In this document: positions 1 to 64,000 of the stretch, piece after piece
Numbering within the stretch: the stretch's first letter is position 1
How the letters are laid out: each line of letters opens with the position of its first letter
Origin: Paecilomyces variotii
Taxonomy: Eukaryota
Assembly (NCBI GenBank): GCA_004022145.1
Contig: RCNU01000012.1
Strand: one strand, 5' to 3'
DNA length: 64,000 nucleotides
Notes under the pieces: generated by a model
Seen by the model: the letters and a program-made list of their open reading frames with translations, nothing else
What the model was told of the DNA's origin: nothing
Database searches by the model: none
Made by a program: the position numbers and the translations under genes

Positions 1-442
1 GACGACTGCGAGCGGGGTCGATTGGATCTTGATGTCGCGGGGAGTTACTCGCGCAATGACGCTTTCAAGTTAACTGTGGAAGGGCTGAGTTTGGATCCGC
101 CTCCTTTTTAGGAATGTGTGTCCTTCTTTCCTTCATGTAGGCAGTTGGTCTATGTTGAAGCTAGGCACGTATATGTACATATGTTTTATGTTCAGTACGT
201 GTGTGAAATTATGAAGAAAACGGCTTTCTAAAGAGCTATATAATGCGCTGCACAAAATATCAACAAGTTCATAAACCCAGACAATAGACGTGAGCTTTGC
301 ACGTTCATACTGTCATATCTCGGACATTTCACATCCACCCATCATCATGAATATGATCTAACACCTCCTGGGCATAAGCTACCAATGAGGACGGTCTCCA
401 GTAAATAACTGCCTTCACATCAAAAAGAGAGAGAATTGACTA

Positions 443-3165
443 TCATTCGAGGGGATAAACAGGAGCTTTGAGAAGCACACTTGTCGGGCCCTTGCCTCTT
501 ACTTCAACAGCCAGGAAAGATGCGAACCGTATTCGTGTGGCTGAACAACTCTCATTCTTTTCAGACTCGCCCTGGTCCTTTGTTTCTTTCGCTACTATCG
601 AGTTTGAGCGACTGGAAGCTTCTTGCTGGGGCTGAGCCGGTCCAGCGGCAGCCGCAGTAGGTTTCCTTCCCATCAAGCCCCCCAACACAGATCTCTTTCT
701 CTGCTCTCTGATGGGTGGCATATTCTGCTGCGACGATTGCTGGGCCGCAGAGGAGGCGTCAGCACTATAGTTTGCAGACAAAGATTCATTGTCATCTCTG
801 GTGTTGCCGGCATCTTCTCCATCATTCTGGCCATCTCCTTGAGCATCGTTCGCAGAGGGTCCCTGAGTATTAACTGACTCGAGTTTTGGATTTTTTAAGG
901 GCGGAAGTGTCGTCTCCACTTTCATGTGAGTGTCATTGATCAGCGACCCCGGCGCGAAATATTCAATCCAGACGTCGCGAGATTCGAACGGAATCTTCTC
1001 AGCGATACCTACTGCATTCTCCACAATATTTCTTCCTGAACTATCCAATCCCGGGGGTGGAGGCTCGTTCAAATGCATCTCGAGGCTGGCAACCAACTTC
1101 TCCACTAGATGATCGATGAGGCGGGTGCGGTTTTCTTCCGCGGCCTTGCCTTGTAAAGCATCCTGGAGACCGTCCAGGGTTGTGCGGCGCCAATTCGAAA
1201 TCCTCGCAATGATGTTCTCCTTGTCCTCTTCTGTATACGTCTTGACACTCTGTCGCCGGATATTTGCCTCGATGTTCTTGAGCTGGGCACTCAAGGTCGG
1301 CTCGATGGAGGGATGAAAGTGCCGTTCGAACAGCTCATCAACCAGCCAGCGAGTAATTACCGCGCGTCCGACAGCGGTCATCTCCTTTGTGCCTACAGTG
1401 TGCGCATCCTCGTTCACGTATGGTTGTAGCCAAGTCGGAATGCTCTTCCAATCTTTCCTGGTAGAAAACGCAAGGTCTTTAATGGCTCCGTCGAGGCGAG
1501 TGAAACGGTTGGTGTATTCATTATCATCCAAAACTGTCCGCGAGGCAGCCATTCGCTGATGTGCTACAGTATTTTGGAGCTGTTGGACCTGGTTTTCCTT
1601 TTCGAAATAGTACCTTTTCACTTTTTGGTACTTTGCATCTGTCAGACAAGGCTCGTTAGCAATAAAGAGCGACGACTGCAGACCGGGATTTCTAATGACA
1701 TACGAAGTTCCTCATGTTTCTGTAGTAAGGCCCTCACATCTACCTCGGCGAGATCATCACGACTTTTGCTTTGAGGAGGCGGTGTCTCTCGGCCCTGCTC
1801 CTGAATATTCTGCTGGGACATCTCGCTCTTAAGACTGGGACCTTGGGCGGGAGCACCCGTACTCTGCACATAGAGTGACTGCGCACTGCCCTGGTTGTCA
1901 CTAACTTGGCCCTGTTGTTGGGCGGATTCTGTGGGCTGTCTCATGCTAGCAGATCGCTCCGCGGGGCTCATTCCTCCTTGATGTGGCGGCTGGGTGATGG
2001 GCTGTAATAACTGCCGGGGCACCTGATTCTGTTGTTTGGTATCAGATTGATGCCACTGGAAGACGGGAGAAGGCGGACCATAAGACTGCTGCGAAGGCGG
2101 CCGCTGTGCTGTACCAGGATCCGGTTGGGAGGAGTTACGTCTGTACATAGAGAATGGGTCTTGGGGTATCTGGGCTTGGTGCGGGCTGTGCTTGATGGAA
2201 GAATCACTTGGAGAATACTGTATGGCTCTAAACAGAGGCTGCTGGGGTGATGACTGCCTTAGATCCTCTGGGTTCTGAGGCAAGCGACGTGGGCTCACCT
2301 GGCTGTGAAACGAGTCGTTGGCGACCCGCTGTTGGTAGAAACTCCCCGTGTTGATCGGTTCTGTATTCACACGCTGGATTGATGGATACTCGCGCCGAGT
2401 GGGAGATTGAGATGGCTGAGGGTATCTATTGGCAGCAGGTTGTCCGTATGGAGTCTGGCCTTGAGGGGACCCAGTTGACATATGTTGCATCTGTAACTCT
2501 GGATTCGATGGGTTCCAAGCTTCTTTGTTCAGCTTCGCAGCAGTAGATTCGTCATCCCTTCCTGAAGCGCCCCCGTCGCTTGTAATCGACTGCTGCGAAA
2601 CGTTCTGGTGTTGCGGATTGGACTGTTGTCGCGGGGAGCCGCCTTTGCGCTTTACAGAGATGTTGCGTCCCAAGAAAGTGCCCTCGTCTCTCGAAGATGA
2701 ATGCCGTCCGAATATTCCCTTCTTCAATTTCCGCGATTCCCGATCGCTTCTGGGAGTTTCAGGCACGGGTGCTGGTAAAGGCCACGACTGCTCCGCGGTG
2801 CTCTGGGTAAAGGCGTCAGCATCGAAGCTCGCAGCGACGGCTAGGGGAGTCGGAGGTACCAAGTTGATAACCGTCGGTTTTGCTGAAGAGACAGAGTTGC
2901 GAGACGCCCTTGAGCTGTCGCCCGGATGATCCTGGTATGTCTGAGACTGCGAAGGCTCGTGGTACGAGAATCGTTGACGGGAGAATTGACGCTGCTGGTA
3001 TGAAGAGTCCTCGTCGTCCTTGTAGTGATCGCCAGCGGGCGGTGGGAAGGCGGGGTGTTGACGATTCCCCGGCGCTTCGACAAGCAACTCCCCGTGGGAA
3101 CGCGCGCGCGATCGTTCAACAGAGGCCTCGGCGGCGTGCGACTTGTTTCTTCTGAAAAATTGCAT
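443..3165 (-). CDS. Conserved fungal hypothetical protein with a long Gln/Pro/Ser-rich disordered N-terminus, a coiled coil and a C-terminal domain; 2 exons
   Basis: ATG at 3165 (MQFFRRNKSH). A GTATGT..GCTAAC..CAG intron at 1703-1639 joins the ORFs 1642..3261 and 443..1621 in frame (..HEEL-H-AKYQKVKRYYFEKE..). Confidence 0.8.
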
Positions 3166-4821
3166 GGAATCAATCTCCGCCCAAACCCCAGGGACGAGGA
3201 ATGAGGATGGACAGTGCAGAATGGGGCCGGCACGCGCAGATGTCCCCTTCGAAGGATTCACAACGGTCGAAGCGGCAACTCGGGCGCGCCGCGGAGAGAA
3301 TGAGCGTCGATAGTCTGGCTAAATATAGGACTTGCTACCTAAGTTGGCGTTCTGGGATGAATGCAGGTCGCTTGTCTGGGTACATCCAGGACGATCAACA
3401 TCGCTTTCACCTCATGTCTTTGAGCGATCGCACGGCAATGAGCATTCCAGGAAGGAGAGACAATGCCATTGCGAATATCAAGAGAGATGAGATGAGAAGA
3501 AAAAGGTTCTAGTCTCTCGCGAGTGGTGACCAAGCAAGCGATCACCGATATATGGTAGACATCACAAGTACAGAGTACTGTCCACTAAGATGCTGAGAGA
3601 CTGTCTACTGTCCTCTCCGCGCGGCCCCCTTTCACTCAGCACATAAGACGAACTCTGACGAAGGCTATAGCTACTTCATTAGCTGCGTTAACCGGAGCAA
3701 AATGGCCCCATTGGCGAGGAGAGCTCACCAAATGGACACTCATTTCTCTTTCAGCTCCCACGGCTGACATCCAGCGAATACGAGCATGAACTAAGGACCC
3801 CTCAGCGGCTAACCGTGGCTGTGCCACGAAATTCACATTCACTGTTAGCTCAAGTAGCGACTATCGAGCGAGAGTGAAATGGTCATTGAGAGCCAGCATA
3901 CAATCTTATTATCATTTTCTAGCTCTGTTCCCGAGTATCGCTTGGTGTGATAGACTATGGATCGATCAATGAGCATGGTTCCATGGTTACGGTACTTAGG
4001 TGCCAGACCTACGAAGAACTAATGAGCCTGTCAGGGTCACAGCTTTAACGCGAAGATTGACCTCGAGTACTTCAATATGATCAACTGCATATGCAGACTT
4101 CATTCAGCTGCTGCAAGGTAAATCTCCTTGTCAATTCACCCTGCCATTGGAATTTGGCAGACCACAATTCTAGACCTGCCATATTTGCTTAGAAGCATGT
4201 CAGCATGTCTTTATCTATGCCAGGTTTAATCAAACAGTTACATTGGAAAGATATTTCATGAGATCCCGTCAAAGATGCTCCACATTCTTGCCTATCTACT
4301 TCTCTAATGGGAGGATGCGCATAACACTGCTTGATGCTATCAACAATCCAGAGCCTGATAGGCCTAGATAAGCTCCTCGATCTCAGTGCTGCTTCTCGAA
4401 TACTGGGAGAACATCAGTATTGCCACTTGCTAGCATGGTCCGTGATTACTTTCGAAGCATGAAAGGTACAACATCCAGGATACGGAATCGAATGCCTGCA
4501 TCTGCGATCGACATCGCAGCCTGAAGAATGGGGAAGGCATTCCACTTCATATCTGTTAGAAAGAGCATAGATTTCCTTCTCCAGATAAATGCTTATTTGA
4601 CTAATTCTATGTTCTTTACAGCATTTGGAATAGTATTCAAACCCACTCTATTCCGGACAGATAATGTTCTCTGTAAGAAGATCCCTAAAAGCCACACCTC
4701 ACAGATAGATGCTAGTCTAGTAGTATCCTTTCCTTGTGTAGCTCAGCAACAAAATCCCGTGATCGTCCGATCTCGTTTCCATTGCCTACGTCGGCCTTCT
4801 AGAAATAATAACTAAGTTAAG

Positions 4822-4960
4822 TGTTACGGAATCAGCAGGCATAGCCCGGGTACGTCAGTACATCACGTGTAGCTAGCATATATTAGCTATTCCCCTTCGT
4901 AGGAATAGACAATTATCTTTTATCTCCTAATTTTATCCAAATCATTAGGATTCATCAATA
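4822..4960 (+). repeat. 5' LTR of outer element (139 bp)
   Basis: Aligns without gaps to 20871-21009 with 18 differences, all C/T or G/A transitions. Confidence 0.95.
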
Positions 4961-4962
4961 AA

Positions 4963-4975
4963 TGGTAGCATGTCC
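4963..4975 (+). promoter_or_regulatory. Primer-binding site of outer element (TGGTAGCATGTCC), probably for initiator tRNA-Met
   Basis: Lies 2 nt after the LTR end. Begins with TGG, complementary to the tRNA CCA end, and TGGTAGC matches the fungal iMet acceptor-end pattern. Confidence 0.7.
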
Positions 4976-6922
4976 CATTAATCCAGGCATTTCTAATTAT
5001 AAACCATTATTCTCTTATGCTTTAAGATTATCGCAGGGCTTTCCTGCTGTCTTATTAAAAGCTAGGTTAATTATCATAATTAATACTGCTAGTATCCCTC
5101 CTCGCTAACTGCACTATATCTACCTTATTAAGATCTTATCAAATACTATTAATATTATTATCAGTTAAGCTCTAGAAACCTTATATAATCAGTCTATTAT
5201 TATATCTATTATTTTGTCTAAGTTCTATTATCTTATTAACTAAAGCCCTTGCTAGCTATTCTATAGTTAAGTTATACCTTAACACTATAGTGGCATCATT
5301 TTTTATTATTTTTTTTATCTCCTATATTATTTTTTATCTCCTTTTAGACCTATATTAACTTATTAGTATTCTACTAAGTACTAATAATAGAACTTATACT
5401 AGAGATTTCCTTACTATCTATTATAATCGAGATTGCTTATTAAATTACTATATTTCGCCGGGTAGAATTGCCCTAAAAGAATAAGTTTAACTATAATACT
5501 ATTAACCTAGTTAACTTTATTATATCCTTCTATAAGAACCCTAAGCTAAGTTAGGATAAACTAAGATTAGCATTATTTGCGTCTGTAGATCAGCTCTTAT
5601 AGATTCTTCTAACCTAGTAAAGTAAGGATCAGACTTAGGCTATATGCGCTTACCTCGATTATCTCGCTAATAGAGAATAGATAGTAGTTTAAACGGAAAT
5701 AGTATAATAAATCTAGTATTTAAAAATAGCCCCAGTTAAGCTTTTATAAAAGGTGCGATTATATATAAGGAGAAAATACCTATAAAAATTCCTATACCTA
5801 TACAATTAGGTTATTAATTAATTAGCCCTTAATTATACTATTAAGAATTTTCTACACTTAATTATTAAGCTAGCTAAATCTCTTATATTTTTATATTAAT
5901 AGAGAGAAATACCTAGAGAAGCTTATAATAAGCCGTTATAACTATTAGGACGGGCACTATAGATATAATATTATATCCTATAGGCTCTAGATACTGCCCG
6001 CTCTTAACAGTTAGTATAGTTAGAACTAGAGTATTAGTTATTACTATTTAGTGCTCCTCTATAATAGCAGCGAGATAGCTAAGGCAATGCTAATAAATTA
6101 ATATTACTATTAGTGCTATTACTATAATTATTAGGATTAGACCTACTAATAACTATTATATATAAGCTCTTATAATTAGATTCTACTAGTAATAAGAAGG
6201 GCAAATCTAAGATAGCTAAATTAAGATTAAGCCAGGGCTCTTTTAGCTATACTAACAACATATCCTATACTATAGCCTCTTCTCTAAATACTAATGCCTT
6301 AATAATATAATTACTGGAGAAGTTAATAACCTAAAATAAGTAAATTCTAGCCTAACTAGGAGAAATAATATACAATAATAATAATAATAATTAGGGTATA
6401 AGAAATATAGAAGATAATAATAAAAGTAAAAACAGATAATATATTATATTGCTATAAGATTTACCACAGCTATTTAATATAATAAGCTCCTTATTATAGA
6501 GATAAGAAGCACTAGGGTACTTCTATTTAAACCTTAAAGATATAGAGTATATAAGTACTAGTGCTATAGTTATAATAGGAGGTTAAACCTATTACCGCGA
6601 TATTAATATATTTATTAAATAAATCTATAACCTCACTATAGTCTATAGTAAAGCTGAGGTTAGGCCTCGTATCTAAGCTTTACTTTATAGACTTATATTA
6701 TTATAATATACTGTTAAACTAACTGATTTTAAATGCGAAGCTCTATATAAATATAATATTAAATAAGGATAGATTAAGCTGCTTATAAAGCGTTTCTGCC
6801 TTAATACTACTACAGCTATATAAGATTTAGAATAACTGCAATATAATATAATAGATATTATCGCCAAATCTATACCTTAAGCCTTTCTCTAATAGGTTAT
6901 CAGATTATTAAGAGCAGCTAGA

Positions 6923-7354
6923 TGTTATGCCCCTAGCCCCCCGCTAGGGCATGAGCTCGCAGGACTGCAGCGAAGCCCCAAATCTAAACGTAATGCCGAG
7001 GTAATCAGTTAAACCCCGCTCTCCCCGCTTTCAGGATTTATATAAGACAAAGCTGGGAAGTGCTTGAGATTTAGAATATAAACAGGCTCTAAATTACTGT
7101 CTTACTAAAAGCCAGCGATCTGTTCTAATATAATATATACCCTATTATTTCCTTACTTGTATAGACTCTTTACTATTAGAACCCTCCGGCGTAAACCCTT
7201 TTTTATACCGGTTAGATTCTTTATTATAACAGTTAACCCTTTATCTCGCTGGTAGACCCTTCTTTAAGCTAGGTGTGCAAAGCTGCTATCTCTCTTGCTA
7301 TAATTGCTAGCAAAGTAATTTGTTAGCAATCCCTAAGAACCCCTATTTTTTATA
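6923..7354 (+). repeat. 5' LTR of inner element (432 bp)
   Basis: Starts TGTTATG right after TSD CTAGA; collinear with 14012-14443, differing by transitions. Confidence 0.95.
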
Positions 7355-7439
7355 GTTTAGATCGCTTATCTTAGCAATATAAGTAGCAGTATCAATATAC
7401 CCTATGATTTAGGGGATAAGGGTCTTAGCGCTTAGCCTA

Positions 7440-10400
7440 TAGTGTATACTCTGAAGGGTTTAGAGAGTGCTGAACCTAGCTTACAGTAACTAATTGCTGA
7501 AGCTAGCTTGCAAATCCTAGGAGATACTCTAACAGGCCTAGGGATAGAGTAAGCTTAAACGGAAGATAAACTATTAATAAAGAGAGACCTTTTATAGCTT
7601 CTCGCCGCTAATTATATTAATAAGCAGCTAAAGCTTAAGCTGCCAGAACTGTAGAGATATAAAGCTACTATACTTAATACCTATTACCAGTAGTACTAGT
7701 ATATAGATAAATACTTAGCTTATAATGCTTTATTATTTAAAGATAAAGCTAAGAAGGTTACTTATACTGCAGTATTATTAGATAGAGAACTAGCTTAGTC
7801 TTAAATCTATTAATAAGAGGATCCTAACTTCTAGATGCTAACCTAGGAAGAATTTAAGGGTTAGTTATTAGATTTGCTTAATAATCTATATTACTAAGGA
7901 TAGAATGCAATAAACCACTTTTATATCTTAATCTAATATCCTAATTAAACTGCCCGAGCTTTCTTACACTATTTTAAGCAGGCTTAAGCAGAGTTAAATT
8001 AGGGTAAAGGGTTTAATAATAATAGAATTATCTGATCTTATATCTTCTACGCGAAACTCCGACCTAAGATTTAGATAAAGTTATTAAACTATTAAGACCT
8101 TCTAATAAACCTTAATTAATTAGCGTTTTTAGCTACTAATTAGGAGATAAACCAGAAGAAGAATAAGATTATAAGTTAACCTACTCTGCTAAATATAAGT
8201 AGATTAATATAAAATGCGCTAAAAGACTCCCCCCTAGGGTAAAAGAGAAAGAAGATTAATAATTAGCGTGCGGAGCTAACTAAACCCTAAAAAAAGAAGA
8301 AGTTTAAATTACTAGTAGAATAAGATTAGCTTAAAAAAGAAGGCTACTGCTTTAACTATAGCAAAATAGGCTATATATAAGGATCTAAATTATACCTAAA
8401 AAAGAAAGACCCCTCTAAGAAAAAAAAATCTAAAACTATTATAGCTTTTTGCGATAAAGGGTTTAAGCTAGAGGAAGAATCTTTATATATCTTAATATAA
8501 CTGCACCTTCCTAACAATATATTTAAAAATAAGGCCTTTATTAATTCTGGATTAGCCCGCTGTTATATTAGCCTAGATATAGCTATATATTATAGAATTC
8601 TTTTAAACTTCTAGCAGTATATAAACTTTAAATCTATTAATAAATATAAAATTCAGAAGTATAGATTATTTAAAGCAGAGATCTATATTATTAATTCTAA
8701 AGGAATAATAGAGAAGATAAAGGTATGCTTTTATATTATCTTAATGCCTAGATTAAATATTATCCTTAGGAAACTATAGCTATATACTATAAATCCTATT
8801 ATAAATTAGGAGTTAATAACTTAGAGATATTATATTTTATATTAGCTATAGGTAAAGATTAAAAGTACTTAATAATTCTCTAAGATAGCAAGAGAAGAGA
8901 TAATCTATATATTTTATAGGGACTGAATTAACCCTATTGCTCCTAAAAACCTACCTCCAAAATATAAAAAGTATACTAAGGTTTTCTTAGAGAAGGGTGC
9001 AAGCATATTACCCGCTAAGACAGGTAAACATAAGATTAAACTTCTAGATAATAAGGCGCCTTTATAGAGTAGACTTTATAACCTTTCTGCTAAAGAATTA
9101 GATATTTTATATAAATATCTTAAAGACATATAATAAAAGAGTTAGATATAACTATTAACTAGTCCTGCAGAGGTATTTATTCTATTTATTCTAAAGGCAA
9201 ATAGTATGCTAAGGCTCTATATTAACTATAGAGCTTTAAACAGTATTACTATAAAAAATAGATATTCTTTGCTTAGGGTAGATAAAATGCTTAACTGATT
9301 AATTAACTCTAAAATCTTTATTAAGCTTAATCTTAGAGATACCTATTATTAGATTCGAATTCGCTAAGGAGATAAATAGAAGATAGCCTTCTAAACCTAT
9401 TATAAATACTTTAAATACTTAGTAATACTATTTAGCCTGTATAATATGCCTGCTACTTTTTAAGCTTATATTAATTAGGTATTGCAGGGGTTATTAAATA
9501 TCTGTTATATTATGTATTTAGATAATATCTTAATCTTCTCTAACTTTATTAAGGAATATAAGAGATATATAGTATAAGTCCTGGAGAGGCTATAAAAGTA
9601 TAAATTATATATAAAGTTATCTAAATATAAATTTTATAAGGAAAGAGTTAAATTCCTTAGTTTTTTTATAGGAAAAGATAGAGTAGAAATAGATTTTAGC
9701 AGAATAAAAACTATTAGAGACTAGCCGGAGCTTAAATCCTTTAAGGAAGTCTAAGTCTTCTTAGGATTTGCCAGTTTCTTTAGAAGGTTTATCTATAACT
9801 ATTTTATAAAGATAGCTCCCTTAACTAGTCTATTAAAAGAAAGTATCCGGGGGAAGAAAATTAGGATATTTATTTAGACTAAAGAAGCTATAAAGGCGTT
9901 TAATAAGCTGAAATTAGCTTTTATAACTCTGCCAGTATTAAGGCACTTTAATCTAGAGAAGCTAATAATACTAGCAACTAATATCTTAAGATTTACCCTT
10001 GCTATTATATTCTTTTAGGGAGATAGTAATAAGATAGCTTCGGGCGCTAAGTTAGAGATAAGTCTGAGAATTAGAACCTAAATAAATTAATAAACTATAT
10101 TTAAGAATTGGCATTTTGTAATATATTATGCCTAAAAGTTTATTAAAATAGAGGCATACTATAAGGTCTACAATTAAGAACTTCTAGCTATTATTAATGC
10201 TTTTAAACATTAGTATTATTACTTAGAAGGTAGTAAATACCCTATATAGGTATAGAGCGACTACGCGAACTTGCGCTATTTCTTTATTATAAAGATATTA
10301 AATAATAGATAAGCTTAGTAGGCAGAACTATTAGTAGTATATAACTTTTAAATTAAATATAAGCCGAAATAGCTTAATACTACAGATGCTCTATTTAAAA

Positions 10401-12130
10401 GGGTAGATTTTAAACTATCTAAATCTAAATCCCAGATAGAATTACTTCTAATCCTCTAGAAAAAGCTTTAGTATAAAACTTAGAATAAGTATATATAAGA
10501 AAGCAGTTTAAAGCATAAACTTGTTAAAACGGGCGGTATAGGTAGTCTAAAATACCTAGTATAAAGAATACTAGTTATTAGGGCAATTAGAGAAGAGTTT
10601 ATTTAGGATACTATAACTCCTAGCTTACTCTTTATATTAAAACAGCTTTAAACAAAAGATACCTTTATCTTAGAGAAAACTAGGGAACTGAAAATATATA
10701 CTCCTAGAGATAGCTTAGAGATAGTATAGAAAATAGATAGTAAAGGACTATTATAAAAGGGTAATACTATATTTATATTAGATATACTCACTATAAAATA
10801 AGAGCTCCTTTAAATATATTATAATAACCTTTATATAGGGCATTAAGGTATTAAGAAGACTAAAGAGCTGTTTTAAAGAAGATTTAACTAGCCTAAAATA
10901 GCACAGGATATATAGGAATATATATCTATATATAATATCTGCCAGAGAAACTAAACTTTATAGCATAGGCTATATAGAGAGCTAAAATCTCTGCTAATCC
11001 TAGCGCAGCTATAGCAGAGTATTTTAATAGATTTTATAATAGGACTATTGCTGTTAGAGAAATAGAGAGTTATCTATAATTTAATATTGGTAATTATAGA
11101 CCGCTATTTAAAGATAGCGCTTTATATCTCTATCTATAAAATATTAAAGGCGGATAAGATAGCTAACCTTATTATAAATTATATTTATAACCGCTTTAAA
11201 TCTCTATAGTTAATTATATTAGATAAAGGGGCACTGTTTACTAATAAATATTAGACAGAACTTTACTATTGTATTTAAATTATTAGACTTCTAAGTATTG
11301 TATTCTACCCCTAGACTAATAGCCAGACTAAAAGGCAGAACTAGATGCTAAAGTATTATCTCTGGGTCTACTCAAACTATAAGTAAGATAATTAGGTATT
11401 CTTATTAATTATAGCGGAGTTTATATATAATAATTTAATCTATGCTTTTATAAATATAACTCTCTTCTACGTTATTTATAGATTTAACCCTAAGAGTTAG
11501 GATAAATATAACTCTAGGAAGCGAACAGATATACTAGCAGTTAATAATTAATTAAAGGAGCTTACTAAAATACGCGCCTAATTAGAAGAATTCTTCTAAA
11601 AGGCTATTACTGCGCAATAGAAGCATTATAATAAGAAGTATAAGCCTAGATCCTATATAGTAGGAGACCGAGTCTGCCTTTTAATAAAGAACTTAAAGAT
11701 AGATCAACCGATTAAGAAACTAGATATAAAATATTTAGGACCTTATAAAGTTATAGAGAGAATTAAAATTTAAGCCTATTAGCTTAGGCTTCTAAAGAGC
11801 CTAGGCAGAATATATTTAGTCTTCTATATCTCCTTATTAGAGCCCTACTATTAGAGACTAGGGGCTAAACCTAAGTATTTAGACTTAATCTTAGTAGATA
11901 ATAAACTAGAATAAGAGATTAAAGCTATTCTAAATAAATAGATAATATAGGGGAAGAAGCAATATTTAATTAAATAGAAGGGCTATTTAGATTATAAAAA
12001 TTTATAGCAGCTTAAGGAGGATCTTAAGCATATCTAAGATATACTAGCTAAATTTAAGGTAATAGTATAAGCTATTAATAAGACCTCTTTAAGAAGGGCT
12101 TTAAGAAGCTCTAGAAAAAGGAGTCGATAA
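7440..12130 (+). pseudogene. gag-pol of inner element, RIP-degraded
   Basis: Gag, zinc knuckle, protease, RT, RNase H, integrase and chromodomain motifs occur in Gypsy order, with numerous TAA/TAG stops. End points are approximate. Confidence 0.85.
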
Positions 12131-12344
12131 AATTAGTAAGATTTCTCTTTTTTCCTATTAGGTTTATAGGTTTTACTTAATTATTTTATTATTAAATTTA
12201 TATTACTCTTTCTCTATTTATCTATTTATAAAGGTTTAGGAGTTTTAATAAGGATATAAGAAGCTAGTCTATCTAGAAATAAATTTATTTTAACCGGGCT
12301 ACCCCTAGCAGGAACTAAAAATATAGGCCTAAGATTAATCCCCC

Positions 12345-13596
12345 CTATTTATCTACTTTACTGTTATAGAACCCTATTAGCATAGATTTATCCTCCTCCT
12401 TATTAGAGAAAGGAGGAATATTATAAGTAATATATATAATTTCTTATATGCGCTGCAGATTTAATACTATTAAATAGAGTAATCTAAGTAACTCTTGCTA
12501 GAGCTATATTATAGATTATTTATATGAAGATAGGGTTAATAGGATAGTAGATATAAGCTTATCTATATCTGCCTTAGTAAGTGCTTTGCGCAGGTATATC
12601 TCTATAGAGGATTTATATTTATTATAGGTCTCCTTAAAAGACCTGTAGTTACTTAAGAGATAGGCCTCTTAGTTAAGGCTCTATAGATAAATAAGCTTAT
12701 TCTTATAAATTAATAAGACTAGAATATAGGGCTTATACTTGCAATTATAATAATTATACTTAATATTAATATTAGCACAGGTATATTAAAGTGCCAGATT
12801 CTTAATTAGCCCCTTTAAACAGTAAAGGCATATCTTTTAAGATATTAGAGAAAACTTCTTACCTGGCTGGGAAGTAATAGAGCTATTTTTTATTATTATA
12901 TTAGTAATAGCAATAGCAGTAATCTTAACTAGCATTTTAATAATAGCTAGTTTAGTCTAGGTCCCTATACTAATAACCTCCTTACGCCCTATACTTTATT
13001 TTTAGGGCCTTTTTATAGTATAAGCGGGAGTTATCCTTAGCTTAATTATAGCGGCTAGCCTAGTAATAGGATAAGTCCTCTTTCTCTTTAATAAGCTTTT
13101 CAGTGCTACTATTAAGTTAGATAGATCTGCCTATATAATAGCTAAGACTATAAAAAAAGGCTAATCTAGTAGAGGTATAAATCTTCTATACCTTAATTCT
13201 AATGTAATATTTATCTTAGCTAATAGATCCTTTATAGGACCTAGGGTAAATAGAGACATTAACCTATTAATAGCTATAAAAGGGATAATACTTATTTAAG
13301 GAGGCGGTTTCTCTAGCATTATAATAATAGCTAAAGTCCCTAATATCTTAGCAATAATTAAGGGATTATTTTCCGGTATTATAGTAGTAACTAGATTTAG
13401 CTATATTATAATAACAGCAGCTATATCCTCTGTCTTAAAGGCAGGAAGAGGGGATAGCTCCCCGGAGGGGGAGGTAATATTCTTAGGCTATTAATACTAT
13501 AGAAATTAATATATAATATATAAAATCTCGCACTAGAATACTTACTTAAGGAATCTTTTTATATTACTTAGATATAAAATAAATTTAGGGCGGCAT
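12345..13596 (-). pseudogene. Antisense accessory gene of the inner retrotransposon: spliced, about 400 codons, with a KRKR motif and a Zn2Cys6-like motif; RIP-degraded
   Basis: ATG CCG CCC at 13596, a GTAAGT..TAG intron at 13545-13497 (phase 0), and an upstream GTAAGT..GCTAAT..TAG intron at 13646-13600. One frame continues to about 12345 with only TAA/TAG stops. It reads CLYCLK..*YTC..KYNYYNCKYKPYILV at about 12830-12720. Confidence 0.7.
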
Positions 13597-14011
13597 TATC
13601 TAAATTAAATTAGCTTATATTAATATAATTAATTAAGATAACTTACCCCTAGAATAGGAAGCTCTAGAAACCAATAAAAAAATAACTAATTTCTTAAGTT
13701 TAATAAACTGCTATACTATTAGTACTATTATAATCTTAAAAATATATCTAGATCTTTATTTAAATATATTTAGGACTAGGAGCTATATATAGTAAAAGGT
13801 AGAAAGATAGTTGCTAGGGGTTAGAATTCTAATCTTATAATATTATATAAATAACACTCTTAGTTTATATAACTTCTTAACTCTTTACTGTGAAGATAAT
13901 AAGAAGCTCCTTTATTTATTATACTATAAACCTCTATGAAGCTATACTCTATATTTAATATAATAATTTTACAACAGCTCGGGGATAAGCCTTTAAAAAG
14001 GGGGAGAATAC

Positions 14012-14443
14012 TATTATGCCTCTAGCCCCCCGTTAAGATATAAGCTTACAAGACTATAGTAAAGCCCTAAATCTAAATATAATGCTGAGGTAATTAATTA
14101 AACCCCGCTCTCCCTGCTTTTAGGATTTATATAAGATAAAGCTAGGAAGTGCTTAAGATTTAGAATATAAACAGGCTCTAAATTATTATCTTATTAAAAG
14201 CCAGCGATCTATTCTAATATAATATATACCCTATTATTTCCTTACTTATATAGACTCTTTATTACTAGAACCCTTTAGTATAGACCCTTCTTTATACCGG
14301 TTAAACCCTTTGTTATAATAGTTAACCCTTTATTTTACTGGTAGACCCTTCTCTAAGCTAAGTATATAAAGCTGCTACCCCTCTCGCTATAATTACTGGC
14401 AAAGTAATTTATCAGCAACCCCTAGGAACCCCTGTTCCTTACA
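14012..14443 (+). repeat. 3' LTR of inner element
   Basis: Preceded by the PPT, ends TTACA and is followed by TSD CTAGA. Confidence 0.95.
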
Positions 14444-17400
14444 CTAGATATAACAGCACTTATAGCTACTTACTCTCTATATAAAATAAGTTATTAGCTA
14501 GTCTTAAAAGAAATATCCTAAGGCTATACTAAGATACTATACTGGTAGAATTTGTTAAATCCCTAGATAAATCCTATATAGTCTAAGAACAATAGACAAA
14601 TAAAAACAGATAGTATTTAAACTGTACTAATATATATAATAATACCTAGTTTTTTTTAACTCTCTCTTAACCCGCCCTAGATTATAATTAACCTAGAGTA
14701 TATATTAACACTAGACAGGCAAGAGATAGAGGATTTATATATAACTAAGAATATAGAGATAACTGTAAATATAGAAATAATTATAAATATAGAAATAATA
14801 AAGAACATAGAGATAATTACGACTAAAAATGCAATATTATATCTTACTCCAGGAATAATATTAGAAATAATAACTATATATCTAATAACTAAAAGTATTG
14901 CTATAACTTATACTATCTATAGAAGAGCTAAGGATAGGCTATTTACTAGTATAACTTATATTATCTAAGAAATAATTAAGGATAGCACTCTAACTATTAC
15001 TAGGATAAGCCCTATTACTTAGAGCCTCGCGCCTACTATAATAGTCTTAAGGACTTACTAGACTATGCTAATAATAATTATATAAAAAGATTCTATAAGG
15101 GCCTTAACTATACTAAAAAGTAAGCAGCTATAAATTATTATAAAGATTATAATAATAAACATTATAAATATAATAGAGAATTTAAGGATAAGCTTACTAT
15201 TTATTATCTTACTATAATATTTACCTTTTAATACTAATTATATTATATACTATTTATATTAAATAACTAGCTCTACCGCTATTTATATAATATAAACTAT
15301 AAGTATTAAGAGGAGCTTACTACGCCCTAATCGGATATATAATACTAGGATAAAATTATTAATACTAATTATATTAAAATTATTAAAACTAAATTACTAT
15401 CCTTACCTTAGTAGTAGCCTAGAAGAATATTTTAAGATTAGTATTATACTATAGCAAGTGTTAATTTAAATAATGCTAAGAAGTAATTTATATACCTTAA
15501 CTGCAGATATACTATAACACTTATTAATTAAGACTTTATATATTATTATATCCCTAAATTAAAGACTATTAGTATTCCTTTAATTATAGTAAAAGGTATA
15601 GGATTTATAATATATATATTTACTAAATATACTACTATCTCTATTAATTTTATTGCGCAATACTATAATAAATCTGTGTGTATATAAATTGCTATTAAAG
15701 TGCACCTAGTTAATAAACTATACGCTAATATATTTATTAGAGTTAATATACTAAGATAATATAAATTTATCTTAGACTTCTCTAAAGCTATTATAATATT
15801 TAATAATATAATAATTTAAATATCTATTTAAGTAAAGGCAAATAAGTATTAAACATTATATTTAGTATATATAGTATAATGCGTAATAATACTTCTATAA
15901 AGCAGCCTTTATATTTCTATTAAGCTTACTAAGGAAAATTAATTTCTTAGTAATAGAGATTATTTTTTTAAGCTATTTTACTTAAAGGTAAGCCTATATA
16001 CCTATATAGTAAATGTTAACTTCTTTTTTATTTATATCTTTAATACTAGCAATTATAAATAGGCGATATTGTAAAAGACTTAGTTAGGTATACTTACTAA
16101 GTTTAAAGATACTAATATATTATATATCTTCTCCTTAGTATCTGCTTTAGCTAAATATCTCTAAGATTAACGGTAATCCTAAAGAGTTATTGTTTGTAAA
16201 TACTTTAATCTTAAATATAAGCTTAATAATAATATTACTATATATAGAGAACTAGAAGTATTATATTAATTTAAAGATCTTATTAGATCCTATAACATAT
16301 AGTCTAATTATAGGTTTATTAATATACCTAAGGACTAATAGCTAATAATTCCTCTAAAAGAAGGTTAGGAATTAAGCATATTTAAATATATAAAGGTCTA
16401 TCTCCTAGGGCCTAAAGACTATAAAGTTATTAATAAGACCTTTAATAAGCTTTATAAGTAAAGATAAATAGAATATACTATAATATATACTCTTAATAGC
16501 TATCCTGTCTTTATAATATAGAGAAATATTAAATATAATGGTTAAATAATATAGAAAGGTTAAGTAGTTATTAATATCTATAGGCTGAACTGTATAGTTA
16601 AGCTAAATATATATCCTATCCCTATATAGAATAATATGCTCGTATTAGTTAATAGTAAAGTATATATCTTAATATTTAATGCTATATTATTTTTCTATTA
16701 ATAGTATATGTATCTAGACTATTATAACTGCTTATTAGTTATCTCTTATTGCAGTTAAGAGGTATTTAATATTGCTATTATAAGATTTTATAATACCCCT
16801 ACCTATATATAATAATAAATAGAGTATTATTTAAAGATATTCTGTTGCTTTACTAGGGTATATATAGATAATCTTTTTATTATATTAAATATTATAGATA
16901 AATATAAAGAATACTTAGATACAGTATTCTCTAAGCTTAATAAGCTAAATATTATATTAAACCCGGATAAGTTATTTATAGCTTTCTTATTAATTTAGCT
17001 ATTAGGCTACTATATTAACTCCTTTAGATTTAGCACCCTAGAAGAAAAGATTAAGGCTATTATTAAATTAACCTTCTTTAAAAATCTTTAGCAGCTTAAG
17101 CACTACTTAAATATTATTAGGTAGTTTTAATAGTATATCCCTAATTATACTATAATATCTGGCCCCCTTTAAGAAAGGAAGAAGCTTTTATTATAGAACA
17201 GTCCTACTAGCAGTTAAGTATATATATCTTATATTAAATAAATAGAATTAATTCTATTACTAGTAAAATTATAGTTATTCTAATAGCTTTAAGAATACTT
17301 TAAATAGCCTTCTTTTCTTATATACTTTACTAATATATACTAGCTCTATATTAATCTAGATACTTATAAAGAAGAATTTAGCGCTATATTATATTATATC

Positions 17401-19692
17401 TATAATAAAGATAAAGCTATAAAAGATAATAGATATCTTTTAATATAGGCTCCCCTTATTAAAGCTATATTAAATTAGTTATATATATAACTAATAATAT
17501 TCCTTAGTTAATAGCTAAATATAGTAAAAAGAAACTACTAGCCTATAAAAATAGAAGTTATATATTTTATTTAAGTTTTTTAAAAAATGTGCTATATTAT
17601 TAAATTAGCGCCAGACTCTTTACCCCTAATTATATTTACTAATTATAGTTTAACTCTTATAATAGTAAAACAGATAACTTTATGCTTAATATCTATAAAC
17701 TAGCTTAATCTTTATTTAATCCTCGCCTTATAATATATGCAAAAGTTTAATATTTAGCTTATTTATAAGCCTGGCGCTGCTAATATTATTGCTAATATAT
17801 TATTGCATTTACTATTTCTAATAATAGAGCCTAATACCTTAATACTTAAAGATGTCAACTATATTTCTTTTACCTATATAGGGGAAGAGAAGAAATAAGA
17901 GCCTATTTATATAATAACCCTAGTTTAAATATAGGAAGAATTTAAGAATAAGATCTTTTAAGGCTATATTATAAATCTATATTAATCCTGCGTGCTAATA
18001 GTATTTAGCTTTAATAAGGCCTTTAGTAATAATGCTGTAAGACTACTGTATTTAAAGCAAGATAGTCTTCTATATATAAAAGACTATAATAGCTAAAAGA
18101 GGCTATATATACCTTATATAGTATTGCTAGAAGTCCTCCGGCTTACCTATAATAATGCCGGGCATTTAGATATTAAGCAAATTCTAAGATATCTAGATAG
18201 TCTAGCTATATACTGCTGCTTAAAAAATATATATATATATATTAAGTACTACCCTTAATATTTATTAAATAAGATATAGTAATATAAGTTATAGGGCTTA
18301 CTTTAGCCTATAATAAGCCCGGCTATTCTATTTTATATAATAATAGTTAATTTTATTCTAGGACTCTTAAATACTAATAGTAAAGACTATTATATATTTA
18401 TAATATATAAGTTTATTAAAAGAGTAATTTTTATTCTTAGTATAGTAATATAGATTACCGCATACTAGGTATAGGTATTATTAAAGTAACTCTGTTTTAA
18501 AGACTAAGAAATCTTATATTGTATAATTTTTAATTAAAATAGAAAATTTCTTTCTTAGTTATAGCATTTACTATTTAAAAAGCTTAATATAAAGCTGTTA
18601 TTTTCTATTATATATTACTTATAAATTAATAAGCAATTTAAGTAATCTAATTAAATAGCAGAATACGCTCTATACTACTTCTTTATATTTCTTAAAGACC
18701 CTATAGTATAGCTATTAGCTCTACCTTAGCTTTAGAAAGTATTAAATTCTATTCCTTCTGCGATTATTAAGTACTCCGCTTATAAACTTTACTATAATAT
18801 TGCTTTAAATATATTAGCTATATTACTTAATTTATATTATACTATATATTAGAGCTTTACTATATATATTAATATATATAAAGCAATTGCTCTTATTATT
18901 ATTAAAGCTAAACGCTAATATAACTATAAGTATACTCTAATATACTTCGCCCCAGACAATAAGGTTCTTGTTAGACTATACCGCAGTTATATCCTACTAT
19001 CTATTAAAAAGCTTAAACCTAAACTTTCTCAGCAATTTGCTAGCCTATTTAAAGTCCTTAAATATATAAGTTGCCTAGTATATAAGCTTAAGCTTCCTAA
19101 GATATAGAATATCTATAATATATTCTCAGTATTGCATTTAGAACCTTATCTATAAACTAATCCCTTTTATTGCCTGCAACTTAAAAATATAAAATACCCT
19201 AAGTTTATAAATAACAATAGCTTTTAGTATTTTAAGATTAATATATTTTTTAATTATTGTCTTACCAGGCGCAGCTATAATAAACCCGAGAGAAAATATC
19301 TTATATATTAGAAAGGTATAGGACCTAAATATAATATCTAGTACTCTTATTGCGAACTTCTTCTTGGCGCTATAGAGCTTATTACTAAATATAATGCGCA
19401 GTATTCTTTATTATTAGAAGAAGTCTCTCTATCTCCTAAATATTACTATAAATAACCTAGGAAAGACTAGGGCCTATCTAACTAGCCCATAAAAAAAAGG
19501 AAGAAAAAAAGGCCTTATAAGATATAGGACTAGACTTTACTTTTCTTTTCTTTACTTTATTATCTTACCTTATCTTTCTATATTACTACTGCTTACTTTT
19601 ATCTTACTACTATTTATATCTATTAAGAATACTAAGTATATCTGCATATTTCCTATTATTTTATCGGATATTTATAACTGCTTTCTTATATT

Positions 19693-20781
19693 ATAGCATT
19701 TATATTATTCAGAATTAAGCAATTTATAGCTAAATTTCGCAAATTCTGTATTAAGCATGCCCTTAGCTATTATTATGCTATTCTGACCTAATAAGCCCTA
19801 GGTTAAAATAAGCCGGACAGACTTCGACAGCTTTATTAAAAAAAAGATTAAAACATTATTATTATAGTTAAAGTTATTTTAAAAAGGGGTTTTCCTTTAT
19901 CGGCCCTCAATATAACTAATCTATATATTTCTAAGGGTGTACTAAAGAATAATAAGCTAAAACAGGCTATTTAGGCCTATAAGGGAAGAATAAACTATAT
20001 TCTTAATATTCTTATTATTGCGCAATAACTCTTGCTACTAAATAAATTAAATATAGCTACTATAAAGACCTAGGTAATAGATAAAAGTAACAATAATAAA
20101 TTTATCTAAATACTATTATAAATAGTAATACCTCTAGTAATACTAATTAATCTATAACTAATATTAAACAACTATGCCGTAAGCTTGCCTAGCTATTAAA
20201 ATAATAAGAATAATATTATTCTATTATTAAAGCGATTCTATTTCCTTATTTTATATTTATACTTTATTATTAACTATAATATAAAGAATATTAATGCCCC
20301 TACGCTACTATGGCCAGTCCTATATAAACCTTAATACCTCCTTATATATCTAGTTAGTATATTGTACAATACTTATGCTAATAATCCTATAAAGGATAGT
20401 ATAATTAAACAGGGTATTAATACCTATATATAGCCTCGGGTTATAAAAACAAATAAATAGAACGGCTATAATATCTAATATATAGATAAAAACGGGCTTA
20501 TTATTAAGGAGAATTTTATTGTCTTTTATATATTATATATTAATTATAAATAATACCTCCGTATAGCTGAAGAGCGATTCTCTATATATATTAACTATCT
20601 TTATCTTCTACAAAATGTTTATAAGGTTAATCTAGCTATATAGATGCTATAATAATAATAATAGGAATAAGACCTATTACGCGCTAATATAACTAACCTA
20701 TCTATAATATAGCCTAATAGGACAGACCCTACTCTCTCGCAGCACTACAGCAGAGAGAATATATTACTTTCTATTAAATAA
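19693..20781 (+). pseudogene. Extra sense-strand ORF (about 360 codons) of the outer element between the chromodomain and the PPT; RIP-degraded, function unknown
   Basis: A single frame keeps coding-like codon patterns. All stops are TAA/TAG, including the run TAA TAA TAA TAA TAG GAA TAA, which reverts to a polyQ tract. Confidence 0.5.
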
Positions 20782-20870
20782 GATAGGTATTTCAAGATAT
20801 TATTATATAACAATATTTACGCATTTATATAGCAGTGAGGACATTATATTCTTTTTAAACTAGGGGGATA

Positions 20871-21009
20871 TGTTACAGAATCAGCAGGTATAGCCCGGGT
20901 ATATTAATATATCACGTGTAGCTAGCATATATTAGCTATTCCCCTTCATAAGAATAGACAATCATCTTTCATCTCCCAATTTCATCCGAATTATCAGGAT
21001 TCGTCAACA
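20871..21009 (+). repeat. 3' LTR of outer element
   Basis: TGTTAC..TCAACA followed by TSD TTAAG. Confidence 0.95.
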
Positions 21010-21831
21010 TTAAGCAACAGCTTTACTTCACCCATCCCTATTATCAAAAAAAAAAAATAAATAAAAAATCAATACATAATATTCTGCAAAAAATCTATCA
21101 TTCTCAACCTCCCATTCCCAGAAGAAGAAAACAACTCATGCGCTGCCTATGCGTATGCAGATGTTTAGTTCCCCGCTTCTGGTCATTCCACCGCAGCGGA
21201 CGATCCTCCATTGATACCAGTAGCGGATCACCAGACGATACACCGCGCGCGGAACGTCCACGATCAGATCATCAGTATGAGAATCGTCGCGGACGGAGAT
21301 ATAATAAGCGCAGACATGCTAGTATGAACATCTGAATTGGTAATAGGCAGGTATGGGTGTGGATTTGCTTCTGTCATACAATGTAGGGTTTGATTGAGAT
21401 GTAAGAGGCTAAAACTGTCGGTAGAGCAGAGGGTCGGACTCGTTCTTGAGTTATCGGAATATTGTGATTCGGCTTGGTGTATGTGTACTCATAGTCCTTG
21501 ATGGGTTGGGGTTAGTTTCGGTTGGTGCATGATGTATCTATCCTACTAGAAAGGGATAAAACTAACAGTGTACAGTGTCCGAGAGGTCTATTGTATATGC
21601 GATAAAGCTTTCCAGGCTGGACGTGACATTTCCACATCGAAATATGAGAAAGCCTGCTTGAAGAATGTCCAGGAGTGTAGCAGCTTTTCGGGTTATTCTG
21701 CAGAAGCACGAGTTGAGATAAACGCTAGCGCCAGGATTTCTTTGATGAAGCAATATTAGTTCTGATTATCTGATCCTTTCGTAAACAGTATAGTATAAAA
21801 CCAAGCTTCCCCATCAAATACACCCTCAATA

Positions 21832-23146
21832 TTAACCCCTTACTTTGAACTTGTACTGATCCTTCCTATCCAAATAAACAACCTTATCGCCTAACCCCGC
21901 CTCTTCCATCGCCTTTTTGAAATCTTCCAACGGACTCGCGAACACATTGTAATCATCATAGTGGATCGGGATCGTCAGATCCGGCTTGATGAGCTGAACC
22001 AGCTCCAGTCCCTGCTTCGCGTCCATCGTAACCATAACAGCCATCGGCAACATCGCGGGACTGGGAACGGTAGTACCCCCAAGATGAATCAGCATCAGAT
22101 CGATCTTCTCTCCTGCGAATCGTTTCGGAATCTCCTTCAATTCGTCGACCATGAGAGTATCCCCCGAGATGTAAATTCTGTATCCGGTTTCAAAGTCCGG
22201 GTTCGTAGCGCCTGGTTGGCCGTAGCCTAGCTCGACCATCCAGCCGTTCGTCGGAGGGATCTGTTATCGATGGATCTCAGCTATATCTGACCACGCCAGC
22301 GATAGATTCGCAAAATGATCATGATGATACTTACTGCCTGAGCAATATCGTTCAGAGTCTGCAAGAGCTTAGTCGGAACATGCTTCCCCGGCATGGCCGT
22401 GACTCTAATTCGAGGATGTTGCTTTCCTTCATTGTTAATATCAATCAACATTTGCTGGAAGACATCAAGCTCAAAGACATCCGTAAAAGAGTCCTCGGGG
22501 CCCTTTGATGTCAAGTGTGACTTTGCATGTGGTGTGGTGATGATTGGTAAATCACGCCTGAGCGAAGCTTCGACTTTTTGGTCGAAATGGTCCCTTTCAG
22601 TGTCCGATATGCATACATTAGTTTGATGATCTTACAGCGAAGATTAAGTGGTTAGAAAAAAAGGGGAGAATGGGAAATATGAAACTACCCATGATAATGC
22701 GACAGCAAAACTACATCAACTCGTGGTAAATCATGCAGGTCTACTGCAGGATTGGTCTTTCTAGTAGCAGAGACTCCGGGACCGAGGTGAACATGATCGC
22801 CTGCGTGGAGAAAATTCGGCTAATATGGTACTGGTCAGTCAATTGAGACCAATGTCTAAAAGATATCGTTAGAAAGCTAACATCTGTCATCAAGCGAATG
22901 CCTTCCCATTCCCTAACAGAGAGATTAGCTGTCCGAATGGTTAATATTGGCTTGTATATGTGGGCATTCTAACAGGATTGTTGTCGCCGTCCCGACAAAG
23001 TAGAGAGAAGCATTCTCGCCGCCAGACTTGGACGGGTGGGCCTTGATTTCCTTTGCGTCTGGCAGTTCCGATGGTACAATTGTCGAGGATGGGAGGTCCC
23101 GTGTTGGGGCCTTCGTTGATCTCGGATCAATGGTCAGGTGTTGCAT
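21832..23146 (-). CDS. Metallo-beta-lactamase-fold Zn-dependent hydrolase (UlaG-like), multi-exon
   Basis: Spliced exons read FVGTATTIL / GIRLMTD / PNFLHAGDHVHLGPG..LLSHYHG / DHFD (HxHxDH-type motif) ..GKH..YISGDT..IPIHYDDY. ATG at 23146. Confidence 0.85.
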
Positions 23147-23859
23147 TTTCGAGATGAGCTGCGAGAATTGACGTAAGCAGCAGTTATGTTTAACTTCTGT
23201 TAGAAATAGGATGGCAATGTACTCTAATGGATCGTACGCTTGACAGCTCAATAATCGTGGTATCCTGAGTATCAAGAGTTCAAATAATTACTGACTCTGG
23301 GTTTGCTGAGCTTGGTGGTTTAGATGCACCACGGACTCCGTGTACGTGACGTCATTCTGCCAGTGCCGTGACAAGAATATCAGACAAAAAAAAAGCAATC
23401 ATTGTAAAGTGGCTAGTGTGAATAGAACCCAGAGTACCACTTGAAGAACTTATTCGTGGGTTGCTTTGGACGAGTTGGGACGCTCGATGAAAGAAGCAGC
23501 AGCGCGATTGGACCCCACTCACTGGGAACAGAGAGCTCCCTATCTGATTAATTGAGTAGTTCAGGACTGGCTTTTATTATGATTAGCACTAAAGAGTAAC
23601 TATGTAACTGAGAAGAGACACTGAAAGTCGGCATTCCCCGTCTAGTATGCTGCCAAACGCCACATGCAAATATCAATGTCTTCAGATGGGTCAATGCAGT
23701 GTAGGACATCGAAAGAAAAGAGACACGAAAGACTTTTGATCAGCACCACTCCTTTGTCCCATCACTAGATGAGTAGGGTATCTAGTCAACGCCAAACTCC
23801 AACGATGCAAATTAAGACGAATTGGGCCTTCAGCAAGCGAACAGCGAAAGCTAGTCGGT

Positions 23860-25175
23860 TCAATGAACCAGGCCGCAGTTTGTCTCACTGATCATTTTCA
23901 CGATGCCCTCCACTTCTTTCCAGATTCGCTCCCGATTCCGCAAACCCAGGACATTTTTCTTCCAGTCAAGTTTCAATTTGGCGTAAAGTTGAGACCAGTC
24001 CGTTTGTTGTGAATCGAGATCATCAAATTCCCAGAAATATGGCATCTCGGTGCGGATGAGATGCTTGAAGAGAATGTCCGGAAGGCAACGATATGACCGC
24101 GTAGCAAGTCGTAAATTTGCAATATCACCGGGGGAGAGATACCACATGATCTCGCTGAGAAGCTCGTTGGGAAGCTTGCTGAAGATGTCTGGTTTCGGGC
24201 TTTCCACTTCAGGATCCTGCTGCGGGCTTGACTCTGGCGACAATTGGCCGTTTCCTTCCACAGTAGGTTCGTCTGCACAACTCTTCACGAGTTCTTCAAA
24301 TCCGGGGATATTCACCGGATTCGCCGCCAAGTACTTCGCACGTCAGTGAGTGGAATGGAGAATAGAAGAGGTTGCGTCTGACAAACCTCAGTGCCGGGCT
24401 TGTAGTGCCAACCCTCATCCTCGAATGCGTACTGACGCACCGAAAGAGCGCGCCGAGTTCCAGCTGCTGAATACTCGTATGATCCTCGTAGCTTTCTAGA
24501 CGTCAATACGAGGCAGTTCTCAGCGTAGCCAAGTGGAAGCACTCACATCTCTTACCCTCCACAACCCATCGATATCGACGTATCCGAGCTTTGCCAAACA
24601 GACGCGTTTGAAGATCTCAAAGCATGTGGGATGAAAAGGCATACCCCATTCTCCACCAAAAGCGTCATTCTGCAGTAGTATGGTAATTAATATCCACTGC
24701 GGCCCGAGTGTCCGCATTGACTTACATCGTTAGTGATCTTCGCCTCTGTCACACCGTGCCTCGACGTCCGAAAAGGGCCGGATCGATATATGACCGGCCC
24801 TCTGTGAGCTGCAACGTCTGTCAGGAAACAAGTGGCATCTTTCTCAAAATCCTCGTCCCCGTCTTCTGGCGTAAAATCATCCGGTTTCCGAAGCAGACAT
24901 CGAAGGTTATCAACGCCCTGGTAAGGTCAGTCAAAAGACTATATGATATATATTCCTAGCATCACGTAATAACGCACCTTCATCTCGTCCGCAGAGATAA
25001 GAGAACCATCGTACCCTGCTCCTGGGCTGTGCAAGATACCATCGTGAGCATCTCCTGCTCCCTCATTGCCCAACATCTGCGCTTCTCGCTCCTGCGGGGT
25101 AGGTATCCGATTAACTCTGAAAGCGACGGCGCAGATCTGGCATCGTGGCTCGCAGTAACTGAGTTTATTCCCCAT
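23860..25175 (-). CDS. F-box domain protein (fungal family with an N-terminal CxxC and a C-terminal F-box), multi-exon
   Basis: Exons read CQICAVAF..GYDGSLISADEMK, PFHPTCFEIF, GWHYKPGTE/YLAANP, the F-box FSKLPNELLSEIMWYLSPGDIANLRLATR and the tail GLRNRERIW. Canonical introns lie between them. Confidence 0.75.
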
Positions 25176-26148
25176 CGTCCCTAACACCCGCGCTGGTAGC
25201 TTTCTTCTCTGAACCTTTCCCTCCGCTGTCTATACCTCTGCTTTGACGGCCGCGTTGCGAGTATGAGAGTCGCAAAGAAGCTCATAAGATCACCATACTT
25301 TCAGGGTGCTTGCAGAGCTATAGTCATATTATTTATTTCCGGGCTTAGTGCTTACGAGATATCAGATCCGCGTTCGTCTACAAATGCCCTGCATTGTTGC
25401 CCGATTATTTATCACCGTACATTCCAAGCCGGCAATCACTCGTTCATCGGCCCACTGCTGGGAGTTGCGGGCCGCAGTCATACGTGAGTGAATCTTGGCT
25501 CGAAGGGGACAAAGAGAATCAGCCCACGGATGTCTCACTCTTTTTTTCTTCTAAAGCGTCTATTTCCTTATATGCTTAGATTCAGTTGACGGGATCGACA
25601 AGCATGCCAGTCGATCTTTTTTCAAGAACCCAGTCAAAGAGGGCGAGTACTTACAGCCAGTTGGGGAAAGCGGGTCCGCTTGCGGCGACTCTTGAATCTA
25701 GGGCGCATTCAATGTTTTGATGCGATCTCTGCGCCACAAGGCACACCTATCTGGTCTCCGATTATCTTCTTCCGTCAGTGGAACATAATCAGCGGCTTAT
25801 CGTCGAGCCGCGTTGAGACCACGGTTTCTCTGAGTTTCTCTCATCCGCATCGTCTAGAGTATATTCACTATATCTCGAATTCTCCATGCCTTCTCCAAGA
25901 CATATACATACTCCTCCTGAATCTTTCTTGTGAATATATTTCATCCACCTTATAATTACTCCTTTCATCCATCTTTCTCTGCTAGTTCATGTACGCCACA
26001 CATAAATCATCCACAAATCCACAGCTCTGGAACCGGGACTCTACCCTTGCGTATCACCACCACCATCGAATGCCTCACTCAGCATTATTACCTATCCAAA
26101 AAAATCCCCACACTCTGTGCGACAGAGTACAACATCTGCATCAGAGCA

Positions 26149-26716
26149 AACTGTCCTCCCTAATCGGAGCATTAGGGTTCGCTGGCAGCGCACATTCTTG
26201 ACAAATTCCTCTTCCAAGAGCTGCAAATGTCCGGGGTACGGTCCGCTCGGAGTCTTCCATCGGGAAAATCTGCGAACCCACAGGATCGTGACAAGCTCAC
26301 CTTCGTCGTCGTAGCGCCTGATATGTAACACCCGCCCGCCTTCGATGAGGCTGTGCAGGGTGTCAATGAAATCGTCTATTCGGCCAGTCCCTTTGTCCTC
26401 CAGGCGGAGGATCACTCTCTAACCGATATGCCATCGGCTGATTTTGCTGACTATGCAGACATCCGCGACGTCGCGGAGACACATCTCCTCGCGCACGGGA
26501 CCCCAACTGCGACTGGTAAGCGCATCCTCGTCGCTGCTGCGAACTAGAGCTAGCTACCAGACTGCGTGCGACATCATCCAGGCCGAGCTCCCCGAAGCTC
26601 AAGGACAAGGTGCCGGTGAGAAAGAGGACGTGCATCGTATTGATAACAGCAAGGCGAAGACCGCGCACTGTTTGAAGTTCAGATCAATCCGACAGATCCT
26701 GCGAAGACGCTATTAG
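26149..26716 (+). pseudogene. Pseudogene of an NAD(P)-dependent epimerase/Gre2-like aldehyde reductase
   Basis: Remnants read LIGALGFAG, VRGTVRS, DKLTFVVVAPDM*, AFDEAVQGVNEIVYSASPF, DIRDVAETHLLA, GKRIL and IDNSKAK. There are frameshifts, an in-frame TAA at 26326, and the central part is missing. Confidence 0.8.
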
Positions 26717-27483
26717 AATTGGAGAAAGAGTTGAGACAATCCATGCACATGCACATGCAACATGAGGAATATTGCGCATACTCTACTTGGTTCGAGAATA
26801 AAAAGCTGCGGGTACATACATACATACATACATAACTAGGACAAACAATAATCGACTAAAGCGGATCATAAATGTACATACATACATGACAAGCGGCACG
26901 GAAATATAGTGATACCACAACTAGTTATATCGGACTATAATTCCATACCATAAGTTACATAGTGCCCGGAATTAGGAATGTGATCCCCGGTCTCCACAGG
27001 CCGGAAGGAGATTTAAATTTAAAATAGCGGCTGAGGCTGCACACTAGCCATGGAGTTTTGACATCCGTGCGAGATGACGTATCGAATAGATATTTGCATT
27101 ACTTTTAAATCATTTGTTTCTTCAGAGTATGTATTATACCAAATCCACGAACTTAATTATGATCTTTGGATTGAATATACTATCATATTACGAACTACGT
27201 AGTTTGGTTTTCAATTAGAACGGGATATGTACAGTATGAAAAAAGTCGTATCTTCATTTTTTATTTCTAATATCGTCATCATAACCTCCGGAATAGGAGG
27301 TTCCTTTCCCGTTTCCGTAAAAAGCAGGAGGGTAAAAGGCATCAATATGTATCGTATCCTAGAATCTAGAACTCGCTAGCCAGGAACATCATTTTATCGT
27401 TGGTAAAACATGGCCTAGAGGCGCGAGACTGTACCGCATAGGCTCTAGTTCATGATGGGTGTGGGGAAATGGAGAAGCAAAAT

Positions 27484-29435
27484 CTAGCACACGGCGTGCG
27501 TCTTGCCGGTCTTACCCTGCAAGGAGTGCTTCTCGTTCTTGTAGTGCGGGTGAGTCTGGGTAACCTTACGGGAGCGCTTCACGAAGTGGCTCATGTGCCT
27601 GCATTAGTGAGAAAATCGATGCGTTAGCTTGGTCTATTCCATCTGAACAGACGATGAGGGGTCTTGTCATTGGCAGATTTTTGGCAAAGGAACGTAGACA
27701 CCGCAAGTTCTGCAGGATTGAAGCAAACGAAAACTCATGGACTTACTGCTTGTAGCGTTCGAGGTTGGCCTTGTCCATGGCCTCGAGGACCTGGAGGGCC
27801 AATTTGATGTCCTGAACCAGGCTGTCACAGCGGGCCTTGGTGAAATCTTCACGCACGACGACACGCATCAGCTTGAGCGCTTCGCTGTGCGGAGCCATGG
27901 TGTAGGCGGGAACAACCCAGCCGCGCTCACGGAGCTGGTGGGCAATAGCGAACTCATCGAAAACATGGTCCTTGGTCGGGTCGAGGCGGAAAGCCACCAG
28001 GGGCAGACCCTGTCCACGGCCTTCGCTCATGATGATGAAGCCGAGTTCCTTCAGCTGGGCAGCCAGGTAATCAGCAGTGCGGGTCAGGTTGACCATGATG
28101 GAGCGGTAGCCATGCTTGCCCAGGCGGATCATCTGGTAGTACTGGCCGATGACCTGGGAAGCTCCCTTGGAGAAGTTGAGGGTGAAACTGGCCTGGTCGG
28201 CACCGAGGTAGTTGATGTTGAAGACAAGTTCCTTGGGCAGGTATTCGGGGGATCGCCAAACAACCCAGCCAACACCGGGGTAGACCTGTTGACATGATCA
28301 GCACATTTTCGGGTATTGTTGCAAGCGGAGTAGCTCCTTACCAGACCGTACTTGTGTCCGGAGACGTTGATCGAGACAACTTTGGGAAGTCTGAAGTCCC
28401 ATTCCAAGCTGGGGTTGACAAAGGGAACAACGAAACCACCACTGGCAGCGTCGACGTGGATTGGGGTATCAAGTCCTCTCTCGATCAAGAGGTCGTTGAT
28501 GGCCTTGACGTCCTCGTACTGTCCGGTATAAGTGGTACCGATGATAGCACAGATACCGATAGTGTTCTCGTCGACGAGGTCGACAGCGGCCTTAGGGTCG
28601 ATGACGTAGCGGTCTTCCGTGCAGTAAACGTACTTCTCTTCGATGTCGAAGTAGCGCGCAGCCTTCTCCCAGCAAACCTGAACTGCACTGTTCATGACGA
28701 TGTTGGGTCTCGAGGTGTCCTTGCCCTCGGCCTTGCGCTTGTTCTGCCAGCGTCTCTTCATGGCGAGGGTTGCCAGCATGATGGCCTCTGAGGAACCAAC
28801 GGTGGAAGTGCCCATCGCGTGATCATCCTTGTCGTCCGTCGGGGCGTTGAACAGTCTGGCGATCATGTTGACACAGCGGTTCTGGATCTCTGCGGTCTGC
28901 GGGTACTCCTCATAGTCGATGAAGTTCTTGCTGAACGACTCGCACATGAGCTTCTCGACCTCCTCTTCCTGCATAATTGGTGAGCATAGTCGCATTTTGA
29001 GGCAGCGTCACGCCGTGTTTAGCGCAACAATTGAACAACATACCATGTATGTGGTGACGAAACTCGCCAGGCTATAGTCAGGAAACCAGTCAGCATTTCG
29101 GTTCTTAGAGCATGTAGAAATATCACCAGCCTGCGATTCCACGCTGTGGCCCTAAAACATGAGGAAACCATGGGAAGGGAAGGTTCTTACTTGAGCATTG
29201 GGTTACCATCCAAACTCAATTCATCCTTGATCATCCGGTAGGCGACATCACGAGGCATCTCCTTCTCGGGCATCTCGGTAGACGGCAGCTGCTCGATAGC
29301 AAAGCGGGAACCGTAGACACTCGAGTAGAACGCATCTTCACCCTGCGGGGCATCCAGACTCAGAGTCTCGACACCTTCGCTGAGCGAGCGAGTCAGGGCT
29401 TCAGAGTCCTTCTTGACGGGGGCGAGGTGCACCAT
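27484..29435 (-). CDS. gad1: Glutamate decarboxylase (PLP-dependent), 5 exons, about 517 aa
   Basis: Exons 29435-29191, 29071-29044, 28968-28342, 28285-27747 and 27598-27484 splice in frame. Motifs [30 protein letters not shown] (PLP lysine) and the C-terminus [10 protein letters not shown]. Confidence 0.97.
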
Positions 29436-31207
29436 CTTGTCTCGTTTTCTTGATCGGCGGTTACTTGATTGTGAGGGCGCGGTAAGCTAGGAGTGGGGAG
29501 AGAGAGTAATCAGGGAGGTTTAACAAAGAACGTGCTGAATTGAGTTCCAGCAACGACAGACAGCAGAAACAAAAGAAGCAGAATTGAAAGAATGCCGCAG
29601 AGGACTCTTTATAAGCCTGGTCCGTTTCCAGCCACTCTACACCTGGAGGGGCATCCTGTTGAGCTCGCGCAGACCGGTTCCGTTGCCTCGAGGGGCGCTG
29701 GAGGTGGGGAAAGTTAATCAAGTGGATGATCTCGACGTCGTCTACGAGTCGATTCGCGTTGGACATGGTGGACAGTCGTCCCGATCACGATCCGCGGGCG
29801 AATATCAGAGCTGGACAGGCTGTCAGATATGCAGTAGTCTGCCGCGCGATGTTTCGCATCCAGTATGGCTGCGTGTCGGCCAGATCGATGATACGCGTTC
29901 TAGGCCAGTCACCATCTATCTACGAGCCTGTACGCAGGGCCATTACGGATAAATGTCTCAGTGGTGATTGTTGCCGCTGATGGCTAGAATACAAGCTTCT
30001 GCTTGCTGCCGCCCTAGCAGGGTAAAGCACAAGGGTTGAGATGAGCTCTGTATCATGTTTTGTTTCACGAGCTTGCTAGCCCAAGAAGCTGTCAACGCGG
30101 GGTGGGGAGAAAGAAGATGATGAGGGGTCATCTCGGGAGCTCAGGGACACCAAGCGCAGTGCCACAACAGAACCAGGAGGCTAGCCACGGTTGCAAAGAG
30201 ACATCCGGTACAATTATGAAGGTCCCCATACGAGCAGTCTGCTATCCAGCAACTTGTGGCATGAGATGGGGCTGCAAAAGTTTGCTCTCAGCTTTCACCC
30301 GCTAGGTAGCCAAGTGCAACAGCATTATTATAGACTTCAACGTGGGAACTTGGAAGCATCATCCGTCCCGGCACCCGGCTGCTAAGCCACTCCTTTCACG
30401 CCAACTCAATCAGATAACATCGAGCGTTGCAAGCGCCGTCTAGTCCTTTGGATACATTGAATACGATCTCAGCCCGTCCCATCCAGTGGCTCCGGGGCAC
30501 CGGCGCCGCCACTCGAGTGGTTGATCATGATTCTCTGGAAAACAGAAAAAAGCACCAGCTTTCCTGCGGGGTTAATGACGGTATCTATCCAAGAGATCTC
30601 CCTGGCTGCGAGCCTGTGAGGACTAGTCGCTCAAGTCCAATGGATCGCTGCTCGTGGTCCTCGCCTGTGTTTTCCGGACGATGCTGGTAGTGTGGCATGG
30701 AACGAGACGTGTCTTCCTGACAGCCTAGCAGATGGGCATAGCGGGTATACCGTACTGCCATGCTGTGGTTCTCGTGGCCCTTGGGTTTCGGTAGATGGCG
30801 GCATATCGAAAGGACATACGAGAGTATCGTAAGTATGTGATGTTGGCTGGGATGGTAGGATACCAGTGCTGGAATAGAAATGTCGGGTTCGTACGGTAGA
30901 TATGTTGCGTTGCAGTAACTAGCACATCCACAGATTCCCGAAAATATATATAACAAATCGCTACAAGAACAAACACAAGAAAGATGGGAACACAATTCGA
31001 CGCTATAAACCCATAAAGGAATAAAATAGAAAATAACAATACAAAATAGCCACATTCTAATATATAACGACCAATGCTTAGCCCGACATAAAAACCATCT
31101 AATTCTAGACAATAATCCGACATAATTAACTACTCGTGAAAAACACACAAAATAACACATGTTCTCTGTTTGATAAATCCAAACACACACAAAACAATCA
31201 CCAGAAA

Positions 31208-31280
31208 GGGCTTGTAGTGTAGGGGTTATCGCGCCCGTTTTGCATACGGGAGGTCCCGGGTTCAATTCCCGGCGAGTCCA
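31208..31280 (+). tRNA. tRNA-Ala (anticodon TGC)
   Basis: Cloverleaf with acceptor GGGCTTG/CGAGTCC containing the G3:U70 alanine identity pair, anticodon arm CCCGT-TTTGCAT-ACGGG and T-loop GGTTCAATTCC. Confidence 0.95.
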
Positions 31281-32327
31281 TTTCTAAAATTTCAAAAATA
31301 ATTCGAATACGAATTATTCTTTTTTTTCCCCTCTCTCCCTTCGCAACTCACCTCATCTTTTAATCTCCTCTTCTTTTTTTTTTCTTTGTCTCTACTCGTC
31401 AGAATCATACTGTCGATTTTTCATGCATGGACTCTTACGCTGGCGAAGTCTAAAGTGCGACTGAGGGGATTGGATTCTCTAGTTACTTATTCAGGTGCCG
31501 AACAACTGTTTCAAATCGTCCCTGTCTACTCGAATTACTCCGCGAATGACAGGTGAGAAACCTGTCTGGTGTGCTGTGAAATTCAGGCTTTATCGTTAGA
31601 GCACAAGAGTAGCTATCTATAGACATGTGCACGGAGGAAAGACTACGAGTGGCGGTGTGAAGTGGAGGTCAATCTAGCTAGTAGTGATAAGCCATGCCTG
31701 TTAATCGATGGAGCAACTGCTCGATCGATGTTCGAATTTATTTATTCCCTTCCAAAAGCGAACATTCTTGCATTTGATAATAATTCTAGTTTCTCCAAAG
31801 TCACGGCCTCTCATCCATCATTAACATTACTACTATATCTTTGAGCGTTATTGTACACTTCCCTTGCCTGCCATGAAAAGCGCAGCGCCCTTATACCCGA
31901 GAGATCGCGCAATGGCCATCATCACTGCAGGTCCCGCGATCAACGAGTATGACAGATGATCCGTCGCATGAGGATATCCACCGCAACCCATATCCAAGCC
32001 CAACAAATACAGAACAAGATAATACATGTCGTTCAACAAGCAGAGAAATTCCATAATCGTGACCCATGGCCATCACTGACATGACGCTTCGCCTTGACTG
32101 GCAGTCGTCGTTTGGATGCCACGTTATCCGACAACTCCGCACATCGATACCAGTCAAGAGTCTCTATTGACCACCCTAGTCTCGTGGACCCAACACTAGG
32201 ATTCGAAGCTCGAACCAATTCGACACCAAGAGAGGAAGAACTTAGAAGTGTTAACATCAACACTGCAGGGCATGAGCCGGCTGCTGCTCTGCAGCCCTAT
32301 CACTTGGCTGCCGTTACCAGGCTGTGT

Positions 32328-34319
32328 CTAGGCCTTGTCTCCCTTGATCTTGCGCTTTAGCCAGCCGAACAGGCCGCCTTTCTTGCGCTTCTCAAGCTCC
32401 GCCGTCTTGTTCTCCAATTCGGCCGCCTTCTCTTGAGCCTGAGCAATAGTCGACTGCAGCTGGCTGACGTTGGGAACGTCGCCACCAGCCTTCTTTCCCT
32501 CAAGGGACGCGTCCCGAGCGGCTGCGTCCTCAGTAGGCTTGGTTTCTCCAGAGACTGGGCCAGTTGTGGTCGCCTGGCCTGCTGCTTCCTGGGACTGCAG
32601 TCCAGCAGCCACGGCACCGGGGCCAGCCGGACCAGCAGGAGCAGCGGAGCTAGGAGCCAGTGTGGCACTCTTATCTTCAGATGCAATGAGCGCCGGGATC
32701 GGAGTCGAAGGCGTGCCGTTAGCTACAGAGCCTGGCGCCTGTTCCTTTGTCACCGCAGCAGCGGGCTCAGTGATCGGTTGCCGTTCAGCCTCAGCACCGT
32801 TGGTCTCGACAGGGACGGTGGCAGTTGCAGTAGAGAAGTCAGGAACCTCTTCCTTCGTGACAGCAACGGCGGGAGATGCAGCCGGCTCAGTGACCTTTTG
32901 CGCTTCAAGTTCAGACTCCTTGTTACCTTCAGGGACTGTAGCCGCCGCCGCCGCCGGAGCAGCAACCGCCGGGGCAGTTCCCCCGGTTGCTGCCGCAGCA
33001 ATCGGCAAGCCGTTCGTGGAAGTGTCCCGAGATTCAGTGGCACTGATGGCAGAGGTCTGAGTCGTTGGCTGTGTCTCGAGGTCCTTCGAGGTTTCTCCGG
33101 ATTCTAGCCCAGGCACCTCTAGCGGCGCTCCAGCTGCAGCAACACCGGCTGTTGAAAGCTCTGTGCCAGCGGCTGTATGCTTCTGATAGTCTTCTTGAAT
33201 GTCAGAGACATTGGCAGTCTTGGAGGAGTCTGGGATAGACTGGACAGCATTACCGCCGGGAAGAGCCGACACTGCAGCGGCGCTCGAGTCCTGCCCCGAG
33301 GGTGTTCCTGGGTAGGTCCCCGGCATGCCATCCTGTAGTACACCGTTAGCCTTGGCTGGGGCTGCGACATCAGCAGAGTCATCGACCTTTGGCATCTTGT
33401 ATGGTTTGGTCTCGTCCTGGATGAGCGGGGAGGTCTCATATGGACGCTTCGCATGCGGTTCTACAGCCGATAACTCAACCGCAGCAGCGCTGCCCGCTGT
33501 CTCTTCGCTGCCCTGGGCCTCCTTCGACTTTGGTCTCTCGGCCAACGTGGTGCCTGCAACTGCTGTAACTGCGCCACCCGCAACTGCGGATCCCACCAGA
33601 GGTGCTTCTGTCGAACGCGAGGACTCGAGCTCCTCTGTTGGCACCTGTCTCGACAGATCCTCCGTGACTGGAGCGGCGAGCGACTCATTGGCAGCTGTAG
33701 TCTCAGCAGGAGCAACCTCCTTCGTCTCTGCGGGCACAACCTCTTCAGTCACCGGGGCAGCTGCCTCTGTGTCCTTAACGGATTCGCCAGCAACAGCAGC
33801 GCCCGCAACGCCCGCAACTCCTGCACCTCCAGCGGCTAGGAACAGGTTAGTATCTGGCTGGAAAGTTGGTTGTGTATGCCTAGAAGTCTCTCCTCACCTG
33901 TCTTCTCGGCCGTAGTAGGCTCTTCTTCAGATTCTGCTTGGCTAGTCTCGGACTCTTGCGTCTTGCTCACGGCTTCCTGTTGTTCCGACGTCGCCGCAGC
34001 TGTTTCAGGCGCTGCAGATGGAACCTTGGTCGAGGTCGTACCAGCAGCAGCAACAGCTTCGGGGGCATCCTGAGTCGCAGCGGCACTGGCTTCACCGTCA
34101 CCGTACAGGACGCGATCTTCCACGGCGTGTCCTGGGCTTCTGCAGAGATAATCAGCATTCAGTTCCATGCCGTCGCGTTTTTCATGCAGCGTGGAAGCAC
34201 GATTGCCAGGGTGCAACTAACACGATGTTCTTCACGTCAACGCCTTTCTTCGCGGCTCCTCCACCACCGCCGCTCTTGCCCTTGTTGCCCTTTCCCTTCT
34301 TTCCTCCTTTCTTCGCCAT
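32328..34319 (-). CDS. Ala/Thr/Glu/Pro-rich low-complexity protein with Lys/Gly-rich N-terminus and basic C-terminus; 3 exons
   Basis: ATG at 34319 (MAKKGGKKGKGNKGKSGGGGG). Introns at about 34220-34140 and about 33897-33837 join the ORFs 33836..34216 and 32328..33752. Ends KKGGLFGWLKRKIKGDKA. Confidence 0.8.
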
Positions 34320-37300
34320 TGCGCTTGGGGTATGTTGTGTTGGCGCTGGGAGGTCGAATTCAAGATTGCCTTCTCGAGCGAGAACAGCGGTAATTACTCA
34401 ACAGATGTGACCTTTGAAGTTGTCGCGTGTCCGAACGTTGCGGAGGGTTGAGGGTACTAGTAACCGTTCGGGTGAAATGCGGTAGGGGATCGACAAAAAA
34501 CGGTCGAAGTCAACGGCGCTGGTTGAGTCCCAATTTGCGCGCCGATCCGAGAAAGATTGCGAAGCTGGGAATGAGATGGTTCGAACAGACAGAACAGAAC
34601 AGAAAGAGTTGAGTGAGTGAGTTGAAGGCGAAAGGGAACAACCGAAAGCTTCGCGACAGATCACATGAGCAGAGAGAGTCTCTCTTTGCGGATCGCAATT
34701 ACGCTTTTCCAAGGGCGACCTTTTTTTTGGCCTTTTTGGTTTTTGCCAGATCGCATCGCATCGGAAACGGGCGCATCCCTCGATTGAAAACAGTTTAGTG
34801 AACGACGCCATTCTGTGTCTTCTACGAGTCAGAATCAAATCCCTCTCTGGCAGTGGATTGTTCTCCGGATTCCGGCCGCACGCGTCAGTACTTCTTACTT
34901 CTTTATTGGGAGAGTTCAACTTCTTGATTGTGCGATTCTAAATTTATCACTCGATCCATTAAATCAATCAATCAAGTAGTTAATAATAATGACTGGTTTT
35001 AATAATAATATTATTATTTCTATTATTCATATTGAACCAAATGAAAGTCCAGACTTTCTAGCATCATGTAAGTAATATTACAGTAATTACAGTAATTAAT
35101 AACGGAACACGGTGGCCTTTGCCGCTTCTGCAAGGGCCGTGATATCTCTCATTGGTTGATCCTGACAGAATAACTGCCCCACTTTGTCTAGTCATGTGTA
35201 GAAGTTAGGGAAGAAGCCCTAGAATACTACTACTTAACTAGGTATGTTACAGATGTTATGCCTAAGTGCTATTTATTATTATATGGTACAATGGTATATA
35301 TATATATATATATAGAATCCAGAGAGAGTACTTTCTAAAAATATATAATTTATGCAAGACAAATTAAAGTAAAGTAGGTATCATGCGAGTTCCCGGCCAC
35401 GATATATCATCATCAATGTCAGATCGAGATTATCTCTCTCTCTTTCTAAAGATAAGCAGTAGACTAGTTATTTATTCCACGCGCGATAGACATTGTCCTG
35501 ATAAGCTAGACCAGACCAGATCAGTTCAAAGGATGCCTCTCGGTCTGTTTTACCGACGGAAGGTCCTGACCTATTATCACAGACTACAGACCAAGCGATG
35601 GGAGGGGGATGGGGTCAAGTCAGATGTATCATGCAGGGCGTCGCTGGTCCTGGTCCGATCGATTCTGGCAACTAGCTAGACAAGGGCAGGATCGGAAGCC
35701 GGCCTTTCTTGCTCAGAGCATGACAAGCATGTGCTTGCGCTATCAGATAGTACCACATAACTACTAATGCTCAACGTATTCGGGAAATTATGATCATATG
35801 GATAGTTTATACTAGTTACCATATTGGGACATGTGCAGTTAGTAGTCATAAAAGTAATATCTCCTGCCTGATAGTACCCAGTACGCTGTGGGAGAATGAT
35901 AGTTGCCTAATAATATCGGGCACTAAAATCACTTCTCTCCTCTGCAGGTTCCAAGGTTGCAGTACATCTGGAGTGGCAGCATCCATTGGTCTTTAGCCAT
36001 GTTGAAGCCAAGGGTGCTACTGGAGGCTTGGAAGTGGACTACACACAATGACGAGAGGACAAAATGTAAACACTCTGTAGATAACTAACTCACTTAAAGC
36101 GTTCGTCTTGCTGATCAACAGCATTCCTCTCTTGATCTGGCGGGCGTGACCGCCGTAATTGATACTGGCGGTATTCTACTCCAAAGAGTATTTTGGGCTG
36201 CCTCCAGTCTAAGGCTTCAAGCGCAGAAATAGACCCTGTCATGGAAGCCGACATCTGCCCGTTCTGACAGATAGACGTTGTCTATTTACACAAACCCCCG
36301 GTTGTAGGCGCCTTGGTATAACAAGCCTGCTGCAACTTACACGGATTTGGTCAGCTCTCCACGGCATGAGAAGAAGATGGAAGAACCTCACCCAGAGCTC
36401 TTCACCGAGAATCAATGAATATCGATTCCACCTTCCTCTTTCAAGGAGCTACATACCATCCTGCATGTAAGACAGGTTGAGGGCAGTAACTGAAACGCCG
36501 ATCTTTTCTTTCGCACGGGGGAAGAGTCGGCGACAGGGTAATTAACTAGCACTAGTCTGCTACTAGTGACATCTCTATCAGGAGAAGTTGAAGGCACGGA
36601 CCGAAGCGAAGTTCTTTGCGTTACGTCCCTTCCGGGGTCTCCACAGGTTTGCACTCCGCGGGTTTATTATTATTTGCGGATGACGTTAGAATCGATAGTA
36701 AGCCGTATGCTTCGCTTGCTAGAAAGAGGTCCTCCAGAACGTGGTCGGGCTGGGGGGACCCTCGGGTGCTCAGTATCCGAGACTTGAGCTCCAAATGGTT
36801 GCAAAGAGGAAAGTCGATCCCTCGTTTCGAGATGATTAGAGTATAGGAAGTAGTAAGTAATTGTGTTCGGCACCGAAAGCTAAGGTCCTCATTGCGTCTC
36901 GTAGAGTAGTAGCTGTCTGTCAGGCGGCTCAGGCCTGTCAGCGGCATATGATCCACGACTATCATTAGGGCGCCGTTAGACTTGCATCCGGGGAAGCAAG
37001 TAGATACAGAGAGCCGTCTCCGTCTGACCAACATTCATAGTACGAAATTGCATGGGCCGCTCTGTACCCCGTATTCATCAAGATGCCCCCCGTAGCGACT
37101 AGCAATCACTGGATCTCGGATAAATTGGTCCATGACCAACGCATGTAGCCAAATCAATCGATTCCAGTCGGTTGGAAAAAAGGCATGATATCAGCTGAGC
37201 AGAGAACGGGTAATTTATTACCCAACGGGAATCACAACCTCATCGAGGTCGTTGATCATGATGTAGGATTGACTGGAATCTTTCACATAGGTCCATTCCC

Positions 37301-38362
37301 CAGAAGCTAAGACAGACCATCGGCTTCTGTCTGTTCTCTTGTACCGGAATATGGCGGAACACGCGCTCAGAAGAACGATGCTCCTTAGTTAGTCCTCGCT
37401 ATCGCGGAGACGCAAATCAGAATATGATGCAGGACTGTTGGGTCGGAAGTTACTACCGAGTCTACAGGCTGCTCCTGCTTATAAACACCATAGATTTGCC
37501 CCTCCCCTAGCCTTACCCGGCGGAGACGCAGAGAGACTGAAAGGAAAAAGATCAAAAGTCAGGCATAAGGGTTAGTTAGCGATGTATCTAGTGGAACCCA
37601 GCCTCAGCTGCATGTTTGGCCAGGGATGTCTCTTGCCATCTGCCTCACTACGTCTTTCCGCCAGACTTCAATCTTTAGCACCGGCCATCGTCCTGCGGAG
37701 GCCCACGGCGGGTCAGGTCGCGATCACGATTGCGTGGGATAAAGAATCCGCTGTAGGCCGTTAGGGGGGCATACCCTGCTAAGGAACCGGTCGAGTGAAA
37801 ATAGGTTAAGCCAGCGCCGCTAAGTTAGTTAAAGCTATTAAAGCCTTAAAGCAGGGTTACGGGAGCGGAATGTGCGCGGTGGGAAAGGATGTAACTAACT
37901 ATCGCTCGATTTCTTTGTCAGTCGCAAGCAGCAAAGAAGAAAGAAAAAAAAGAAGAGACAAAAAAAAGAGCAGTTAGGTCCACACCGGTGATTACAGTGT
38001 CGAATCCAGATGTGACTCTTCTATTGGGTCTCCGAAGTTGCTAGTTATTTTTGTCCATGGCTGGCTGGTGTTCCCCTTTTCTCTCTCTCGCTGTTCAGGT
38101 CTTGCCTGCGTGATTATCAAATGATTGATTGCCCCTCGGAATTCTGCCAATAAAGCTACCATTTCTTTGCTGTCACTAAATCCATAGTAAATACATTATT
38201 GGCACTTCCAGGTCGCGCTTCCTCCTTAGCCACCATCCTTCTTCCTGCTTGTCGCATCAACCTTAAAACAACGTCAACGCAAAAGCCAAAGATCATATGC
38301 AAAGACAGCAAGATATATCAAACACGAGTGAGAGACAACCCTCGTCGAAACCGCCTGTCACG

Positions 38363-38654
38363 ATGTCGGACACTTCGTCTCCCAGAGAGCGAAAACTCTC
38401 CGATGAAAGCGAGGCAAGTGCCTACGGAGATGAGGATCTTAACCTCGCCAATTATCAACACTGCTGGGACAAAATCTATCGACATACCATCCGCCAGATA
38501 GAACAAATCAAAGGTCTGATGAGCTTGCATTTCGTTCCCCAGCCACGTAAATCTCGATAGAGATGAAGGGATCACGTTACTAACTCTTGTGACCACAGAG
38601 ATCGAAAGAATTGCTTTCTTTGGAATTCCGTCCCAAGAGGATCAGAAGGACTGA
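38363..38654 (+). CDS. Putative small protein (79 aa), 2 exons, no recognisable family
   Basis: MSDTSSPRERKLSDESE.. followed by a GTAAAT..ACTAAC..CAG intron at 38547-38598, which gives an in-frame second exon QIERIAFFGIPSQEDQKD*. Confidence 0.5.
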
Positions 38655-39052
38655 TGTCTCTTGTCTTGCCTGAACTTCCTTAATCTTTATGCTCTTTTGT
38701 TTTCTCGTCGATCTCAATAGTCCCACGACTCACATGCTTCTATTGGAGCACAGCATAATCCTGACTGGCGGGTTATTCCCTTCGCCACGTTCTTCTTTTC
38801 TTGGTGTTATTGGTCGGCTTTTCTTCAGGACGGAGTACTTTCGGAAATTTCATGATTCTGCATCTCGTCGTGGCGCAAAACTTGTTTTTGAGATAGAAAC
38901 GGGGACGAACGACAGGCAACGAGAGACTCTTGAAACGGACAACAGAGTTGAGGCGCTGAGCGGGTATATAGGCGCCAGGAGTGTGGTGTATCTTCTTGAG
39001 CATTATCTGTTACACTCGTCATATCATTCGAGATTCGAATCAAGGTCTGCTT

Positions 39053-40372
39053 TCATGCACGGGAAACCTTTCGTTTGCGTTTTCTAGCTATCGTTTGAGG
39101 TTTTCGCGGTGGAACTTTACTGATCTCGGCTTCTCCTGAGACTAGGAAGTCAAGACTCGTGCCGCGGTATGTCTTTGGCCGGCGGGACCTGGATATTTGT
39201 GGCCAATCGCGCTGCCGGTACCCTTTCTGCGTAGCCTCACATCTCTCGAAGTGCATCTGAATCTCAGTGGACAAGTAGGCACGTTGGAATAAGCGTATCT
39301 GCTCAGAAGTGAGTTTGGAGGTACCATACCACAGATAACCACAGGCGCTACAATACATGCCGGGCTCTGCCGTTTGTGTGCGTTTGTCCCAGAAAGGGAA
39401 GAAAGTCGAGCCTAGTGGTTCAGGTTGATATTGGTTCAAGATAATTCGCTTCGTAGACTCTATCGCTCGGGGCAAAGGCGGTTGCTCGATGAGACGACCA
39501 TCCACAGTATAGCAGAAGTTGTGACCTCGCATTTCGGGCCCGAGAGACAAACGTATCCTCCTTGGATGTGTAAACACTTCCGTAACTAGACGGCCGTCTG
39601 CTGTATAGCAAGGGCCGTGCTCGATGTGCTCGGCCCATTCCTTGCGCCATTCTGTATTGCAACGTTTCACAGCCTGGTCCAACTGGGATTCATCACCGTA
39701 TATCCCCATGCTAAGTTCGTAGGCCTGTCTGACGCTGACAAGTTGAAGACGAGGACAGCTCCGAACCTCACACCAAATATCCTCCATGAGTGGATAAGAT
39801 GATATATTCATCGGTATATTGTCAAGAGCGACAAGGCGTTTGATGGCATCTTCTGGGAGAGCGAAGACCGCCTTGGCACTCGAGACAAATGCCAGCTCGT
39901 ATTCACTGTGGCTTCGAAGACAAGTGTAGCAGCAGCGGGAACACGAAGGGAGGAAGAGAAAGGGGCCGAAATCCATGCACGTTCGACAACGAGGGTAGCA
40001 CATCTCCGCGAAGATCTGCCCTACGGACCATCGCGAGTCTACCTTGACTTTGCGCATGACACGCAAGGTTTGACGGGCATGGTTCTTCAGGATCAGATAC
40101 GCCGGAAAGGAGTCAACGAGCTTCCGATAGCGCGAGTTGAGTAGACGTATTCTGCTCGTACTCTCGTAATCGAGGCTCCCTAGGATCTCATACATGATAT
40201 CCAAGGGGATCGATCCTAGATATCCTGCTGACGGGGGTTCCGCGTTCATCTCTCCCAGGCCTGACTCATCAGACCGGGCGAGCGTGAGTTTTTTGGGGGT
40301 GCCCCATGTCCTGAATGCATCGAGCATCTCACAGGACGGCCGGGTCAAATGGTAGGCGACCCCTGAAGCCAT
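39053..40372 (-). CDS. F-box domain protein with a Cys-rich region (439 aa, single exon)
   Basis: F-box LGSIPLDIMYEILGSLDYESTSRIRLLNSRYRKLV, Cys motif CRTCMDFGPFLFLPSCSRCCYTC, and C-terminal CSAC..HFERC. Confidence 0.85.
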   Translation of the reverse strand: MASGVAYHLTRPSCEMLDAFRTWGTPKKLTLARSDESGLGEMNAEPPSAGYLGSIPLDIMYEILGSLDYESTSRIRLLNSRYRKLVDSFPAYLILKNHARQTLRVMRKVKVDSRWSVGQIFAEMCYPRCRTCMDFGPFLFLPSCSRCCYTCLRSHSEYELAFVSSAKAVFALPEDAIKRLVALDNIPMNISSYPLMEDIWCEVRSCPRLQLVSVRQAYELSMGIYGDESQLDQAVKRCNTEWRKEWAEHIEHGPCYTADGRLVTEVFTHPRRIRLSLGPEMRGHNFCYTVDGRLIEQPPLPRAIESTKRIILNQYQPEPLGSTFFPFWDKRTQTAEPGMYCSACGYLWYGTSKLTSEQIRLFQRAYLSTEIQMHFERCEATQKGYRQRDWPQISRSRRPKTYRGTSLDFLVSGEAEISKVPPRKPQTIARKRKRKVSRA

Positions 40373-40769
40373 CTGGACGAGGACGTCTTAGCATGTATGA
40401 TGATGAACGCGGTGCTTGGATTGTCTTGTCTTTGTTCGCGAGTGGCCGGTCCTTTGCTCAAGATATTCAAGTCATAAGGCGATGACCGTGTCATACTTCC
40501 GTGAGGAGGGGTAGGTATCACAGCAGGCAGAAAGAGTCAACCACAGCATACTGCAGTTATGTCTATTGTGTTCCATGGTTGGAGTTGACTCTTTCAGGGT
40601 TGCCATACTTTACCAGGGAATTTGAGATAGAAGAAAAGTGTAAAAACAAAAGAAGGGGAAAAAAATACAAAATGAATGACGATTGCAGAGCGACATCCCA
40701 TACCAGAAAGGGCAAGCGTGCATAATCACCGTCCAACAAAAAAGAAATCCGCAAAAAAGAAATGTGAAT

Positions 40770-40841
40770 TGACCGACGCAGGGATCGAACCTGCAATCTC
40801 TTGATTCGTAGTCAAGCGCCTTGCCATTGGGCCAGCCGGCC
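40770..40841 (-). tRNA. tRNA-Arg (anticodon ACG)
   Basis: The reverse complement GGCCGGCTGGCCCAATGGCAAGGCGCTTGACTACGAATCAAGAGATTGCAGGTTCGATCCCTGCGTCGGTCA folds as a cloverleaf and is followed by T-runs. Confidence 0.95.
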
Positions 40842-42089
40842 AATTGTTGGAAGACTGCAGCCAGATAAAATTTATGAGGCCATTTCGGCAGCCACTCGGA
40901 AGCAGCGTGCCGAGTGGGGACACATCTCGGCGGGGGAACACGAGGGCCGGGGCGAATAACGCGGGAGGGAAAAGCAGACTTGGTGTTACTGGTCGGCCGT
41001 GGTGGTGGTGCCCCATCGCAACGTCATACGGTATTATGATTTATGGTACTTCTAGAAAAAGACAAAAGAGGGGGATAGACTAGTTAGTACTAGGAGTAGG
41101 GTATGCCGGGTCCGCCGGTTCTCACGGCTAATTATTTGGCCATAATAATAATAATACAAATAATAATAGTTCACTTATCTCCCAGGCCTTGATTTGATTG
41201 ATTCCTTCACACTGTACAGTGACATCAATAATAATAATCCATTAATTGAGTAACTATGGTATTCACAGTAATAATCAATATACTCCTTGTGTACTACCAT
41301 AAGACCCTGGGAAGATCCTGGCGATCCGTCTGACTCTGTCCTCCCCGGGAAGCAGCACTGGACGAATAACGCGCTCGGACAAAGACCTTCTGGAATCCTT
41401 CGCTGCAGCCTTGCCGGATGCGCCATTTTCTGCTGAAACCTTGAGAATGTCAGCCAGGGACAGCCCATGCGTCATGGCGTTGTATACGGAGTATGGTAAT
41501 ACTACTGATACTGTAGGTAGAGTACGGAGGAGGAAGGCCTGTAGATAGACTCGACTCTCCTCGAGGATGGCCGTTGCAAGGCCAGACGGATCCTAATCGA
41601 TCCTGCTGGGCGCACAGACTGGGACTATCGCGTCCGCTAAGCTGCTATCTCGTTCTAACGAGATCTTGATTCTGGGGAGAGCCAACCGCCGCGTCCGGCC
41701 AACTCGGCTCGTCGCCCGTCTCCACGGCTTCACCGGATTTGTCTCGGTGTGTGCCCACTGGCACCCACTGAATTAGTAGTGAGTTACGGTAGCCTCCCTG
41801 GAGTCACCAACTAACTCACTCTTGTGTCGGGCTATCTCGTCCTGTTTCGCTTCTCTCGTTTCGATCTCTCTTCCTCCTTCTCTTCCTCTTCCACCACATT
41901 CCTTCAATCTCCCCTCTCTCTCCGTCCTGCTTGACGACTACGATCCTGCACAGCAAACGATGAGACCAGAGTCTCTGCAGACCATCGACCACCGCCGCCC
42001 GTGCTTGCACACCTTTCTCCCCCGTTCAGGGAGTCGACTGTGATTGTGACGCGAGGAACTCCAGAGTCTAGACGTTCCAATTGATCCCA

Positions 42090-42754
42090 ATGACACTTCG
42101 AGAAAAGGTGCGGAAGGCCATTCGCCGGGTCTCCCCTGGCTCTCCAAAGGACGATGGCAAGCCCAAGATCGAATACTACCGGCGGGGTGAAGTCCCCCGC
42201 TCCAAGTATCGCGGCCCTGTCGACCCCGAACACCAGAAGAGATTGCGGGCATGGACGTTTGAGGGGGCAATGGTGGAACGTCGACGGTCCGTCGATCTGG
42301 AATTGTCGCCGTGTGCCAGTCTTGACGAGCCTGTGCCCCCTCGTGACGATGAAGATCCCTCCGAAGCACCATCGCCGGACGTGGTCGACTTGCCGGACGG
42401 TACGTTCCGTCCTCTGCCACCGTCCATCATCCGTAATCCGTAACCCGTGCTGACCGCCGCTATATAGACGCCCCTACCGTATGCTACCAGGAGAATGCAT
42501 CCGACCGTCGTACCAAAGTTGGCTCCCAAGCCTCGACTGCTGTCAACAGCGGCGACAGCTGGACCTCCTCCATAGTCACCCTGCCGACCGATAACCGGGG
42601 TTCCGTTGCTCCAAGGCGGTGTTCCCTTGTTCAGATCAAGACTCTACCACAGAGCGCACCAACGACACAAACTCGGTCGTCGCTAGACAAACCGACTCCC
42701 ATTTCGCCTGACTATCTCGCACAAGCGTTGAACGCTACTCAGATCCGTGCTTAA
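42090..42754 (+). CDS. Conserved fungal hypothetical protein, 2 exons
   Basis: MTLREKVRKAIRR..KIEYYRRGEVPRSKYRGPVDPEHQKRLRAWTF. A GTACGT..GCTGAC..TAG intron at about 42400-42467 leads in frame to ..LAQALNATQIRA*. Confidence 0.75.
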
Positions 42755-44328
42755 GTCTAATGTGTGGTCCAAAACTGGAAGACCACGTGCACGACATTCC
42801 TTTCCATCATCTCTTAGTCGACTACTCTTCATTCTGTGCGGAGGATCCGCTTGCCAGGTCAAGAGGCCCGCACACATTCCTTTCCCTGTATAGACACGTT
42901 CCTTGGCCATAGTTATGATTCAGACGACTGGGACGGATAGATGGACTATTTATATTGGCATTACTGCCATCGACCATCTCGCATTGGTGCAAACGGCGTT
43001 ATTCTTTTCGTCCGCCATGGACCTCTACTCCATAGCGGTCGACTGAGACATCCAAGCTGGGTTTGGATGGGCGTTTGTTTGTCAGGTCGAGACTTCGTGA
43101 TGAACGACCAAAAGAGCAGGTCGAAGTACTTCGCGGTCTCGACTGGGGAGGTAACACTGCGCAGAGTTTTTCGGTTTCATCTCTCTCTGCCGTGTTACTT
43201 CTCACCGTCGTCATTCCTTGGACAAAATATTGCTTTTTAATCGCATTTTGCCGACAGTTATTGATCCTGTGAGAGCGTCGCATTACTCCTTTTATCATTA
43301 CATCTTTTATTGCTGAGCGGGCAGGTTTTTTTTTTCCTGTTCTACCTCTGTTTCTATATATGTACATAGAGATTTCCCTTGTGCGTTTTTTGTTTTTATC
43401 TTGACCGCAGATCTATCCTGTATGGTAAGAGCAGATCTGGCAGGTGATCAATGAAACTCATTGATGAACAGAAAATTCAATCAATTTTCAAATCCAAGCG
43501 TAGGTACCAAAACGGCGGCAGCCAAGCGATATTCTGCCTTCTCTACCTTGTTGGCCTGTCGAACAGAAGCGGAACTACTTACCGAATCCAGTAACTTACC
43601 GAACGCCCAATAGGGCTACCGTATTATATCTCTTATCATATACGAGCCCCCCTCTATCTCATCCAAACCCGATATCTTTACATGCAACTAAAGCGATATC
43701 GCCTAACATGGGGGAAAAAAAATCACACAGACCCAACCCTAAATCCATACAAGATAACTAATCACATGTGAAATAAAAACACCAAAGTGGCGAATCCAAG
43801 TTAAACCCCCACGTGCGATGATAAGTGGTCGATAAGGCGAAAAAGCTTATAATGTCAGCGGGAACATATTAGTCGCTGGAAGGGAAGGGATGGGGTGGTG
43901 ATATGCACATTTAGCCCTAATTTACTCTGACTTGAGTTACTTCTTACTAAGTTCTTAGTAGGTACTGAGAGTTGTTGTGGTAACTATGCAAGTAATTGGC
44001 TGGTTGGTTATGTGAGTGGAGAGTTTATTTTCTATTTTTTGGGTATGGAGTTTATCTGTATGGTATGGTATGCGCGCGTGGTTCATGGATGATCGCTGAC
44101 TTGAGGAGGAGGGGATGTAGATCGTCGTTCTGGTTTTTGGATAATGTGGTTAGGTTATGGCATAGCATGGCATAGCGTTAAAGATTTCAAGGGTTTATTG
44201 TTGATCTGAGTTATCTCTCTCCGGACTCTGCAGAATTCAAGTCAGTCAATCAGTCCAATACTTCTTATGGTTTGACTAGGTAGTAAACAGCTCCCACAGC
44301 AGATCGACCATCCATAACGAAGTTCTAT

Positions 44329-44415
44329 CTAGTTAGTTAGTTAGTTAGCCGCTTCATGTTCCATTTCCCCGGGAAACCAGTAAAGTAGGGATAGGATAGG
44401 ATAGGATAGGATAGA
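44329..44415. repeat. Short microsatellites (TAGT)n and (GGATA)n
   Basis: Tandem units are visible at about 44329-44348 and about 44389-44414. Confidence 0.7.
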
Positions 44416-45399
44416 TGAGCGACCTGCATCCATCGGCTCGGGTATTGTGGTTTCTGTCTTGTCTGTCATGGATTCTGTCAGATGCATTATTGTGTAGGCA
44501 TGTTTCATTCACTTCCGTCCCGAGACTGGAATGCTGGTATTGCTTTGATGATGATTTGTTCCCGACTAGGATCTACTAGCTTCATGCACAAGCTTGAGAG
44601 ACGTGTCGAGCAGATTATGGATTTTTCAGATGGACGTACTTACGCGAAAGAAGCAGAGCAGAGTCACTCCTTTCAAGTCCGTCGAGTCAGACTCTCTGTT
44701 ATCCAGCTCTGTGACATATTCCCTATATACTGGATTAATATTGCCCATAGAACCTATTCGCTTTCCATAAAATGGCAGGCTGGTATACTTAGCATAGGCT
44801 GATGGTATTGAAAACTTACTCCCAATAAAAGTTCTTAATCAAAGAGTTTTGGAGGAAATAATAATACACTATTACGACGCGAGACATCCAAAGCAGTGGC
44901 CGCATACTGATATCTTGACCTTCTGAGATATTTCACGACTACTTTGCTTTTAGGGTGCAAATAACGCCTTGCCGTCACATAGACACAGACGCGATACTGG
45001 AGAAGGTGCTCGTTGAGTGTGCTTCGATAAGAGTCCAATCCATCCGTTCTAATGGTGCGTTCAATATGTGGTTTGGCCATTCGAAACATGCATGGATTGG
45101 AAAATGCTGGAAATAGCAGAAGCTCAGTGACATAAGCATAGGAACGATTTGATGGAATGGCACGATATACGATAGACGTGAAGAGTAAGCGTTTGAAGAT
45201 GTAAAGTGCTTGTAAAGAGAAGAGCTTATAAAGGAAATAGGAGGGAAATACGTAATATCAGGCATTGCCACAGGTGAATACCCCTTTTCTCATTCCATAA
45301 ATCAGCCCTGAGCTTTATAAGGACTGCTCAGTTCTATAATCCAATCCATACGTTCTGAACATTGTACTTCCCGCTTGGTTTTTCTAATTTTAGTTCATT

Positions 45400-46388
45400 C
45401 GGAAGCTTAGCGGACCTGAATTGCTGGCATCCTTGGATGGTTTCCTCCCAGCACTGTTGAGATGCTATGCTGGTCTCGTAAGTCAATTCAATTTCATGTC
45501 TCTATTGATCTTCCTGAACTCTTGCGTCCTCAGCCGATTTGCCAGAGAAAGCCGTTCGCTCACTGGAAAATGTGGATGAAATTGCACTCTTCGTGAAGTA
45601 TTTCGGGAATGCTTCCGCCACTGACTGATGTCAAGCGTCCAGCCCCTTTGCCATAATGGCGATCTCCTTTGACAATGGACGAGAATACTCTGTTGCCGTA
45701 CAACAATTACATATGGTATGGAAGAGTGTCCGTGAGGATGAATACGTCTCTGGGTTCCTGTTCAAGATGGCAATGGTCTTGATATCTGACGTGAAAGACG
45801 AATTCGTCGGAGTTGTCCTGAGAACTGCTCAGCTCAACTACTTTTATCAATACATCACGGGCCGTGAGTTAGCTCATATTCCAGGGATGTAATCTGAGCC
45901 GACATAGTTTTTAGACCATTTGGAAGTAAAAGCTACTGGACCCCTGACGCTATCATCTGGTATGTCGACGGGACAGTCGCGCAGAAAGCGGACACATACA
46001 ACGCTATACCCGGCCAGAGCATGTTTCCCCAGACTATTTCTCGTTTATAAATGTCAGTATGCCCCGTTGGGGAAACCAGCTGGGATACTTCTGACATAAA
46101 GAGCCCGGATATTATTATGCTCTTGTTAACAAAATCAACATCACTTGATACGATCCAGTGGCCGGTACGAGACTCGAAAGAGACGAGTCGTATATTTATG
46201 TCAATGCCTCTGAAACGAACAGCTCTGTCATGATCACCTGTGAGAACACAGTACTCAGCTCATTTGAGGCTACTGGGACAAGTACACCAGCTCCAGCGAG
46301 CCTCACCCAAGCTGAAGCGGTGCATCTAGTGGTGGCTCTGGCACGAATAGCAATTGTTCAGCGACCAGTGGGTTCTCTCAAGGTCTAG
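45400..46388 (+). pseudogene. Pseudogene of a GH16 cell-wall transglycosylase (Utr2/Crh2-like)
   Basis: Fragments in different frames read KYFGNASATD*, NYIWYGRVSVRMNTS, SDVKD-EFVG..TAQLNYFYQ, YWTPDAIIWYVDG, FPQT, DIKSPDYYALV, SYIYVNASETNSSV and NTVLSSFEATG. There are stops and frameshifts. Confidence 0.8.
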
Positions 46389-46879
46389 GCTCGACTTCAT
46401 CAGGTTCTGCTCCTCCAATCGAACCATGTGTTCTGCGAGGAGCAATTTATACGACCTGGTCGCAGTTATAGCTCTGTTCGCCATTTAAGTCGTTTCCTAT
46501 CCGGATCATGCAGATTTGGCGAGGACGTATATTCATCCGACTCTCTTTACTTAGCTCTCCATGTATGCCGATAGCGGGATTCTCGACTAGTACATGAATT
46601 AATTGGCCCTCAGATCTTTCGGGGACAGTATTTTTCAGAATTGACAAAATTTGAATAGCCTTGTTTAGCCAGTCGAAACGGCCTACCTGAGAAAACAACC
46701 TTTTATCGAAATCACAAAGGATTATAGATTTTTAGTCATTCACATCTCATGGTTATTGAGATTATCATCATACGGCTATGCACGGTTCGTGAATGCGGTA
46801 GATCTAAACAGAAATCCATGAAGCCTATGCATTGGTATATTCAAGTTCGATGTATGTGCCGCCAATCATCATAGAACGT

Positions 46880-48025
46880 TTAGTCCTCATGCGTAACCGC
46901 CATATCCAGCACTTCGACTCTTCCTCTACCGCGTGTCTCATTGTTGACAAATTCGCCTAGGCCTTTGAAAGCACCTGGCTCAGCGAAGCCGACAACCTCC
47001 CACTCATCTCCACCTATCACCTCCTGCGACTCGACCGACTCGATATAACTCAAAATCTTGTCTTTGACGGTGCCAGGAGCCTTAGGTGCATTCTCTGCAT
47101 CCGACGCTGCGGCCTCTTCTGCCTCCTGGGCAGCCGCTTTCGATTTTGATCCTTTCCCGCCCTTTTTGTTCGATTTGGAATTCGACTGGGGCGCTTCTTG
47201 ATCCTGTTTGGCTGCAACCGAAGGCGCTTTCACTGATTGCTTGAGAATAGATACAGGACAAGTCACCCGCAGACGCATCCTCGCTCGCATCACCGGAATC
47301 GGCTGCCAGGCGATCAGAGCCTTCATGGCTTCAAGCGCCTGACTCTTCGCTGACTTGTTCGTGACGACACCGGTCCAGAGCGGTTTTCGCTGTTGGGAGG
47401 CACTATCACCGTCCTTTGCTGCATCGTCATTGTTTTGTTGTTCCTTCTGGAGCTGCCCACTTGCAGAACTCAGCTGGTCCAAAGCCTTGCTAATCATTCC
47501 TGTCGTGTACACGCGCTTCGTGGCCGGGTCGATCAGTCGTCCAGCTACGATATCTAGCACCTCCTTCTCAACTCGCTCCAAGATATCTTTCCGCTCGCGC
47601 TCTCCTACTTGCACTTCACCCTTGCGCAGAATTTCCTGGATGATTTCGTCTCGAGAGACACCGGGACCAAAAGCCTTGGTCAGCTCTGCGGACGGCGCTG
47701 TCTGGGCCTTCGACACGGAAAGGAAGATCGTAGGAACCTGAAGTACATTGTCGAGATCGGTTTCTGCACCGGAACGGTACTCAAGGAGCTTATTCTTGTA
47801 GCATGCTAGTTCAAAGCGCTTTTTGCCTGGGAACGAGAAGTTCGTTAGCGGGGTTGGCGGGGTAAGGAGTTTCGGTGCAAAAAATTATCTCAAGGTATCC
47901 GCAGTTTTAAAGGGGACATCCCCAATATATTAATCATGCGCTTCAAGCTTACCCTTTTTTAACCGGACAATAGAGACATTTGTGAACTTAATCTGATTTG
48001 ATGGTGTCTTGATGCCGACAGGCAT
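46880..48025 (-). CDS. SDO1: Ribosome maturation factor SDO1/SBDS, 2 exons, about 339 aa
   Basis: MPVGIKTPSNQIKFTNVSIVRLKKG, intron 47952-47827, then KKRFELACYKNK..IL.KGEVQVGERER..IP.MRARMRLRV. Confidence 0.95.
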
Positions 48026-49464
48026 TTTGACGGTGGATTCTGCGTGGATAGCAGAGAAATCTGATGTTGAAACAGGAACCCGCTCGATAAATGAGGCCCA
48101 GAAACGTTTACACACTCCTTATATGTGACGAGCGATAAGTTTTTGCGAGAAGACTGTTCTGGAGGTAAAGAAATAGCCCGTGGTAAAACTTGTCAGCGCG
48201 GAGATGGACGATTTCCATCGATTATGACGCTGTTGCGGTCCGTTTATGATGATGACTCAGCATAAATATGCTTGCCTAAATAGTTAGTTATGCACAACTA
48301 CGCATGATAGTTAAATGAGCTGTAAACTACCAGCATCTTATTCGATTCAAGGGAGTATATGGAATCATGAGATGTAGACCTCAAAATTTAGGTTTATTTG
48401 CTGCGCCGTCAAGGAGTAGTTCAGGTGAAAGGTAGCTCCCAAAGCTTGGGTACTGCTCATTTCCATGGATCGCATTCTCTCATCTGTAGTAAGTCGCGTT
48501 CATTCAACGTTTATTAGTTAGATACAGAGTCTGGTATTTCGATATAATCTGCTCGTCAGTCATGATGTTCCGTTTCCTATTGTAAATTCTTCTAGGATTT
48601 TAGTATCTATTCCCTACGGAACGGTGCAGAGATACAGGCTACATATCTTCAAGTTACATATGTGTCCCCAGATCAAAAGGGTTGTCTCTCAAATCTATTA
48701 CTTCACACGGACATAATCGTATCATACACCTCTGACCCTCATAGATTAGGTATCCATCAGTTGCTGCTGCCATAGACGGAGGATACGGCACGCGTGACCC
48801 TTCGCTGGGCGATCTGTACTTAGTGTCAGAAGACATGAGCCAAGCAAGCGGATACCGTTGAAGGTTTAGCAGCTATTATTCTTTCTAATTACTGAGAGAA
48901 GAGGACTCAAAAAGTACAATAATATATCTTGTTGGCAACCATCAGCGAGACGAGATAGCTGCGCCGTACTACACACACGTGACGCCTCTTGGCTGACCGA
49001 CGGAAGCGGATGCAATCAGAACCCTAAACTAACTGGAGATCCGGCGGTGCCTGGTCGGCCATTATTGGCGGCCCCGGAGTCGAGCCAGTCGATAACCAGC
49101 ACATCGTGACTCCACGGGTCCACCCGTATCAGGTCGACCCGTGACGCCGACACCGCTGGGCCTGGGGTCCTCCTCGCCTCCTCATCCTCTTCTCTTCCTC
49201 TCTTCTCTCACCCATCTCATCTCTCCTTCCTTCGGCATCGCATCTGGCTGTTCTGGTCCATCTCCAGTAAGCCATTGTTCTGCCGAGCCAGGACCTGTTC
49301 ACATCTTTTTATCATCATATCTTGTTTGCGGAGGCTGCGACGTCATACATAGCTGCCTAGGCAACTGGACCCCAAGGTTCCTGATCGTCTTCGAGCCATC
49401 ACACCCATCATAGCCATCAAACTTCCATCGTTTATATCATTATCACTATCACTGCAATTTCATC

Positions 49465-51170
49465 ATGAGAGTCCTTCCTGCTACGCTCTTGGTTGGAGCT
49501 GCAACTGCTGCTGTTCCTCCAGCTCAGCAGATCCTGCAGCTCCCCAAGAAGGGAGCTGATAGCTTGGCCAAGCCGCTTCACCAGATCCAGGAGCAGCTGA
49601 AGTCGCTCACGGATGACGCCAAGTCTCTCTGGGATGAGGTTGCCAACATATTCCCAGATTCCATGGACCACGCTCCCTTCCTGTCCCTGCCCAAGAAACA
49701 CACTCGTCGCCCTGACTCCCACTGGGACCACATTGTCCGTGGATCTGACGTCCAGAGCGTTTGGGTCACCGGATCAAACGGCGAGAAGGAACGCGAAGTT
49801 GATGGAAAACTTGAGGCTTACGACCTCAGAGTCAAAACGGTCGACACCAGCGAGTTGGGTGTCGATCCGGACGTGAAGCAGTTCAGCGGTTACCTGGACG
49901 ACAATGAGAATGACAAGCATCTCTTCTACTGTAAGTGTCCTTTCCCGTCTAGTCCAATGGTCTGTAACAATTGGTACTGACAAAAGAAAAAGGGTTCTTT
50001 GAGTCTAGGAACGATCCGGAGAACGACCCTGTCGTCCTTTGGCTCAATGGTGGACCCGGTTGTTCCTCTCTCACCGGTCTTTTCATGGAGCTTGGGCCTA
50101 GCTCGATTGACGAGAACCTCAAGGTTGTTTACAACCCTTACTCGTGGAACAGCAACGCCTCCGTCATCTTCCTTGACCAGCCAGTCAATGTCGGTTACTC
50201 CTACAGTGGATCCGCTGTGAGCGACACGGTTGCGGCCGGCAAGGACGTCTATGCTCTCCTTACCCTCTTCTTCAAGCAGTTCCCGCAGTATGCTAAGCAG
50301 GACTTCCACATTGCTGGAGAGTCCTATGCCGGACACTACATCCCCGTCTTCACCTCGGAGATTCTGTCTCACAAGAAGCGTAACATCAACCTCAAGTCGG
50401 TCCTCATCGGTAACGGTCTGACCGATGGCCTCACTCAGTACGAGTACTACCGTCCCATGGCTTGCGGTGAGGGTGGATACCCTGCCGTCCTTGACGAGAG
50501 CACCTGCCAGTCAATGGACAATGCTCTTCCTCGTTGCCAGTCTATGATCGAGGCTTGCTACAACAGCGAGAGTGCATGGACTTGCGTTCCTGCCTCTATC
50601 TACTGCAACAACGCTCTTCTGGGTCCTTACCAGCGCACCGGCCAGAACGTGTATGATGTGCGTGGCAAGTGTGAGGACAGCAGCAACCTGTGCTACAAGG
50701 GTCTCGGTTACATCAGTGACTACCTGAACCAGCCTAAGGTCTTGAAAGCTCTTGGTGCCGAGGTTGACGGGTATGATTCGTGCAACTTCGACATCAACCG
50801 CAACTTCCTGTTCCATGGTGACTGGATGAAGCCCTACCACCGTCTGGTTCCCGACATTCTCGAGCAGATCCCTGTCCTGATCTATGCAGGTGATGCTGAC
50901 TTCATCTGCAACTGGCTTGGTAACAAGGCCTGGACTGAGGCTCTTGAGTGGCCTGGCAAGGAGAAGTTCTCGACGGCTTCGATGAAGGACCTCAAGATCG
51001 TCGACAACGAGCACAAGGGCAAAAAGATCGGCCAGTACAAGTCGCACGGTAACTTCACCTTCATGCGCCTGTATGGTGGCGGCCACATGGTTCCCATGGA
51101 TCAGCCTGAGTCCAGCCTGGAGTTCTTCAACCGCTGGCTCGGAGGCGAATGGTTCGGTTCCAGCCATTAA
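49465..51170 (+). CDS. cpyA: Vacuolar carboxypeptidase Y (serine carboxypeptidase S10), 2 exons, about 547 aa
   Basis: Signal and propeptide, intron 49931-49992, [10 protein letters not shown], nucleophile motif [15 protein letters not shown] and GGGHMVP. Confidence 0.97.
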
Positions 51171-51784
51171 ACGCTGCATTGAAGGTGTTAACGTTCTTTT
51201 TTCGATATTTTTGGATGATTGGACTCAGGTTCAGAATAGTCTTAGAATGCGTATATGATCCCTTTGTTTGATGTCACGCGGGCATTAGAGTAGGACTGAG
51301 AATGAGAATGTGCGAGTTGAAGCCTGTGGTGTGGATTCTGGTTTGACCGCATCGCAGTCTCCTAGCCTCCTAGGGGTGTTTGCTAAGTTTACAATCGAAT
51401 TAAGCATCTACTTTATATCTCAATTTAATGGCCTACTCGAGATACTTTGATTGAAGTAATGAGTGATGGGCGTGAGGCTAGAAAAGGGTGCTCTGAACAC
51501 GTAGATTCTAGGGGGCTTTTATTGCTCTTTCATGGGCAGGACAAATGGAAGTCTCGCAGTAGATGTACGATAGATAGACCCGTAAGAATCGTTACCCAGC
51601 CGGTGAGTTGAATTTGTTGGTTGGTCAAATGCGTTTCATTGGTATTTCTTCATTTTTTTCCCTTCCCGTTTATCCGTGCCTTGCAATCCGTCCAGATTAC
51701 ACCACGTAGGTACCAGGATGCCACATACAGATATCGCCAAACCCACTCCCCCAAGCAAGGAAGAAAGTGAACAAAAGAAAAGTT

Positions 51785-52536
51785 TTAGCCCTTCTTCTTG
51801 GAGACACCGACGGTACGGCCTCTGCGACCGGTAGTCTTGGTGTGCTGTCCACGGACACGGAGACCCCAGTAGTGACGGAGACCACGGTGAGAGCGGATCT
51901 TCTTCAGACGCTCAAGGTCCTCACGGAGCTTGCTGTCGAGACCGTTGGCGAGGACCTGGCCGTCCTTGCCATCGGTGATGTCGCGCTGTCTGTTCAGGAA
52001 CCAGGTGGGGATCTTGTACTGGGTCGGGTTCTGGATGATGGTGACGATACGCTCGAGCTCCTCAGAGGTGATCTCTCCGGCGCTATAGAACCACGATTAT
52101 CAGCATGAGTGTCTCCAAACCAAAAATTCGCTCCTCTCCATTCCATTCTCATCCAAGTACGATAGACTGTGTATGGGCGATGGCGAAAAAGACGTACCGC
52201 TTGGTCAGGTCGACATCGGCCTTCTTGCAGACCAGGTTGGAGTAACGACGGCCGACACCCTTGATACGGGTCAAGGCGTACATAATCTTCTGCTTGCCAT
52301 CGACGTTGGTGTTAAGCAGACGCAGAATGAACTGGAAGTTCGTCTTCTCGCCGGACACGAGCGCTGTAGGATTCACACATTCACAGGTCAGCCATTTTTT
52401 CCATTTTCCATTTGTGCCAATATCACACGACTGGTCGATTCATCGACTCTCTCACTGATGCGCATCCCGATTTACGAGATCTCATCAATGAAAAGCAAAG
52501 CGACATATCAAGAAGGGTTGATGGGAACATACACAT
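51785..52536 (-). CDS. RPS18: 40S ribosomal protein S18 (uS13), 3 exons, 155 aa
   Basis: Exons 52536-52533, 52363-52198 and 52082-51785 give [72 protein letters not shown]. Confidence 0.97.
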
Positions 52537-53822
52537 GATGGGCGATAGCGGGCGGTATCGCTCTGTACGTTGACTGTCGACGAGGAGTAGGAGAGGAAGT
52601 CGTCGAGAATCAGCCCTCCAACTTTTGCTTGTCCGTTGTGGGATCCGCCCATCGCGTCTAGCCGAATCTGTCGTGGTGCGGTGAGGGCTCGCTTGGAAAT
52701 GCGCTATTCCAGAATGGGCCTCTTAGCGAGAATGCTCGGCTGTTCGGGTAATTGATTTTCCTGTCCCGGATTATCATCACGTGGTGTATATCTATCGCTG
52801 AGAATCGGTGAACTATGAACATCGCTTGAACATCTTGAAGCCTTGAACTCCTTGATCACTGCCCGAGAAAACTTGATCAGCAGAGTGCCAGATGCTGATC
52901 GCCCAATAGTCACTTCTTGGTATCGGCGGCGTTCTCAGCCAGGAAGATCTGCTTTCAGCTGCTAATTCATCCAAGACATTGCTTCCTCAGTACACCCCCG
53001 TGAAGAACGTGTGACAGTTGCCGTCTTGATAAAGTCTGATCAATTCAAGTTCTTATGCTCTGTTCCATCGTTGGTATACGGGTGGACCCCCTGGACTCGG
53101 TCATGACGCTCGTTGTGTCTGCTCGTATCCTTTTAGGCAGGACAGCTCCGACCGTTCCTGTTTCAGCGGACTTCAGCTCTGCGCTTGACTCCAATCGGGC
53201 CCTGTAATGTTCCTTGTTAGGCAATCTTGTTCCTAGTCCGTTGTTCAGTCAGGTAATTCTAGCCTTTCTGCGTATAGTCAACAAAATCCTCTTACCTACA
53301 TGTCAGGGCACCTGTTTCTGGAGGCTTGTGATGGGGTCCTTTCATCGACGGTCGTTGATCTTGGCAGTATGGTTCTCGCCTTGAACATGTCTCCGCACAG
53401 TGCTTAGATCTCCACCAGGTATGGGCCAAGAGCATAGGGTGGTGATCATACAGACGAACTTGCCTTTTTCGAAAGGGCCAAACAAATCTCGAGACCCTTG
53501 TGGCTTTCGCCCTTCATCAAAGCCCATGCCCAGGACTCGATGGTATAGGAGATGGCTTAGCAGCTCTTTGGCTATATGAAATACCTGGTCTGAGAGCCGC
53601 AATGGAGGTCTTCTCTTTTTCCTTTTCATTGCCTTGATACCCAGTGTACTGCCTTGGTTTTCCGTTCTTTCTTTTGCTTCCATAGTCAGCAGTGCTGGTC
53701 TATCTTAACCACCATACTTTCTTTTCCTCTGCCGCGTCTGTGACCGCGCAGTGCTTACACTCATTTTCGATTTGATTCTCATCTTGACGACGTACATATT
53801 CCACTGTCATTCAATTGAGACC

Positions 53823-54977
53823 ATGGCATACTTGAGACTGTATCAACTTCTCATCGGCCTGGTTGCCGTTACTGCAACCCAAGCTGGTAACATCGTCTAC
53901 TGTTTTACTTGCCATGAGCACATGCTAATGGAAGTACAGCTCCAAGCATCTATGGCTGGGACGCACTGGTCCCTCGAGGAGTCCCTGATCCTGTGCGCAA
54001 GTTGACTTTCGTCCCTAGTCACAGGAAAGACAGACGCCAGACTGTAGGCGCTGGGGCAGATGAGGTCATCGAAGCATCGACTTCTGTCAGCGAAAGCGAG
54101 ACAGATGTTGTCAGTGTTGACCAGACCGACGCCGAACTGGAAAAGAAAATTGTCCAGATCCAGGCTGGAAACCAGGCGATTATCACTGAACAGGATGAAT
54201 TACGAGTGCAAAAGTTGGTCACTGTTCAGAAGGTTGGTTGATATATCACGCAGCTATTATTCGCGGAACATCGCTGATTTGGCTTTAGACCACTGTTGTC
54301 CAGGTCGTCCAGCAGGTGGTTGACATCCGTGCGGGAGTTGCTGTTACTTCCTACGCTGTCCGAGAGATCACCAAGGTAGCAGAACAACAAGAGGAAGTCA
54401 CCCAGGTCTTCCAAGGTATGTTCGAATCCTCCCAATACTGTTCTCGACCATAGCTGATGGATGTATAGTGGCCGACGCGAACATTATCACCGTCGGCGCT
54501 GGTAGCTGCGATAACGGTGCCTCTGCAGCGATTCTCGGAACTAGCGCTGCTGCTTCCAGTATCGCTGCGATAGCAACAACCCCAAGCGCACCAGTTGCTG
54601 CCGTTACTACTGCTGCTGCAGCAGCTCCTGTTGTTACTACTACTACACCGCCTGCTGCTGCTGTTACTACTGCTGCTGCTGCTCCTCCTGCTGTTACTAC
54701 TGTTGCTCCTCCTGCTGCTGCTGTTACTACTGCTCCTCCTGCCGCTGCTCCTCCTGCCGCTGCACCTCCTGCTGCTGCACCTCCTGCTGCTGCGCCTCCT
54801 GCCGCTCCTCCTGCTGCTCCCGCTGCTGCTGCTGTCGCGGCTAGAGCAGCTCCTTTCCAGATGAACAACCAAACAATGATGCTGATGCCCGCCCCACCAC
54901 CAATGAAGGCGAACATGCAGGCTGTACCAGACCCTGGTGCTCAGGTTACCGGTGGTATCTGGAGCTGCGGAGTTTAG
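53823..54977 (+). CDS. Putative secreted protein with a Val/Gln-rich middle and an Ala/Pro/Thr repeat tail; 4 exons
   Basis: Signal-peptide-like start MAYLRLYQLLIGLVAVTATQA. Three canonical introns (about 53887-53939, 54232-54288 and 54416-54468) keep the frame into the PAAA repeats. Confidence 0.75.
54590..54835 (+). repeat. Coding tandem repeats (CCTGCTGCTGCTGTTACTACT-like and 15-bp CCTCCTGCTGCTGCN units)
   Basis: Directly visible; they encode AAVTTAA and PPAAA repeats. Confidence 0.85.
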
Positions 54978-55647
54978 AGGATGTGTGCAGGGAATACTTG
55001 ACCTGAAAGAAAACACAGCCATGTTCCTTTTTTCTTCTCTCTCAATTATTGCTGGTTTCGTTGCTGTTTAATTGGACTATGTAACTATCGCGGATGAGCA
55101 TGGACGGGTAGCGTGGGAAGAGATATGTACTCTAGCGGCAGAACCCTTTTTGATCTGGACTACAACTATATGAACGTATATATATCGTGCAAATATTTGA
55201 AAATAGGACCAAATATGATATTAGTCCTTCTTAAGAAAAAAGGCCTATCAACTATATAACAATGAGATATAACTTTGAGCTCTTCATTACTGCGAACTGA
55301 ACTTTATTGAGAGTCATTGGCAGCAGTGCTCAAGCAATAATCTGTACTGAGACATATCCAACCCCTACCTCTCTACCTAACACAAAAAAAAAAAAAAAAC
55401 GCATGAGAATAACTTAGAAATCCATATTGTCTGTACCTATAATATTCAAGGGGGTATATCCAAAACAATACAAAACACACACGATACAAGAACGTCTAGC
55501 GCTCAGCTGATCTCCCCCCTTCAGAAACGACCACCCAAAATACGCAGAGAGGGAACACAATGCCCGCCATCCCTTATGAGCATAAGAAGTACGCGCGCTA
55601 TTCCAACAAAACACTAACCACCAATAACAGACAAAGAAGCGAAGCCA

Positions 55648-56233
55648 TCACAGCGCAAACGCAAGAGCCAAAACGCCCGCGATGCCAGCGACGCTTCCAG
55701 CAATGAATCCCGTCGGAGCCGGCGCCAGCGCAGCATTCGCCGACGACGACCCCGTTGCAGCAGCGGTAGCATTAGCACTGGCACTGGCACCGGTAGCAGT
55801 AGCAGCGGCCGTGTTGATGACGGCCGTTGAGACATACGCCTTCACATCCGGAGGAAGACTCGAGTACCAGGCGGGGGTAGAGCCGGCCTTGATGGCGCTG
55901 ATGTAGGACGAACGGTATGCGGAGTCGGTGGCCAGGCCGTCGAGAACGGAGGATGGCACGGCCGTCTCCAGGACGGAGAGGACGGATGGTGGGATCGAGT
56001 TGGTGGGCAGTGAGGGGAAGCTTATCTCGCTGGGGAAGCTTGTGATAGCGGCGCTGTGTACGAGAAAGTGAAGTTAGTGTTGCGACTTCTTACTTGAAGG
56101 AAGAAGTTGTGATGATAATTGCTGTGTGACTGACTTACATGTTAAGACTTGATTCCTCGGCTCTCTTCTCGACGCCTTCCTGGGCGAAAGCGATAGTCGA
56201 GAAGAGGAGGATTGCGATGGATTTGAGTTGCAT
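55648..56233 (-). CDS. Small GPI-anchored Ser/Thr/Ala-rich cell-surface protein, 2 exons
   Basis: Signal MQLKSIAILLFSTIAFA, intron 56138-56054, TPAWYSSLPPDVKAYV motif, and a hydrophobic C-terminal GPI-like signal. Confidence 0.85.
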
Positions 56234-57694
56234 CGTGATGGTATTCTTTCTTTTTTTGTATTAAATGATAAAATGATATTCTCTTTGTGAAGAAGATCCG
56301 ATATTTCGTATAACAGATAGTATAGTATATTCAATCCCTATTCTGTCAGGTACACTCAACACAGCAGGATGAAGTACGTAGTAAAAAACAGATATGCGAT
56401 GCGACAGTAATAAGAAACTAGCTAAGTACGGATCCCCCGAATTCGGTCAAGCATTAATTAAATAAATCCTCTCATACAGGAGGCGTCAAAAATAAAAAAA
56501 ATAGCAGAACTTTGTTCCGATCCATGGTCCGTCCAATGGCTGATAATCTAACGGAATTAGAAACAACACCAGGGGCGCAACGGTCGGTGGCGGTTGCATT
56601 AATATTATTGTAGGGGTCCGCCGTCTCATGGTACCGAGCATTCGGAGTCTGGAACCGAGTGGGCAGGTCTACGTTACCATCAAGGCTGTGCAGGCTGTCT
56701 TTTGTTCTGTCTCAGCCGGACGGGCCGAGGGGGGAAGAGAAGGTGAAGAAGTAAGCAACCTACTGCTGTGCTGGCAGCTCGAAGGATGTAAGACAAAACA
56801 AGAAATAGATAACTACAGGAGAGACACCCCTCCATCAGCACGAAAGGGTGAATGACCATCGAAGTAAGCCCTCATAGTCGCAGGGAAATTGCAGATCTCC
56901 AACGCGCGAATCGCCCTAAGAGGAGATGATCTGCTGAGTCTTCTAAGCTCGTGTTGGTCTTACAATAATTTTGATAATTAATATGACTATAATAATACGA
57001 TGCGAGAATATGATGGAACAATCTCTCGTGTCTCTGTCGAAACAAAAACTTCTCTCTCCCAAAGTATCTACTATCTTGTTGTTCTTGCGGATCTCGAAAG
57101 TTTTCCAATAATAGAATATGTCATTCCGCCTCCTTTTCGGAGTACCATACAACCCGGTGGATCCGAACCAGCCTTGTAGTCACTCAGTCGGGTGTCTGAA
57201 TTAGAACCAGACGCTAGACAGAACGTAAGAGTGATAATTATGGTAGGTTATGAATTACCGGTGCAGGTGCCGGTGGAAGACTGAAAGGCAATTGATTAAA
57301 TGTTCCCCTATTTCTTGCAAGAGATGTCCAGATGTCTGAACTGCCATTGCATTGTTTAACATCGCACTGAAGCATCTTTCTGTCCTATCTCGAGTGACGG
57401 AAGAGCGTGGTTAAATTGATCAAATGTACAGTACTAGGACCTGGCCTGAAGAGTTGATTAGAATCCGATACGCGTCATACTTCCTATGTCAGACTGTGTG
57501 TATACACATGGGTTTCTTCAATACACCAAGTTCCATGGAGGGTAAACAGCGCGAACTAGCTAGAGAATCTAAGTCATTAATACCTCAAGAAGTAATAAGT
57601 ACAGCAAGGAACTTTCTGTTTCTATATTGTCCCCAGTCAACAATGACGATGTCACAGTGCGCGGCCAAGTATACAGGTAACCATAGTAGTGATC

Positions 57695-58831
57695 CTACCT
57701 ATCAAGGGCCCTATAGATCTCTTCAACATAGGCCCCTGTGTTAGCATTGCCCAGAGTTCCAGATGCCATCTTGTTCATTGCATAGCCGATAGTCATCTGG
57801 CGATCCAGATCCATAATTATCGTTGAGCCTCCCCAGCCTCCCCAGAAGCAAACACGACCTTGCGGTATCCCAGATATCGTCTCTGGCGCTGGTAGACCGA
57901 CCCCTAGGCCGAATCGCAGAGATTTCCCAAGTACGAGATCCTGGCCATTGATCCGCTCCTGGATCATCTGCTCGATAGTTTCCTGCGAGAGATACGTCTT
58001 ACCATCTCGAGTACCTCCCAATGATATCACTGACCCAATACGGCACAGAGAGCGCGCATTTCCGAAACCGTTCGAAGCACCGATCTCCGCATTTCTAAAC
58101 TCGAGCGACATGGACTCCTCCGCTTCTATCACGGCCCCAATGAAAGCTCTGCGGGCGACGCTTTCTGGGCTAAGCCGGTCCAATGCCATAGGCGGAGGAG
58201 GAGTTATATCTGCCGTACGCGACCAGTCCTTTTGCTCTAATCCGAGACGGAAATCCGCTCCTAGCGGTTCAGCAATTTCTTCGGTGATGAATTGCTTCAA
58301 TGATTTTCCAGTCGTGCGTCGCACCAGCTCGCCTATCAGATGTCCATGAGTGACCAGCTGATACCCGGAGGATTGACCAGGAGTCCACCAGGGTGCCTGC
58401 TGCGCCAGTTTTTCAGTTGATTTTGGTGTATCACAGATCTCCTGAAATGTAATGGGCGGCTCCCATGAGGGAAGACCAGATGTATGACTGAGGACATGGC
58501 CCACTGTAATGTTCTCCTTGCCATTGGCAGCGAACTCAGGCCAGTATTTCGATACTTTCTCATCAGGATCCAGAACGCCGCGATCGATGAGAATAGCCGC
58601 AGCTAGTGCGCAGACGACCTTGGAGCAGGACCAGACCACTGTGAGGGTGTCTTCCTCCCACGGTCGAGTCTTTGCTGGATCAGCGTGGCCGCCCCAGAGG
58701 TCAATCACGGTCTCTCCCTTGATGTCTACACAGAGAGAGGCTCCGAGCTCTTCGCCTTGGGCGATGCGTTCTTGGAAAATGCGACGAACATGGTCGAATT
58801 CGGGCTTGCATAAGCCATGTATCTCAGCCAT
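57695..58831 (-). CDS. Beta-lactamase-family serine hydrolase/esterase (EstB-like), 378 aa
   Basis: SxxK motif WSCSK, LSHTSGL, GYQ tyrosine and WGGWGGS; intronless ORF. Confidence 0.9.
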   Translation of the reverse strand: MAEIHGLCKPEFDHVRRIFQERIAQGEELGASLCVDIKGETVIDLWGGHADPAKTRPWEEDTLTVVWSCSKVVCALAAAILIDRGVLDPDEKVSKYWPEFAANGKENITVGHVLSHTSGLPSWEPPITFQEICDTPKSTEKLAQQAPWWTPGQSSGYQLVTHGHLIGELVRRTTGKSLKQFITEEIAEPLGADFRLGLEQKDWSRTADITPPPPMALDRLSPESVARRAFIGAVIEAEESMSLEFRNAEIGASNGFGNARSLCRIGSVISLGGTRDGKTYLSQETIEQMIQERINGQDLVLGKSLRFGLGVGLPAPETISGIPQGRVCFWGGWGGSTIIMDLDRQMTIGYAMNKMASGTLGNANTGAYVEEIYRALDR

Positions 58832-59459
58832 GACGCAGTGGCAGCAAAAAAAGGCGAGAAAGGATTATTGCGACAAACTAGAGTATTAATATTGCCCGAG
58901 AGATGACAGAGAATTATTTACTGATCTTTGAAAAAATGTCGAAAGGAGATTGATTTGCGAGATATAAACCGGTCGTTCGTTATGCAGGTGCCTAGTCAAA
59001 TAATAATGTATTACTTCGTTCACCCCTAGGAACTTTCGTAGTACCGCGAAGCGGGGCCATATTGGCTCTAATAATCTATGCAACGTGGTAGCCTAATAGT
59101 AACACCAGATAGGTAATTATAGAAGAGAGAGAGAAGAGAGTATATTTAGACTTCGATATAATATACAACACATTAATTATGAACTCCTAATACTAGTAGC
59201 GCCTCCCAGTTCGACTAAAGACACGACGTACAGCAAACAACAGTACGTCTCACATATGATATGTTTTTCGTAATCGATCATTTCATTCCATCCCGTCCAT
59301 GCCACAAAAGCGCCTTTTGTTCTCTTTTCCATCTTTTAAAACTGGCACCAGTACCAGGTAGATCAGATAGTGGTATCTTCCCACAATCCTGGCAAGCTGT
59401 AACCTGATGCACTGCTTGTATCATTACCCCGCGACAGCTGTTCAAACTCGGTAAACAGC

Positions 59460-59768
59460 TCAAGCGCCACCTTCGCGCTTCGCGTATTCATCCTCAATGT
59501 TTTCCGCGTAGAGTCGATCGGCCTCTTCCTTGCTCAGGCTCTGGTTGCTGGAGGGGTTCTCGAGCAGATCGCCGTTCTCAGCTGCGTGGTAGCCGGGCGC
59601 GGTGACGGTGCCACCGCTGCCTGTACCAGGAAGACGAGTGTTGCCATTTCGCGGGATGGAGGCGAGGGCTTCGAGAGATGCGGTGCCGATGCTGCCCTGG
59701 TCACGGACGGTCTTGTCCTCGGGACCGTTGGGGTCGTGGTCGGGGAGAGTAGGCATGGGAACTGGCAT
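59460..59768 (-). CDS. Small conserved fungal hydrophilic protein (102 aa)
   Basis: C-terminus EEADRLYAENIEDEYAKREGGA, a motif seen in small ascomycete hypothetical proteins. Confidence 0.75.
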   Translation of the reverse strand: MPVPMPTLPDHDPNGPEDKTVRDQGSIGTASLEALASIPRNGNTRLPGTGSGGTVTAPGYHAAENGDLLENPSSNQSLSKEEADRLYAENIEDEYAKREGGA

Positions 59769-60699
59769 TTTGGATGATTGTCTTGAGAGGGGAATCTGAG
59801 TGGAAAGTTGGAAAGTTGGAAGCTTTCAGTGTCCTAGGTTCTTGGGATCTTGGCTCTGAATATGGGACTCTGAATGATCAAACGGACGAGATTCAAGCTC
59901 GTATATATACAGAGATGTTAGTGACTGAAGACTGTCGTTCAAATCTGAGAAGAATGGTTATAAGTGACTCAGATGGCGGAAGCAGTGGCGATATGTTGGA
60001 TGAACAACGTCATCTGCTACTGGATACCTAGGTACAAACAGCCGCCAAGAGAGGCGAAGCAGCTTCTTGATTTGATTAACTAGAGAGCTTCTAGAGAAGT
60101 AATTGCTAGAGACGCCAGGAACCGTAAAAACAAGCTGCTAAACGTTATGTCCAATCTCGTATCTCGTTGCTGCGCCTCACGAGCTCGTAGCTCACCACAA
60201 CAGGTCACTAGCCACGACGCGTATATCGCCTCCCGAGACTCGCAGCTGCGCCTCAAGCTCCCAACATCTAACGCACTGCAATCACAAGATATTCATCATT
60301 ATCTACCATGCATCCATCTTATCATACTACATCACTACATCTTCTTCTCCAACCGCCAGCATATAGCTGACAGACTGATGAAAAAGAGAAAATTGTTTTC
60401 CACATGGTGGAAGGTGCCAAAGAATACGCCTGCCAATGACCCGAAGGCCGTTGGACGGGTTGTTCCTCCGCGCTGTGCAATGCAGGGACCAACCCGTGGT
60501 GGACCGCCTTCATGATCGCAGCCACCCAAACAAGGTAAGTATGAAGAAGAAAAGAAAAAAAGCGCTCAAGGGCGCGGGAGACGCTGTTTATATATCTGAC
60601 GGTGGGGAATACGAGATGGCACTAGTGTAAGCGAGATTGAATAATCGCATATTATTGGCTATGTTTCAGAACAGATTTTTGTGCAAATGGTGGGAATCG

Positions 60700-60842
60700 C
60701 CGCCATATTGCATACTCACGTGATGGGTCGAATGGGACAGCCACGAGAAGTTGCCGCGGCTGCAGTTTTCCTAGCTTCAGATGAGAGTAGTTTTTCGACA
60801 GGAATGGAACTGCGAGTTGGCGGAGGCCATGCCGAGCTCCAA
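60700..60842 (+). pseudogene. C-terminal remnant of a short-chain dehydrogenase/reductase
   Basis: [35 protein letters not shown] is a typical SDR C-terminus. No upstream TGxxxGIG or YxxxK was found. Confidence 0.65.
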
Positions 60843-61372
60843 CATCCACCGAAAACTTCTCGGTTCTGAGGAGTCACGGGCAAAGTACGAGCACATAAAC
60901 ATGGCTAATGAGTTATACTCTGGTTTCGAGGACTTCTGATAGTCTCAGACATGAGTAGTAGTACCTGATGAACTTCATATTCTTAGGACATCATACACAG
61001 CGTGTACGGGTAGTAGAGATGGATACTACACGAAGGACAAAGCTACATAAGACGAGACGTCGATGATCGGTCGTCGATTGGTATAACTACGAGGTTTGTC
61101 TCTATACATGCCCCAAGGTATCTAGACTGCATGCATCATTCACACGGGAAAGCCGTGACCAGTGAGAAAGGAATATTTCCACCCAGCTATTTGCTCACAA
61201 GTTCAGGGACCAGTCGAAATATCGAGGAACAAGATACCACGCCCTAAACTATAAACGCTGTAATCGCAAATGGATATTGCAAAGCAGTCCGGCAGGAACA
61301 CCGGAAGAGATCGAACGCCTGGTCAAAAAGCGATGCTGGACCCGTCAAGACGGGTGGCATGCAAAGAGGAAT

Positions 61373-64000
61373 TTACTCAGAGCTCAGAGCAAGACAAGCA
61401 TCCACGGCCAAACCGACTCTAGAACAAGACAAGTTAGCCAATGCTTCGTCAGGAGGTCGCGATGCCACTGGCTGACTTACCTGCCCTCCTTCATCTTGAC
61501 GACATCATCGATCACATCCTTATCCAAGTTTGGGAACATACCCGAAAGCGTTCTGGGTGACTGTCAGCATCCTGCACTGCAGGTAAAAAGGTAACTGCAC
61601 ATACTCTACAACGTCATTGTGTTCGGCACGTTGTATCCTCCGGGCTTCCGCGACTTCAGCACTAGCTTGTCGCGCAGCAGCCTCTTGGGCATCGATGGAC
61701 CCAGGAGACTGTCGTGGCGCTGCTGTCCGTGGCCGTTCACCGGATCTTCGCTCTTCGACACTGCTGCGTGGGGGTTGATAGACCGCTGGAGAGAGTCTCG
61801 GGGAGGTACCCGGCCGAGGAGACGTGGCTGGCTGCGTTAGCCCAGTCTCCTCAGTGAATATCCTCCCGATCGTAGACAGCGGTTTCTGAATCGTCCGTAA
61901 CAAGCCCGCAACAGGCGCACTCTCCTCGTCACTGGATTGAGCCGCATCCCTTCTACGGGAAGATGGCTCTGCTTCGAGCGAAGTTCGCGGTGTCAATTCC
62001 GATCCACTGGAGACGGACTTCTCTAGCGGTCTAGAATCTAGTGACGAACGGGCCTGGGCTTCGGCTTGTCTATTTTGTTCAGCAATGGCGGAGACGGCAG
62101 CTTCCACATTCCGCTCGAATTCCTCATCGCTAACAGTCAAGCTCGTGCGATCGAGAGTCTCGATAAACTGGATGGCTCCAGACTGCACATGATTAGCGTG
62201 TTTGTTCAGCCGTACTGAACAGTGTTGCGACGTACTAGTGAAGATAGGTAGTAACCAGCTTCTCCGCCGAGCTTTTCCTGGTTACGGAATCGAAGAATAT
62301 ATTGAACGTTGGAGACCAGATGCTCGGGATTTGCCTGTAGAACTACGTAGATCAACATCGGCATGAACGAGTCTGCTGAAGTATCGGCACTCTTTGAGTT
62401 TCGCAATAGGCCTGCCATCAATCCAATGAGTCAAGTGCCAGGACAGAATCAAGCGTGTGCGTTCTCACCAAAGATGACCTTGCAGCAATTCAAAATGCAA
62501 ATAACCTTGTCACGGGGTGCCCGATACCCTTTGATCTTTAACAACTCTGTAAATAATGTCAGAAGAGTCACCGGCCAAGCAAATAGAGAGAGTCTTCTAA
62601 CCTTGCTGCGCCAGATTCAAAAAGCGACGACCGTGTGGACCGACCGGCGATATGTCTAGATGCTCCTCTCTTATCCAACTGTAAATTCGAATCTTCTGTG
62701 CCAGAATCTCATCACGCTCAACATCCTCCTGATGTTGGCCGCGTCTTCCCGGGCCTAGTAACTTCTCTATATCCTTGCGCTTGCCTTTGCTGGAGTTCCT
62801 CGTAGGAGTAGGAGGCGGTGGTATCGCCGGTGAGAATGTCTGCGAATATAATCTGTTCATCACCAGCTTCTCCATGCCTTCCTTAGCATTATCGAATTCT
62901 GCGTCAGACACGTTCCTCCACACTTCACACTGAGCCATCTTGTTGGTGATGAAAGCCAGAAAATCGCTAATTATCTTGACTTGCTCGTGGACCATCCACT
63001 GCTTCTTCCCGAATTCATTGAGGAAGGAACGGAGAAACTTGGCTACCGGATCTGCAGTGCGGTGACGCAGTTGGTCCAAGAAACGATGAAAGTCGAAAGG
63101 CTGATCAGGCTCAGCCGGCGGGGGTGGCCCTATGGAGGTCGCAGAGAGTGGTGTCATCGGTGGTGCTTCTGGCATAGGCCCCTTGTGCGGTGATGGTTTC
63201 GGGGGCACGACGGGGGCAGAAAATGTCTGAATACTAGGAGGTCGCTTGGGCTGCTGAGCATTGTCGCCGCCTTTGGGATGCTCCAGACTAGACCCTCGGG
63301 GAGGAAACTGTCTGGGAGCACCGAGAAACTGTTCCGCCAACTCAAGTCGGGGGGACATGACTTCCTCCGTTCGCACTCCAGATTCATCCCCAAATTGGTC
63401 CATTATACTTTGTATCTCCGACTGCGAATCGTCACCCTTCCCGGCTCCGGGTTCAGCCTCCTGTTTGTCATCCATGCCACTATCCTTAGGCACGTCCGGT
63501 AACTCCTTCTCGGCGTAGTCAGAAAGCTTCCCCGGGGATATTGGCGATTGCGGAATCATTGGTGTTTTGGGGGTAGGGTCGAGATACGGCTGGTCCTTTT
63601 CGGGCGGTGGAGGAGGGCGCGCATCCAGGGAACTGTCGATACGCAGCGGTCCCGGCCTCTTCTCGGAGACAGAGAGCTCATCGACTTGTCTCGCAAGTGC
63701 TTCCGCCTGGACATTTGATGTCTCGACGGTTGTGGTAGAGGCAGTCACAACGGCGGGACCATGAGCGTACTGTTGCGGCGTACTTTTCGAAATAGTCGTC
63801 GTCTCCGCAGCTTGTCCAACGCTGGAGTCATCCTGCGGCGGCGGCGGCGGCGCCTCATCCTGGGATTCCTTCAACGACTCTCGAGACTCCGCGGGGACTG
63901 TTGTTTCTTCACGCATATTTCCCTCATGTTGTTGTGTTTCTGTATCGTTCGCTTTCTCCTCAGGAACCGAGGAAGACGTGGGGATGTCTGGGGCAGACAT
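61373..64000 (-). CDS. VPS9: Rab5/Vps21 guanine-nucleotide exchange factor Vps9 with a C-terminal CUE domain, multi-exon; ATG at the window edge
   Basis: FDFHRFLDQLR, EGMEKLVMNRLY, YRAPRDKVICILNCCKVIF, SADSFMPMLIYVVL, GEAGYYLSSL, and CUE MFPNLDKDVI..AVDACLALSSE*. Confidence 0.95.

Follow-up and report, generated by a model that had tools for sequence, protein, structure and literature searches.

A Ty3/Gypsy retrotransposon of Paecilomyces variotii carries, on the strand opposite gag-pol and in the interval from pol to the 3′ LTR, what is left of a genuine protein-coding gene degraded by RIP. With a probability of about 0.75, we read it as an accessory gene of the element killed by RIP. The relic lies in a 64,000-nt stretch of contig RCNU01000012.1 (assembly GCA_004022145.1), here called the window, to which all positions refer. 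It lies in the interval between pol and LTR on the minus strand: the pol frame ends at ~12130, the gene occupies 12345–13646 or beyond, and the LTR begins at 14012.

The host element (6923–14443, plus strand) is complete and RIP-mutated, and sits within an older RIPed element. Its limits are given by an LTR pair on the plus strand (5′ LTR, 6923–7354; 3′ LTR, 14012–14443; 85.6% identity), by its termini, and by a target-site duplication (TSD), CTAGA, read directly at 6918–6922 (left copy) and 14444–14448 (right copy), with a purine tract at 13995–14008 before the 3′ LTR. Pfam searches on the read-through translation of the gag-pol relic (7400–12130, plus strand; 117 stops in 1577 codons, a density of 0.074) placed the RT (RVT_1, E = 3.9e-16; 9188–9665), RNase H (RT_RNaseH, E = 3.7e-10), integrase Zn (Integrase_H2C2, E = 3.1e-7) and SH3_Tf2-1 (E = 5e-12; 11663–11848) domains all in one plus frame. 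A chromodomain had also been described as ending at about 12130; a weak Pfam match does exist at ~11915–12058, with an E-value of 0.022 that is below the cut-off. By domain order, LTRs and 5-bp TSD the element is a Ty3/Gypsy chromovirus, with the chromodomain match below the cut-off. RIP indices set it apart from its surroundings, with TpA/ApT at 1.45–1.5 and (CpA+TpG)/(ApC+GpT) at 0.5, versus 0.62–0.74 and 1.2–1.3 in the flanks, and the antisense gene and pol have equal indices. Within the window, tblastn found no second copy of the gene or of the inner pol, and no similarity of the outer element to either.

Matching contigs from three sequencing runs numbered 2385, 1539 and 1427 on 10500–14436, with all 30 bins covered; these contigs are 200–500 nt long, none of those listed reaches from pol into the gene, and their depth does not equal copy number. 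At variant sites, 12–30 contigs were found in the gene (12629, 13257) versus 23–41 in pol (11089). Since contigs of three strains are about as dense in the antisense region as in pol, the region belongs to the multi-copy element. Differences between copies in run X1 comprised 353 C>T, 376 G>A, 161 T>C and 120 A>G versus 14 transversion sites, and the element is a RIP-mutated repeat showing C>T and G>A transitions with a CpA>TpA bias. A further run, X20, contained one contig, at 13852–13989, flanked by adapter-like letters and uninformative on expression.

An earlier note on this DNA had described a minus-strand frame running to about 12345 with no frameshift. Over 12345–13646 this frame is interrupted by 26 stops in 434 codons (15 TAA, 11 TAG and no TGA), against 29 in 433 for its complementary plus partner and 48, 51, 59 and 71 for the remaining four frames. 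Dinucleotide-preserving shuffling, repeated 2000 times, produced only two sequences whose most open frame had 26 stops or fewer, and none whose second most open frame had 29 or fewer. The stop density of the minus frame (0.060) is even lower than the 0.074 of the true, RIPed pol frame of the same element. Moreover, codon-usage likelihood, with the codon table derived from pol of this element, was −3.654 per codon for the minus frame versus −3.729 for its plus partner, in a test that chose the correct frame in five of six pol control segments. Spliced (13596–13546 joined to 13487–12345), the frame is 398 codons long, closes with a TAG at 12347–12345 and contains 18 internal stops, each of them TAA or TAG; the note had given ~400 codons and ~20 TAA/TAG stops. 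The ATG CCG CCC at 13596, the KRKR at 13088–13077, the GTAAGT at 13646 and at 13545 and the GCTAAT of the first intron were all found in place. Pfam searches of all six read-through frames of 12100–14013 gave nothing at E ≤ 10, and a word-indexed protein search with the RIPed translation returned 4480 candidates, none at E ≤ 1, missing relatives that phmmer later recovered.

Those relatives came from a phmmer search of 1.84 billion proteins, in which the minus-frame translation matched seven (P0001–P0007) at the threshold of E ≤ 0.001, the best at 7e-34; four of the five looked up are Paecilomyces hypothetical proteins. Accessions of intact relatives are KAJ9375828.1, KAJ9222115.1, KAJ9271474.1 and KAL1854635.1. 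A further protein, P0008, aligns gap-free over 133 residues, 85 of them identical, spanning the join of exons 1 and 2. C>T or G>A changes suffice to explain every one of the 48 differences (mean of 13.4 and maximum of 24 in 1000 permutations), and the same holds for 37 of 37 differences in P0002 and 10 of 10 in P0007. Stops in the window fall on R or Q at all six of those aligned to P0008 and at nine of the ten aligned to P0001. The family includes diverged paralogues (P0008, P0001 and P0009–P0011; 60–78% identity), and P. variotii and P. lecythidis proteins, at 27–45% identity, keep the six Cys described below, a C-terminal motif and the positions of start and stop. P0004, from P. lecythidis, retains both the six Cys and the C-terminal motif. 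P0001 is un-RIPed and occurs in identical form on five contigs; of the four accessions listed for these, two are named for the different P. variotii strains DTO027B5 and DTO169C6. Both halves of the product were found together in none of 11 homologues: P0001 has the N-half but ends in a different coiled coil, and P0004 joins an exon-1-like start to the C-half. The homologues are automatic gene models rather than cDNAs, and the single 398-codon reading relies on frame continuity in one RIPed copy. Profile and phmmer searches from Paecilomyces proteins placed the family only in Paecilomyces or among unnamed proteins, and our literature search found no description of it. Metagenome scans for the genomic context of the homologues gave 309 and 590 pattern matches, none of them confirmed.

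Colinearity with annotated Paecilomyces proteins supports both putative introns. The upstream exon (13647–13800, minus strand, upstream limit not defined), which may be 5′ UTR or an N-terminal extension, is colinear over its last ~20 codons with P0009–P0011 as far as the intron 1 boundary, and its frame farther upstream is packed with stops. Intron 1 (13600–13646, minus strand; 47 nt, GTAAGT...GCTAAT...TAG) is upheld as previously drawn, given that the three P. variotii gene models P0009–P0011 become colinear with the window only after its removal, with a frame shift of 2. The start-codon exon (13546–13596, minus strand), with 17 codons, basic and carrying three RIP stops, aligns with residues 1–17 of P0008 and P0001, its stops falling on R, R and Q of these proteins. 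Intron 2 (13488–13545, minus strand; 58 nt, phase 0, GTAAGT...TAG) is flanked by exons in different frames, and P0008 spans its junction gap-free at residues 17/18. Its presence, phase and GTAAGT start at 13545 stand as first proposed; its 3′ end, earlier put at 13497 (49 nt), we move to 13488, because an end at 13497 adds three codons, two of them stops, that are absent from every homologue. The main exon (12345–13487, minus strand), with 381 codons including the terminal TAG, is delineated by the phmmer matches to P0001–P0007 and by codon usage, and, as aligned, the proteins end two residues (P0004 and P0006) or one residue (P0007) before the window's stop.

Within the main exon, a segment rich in Cys and Tyr lies where it had been placed (12726–12830, minus strand), and alignment with P0004, P0005 and P0006 reveals a six-cysteine motif in which four Cys are now Tyr via TGY>TAY. 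The six motif columns contain exclusively C or Y in the window and these three proteins. Reverting TAT to TGT had been predicted to give C-x2-C-x11-C-x8-C-x2-C-x6-C, and exactly this pattern is present in the intact P0004 (Cys 93, 96, 108, 117, 120 and 127). The further proposal that the motif is a variant of the Zn2Cys6 family found no such backing. Canonical Zn2Cys6 spacing is C-x2-C-x6-C-x5-12-C-x2-C-x6-8-C, so that the first spacing here, 11 versus 6, is outside the pattern, and the remaining spacings fit. PF00172 had no match at E ≤ 10 in P0004, P0005, P0006 or the window frames, and mean AlphaFold2 pLDDT for P0004 was 47, with block means of 27–42 over the Cys motif. Pfam searches of P0001, P0004, P0005, P0006 and P0008 gave nothing beyond a chance ATP-grasp match (E = 0.12), and a PDB sequence search with a profile of the C-half gave a single chance match (E = 1.1) and no Zn2Cys6-type chain at E ≤ 10. 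Zinc and DNA binding are therefore conjecture, there being no Pfam family, no PDB sequence relative and no reliable AlphaFold2 model of the Cys region.

For P0001, AlphaFold2 gave a mean pLDDT of 56, mostly below 50 over residues 11–171, and one long helix at 182–247. Foldseek against the PDB returned generic helical bundles only, with none of the 500 listed matches at E ≤ 0.001. ESM Atlas provided leads only: the highest feature score was 0.91, for an unnamed Ascomycota cluster, and Zn_clus-bearing clusters made up 5 of 10 and 7 of 10 structure neighbours, all of which had query-normalised TM below 0.5. The KRKR (13077–13088, minus strand) is part of a basic, NLS-like stretch whose P0001 counterpart (residues 141–180) has 13 K/R versus one D/E, and the homologue alignment shows an acidic C-terminal tail (12348–12416, minus strand) in which a PPFSD-like motif is conserved, the corresponding P0004 residues 221–243 comprising no K/R and seven D/E.

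We weighed whether the gene might be a passenger, taken up whole or in part from the host through transduction by a single retrotransposon lineage and amplified along with it, with no role in the element's life cycle. Such capture by LTR elements is documented in PMC7264820, P0001 is un-RIPed and the same on its five contigs, as expected of a single-copy host gene, and the family is restricted to Paecilomyces in the searches made. Captured genes are nonetheless described in that source as usually present in one or few copies, whereas here several paralogues diverged to 60–78% identity and many RIPed copies in three strains fit a gene evolving alongside element subfamilies. With introns and start codon retained as well, we hold capture to be unlikely. 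The 1.9 kb from the pol end to the 3′ LTR is long for a fungal chromovirus and would suit the remnant of a different mobile element, inserted reversed behind pol and fixed in the family. An origin of this kind is listed as possible for antisense ORFs in PMC7264820, but it is very improbable here: the gene is not flanked by terminal repeats, inverted or direct, or by a target duplication, no transposase, RT or other Pfam domain appears in six frames at E ≤ 10, and the stretch resembles nothing else in the window.

We find it scarcely credible that the plus partner frame is a third, sense-strand ORF in an env-like position, with the minus frame merely its open complement. In favour of it are the few stops of the plus frame, 29 in 433 codons, and a register between the two frames equal to that of pol and the most open frame antisense to it. 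Against it, the minus frame scores higher by 0.075 per codon in codon-usage likelihood, and its translation has seven homologues, from which it differs in RIP-type changes exclusively, as well as a start, a stop and introns. The plus translation is I/L-rich with no Pfam match, the protein database search having covered the minus translation. Antisense transcription has also been proposed as a regulatory route in itself (PMC7264820), and the locus could be an RNA-only unit, such as a dsRNA or siRNA source restraining the element, with an ORF lacking protein function. This too we judge improbable, as six Cys, C-terminal motif, start and stop are protein-level features kept from P. variotii to P. 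lecythidis at 27–45% identity; RNA and protein roles are, besides, compatible with each other.

As an accessory gene of the retrotransposon, the reading we prefer, the gene would stand tail to tail with pol on the opposite strand and would consist of an upstream exon, the 47-nt intron, the 17-codon ATG exon, the 58-nt phase-0 intron and the 381-codon main exon. Its product, of ~397 residues, would begin with a basic N-terminus and a long Pro/Ala-rich half, predicted to be disordered and carrying the basic NLS-like patch, and would continue with a basic six-cysteine module, a helical hairpin, a third helix and the acidic tail. Transcription might start from a promoter of its own in or adjoining the 3′ LTR, and splicing would follow. 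Lying antisense in the genomic RNA, the introns would not be spliced out of it, the RNA that is reverse-transcribed would keep them, and every new copy would inherit the intron-containing gene. By analogy with the antisense genes of the plant elements Grande and Retand and with HBZ of HTLV-1, we tentatively suggest that the spliced antisense transcript may encode a nuclear protein that binds zinc and nucleic acid and regulates expression or integration of the element itself. A bolder and more doubtful version is that the element encodes its own transcription factor, a divergent two-zinc, six-Cys DNA-binding protein from spliced antisense mRNA that would bind the LTR or AT-rich RIPed DNA in the nucleus and switch element transcription or chromatin state.

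Among LTR retrotransposons, reverse-strand extra genes are on record for a few plant lineages and a single fungal element, and to our knowledge none has a proven function. The Paecilomyces gene offers a recognisable architecture of basic patches, six-cysteine module, helices and acidic tail, and its two spliceosomal introns must survive retrotransposition unspliced. It is undetectable by ORF callers in RIPed DNA, and un-RIPed copies are annotated piecemeal as unrelated 'hypothetical proteins' of 89–248 residues, annotations that a single element-borne reading would tidy. If it did encode a transcription factor, it would be a fungal counterpart of HBZ, its antisense introns would be a built-in device carrying a spliced gene through reverse transcription, and retrotransposons might thereby have a route for seeding new zinc-cluster regulators in fungal genomes. 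As P. variotii is transformable and crossable, with RIP shown experimentally (PMC6300479), the role of antisense retroelement genes is directly testable there.

Compared with Zn2Cys6 proteins (Gal4 type, PF00172), the predicted product is alike in its six Cys, the C-x2-C-x6-C of the second half and the 8-residue linker, as well as in basic surroundings, helices after the module and an acidic end; it differs in the longer first spacing and in having the module in its C-terminal half rather than at the N-terminus. HBZ is spliced and its product is a nuclear bZIP protein. In our working model, where transcription and splicing are inferred, the Paecilomyces gene would likewise be a spliced antisense gene at a retroelement 3′ end encoding a small nuclear regulatory protein, with the difference that HBZ belongs to a human retrovirus and is a bZIP rather than a Cys-rich protein. 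HBZ is expressed from an antisense promoter in the 3′ LTR (PMC7264820). The host element is probably the family published as Tn123, judging by length and host species rather than by sequence comparison: Tn123, at 231,587–238,677 on contig 123 of CBS 144490, is a putative Tf2-type retrotransposon of P. variotii, of 7,091 bp (versus 7,089 bp for the present element minus one LTR), whose RIPed copies form AT-rich blocks (Urquhart et al., 2018, PMC6300479), and the word 'antisense' does not occur in the available text of that paper.

The earlier note regarded the gene as the best candidate for an undescribed system, which overstates its novelty, since antisense genes between pol and the 3′ LTR have been published for Boty of Botrytis (brtn) and several plant elements. 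The plant aORFs of maize Grande (gene23), rice RIRE2, Silene Retand (with a TRP28 domain) and PvRetro13 share the position and orientation of the Paecilomyces gene, occur in most copies, yield some products that are nuclear or predicted to bind DNA and, in Grande, have their own promoter (PMC7264820, PMC11963269); the available text of these two sources makes no mention of introns in them. They belong, however, to plant non-chromovirus lineages and their proteins are unrelated, the Paecilomyces proteins matching neither PF04195 nor any other Pfam family. A fungal parallel is brtn, the extra antisense gene of Boty-like Ty3/Gypsy elements in Botrytis cinerea and Sclerotinia (Zhao et al., 2011, Virology 417:248, as cited in PMC8365987, PMC7264820, PMC4227169 and PMC5987419). 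Phmmer and profile searches with the Paecilomyces proteins, made in place of a direct BRTN sequence comparison, gave no Botrytis or Sclerotinia relatives, and the host order is Helotiales there versus Eurotiales here. Both are, as far as these citing papers describe Boty, fungal Ty3/Gypsy elements with a chromodomain pol and an extra gene on the opposite strand in the pol–3′ LTR interval. Antisense extra genes at this position are already known from Boty brtn, Grande, RIRE2 and Retand, and the Paecilomyces gene is a variant of that arrangement.

Four ORFs beside the 17-kb AT-rich block (about 4000–21000; GC 0.22–0.35, with about 50% GC on both sides) are ordinary host genes, encoding a PLP-dependent decarboxylase (28129–28995; E 4.7e-54), an F-box-like protein (39053–40372), a serine carboxypeptidase S10 (50085–51170; E 2.3e-97) and a beta-lactamase-family protein (57695–58831; E 1.3e-67). 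Identical entries exist in the protein collection for four of the seven long ORFs of the GC-normal part; in three of these four the named cluster members are solely Paecilomyces variotii or P. lecythidis, and the fourth, a carboxypeptidase cluster, has members across Aspergillus, Penicillium and Paecilomyces. These matches assign the window to P. variotii or a species very near to it. Within the block, one plus-strand frame in read-through translation carries RVT_1 (3.9e-16), RT_RNaseH (3.7e-10), Integrase_H2C2 (3.1e-7) and SH3_Tf2-1 (5e-12) domains, and a weak chromodomain match at about 11915–12058 falls under the cut-off (E 0.022). A 423-nt direct repeat with 85.6% identity (6925–7347 and 14014–14436) identifies the LTR pair, whose termini we read at 6923–7354 and 14012–14443, the latter with a purine tract immediately upstream; a 5-bp target duplication, CTAGA, was likewise read on both flanks of 6923–14443. 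The insertion is complete, 7,521 bp long, and lies within an older, more degraded element (span about 4800–21000) whose LTR remnants at 4822–4958 and 20871–21007 still match over 137 nt (88%), in agreement with the nested Gypsy element described in the earlier note. The older Gypsy element is more heavily RIPed (GC 0.234 across 14449–20870) and has an SH3_Tf2-1 match at about 18961–19150; no similarity was detected between it and the inner pol or antisense gene.

The available text of PMC6300479 describes the P. variotii genome as two-part, its AT-rich regions being RIP-mutated retrotransposons that include the 'Tf2-type' Tn123, with a published length of 7,091 bp. The inner element minus one LTR measures 7,089 bp, a near-equality that hints at identity with Tn123 but is no proof of it; the published coordinates may cover just one LTR.

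The minus-strand frame proposed for the antisense gene (12345–13646) contains 26 stops in 434 codons, every one TAA or TAG as had been claimed, and the other five frames are not equally open, one plus-strand frame having 29 stops and the remaining four 48–71. Among 2000 dinucleotide-preserving shuffles of the same segment, the best frame had 26 or fewer stops in two and the second-best frame 29 or fewer in none. Because the two open frames share the register of the genuine pol reading and the most open frame complementary to it, the strand is not decidable from stop counts alone. With codon usage learned from the RIPed pol of the element itself, likelihood per codon was best for the minus frame (−3.654; next frame −3.680, plus-strand partner −3.729), by a procedure that finds the true frame in five of six held-out pol segments.

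A full HMMER search with the X-read translation of 12345–13490 against 1.84 billion representative proteins gave seven matches at E ≤ 0.001 (best 7.2e-34), and profile searches added four, 11 altogether. Eight of these are named, all as hypothetical proteins (seven P. variotii, one P. lecythidis), the other three coming from Logan, ENA and JGI; among the named homologues from both kinds of search there is no genus beyond Paecilomyces. P0008, a 135-aa homologue, aligns gap-free with the spliced window reading at 133 positions, 85 of them identical, and C>T or G>A alone suffices to turn the P0008 residue into that of the window at all 48 differing positions, compared with a mean of 13.4 and a maximum of 24 RIP-type differences in 1000 residue permutations. 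The same holds for P0002 (37/37) and P0007 (10/10), and RIP-type differences are in excess in the more distant paralogues P0001 (81/112; null 27) and P0004, the intact P. lecythidis relative (53/121; null 23). Window stops fall on R or Q at 6/6 positions aligned to P0008 and 9/10 aligned to P0001; in the C-half, R, Q, K or N stands opposite the stops at codons 234, 251, 286 and 290, and the alignment is poor at the stops of codons 341, 345, 347 and 365. The window's TAG lies, as aligned, two residues past the ends of P0004 and P0006 and one past that of P0007.

The homologues used to judge intron placement are gene predictions and not cDNA sequences. The ATG exon (13596–13546) and main exon (13487–12345) are in different frames, the stretch between them starting with GTAAGT and finishing with TAG, and P0008 and P0001 are colinear over residues 17/18 only with 13545–13488 (58 nt) taken out. 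The second intron of the earlier note is supported, with its end at 13488 according to the homologues instead of 13497, which would leave three additional codons, two of them stops, absent from every homologue. Intron 1 (minus strand, 13646–13600; 47 nt with GTAAGT, GCTAAT and TAG) stands as first drawn, since only its removal brings P0009, P0010 and P0011 into colinearity with the window. The upstream exon is coding in these three models, those of P0001, P0004 and P0008 begin at the ATG, and a Met stands at that point in each of the six. P0009–P0011 cross intron 1 and add 28–50 residues ahead of the shared Met, with deletions that differ among the three; window 13647–13800 (minus) is colinear with them for the last ~20 codons only, and farther upstream its frame is stop-dense. 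The added residues could be UTR mistaken for coding sequence or a genuine part of the N-terminus.

The cysteine pattern that had been back-inferred from the mutated sequence occurs exactly in P0004 (Cys 93, 96, 108, 117, 120 and 127; C-x2-C-x11-C-x8-C-x2-C-x6-C), and no residue other than C or Y stands in these six columns in the window, P0005 or P0006, the outcome expected of TGY>TAY. Two additional Cys in the window's module align to P0004 R and S; the first (R in P0004 and P0006, C in P0005) could, from the aligned residues, be a RIP-made Arg-to-Cys change, and counterparts of the second are S, G and S. The module is basic (P0004 81–140: 13 K/R versus 4 D/E). AlphaFold2 predicts helices in P0004 at 132–151 and 154–183 (pLDDT 72–79) and at 196–220, and its last 23 residues have 0 K/R and 7 D/E, matching the helical segment and acidic end already noticed; the Cys stretch has a block-mean pLDDT of 27–42. 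The N-half is predicted to be disordered (P0001 11–171 mostly pLDDT <50), and a basic patch at P0001 141–180 (13 K/R versus 1 D/E) takes in the previously noted KRKR. P0001 itself is an un-RIPed paralogue, identical on five contigs, with a long single helix (182–247; pLDDT >90 from about residue 190) instead of the Cys-rich C-half; it could be a second form of the gene, a copy that has been domesticated, or a gene model spliced wrongly. P0004 residues 1–17 form an Arg/Gly/Pro-rich start, which we take to resemble an AT-hook and which, if real, would fit binding of AT-rich RIPed DNA.

The antisense gene falls inside the LTR and target-duplication bounds and is RIPed to the same degree as pol, with TpA/ApT of 1.45 versus 1.5 and (CpA+TpG)/(ApC+GpT) of 0.51 versus 0.48, both indices being normal in the flanks. 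RIP targets duplicated DNA, so its action here is consistent with a repeated sequence. From three runs with one species label, belonging to three studies, 2385, 1539 and 1427 contigs align to 10500–14436, covering 30/30 bins, the intron bins like the rest. Variant sites are covered by 12–30 contigs in the antisense gene versus 23–41 at a pol site, depth not being equal to copy number and the contigs being short, with none listed spanning pol and the antisense gene. Between-copy differences in run X1 comprise 1010 transition versus 14 transversion sites. Among the few majority differences listed, other copies have un-mutated C or G at 12629, 12673, 13553 and 13654, in the gene or just upstream, giving back the residue found in homologues. 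None of the 15 joints listed of 17 removes either intron. A single 163-nt contig with adapter-like flanks, from a run that bears another organism's label (guessed to be RNA), matches 13852–13989 without difference, which is too slight a basis for interpretation.

The gene, its strand, introns, motif and membership of the element are established, and the further steps of the mechanism are inferred. Transcription would start from an antisense promoter within or next to the 3' LTR, splicing would follow, and the antisense orientation would shield the introns from removal in genomic RNA. Translation would yield a zinc-binding protein of the nucleus that acts on transcription, chromatin or integration of the element. 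The main rival reading is a host gene that the element captured and carries along as a passenger.

Comparison with known proteins upholds the six cysteines of the Zn2Cys6 variant proposed earlier, not its family assignment. P0004, P0005 and P0006 gave no PF00172 match at E ≤ 10, and the first spacing, 6 in the canonical cluster, is 11 in P0004; Zn2Cys6 membership was therefore set aside. Among ESM Atlas structure neighbours, Zn_clus-bearing clusters occupied 5/10 and 7/10 rows, all with query-normalised TM <0.5 and no family named. We describe the module as a six-cysteine, probably zinc-binding one resembling the fungal zinc cluster.

Among the matches listed in literature on Tn123, Zn2Cys6/antisense retrotransposons and Eurotiales Gypsy antisense ORFs, we found no description of the Paecilomyces antisense gene, and the word 'antisense' is absent from the available text of the Tn123 paper (PMC6300479), as is 'intron' from that of PMC7264820 and PMC11963269. 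According to the accessible parts of these sources, the products of some antisense ORFs are nuclear or have predicted DNA-binding activity, with function shown for none (PMC7264820, PMC11963269). In plants, such additional ORFs lie between pol and the 3' LTR in Grande (gene23), RIRE2, Retand and PvRetro13 (PMC7264820), and the single fungal case named in the portion of the review available is Boty of Botrytis and Sclerotinia, with its antisense gene brtn (PMC7264820, PMC8365987).
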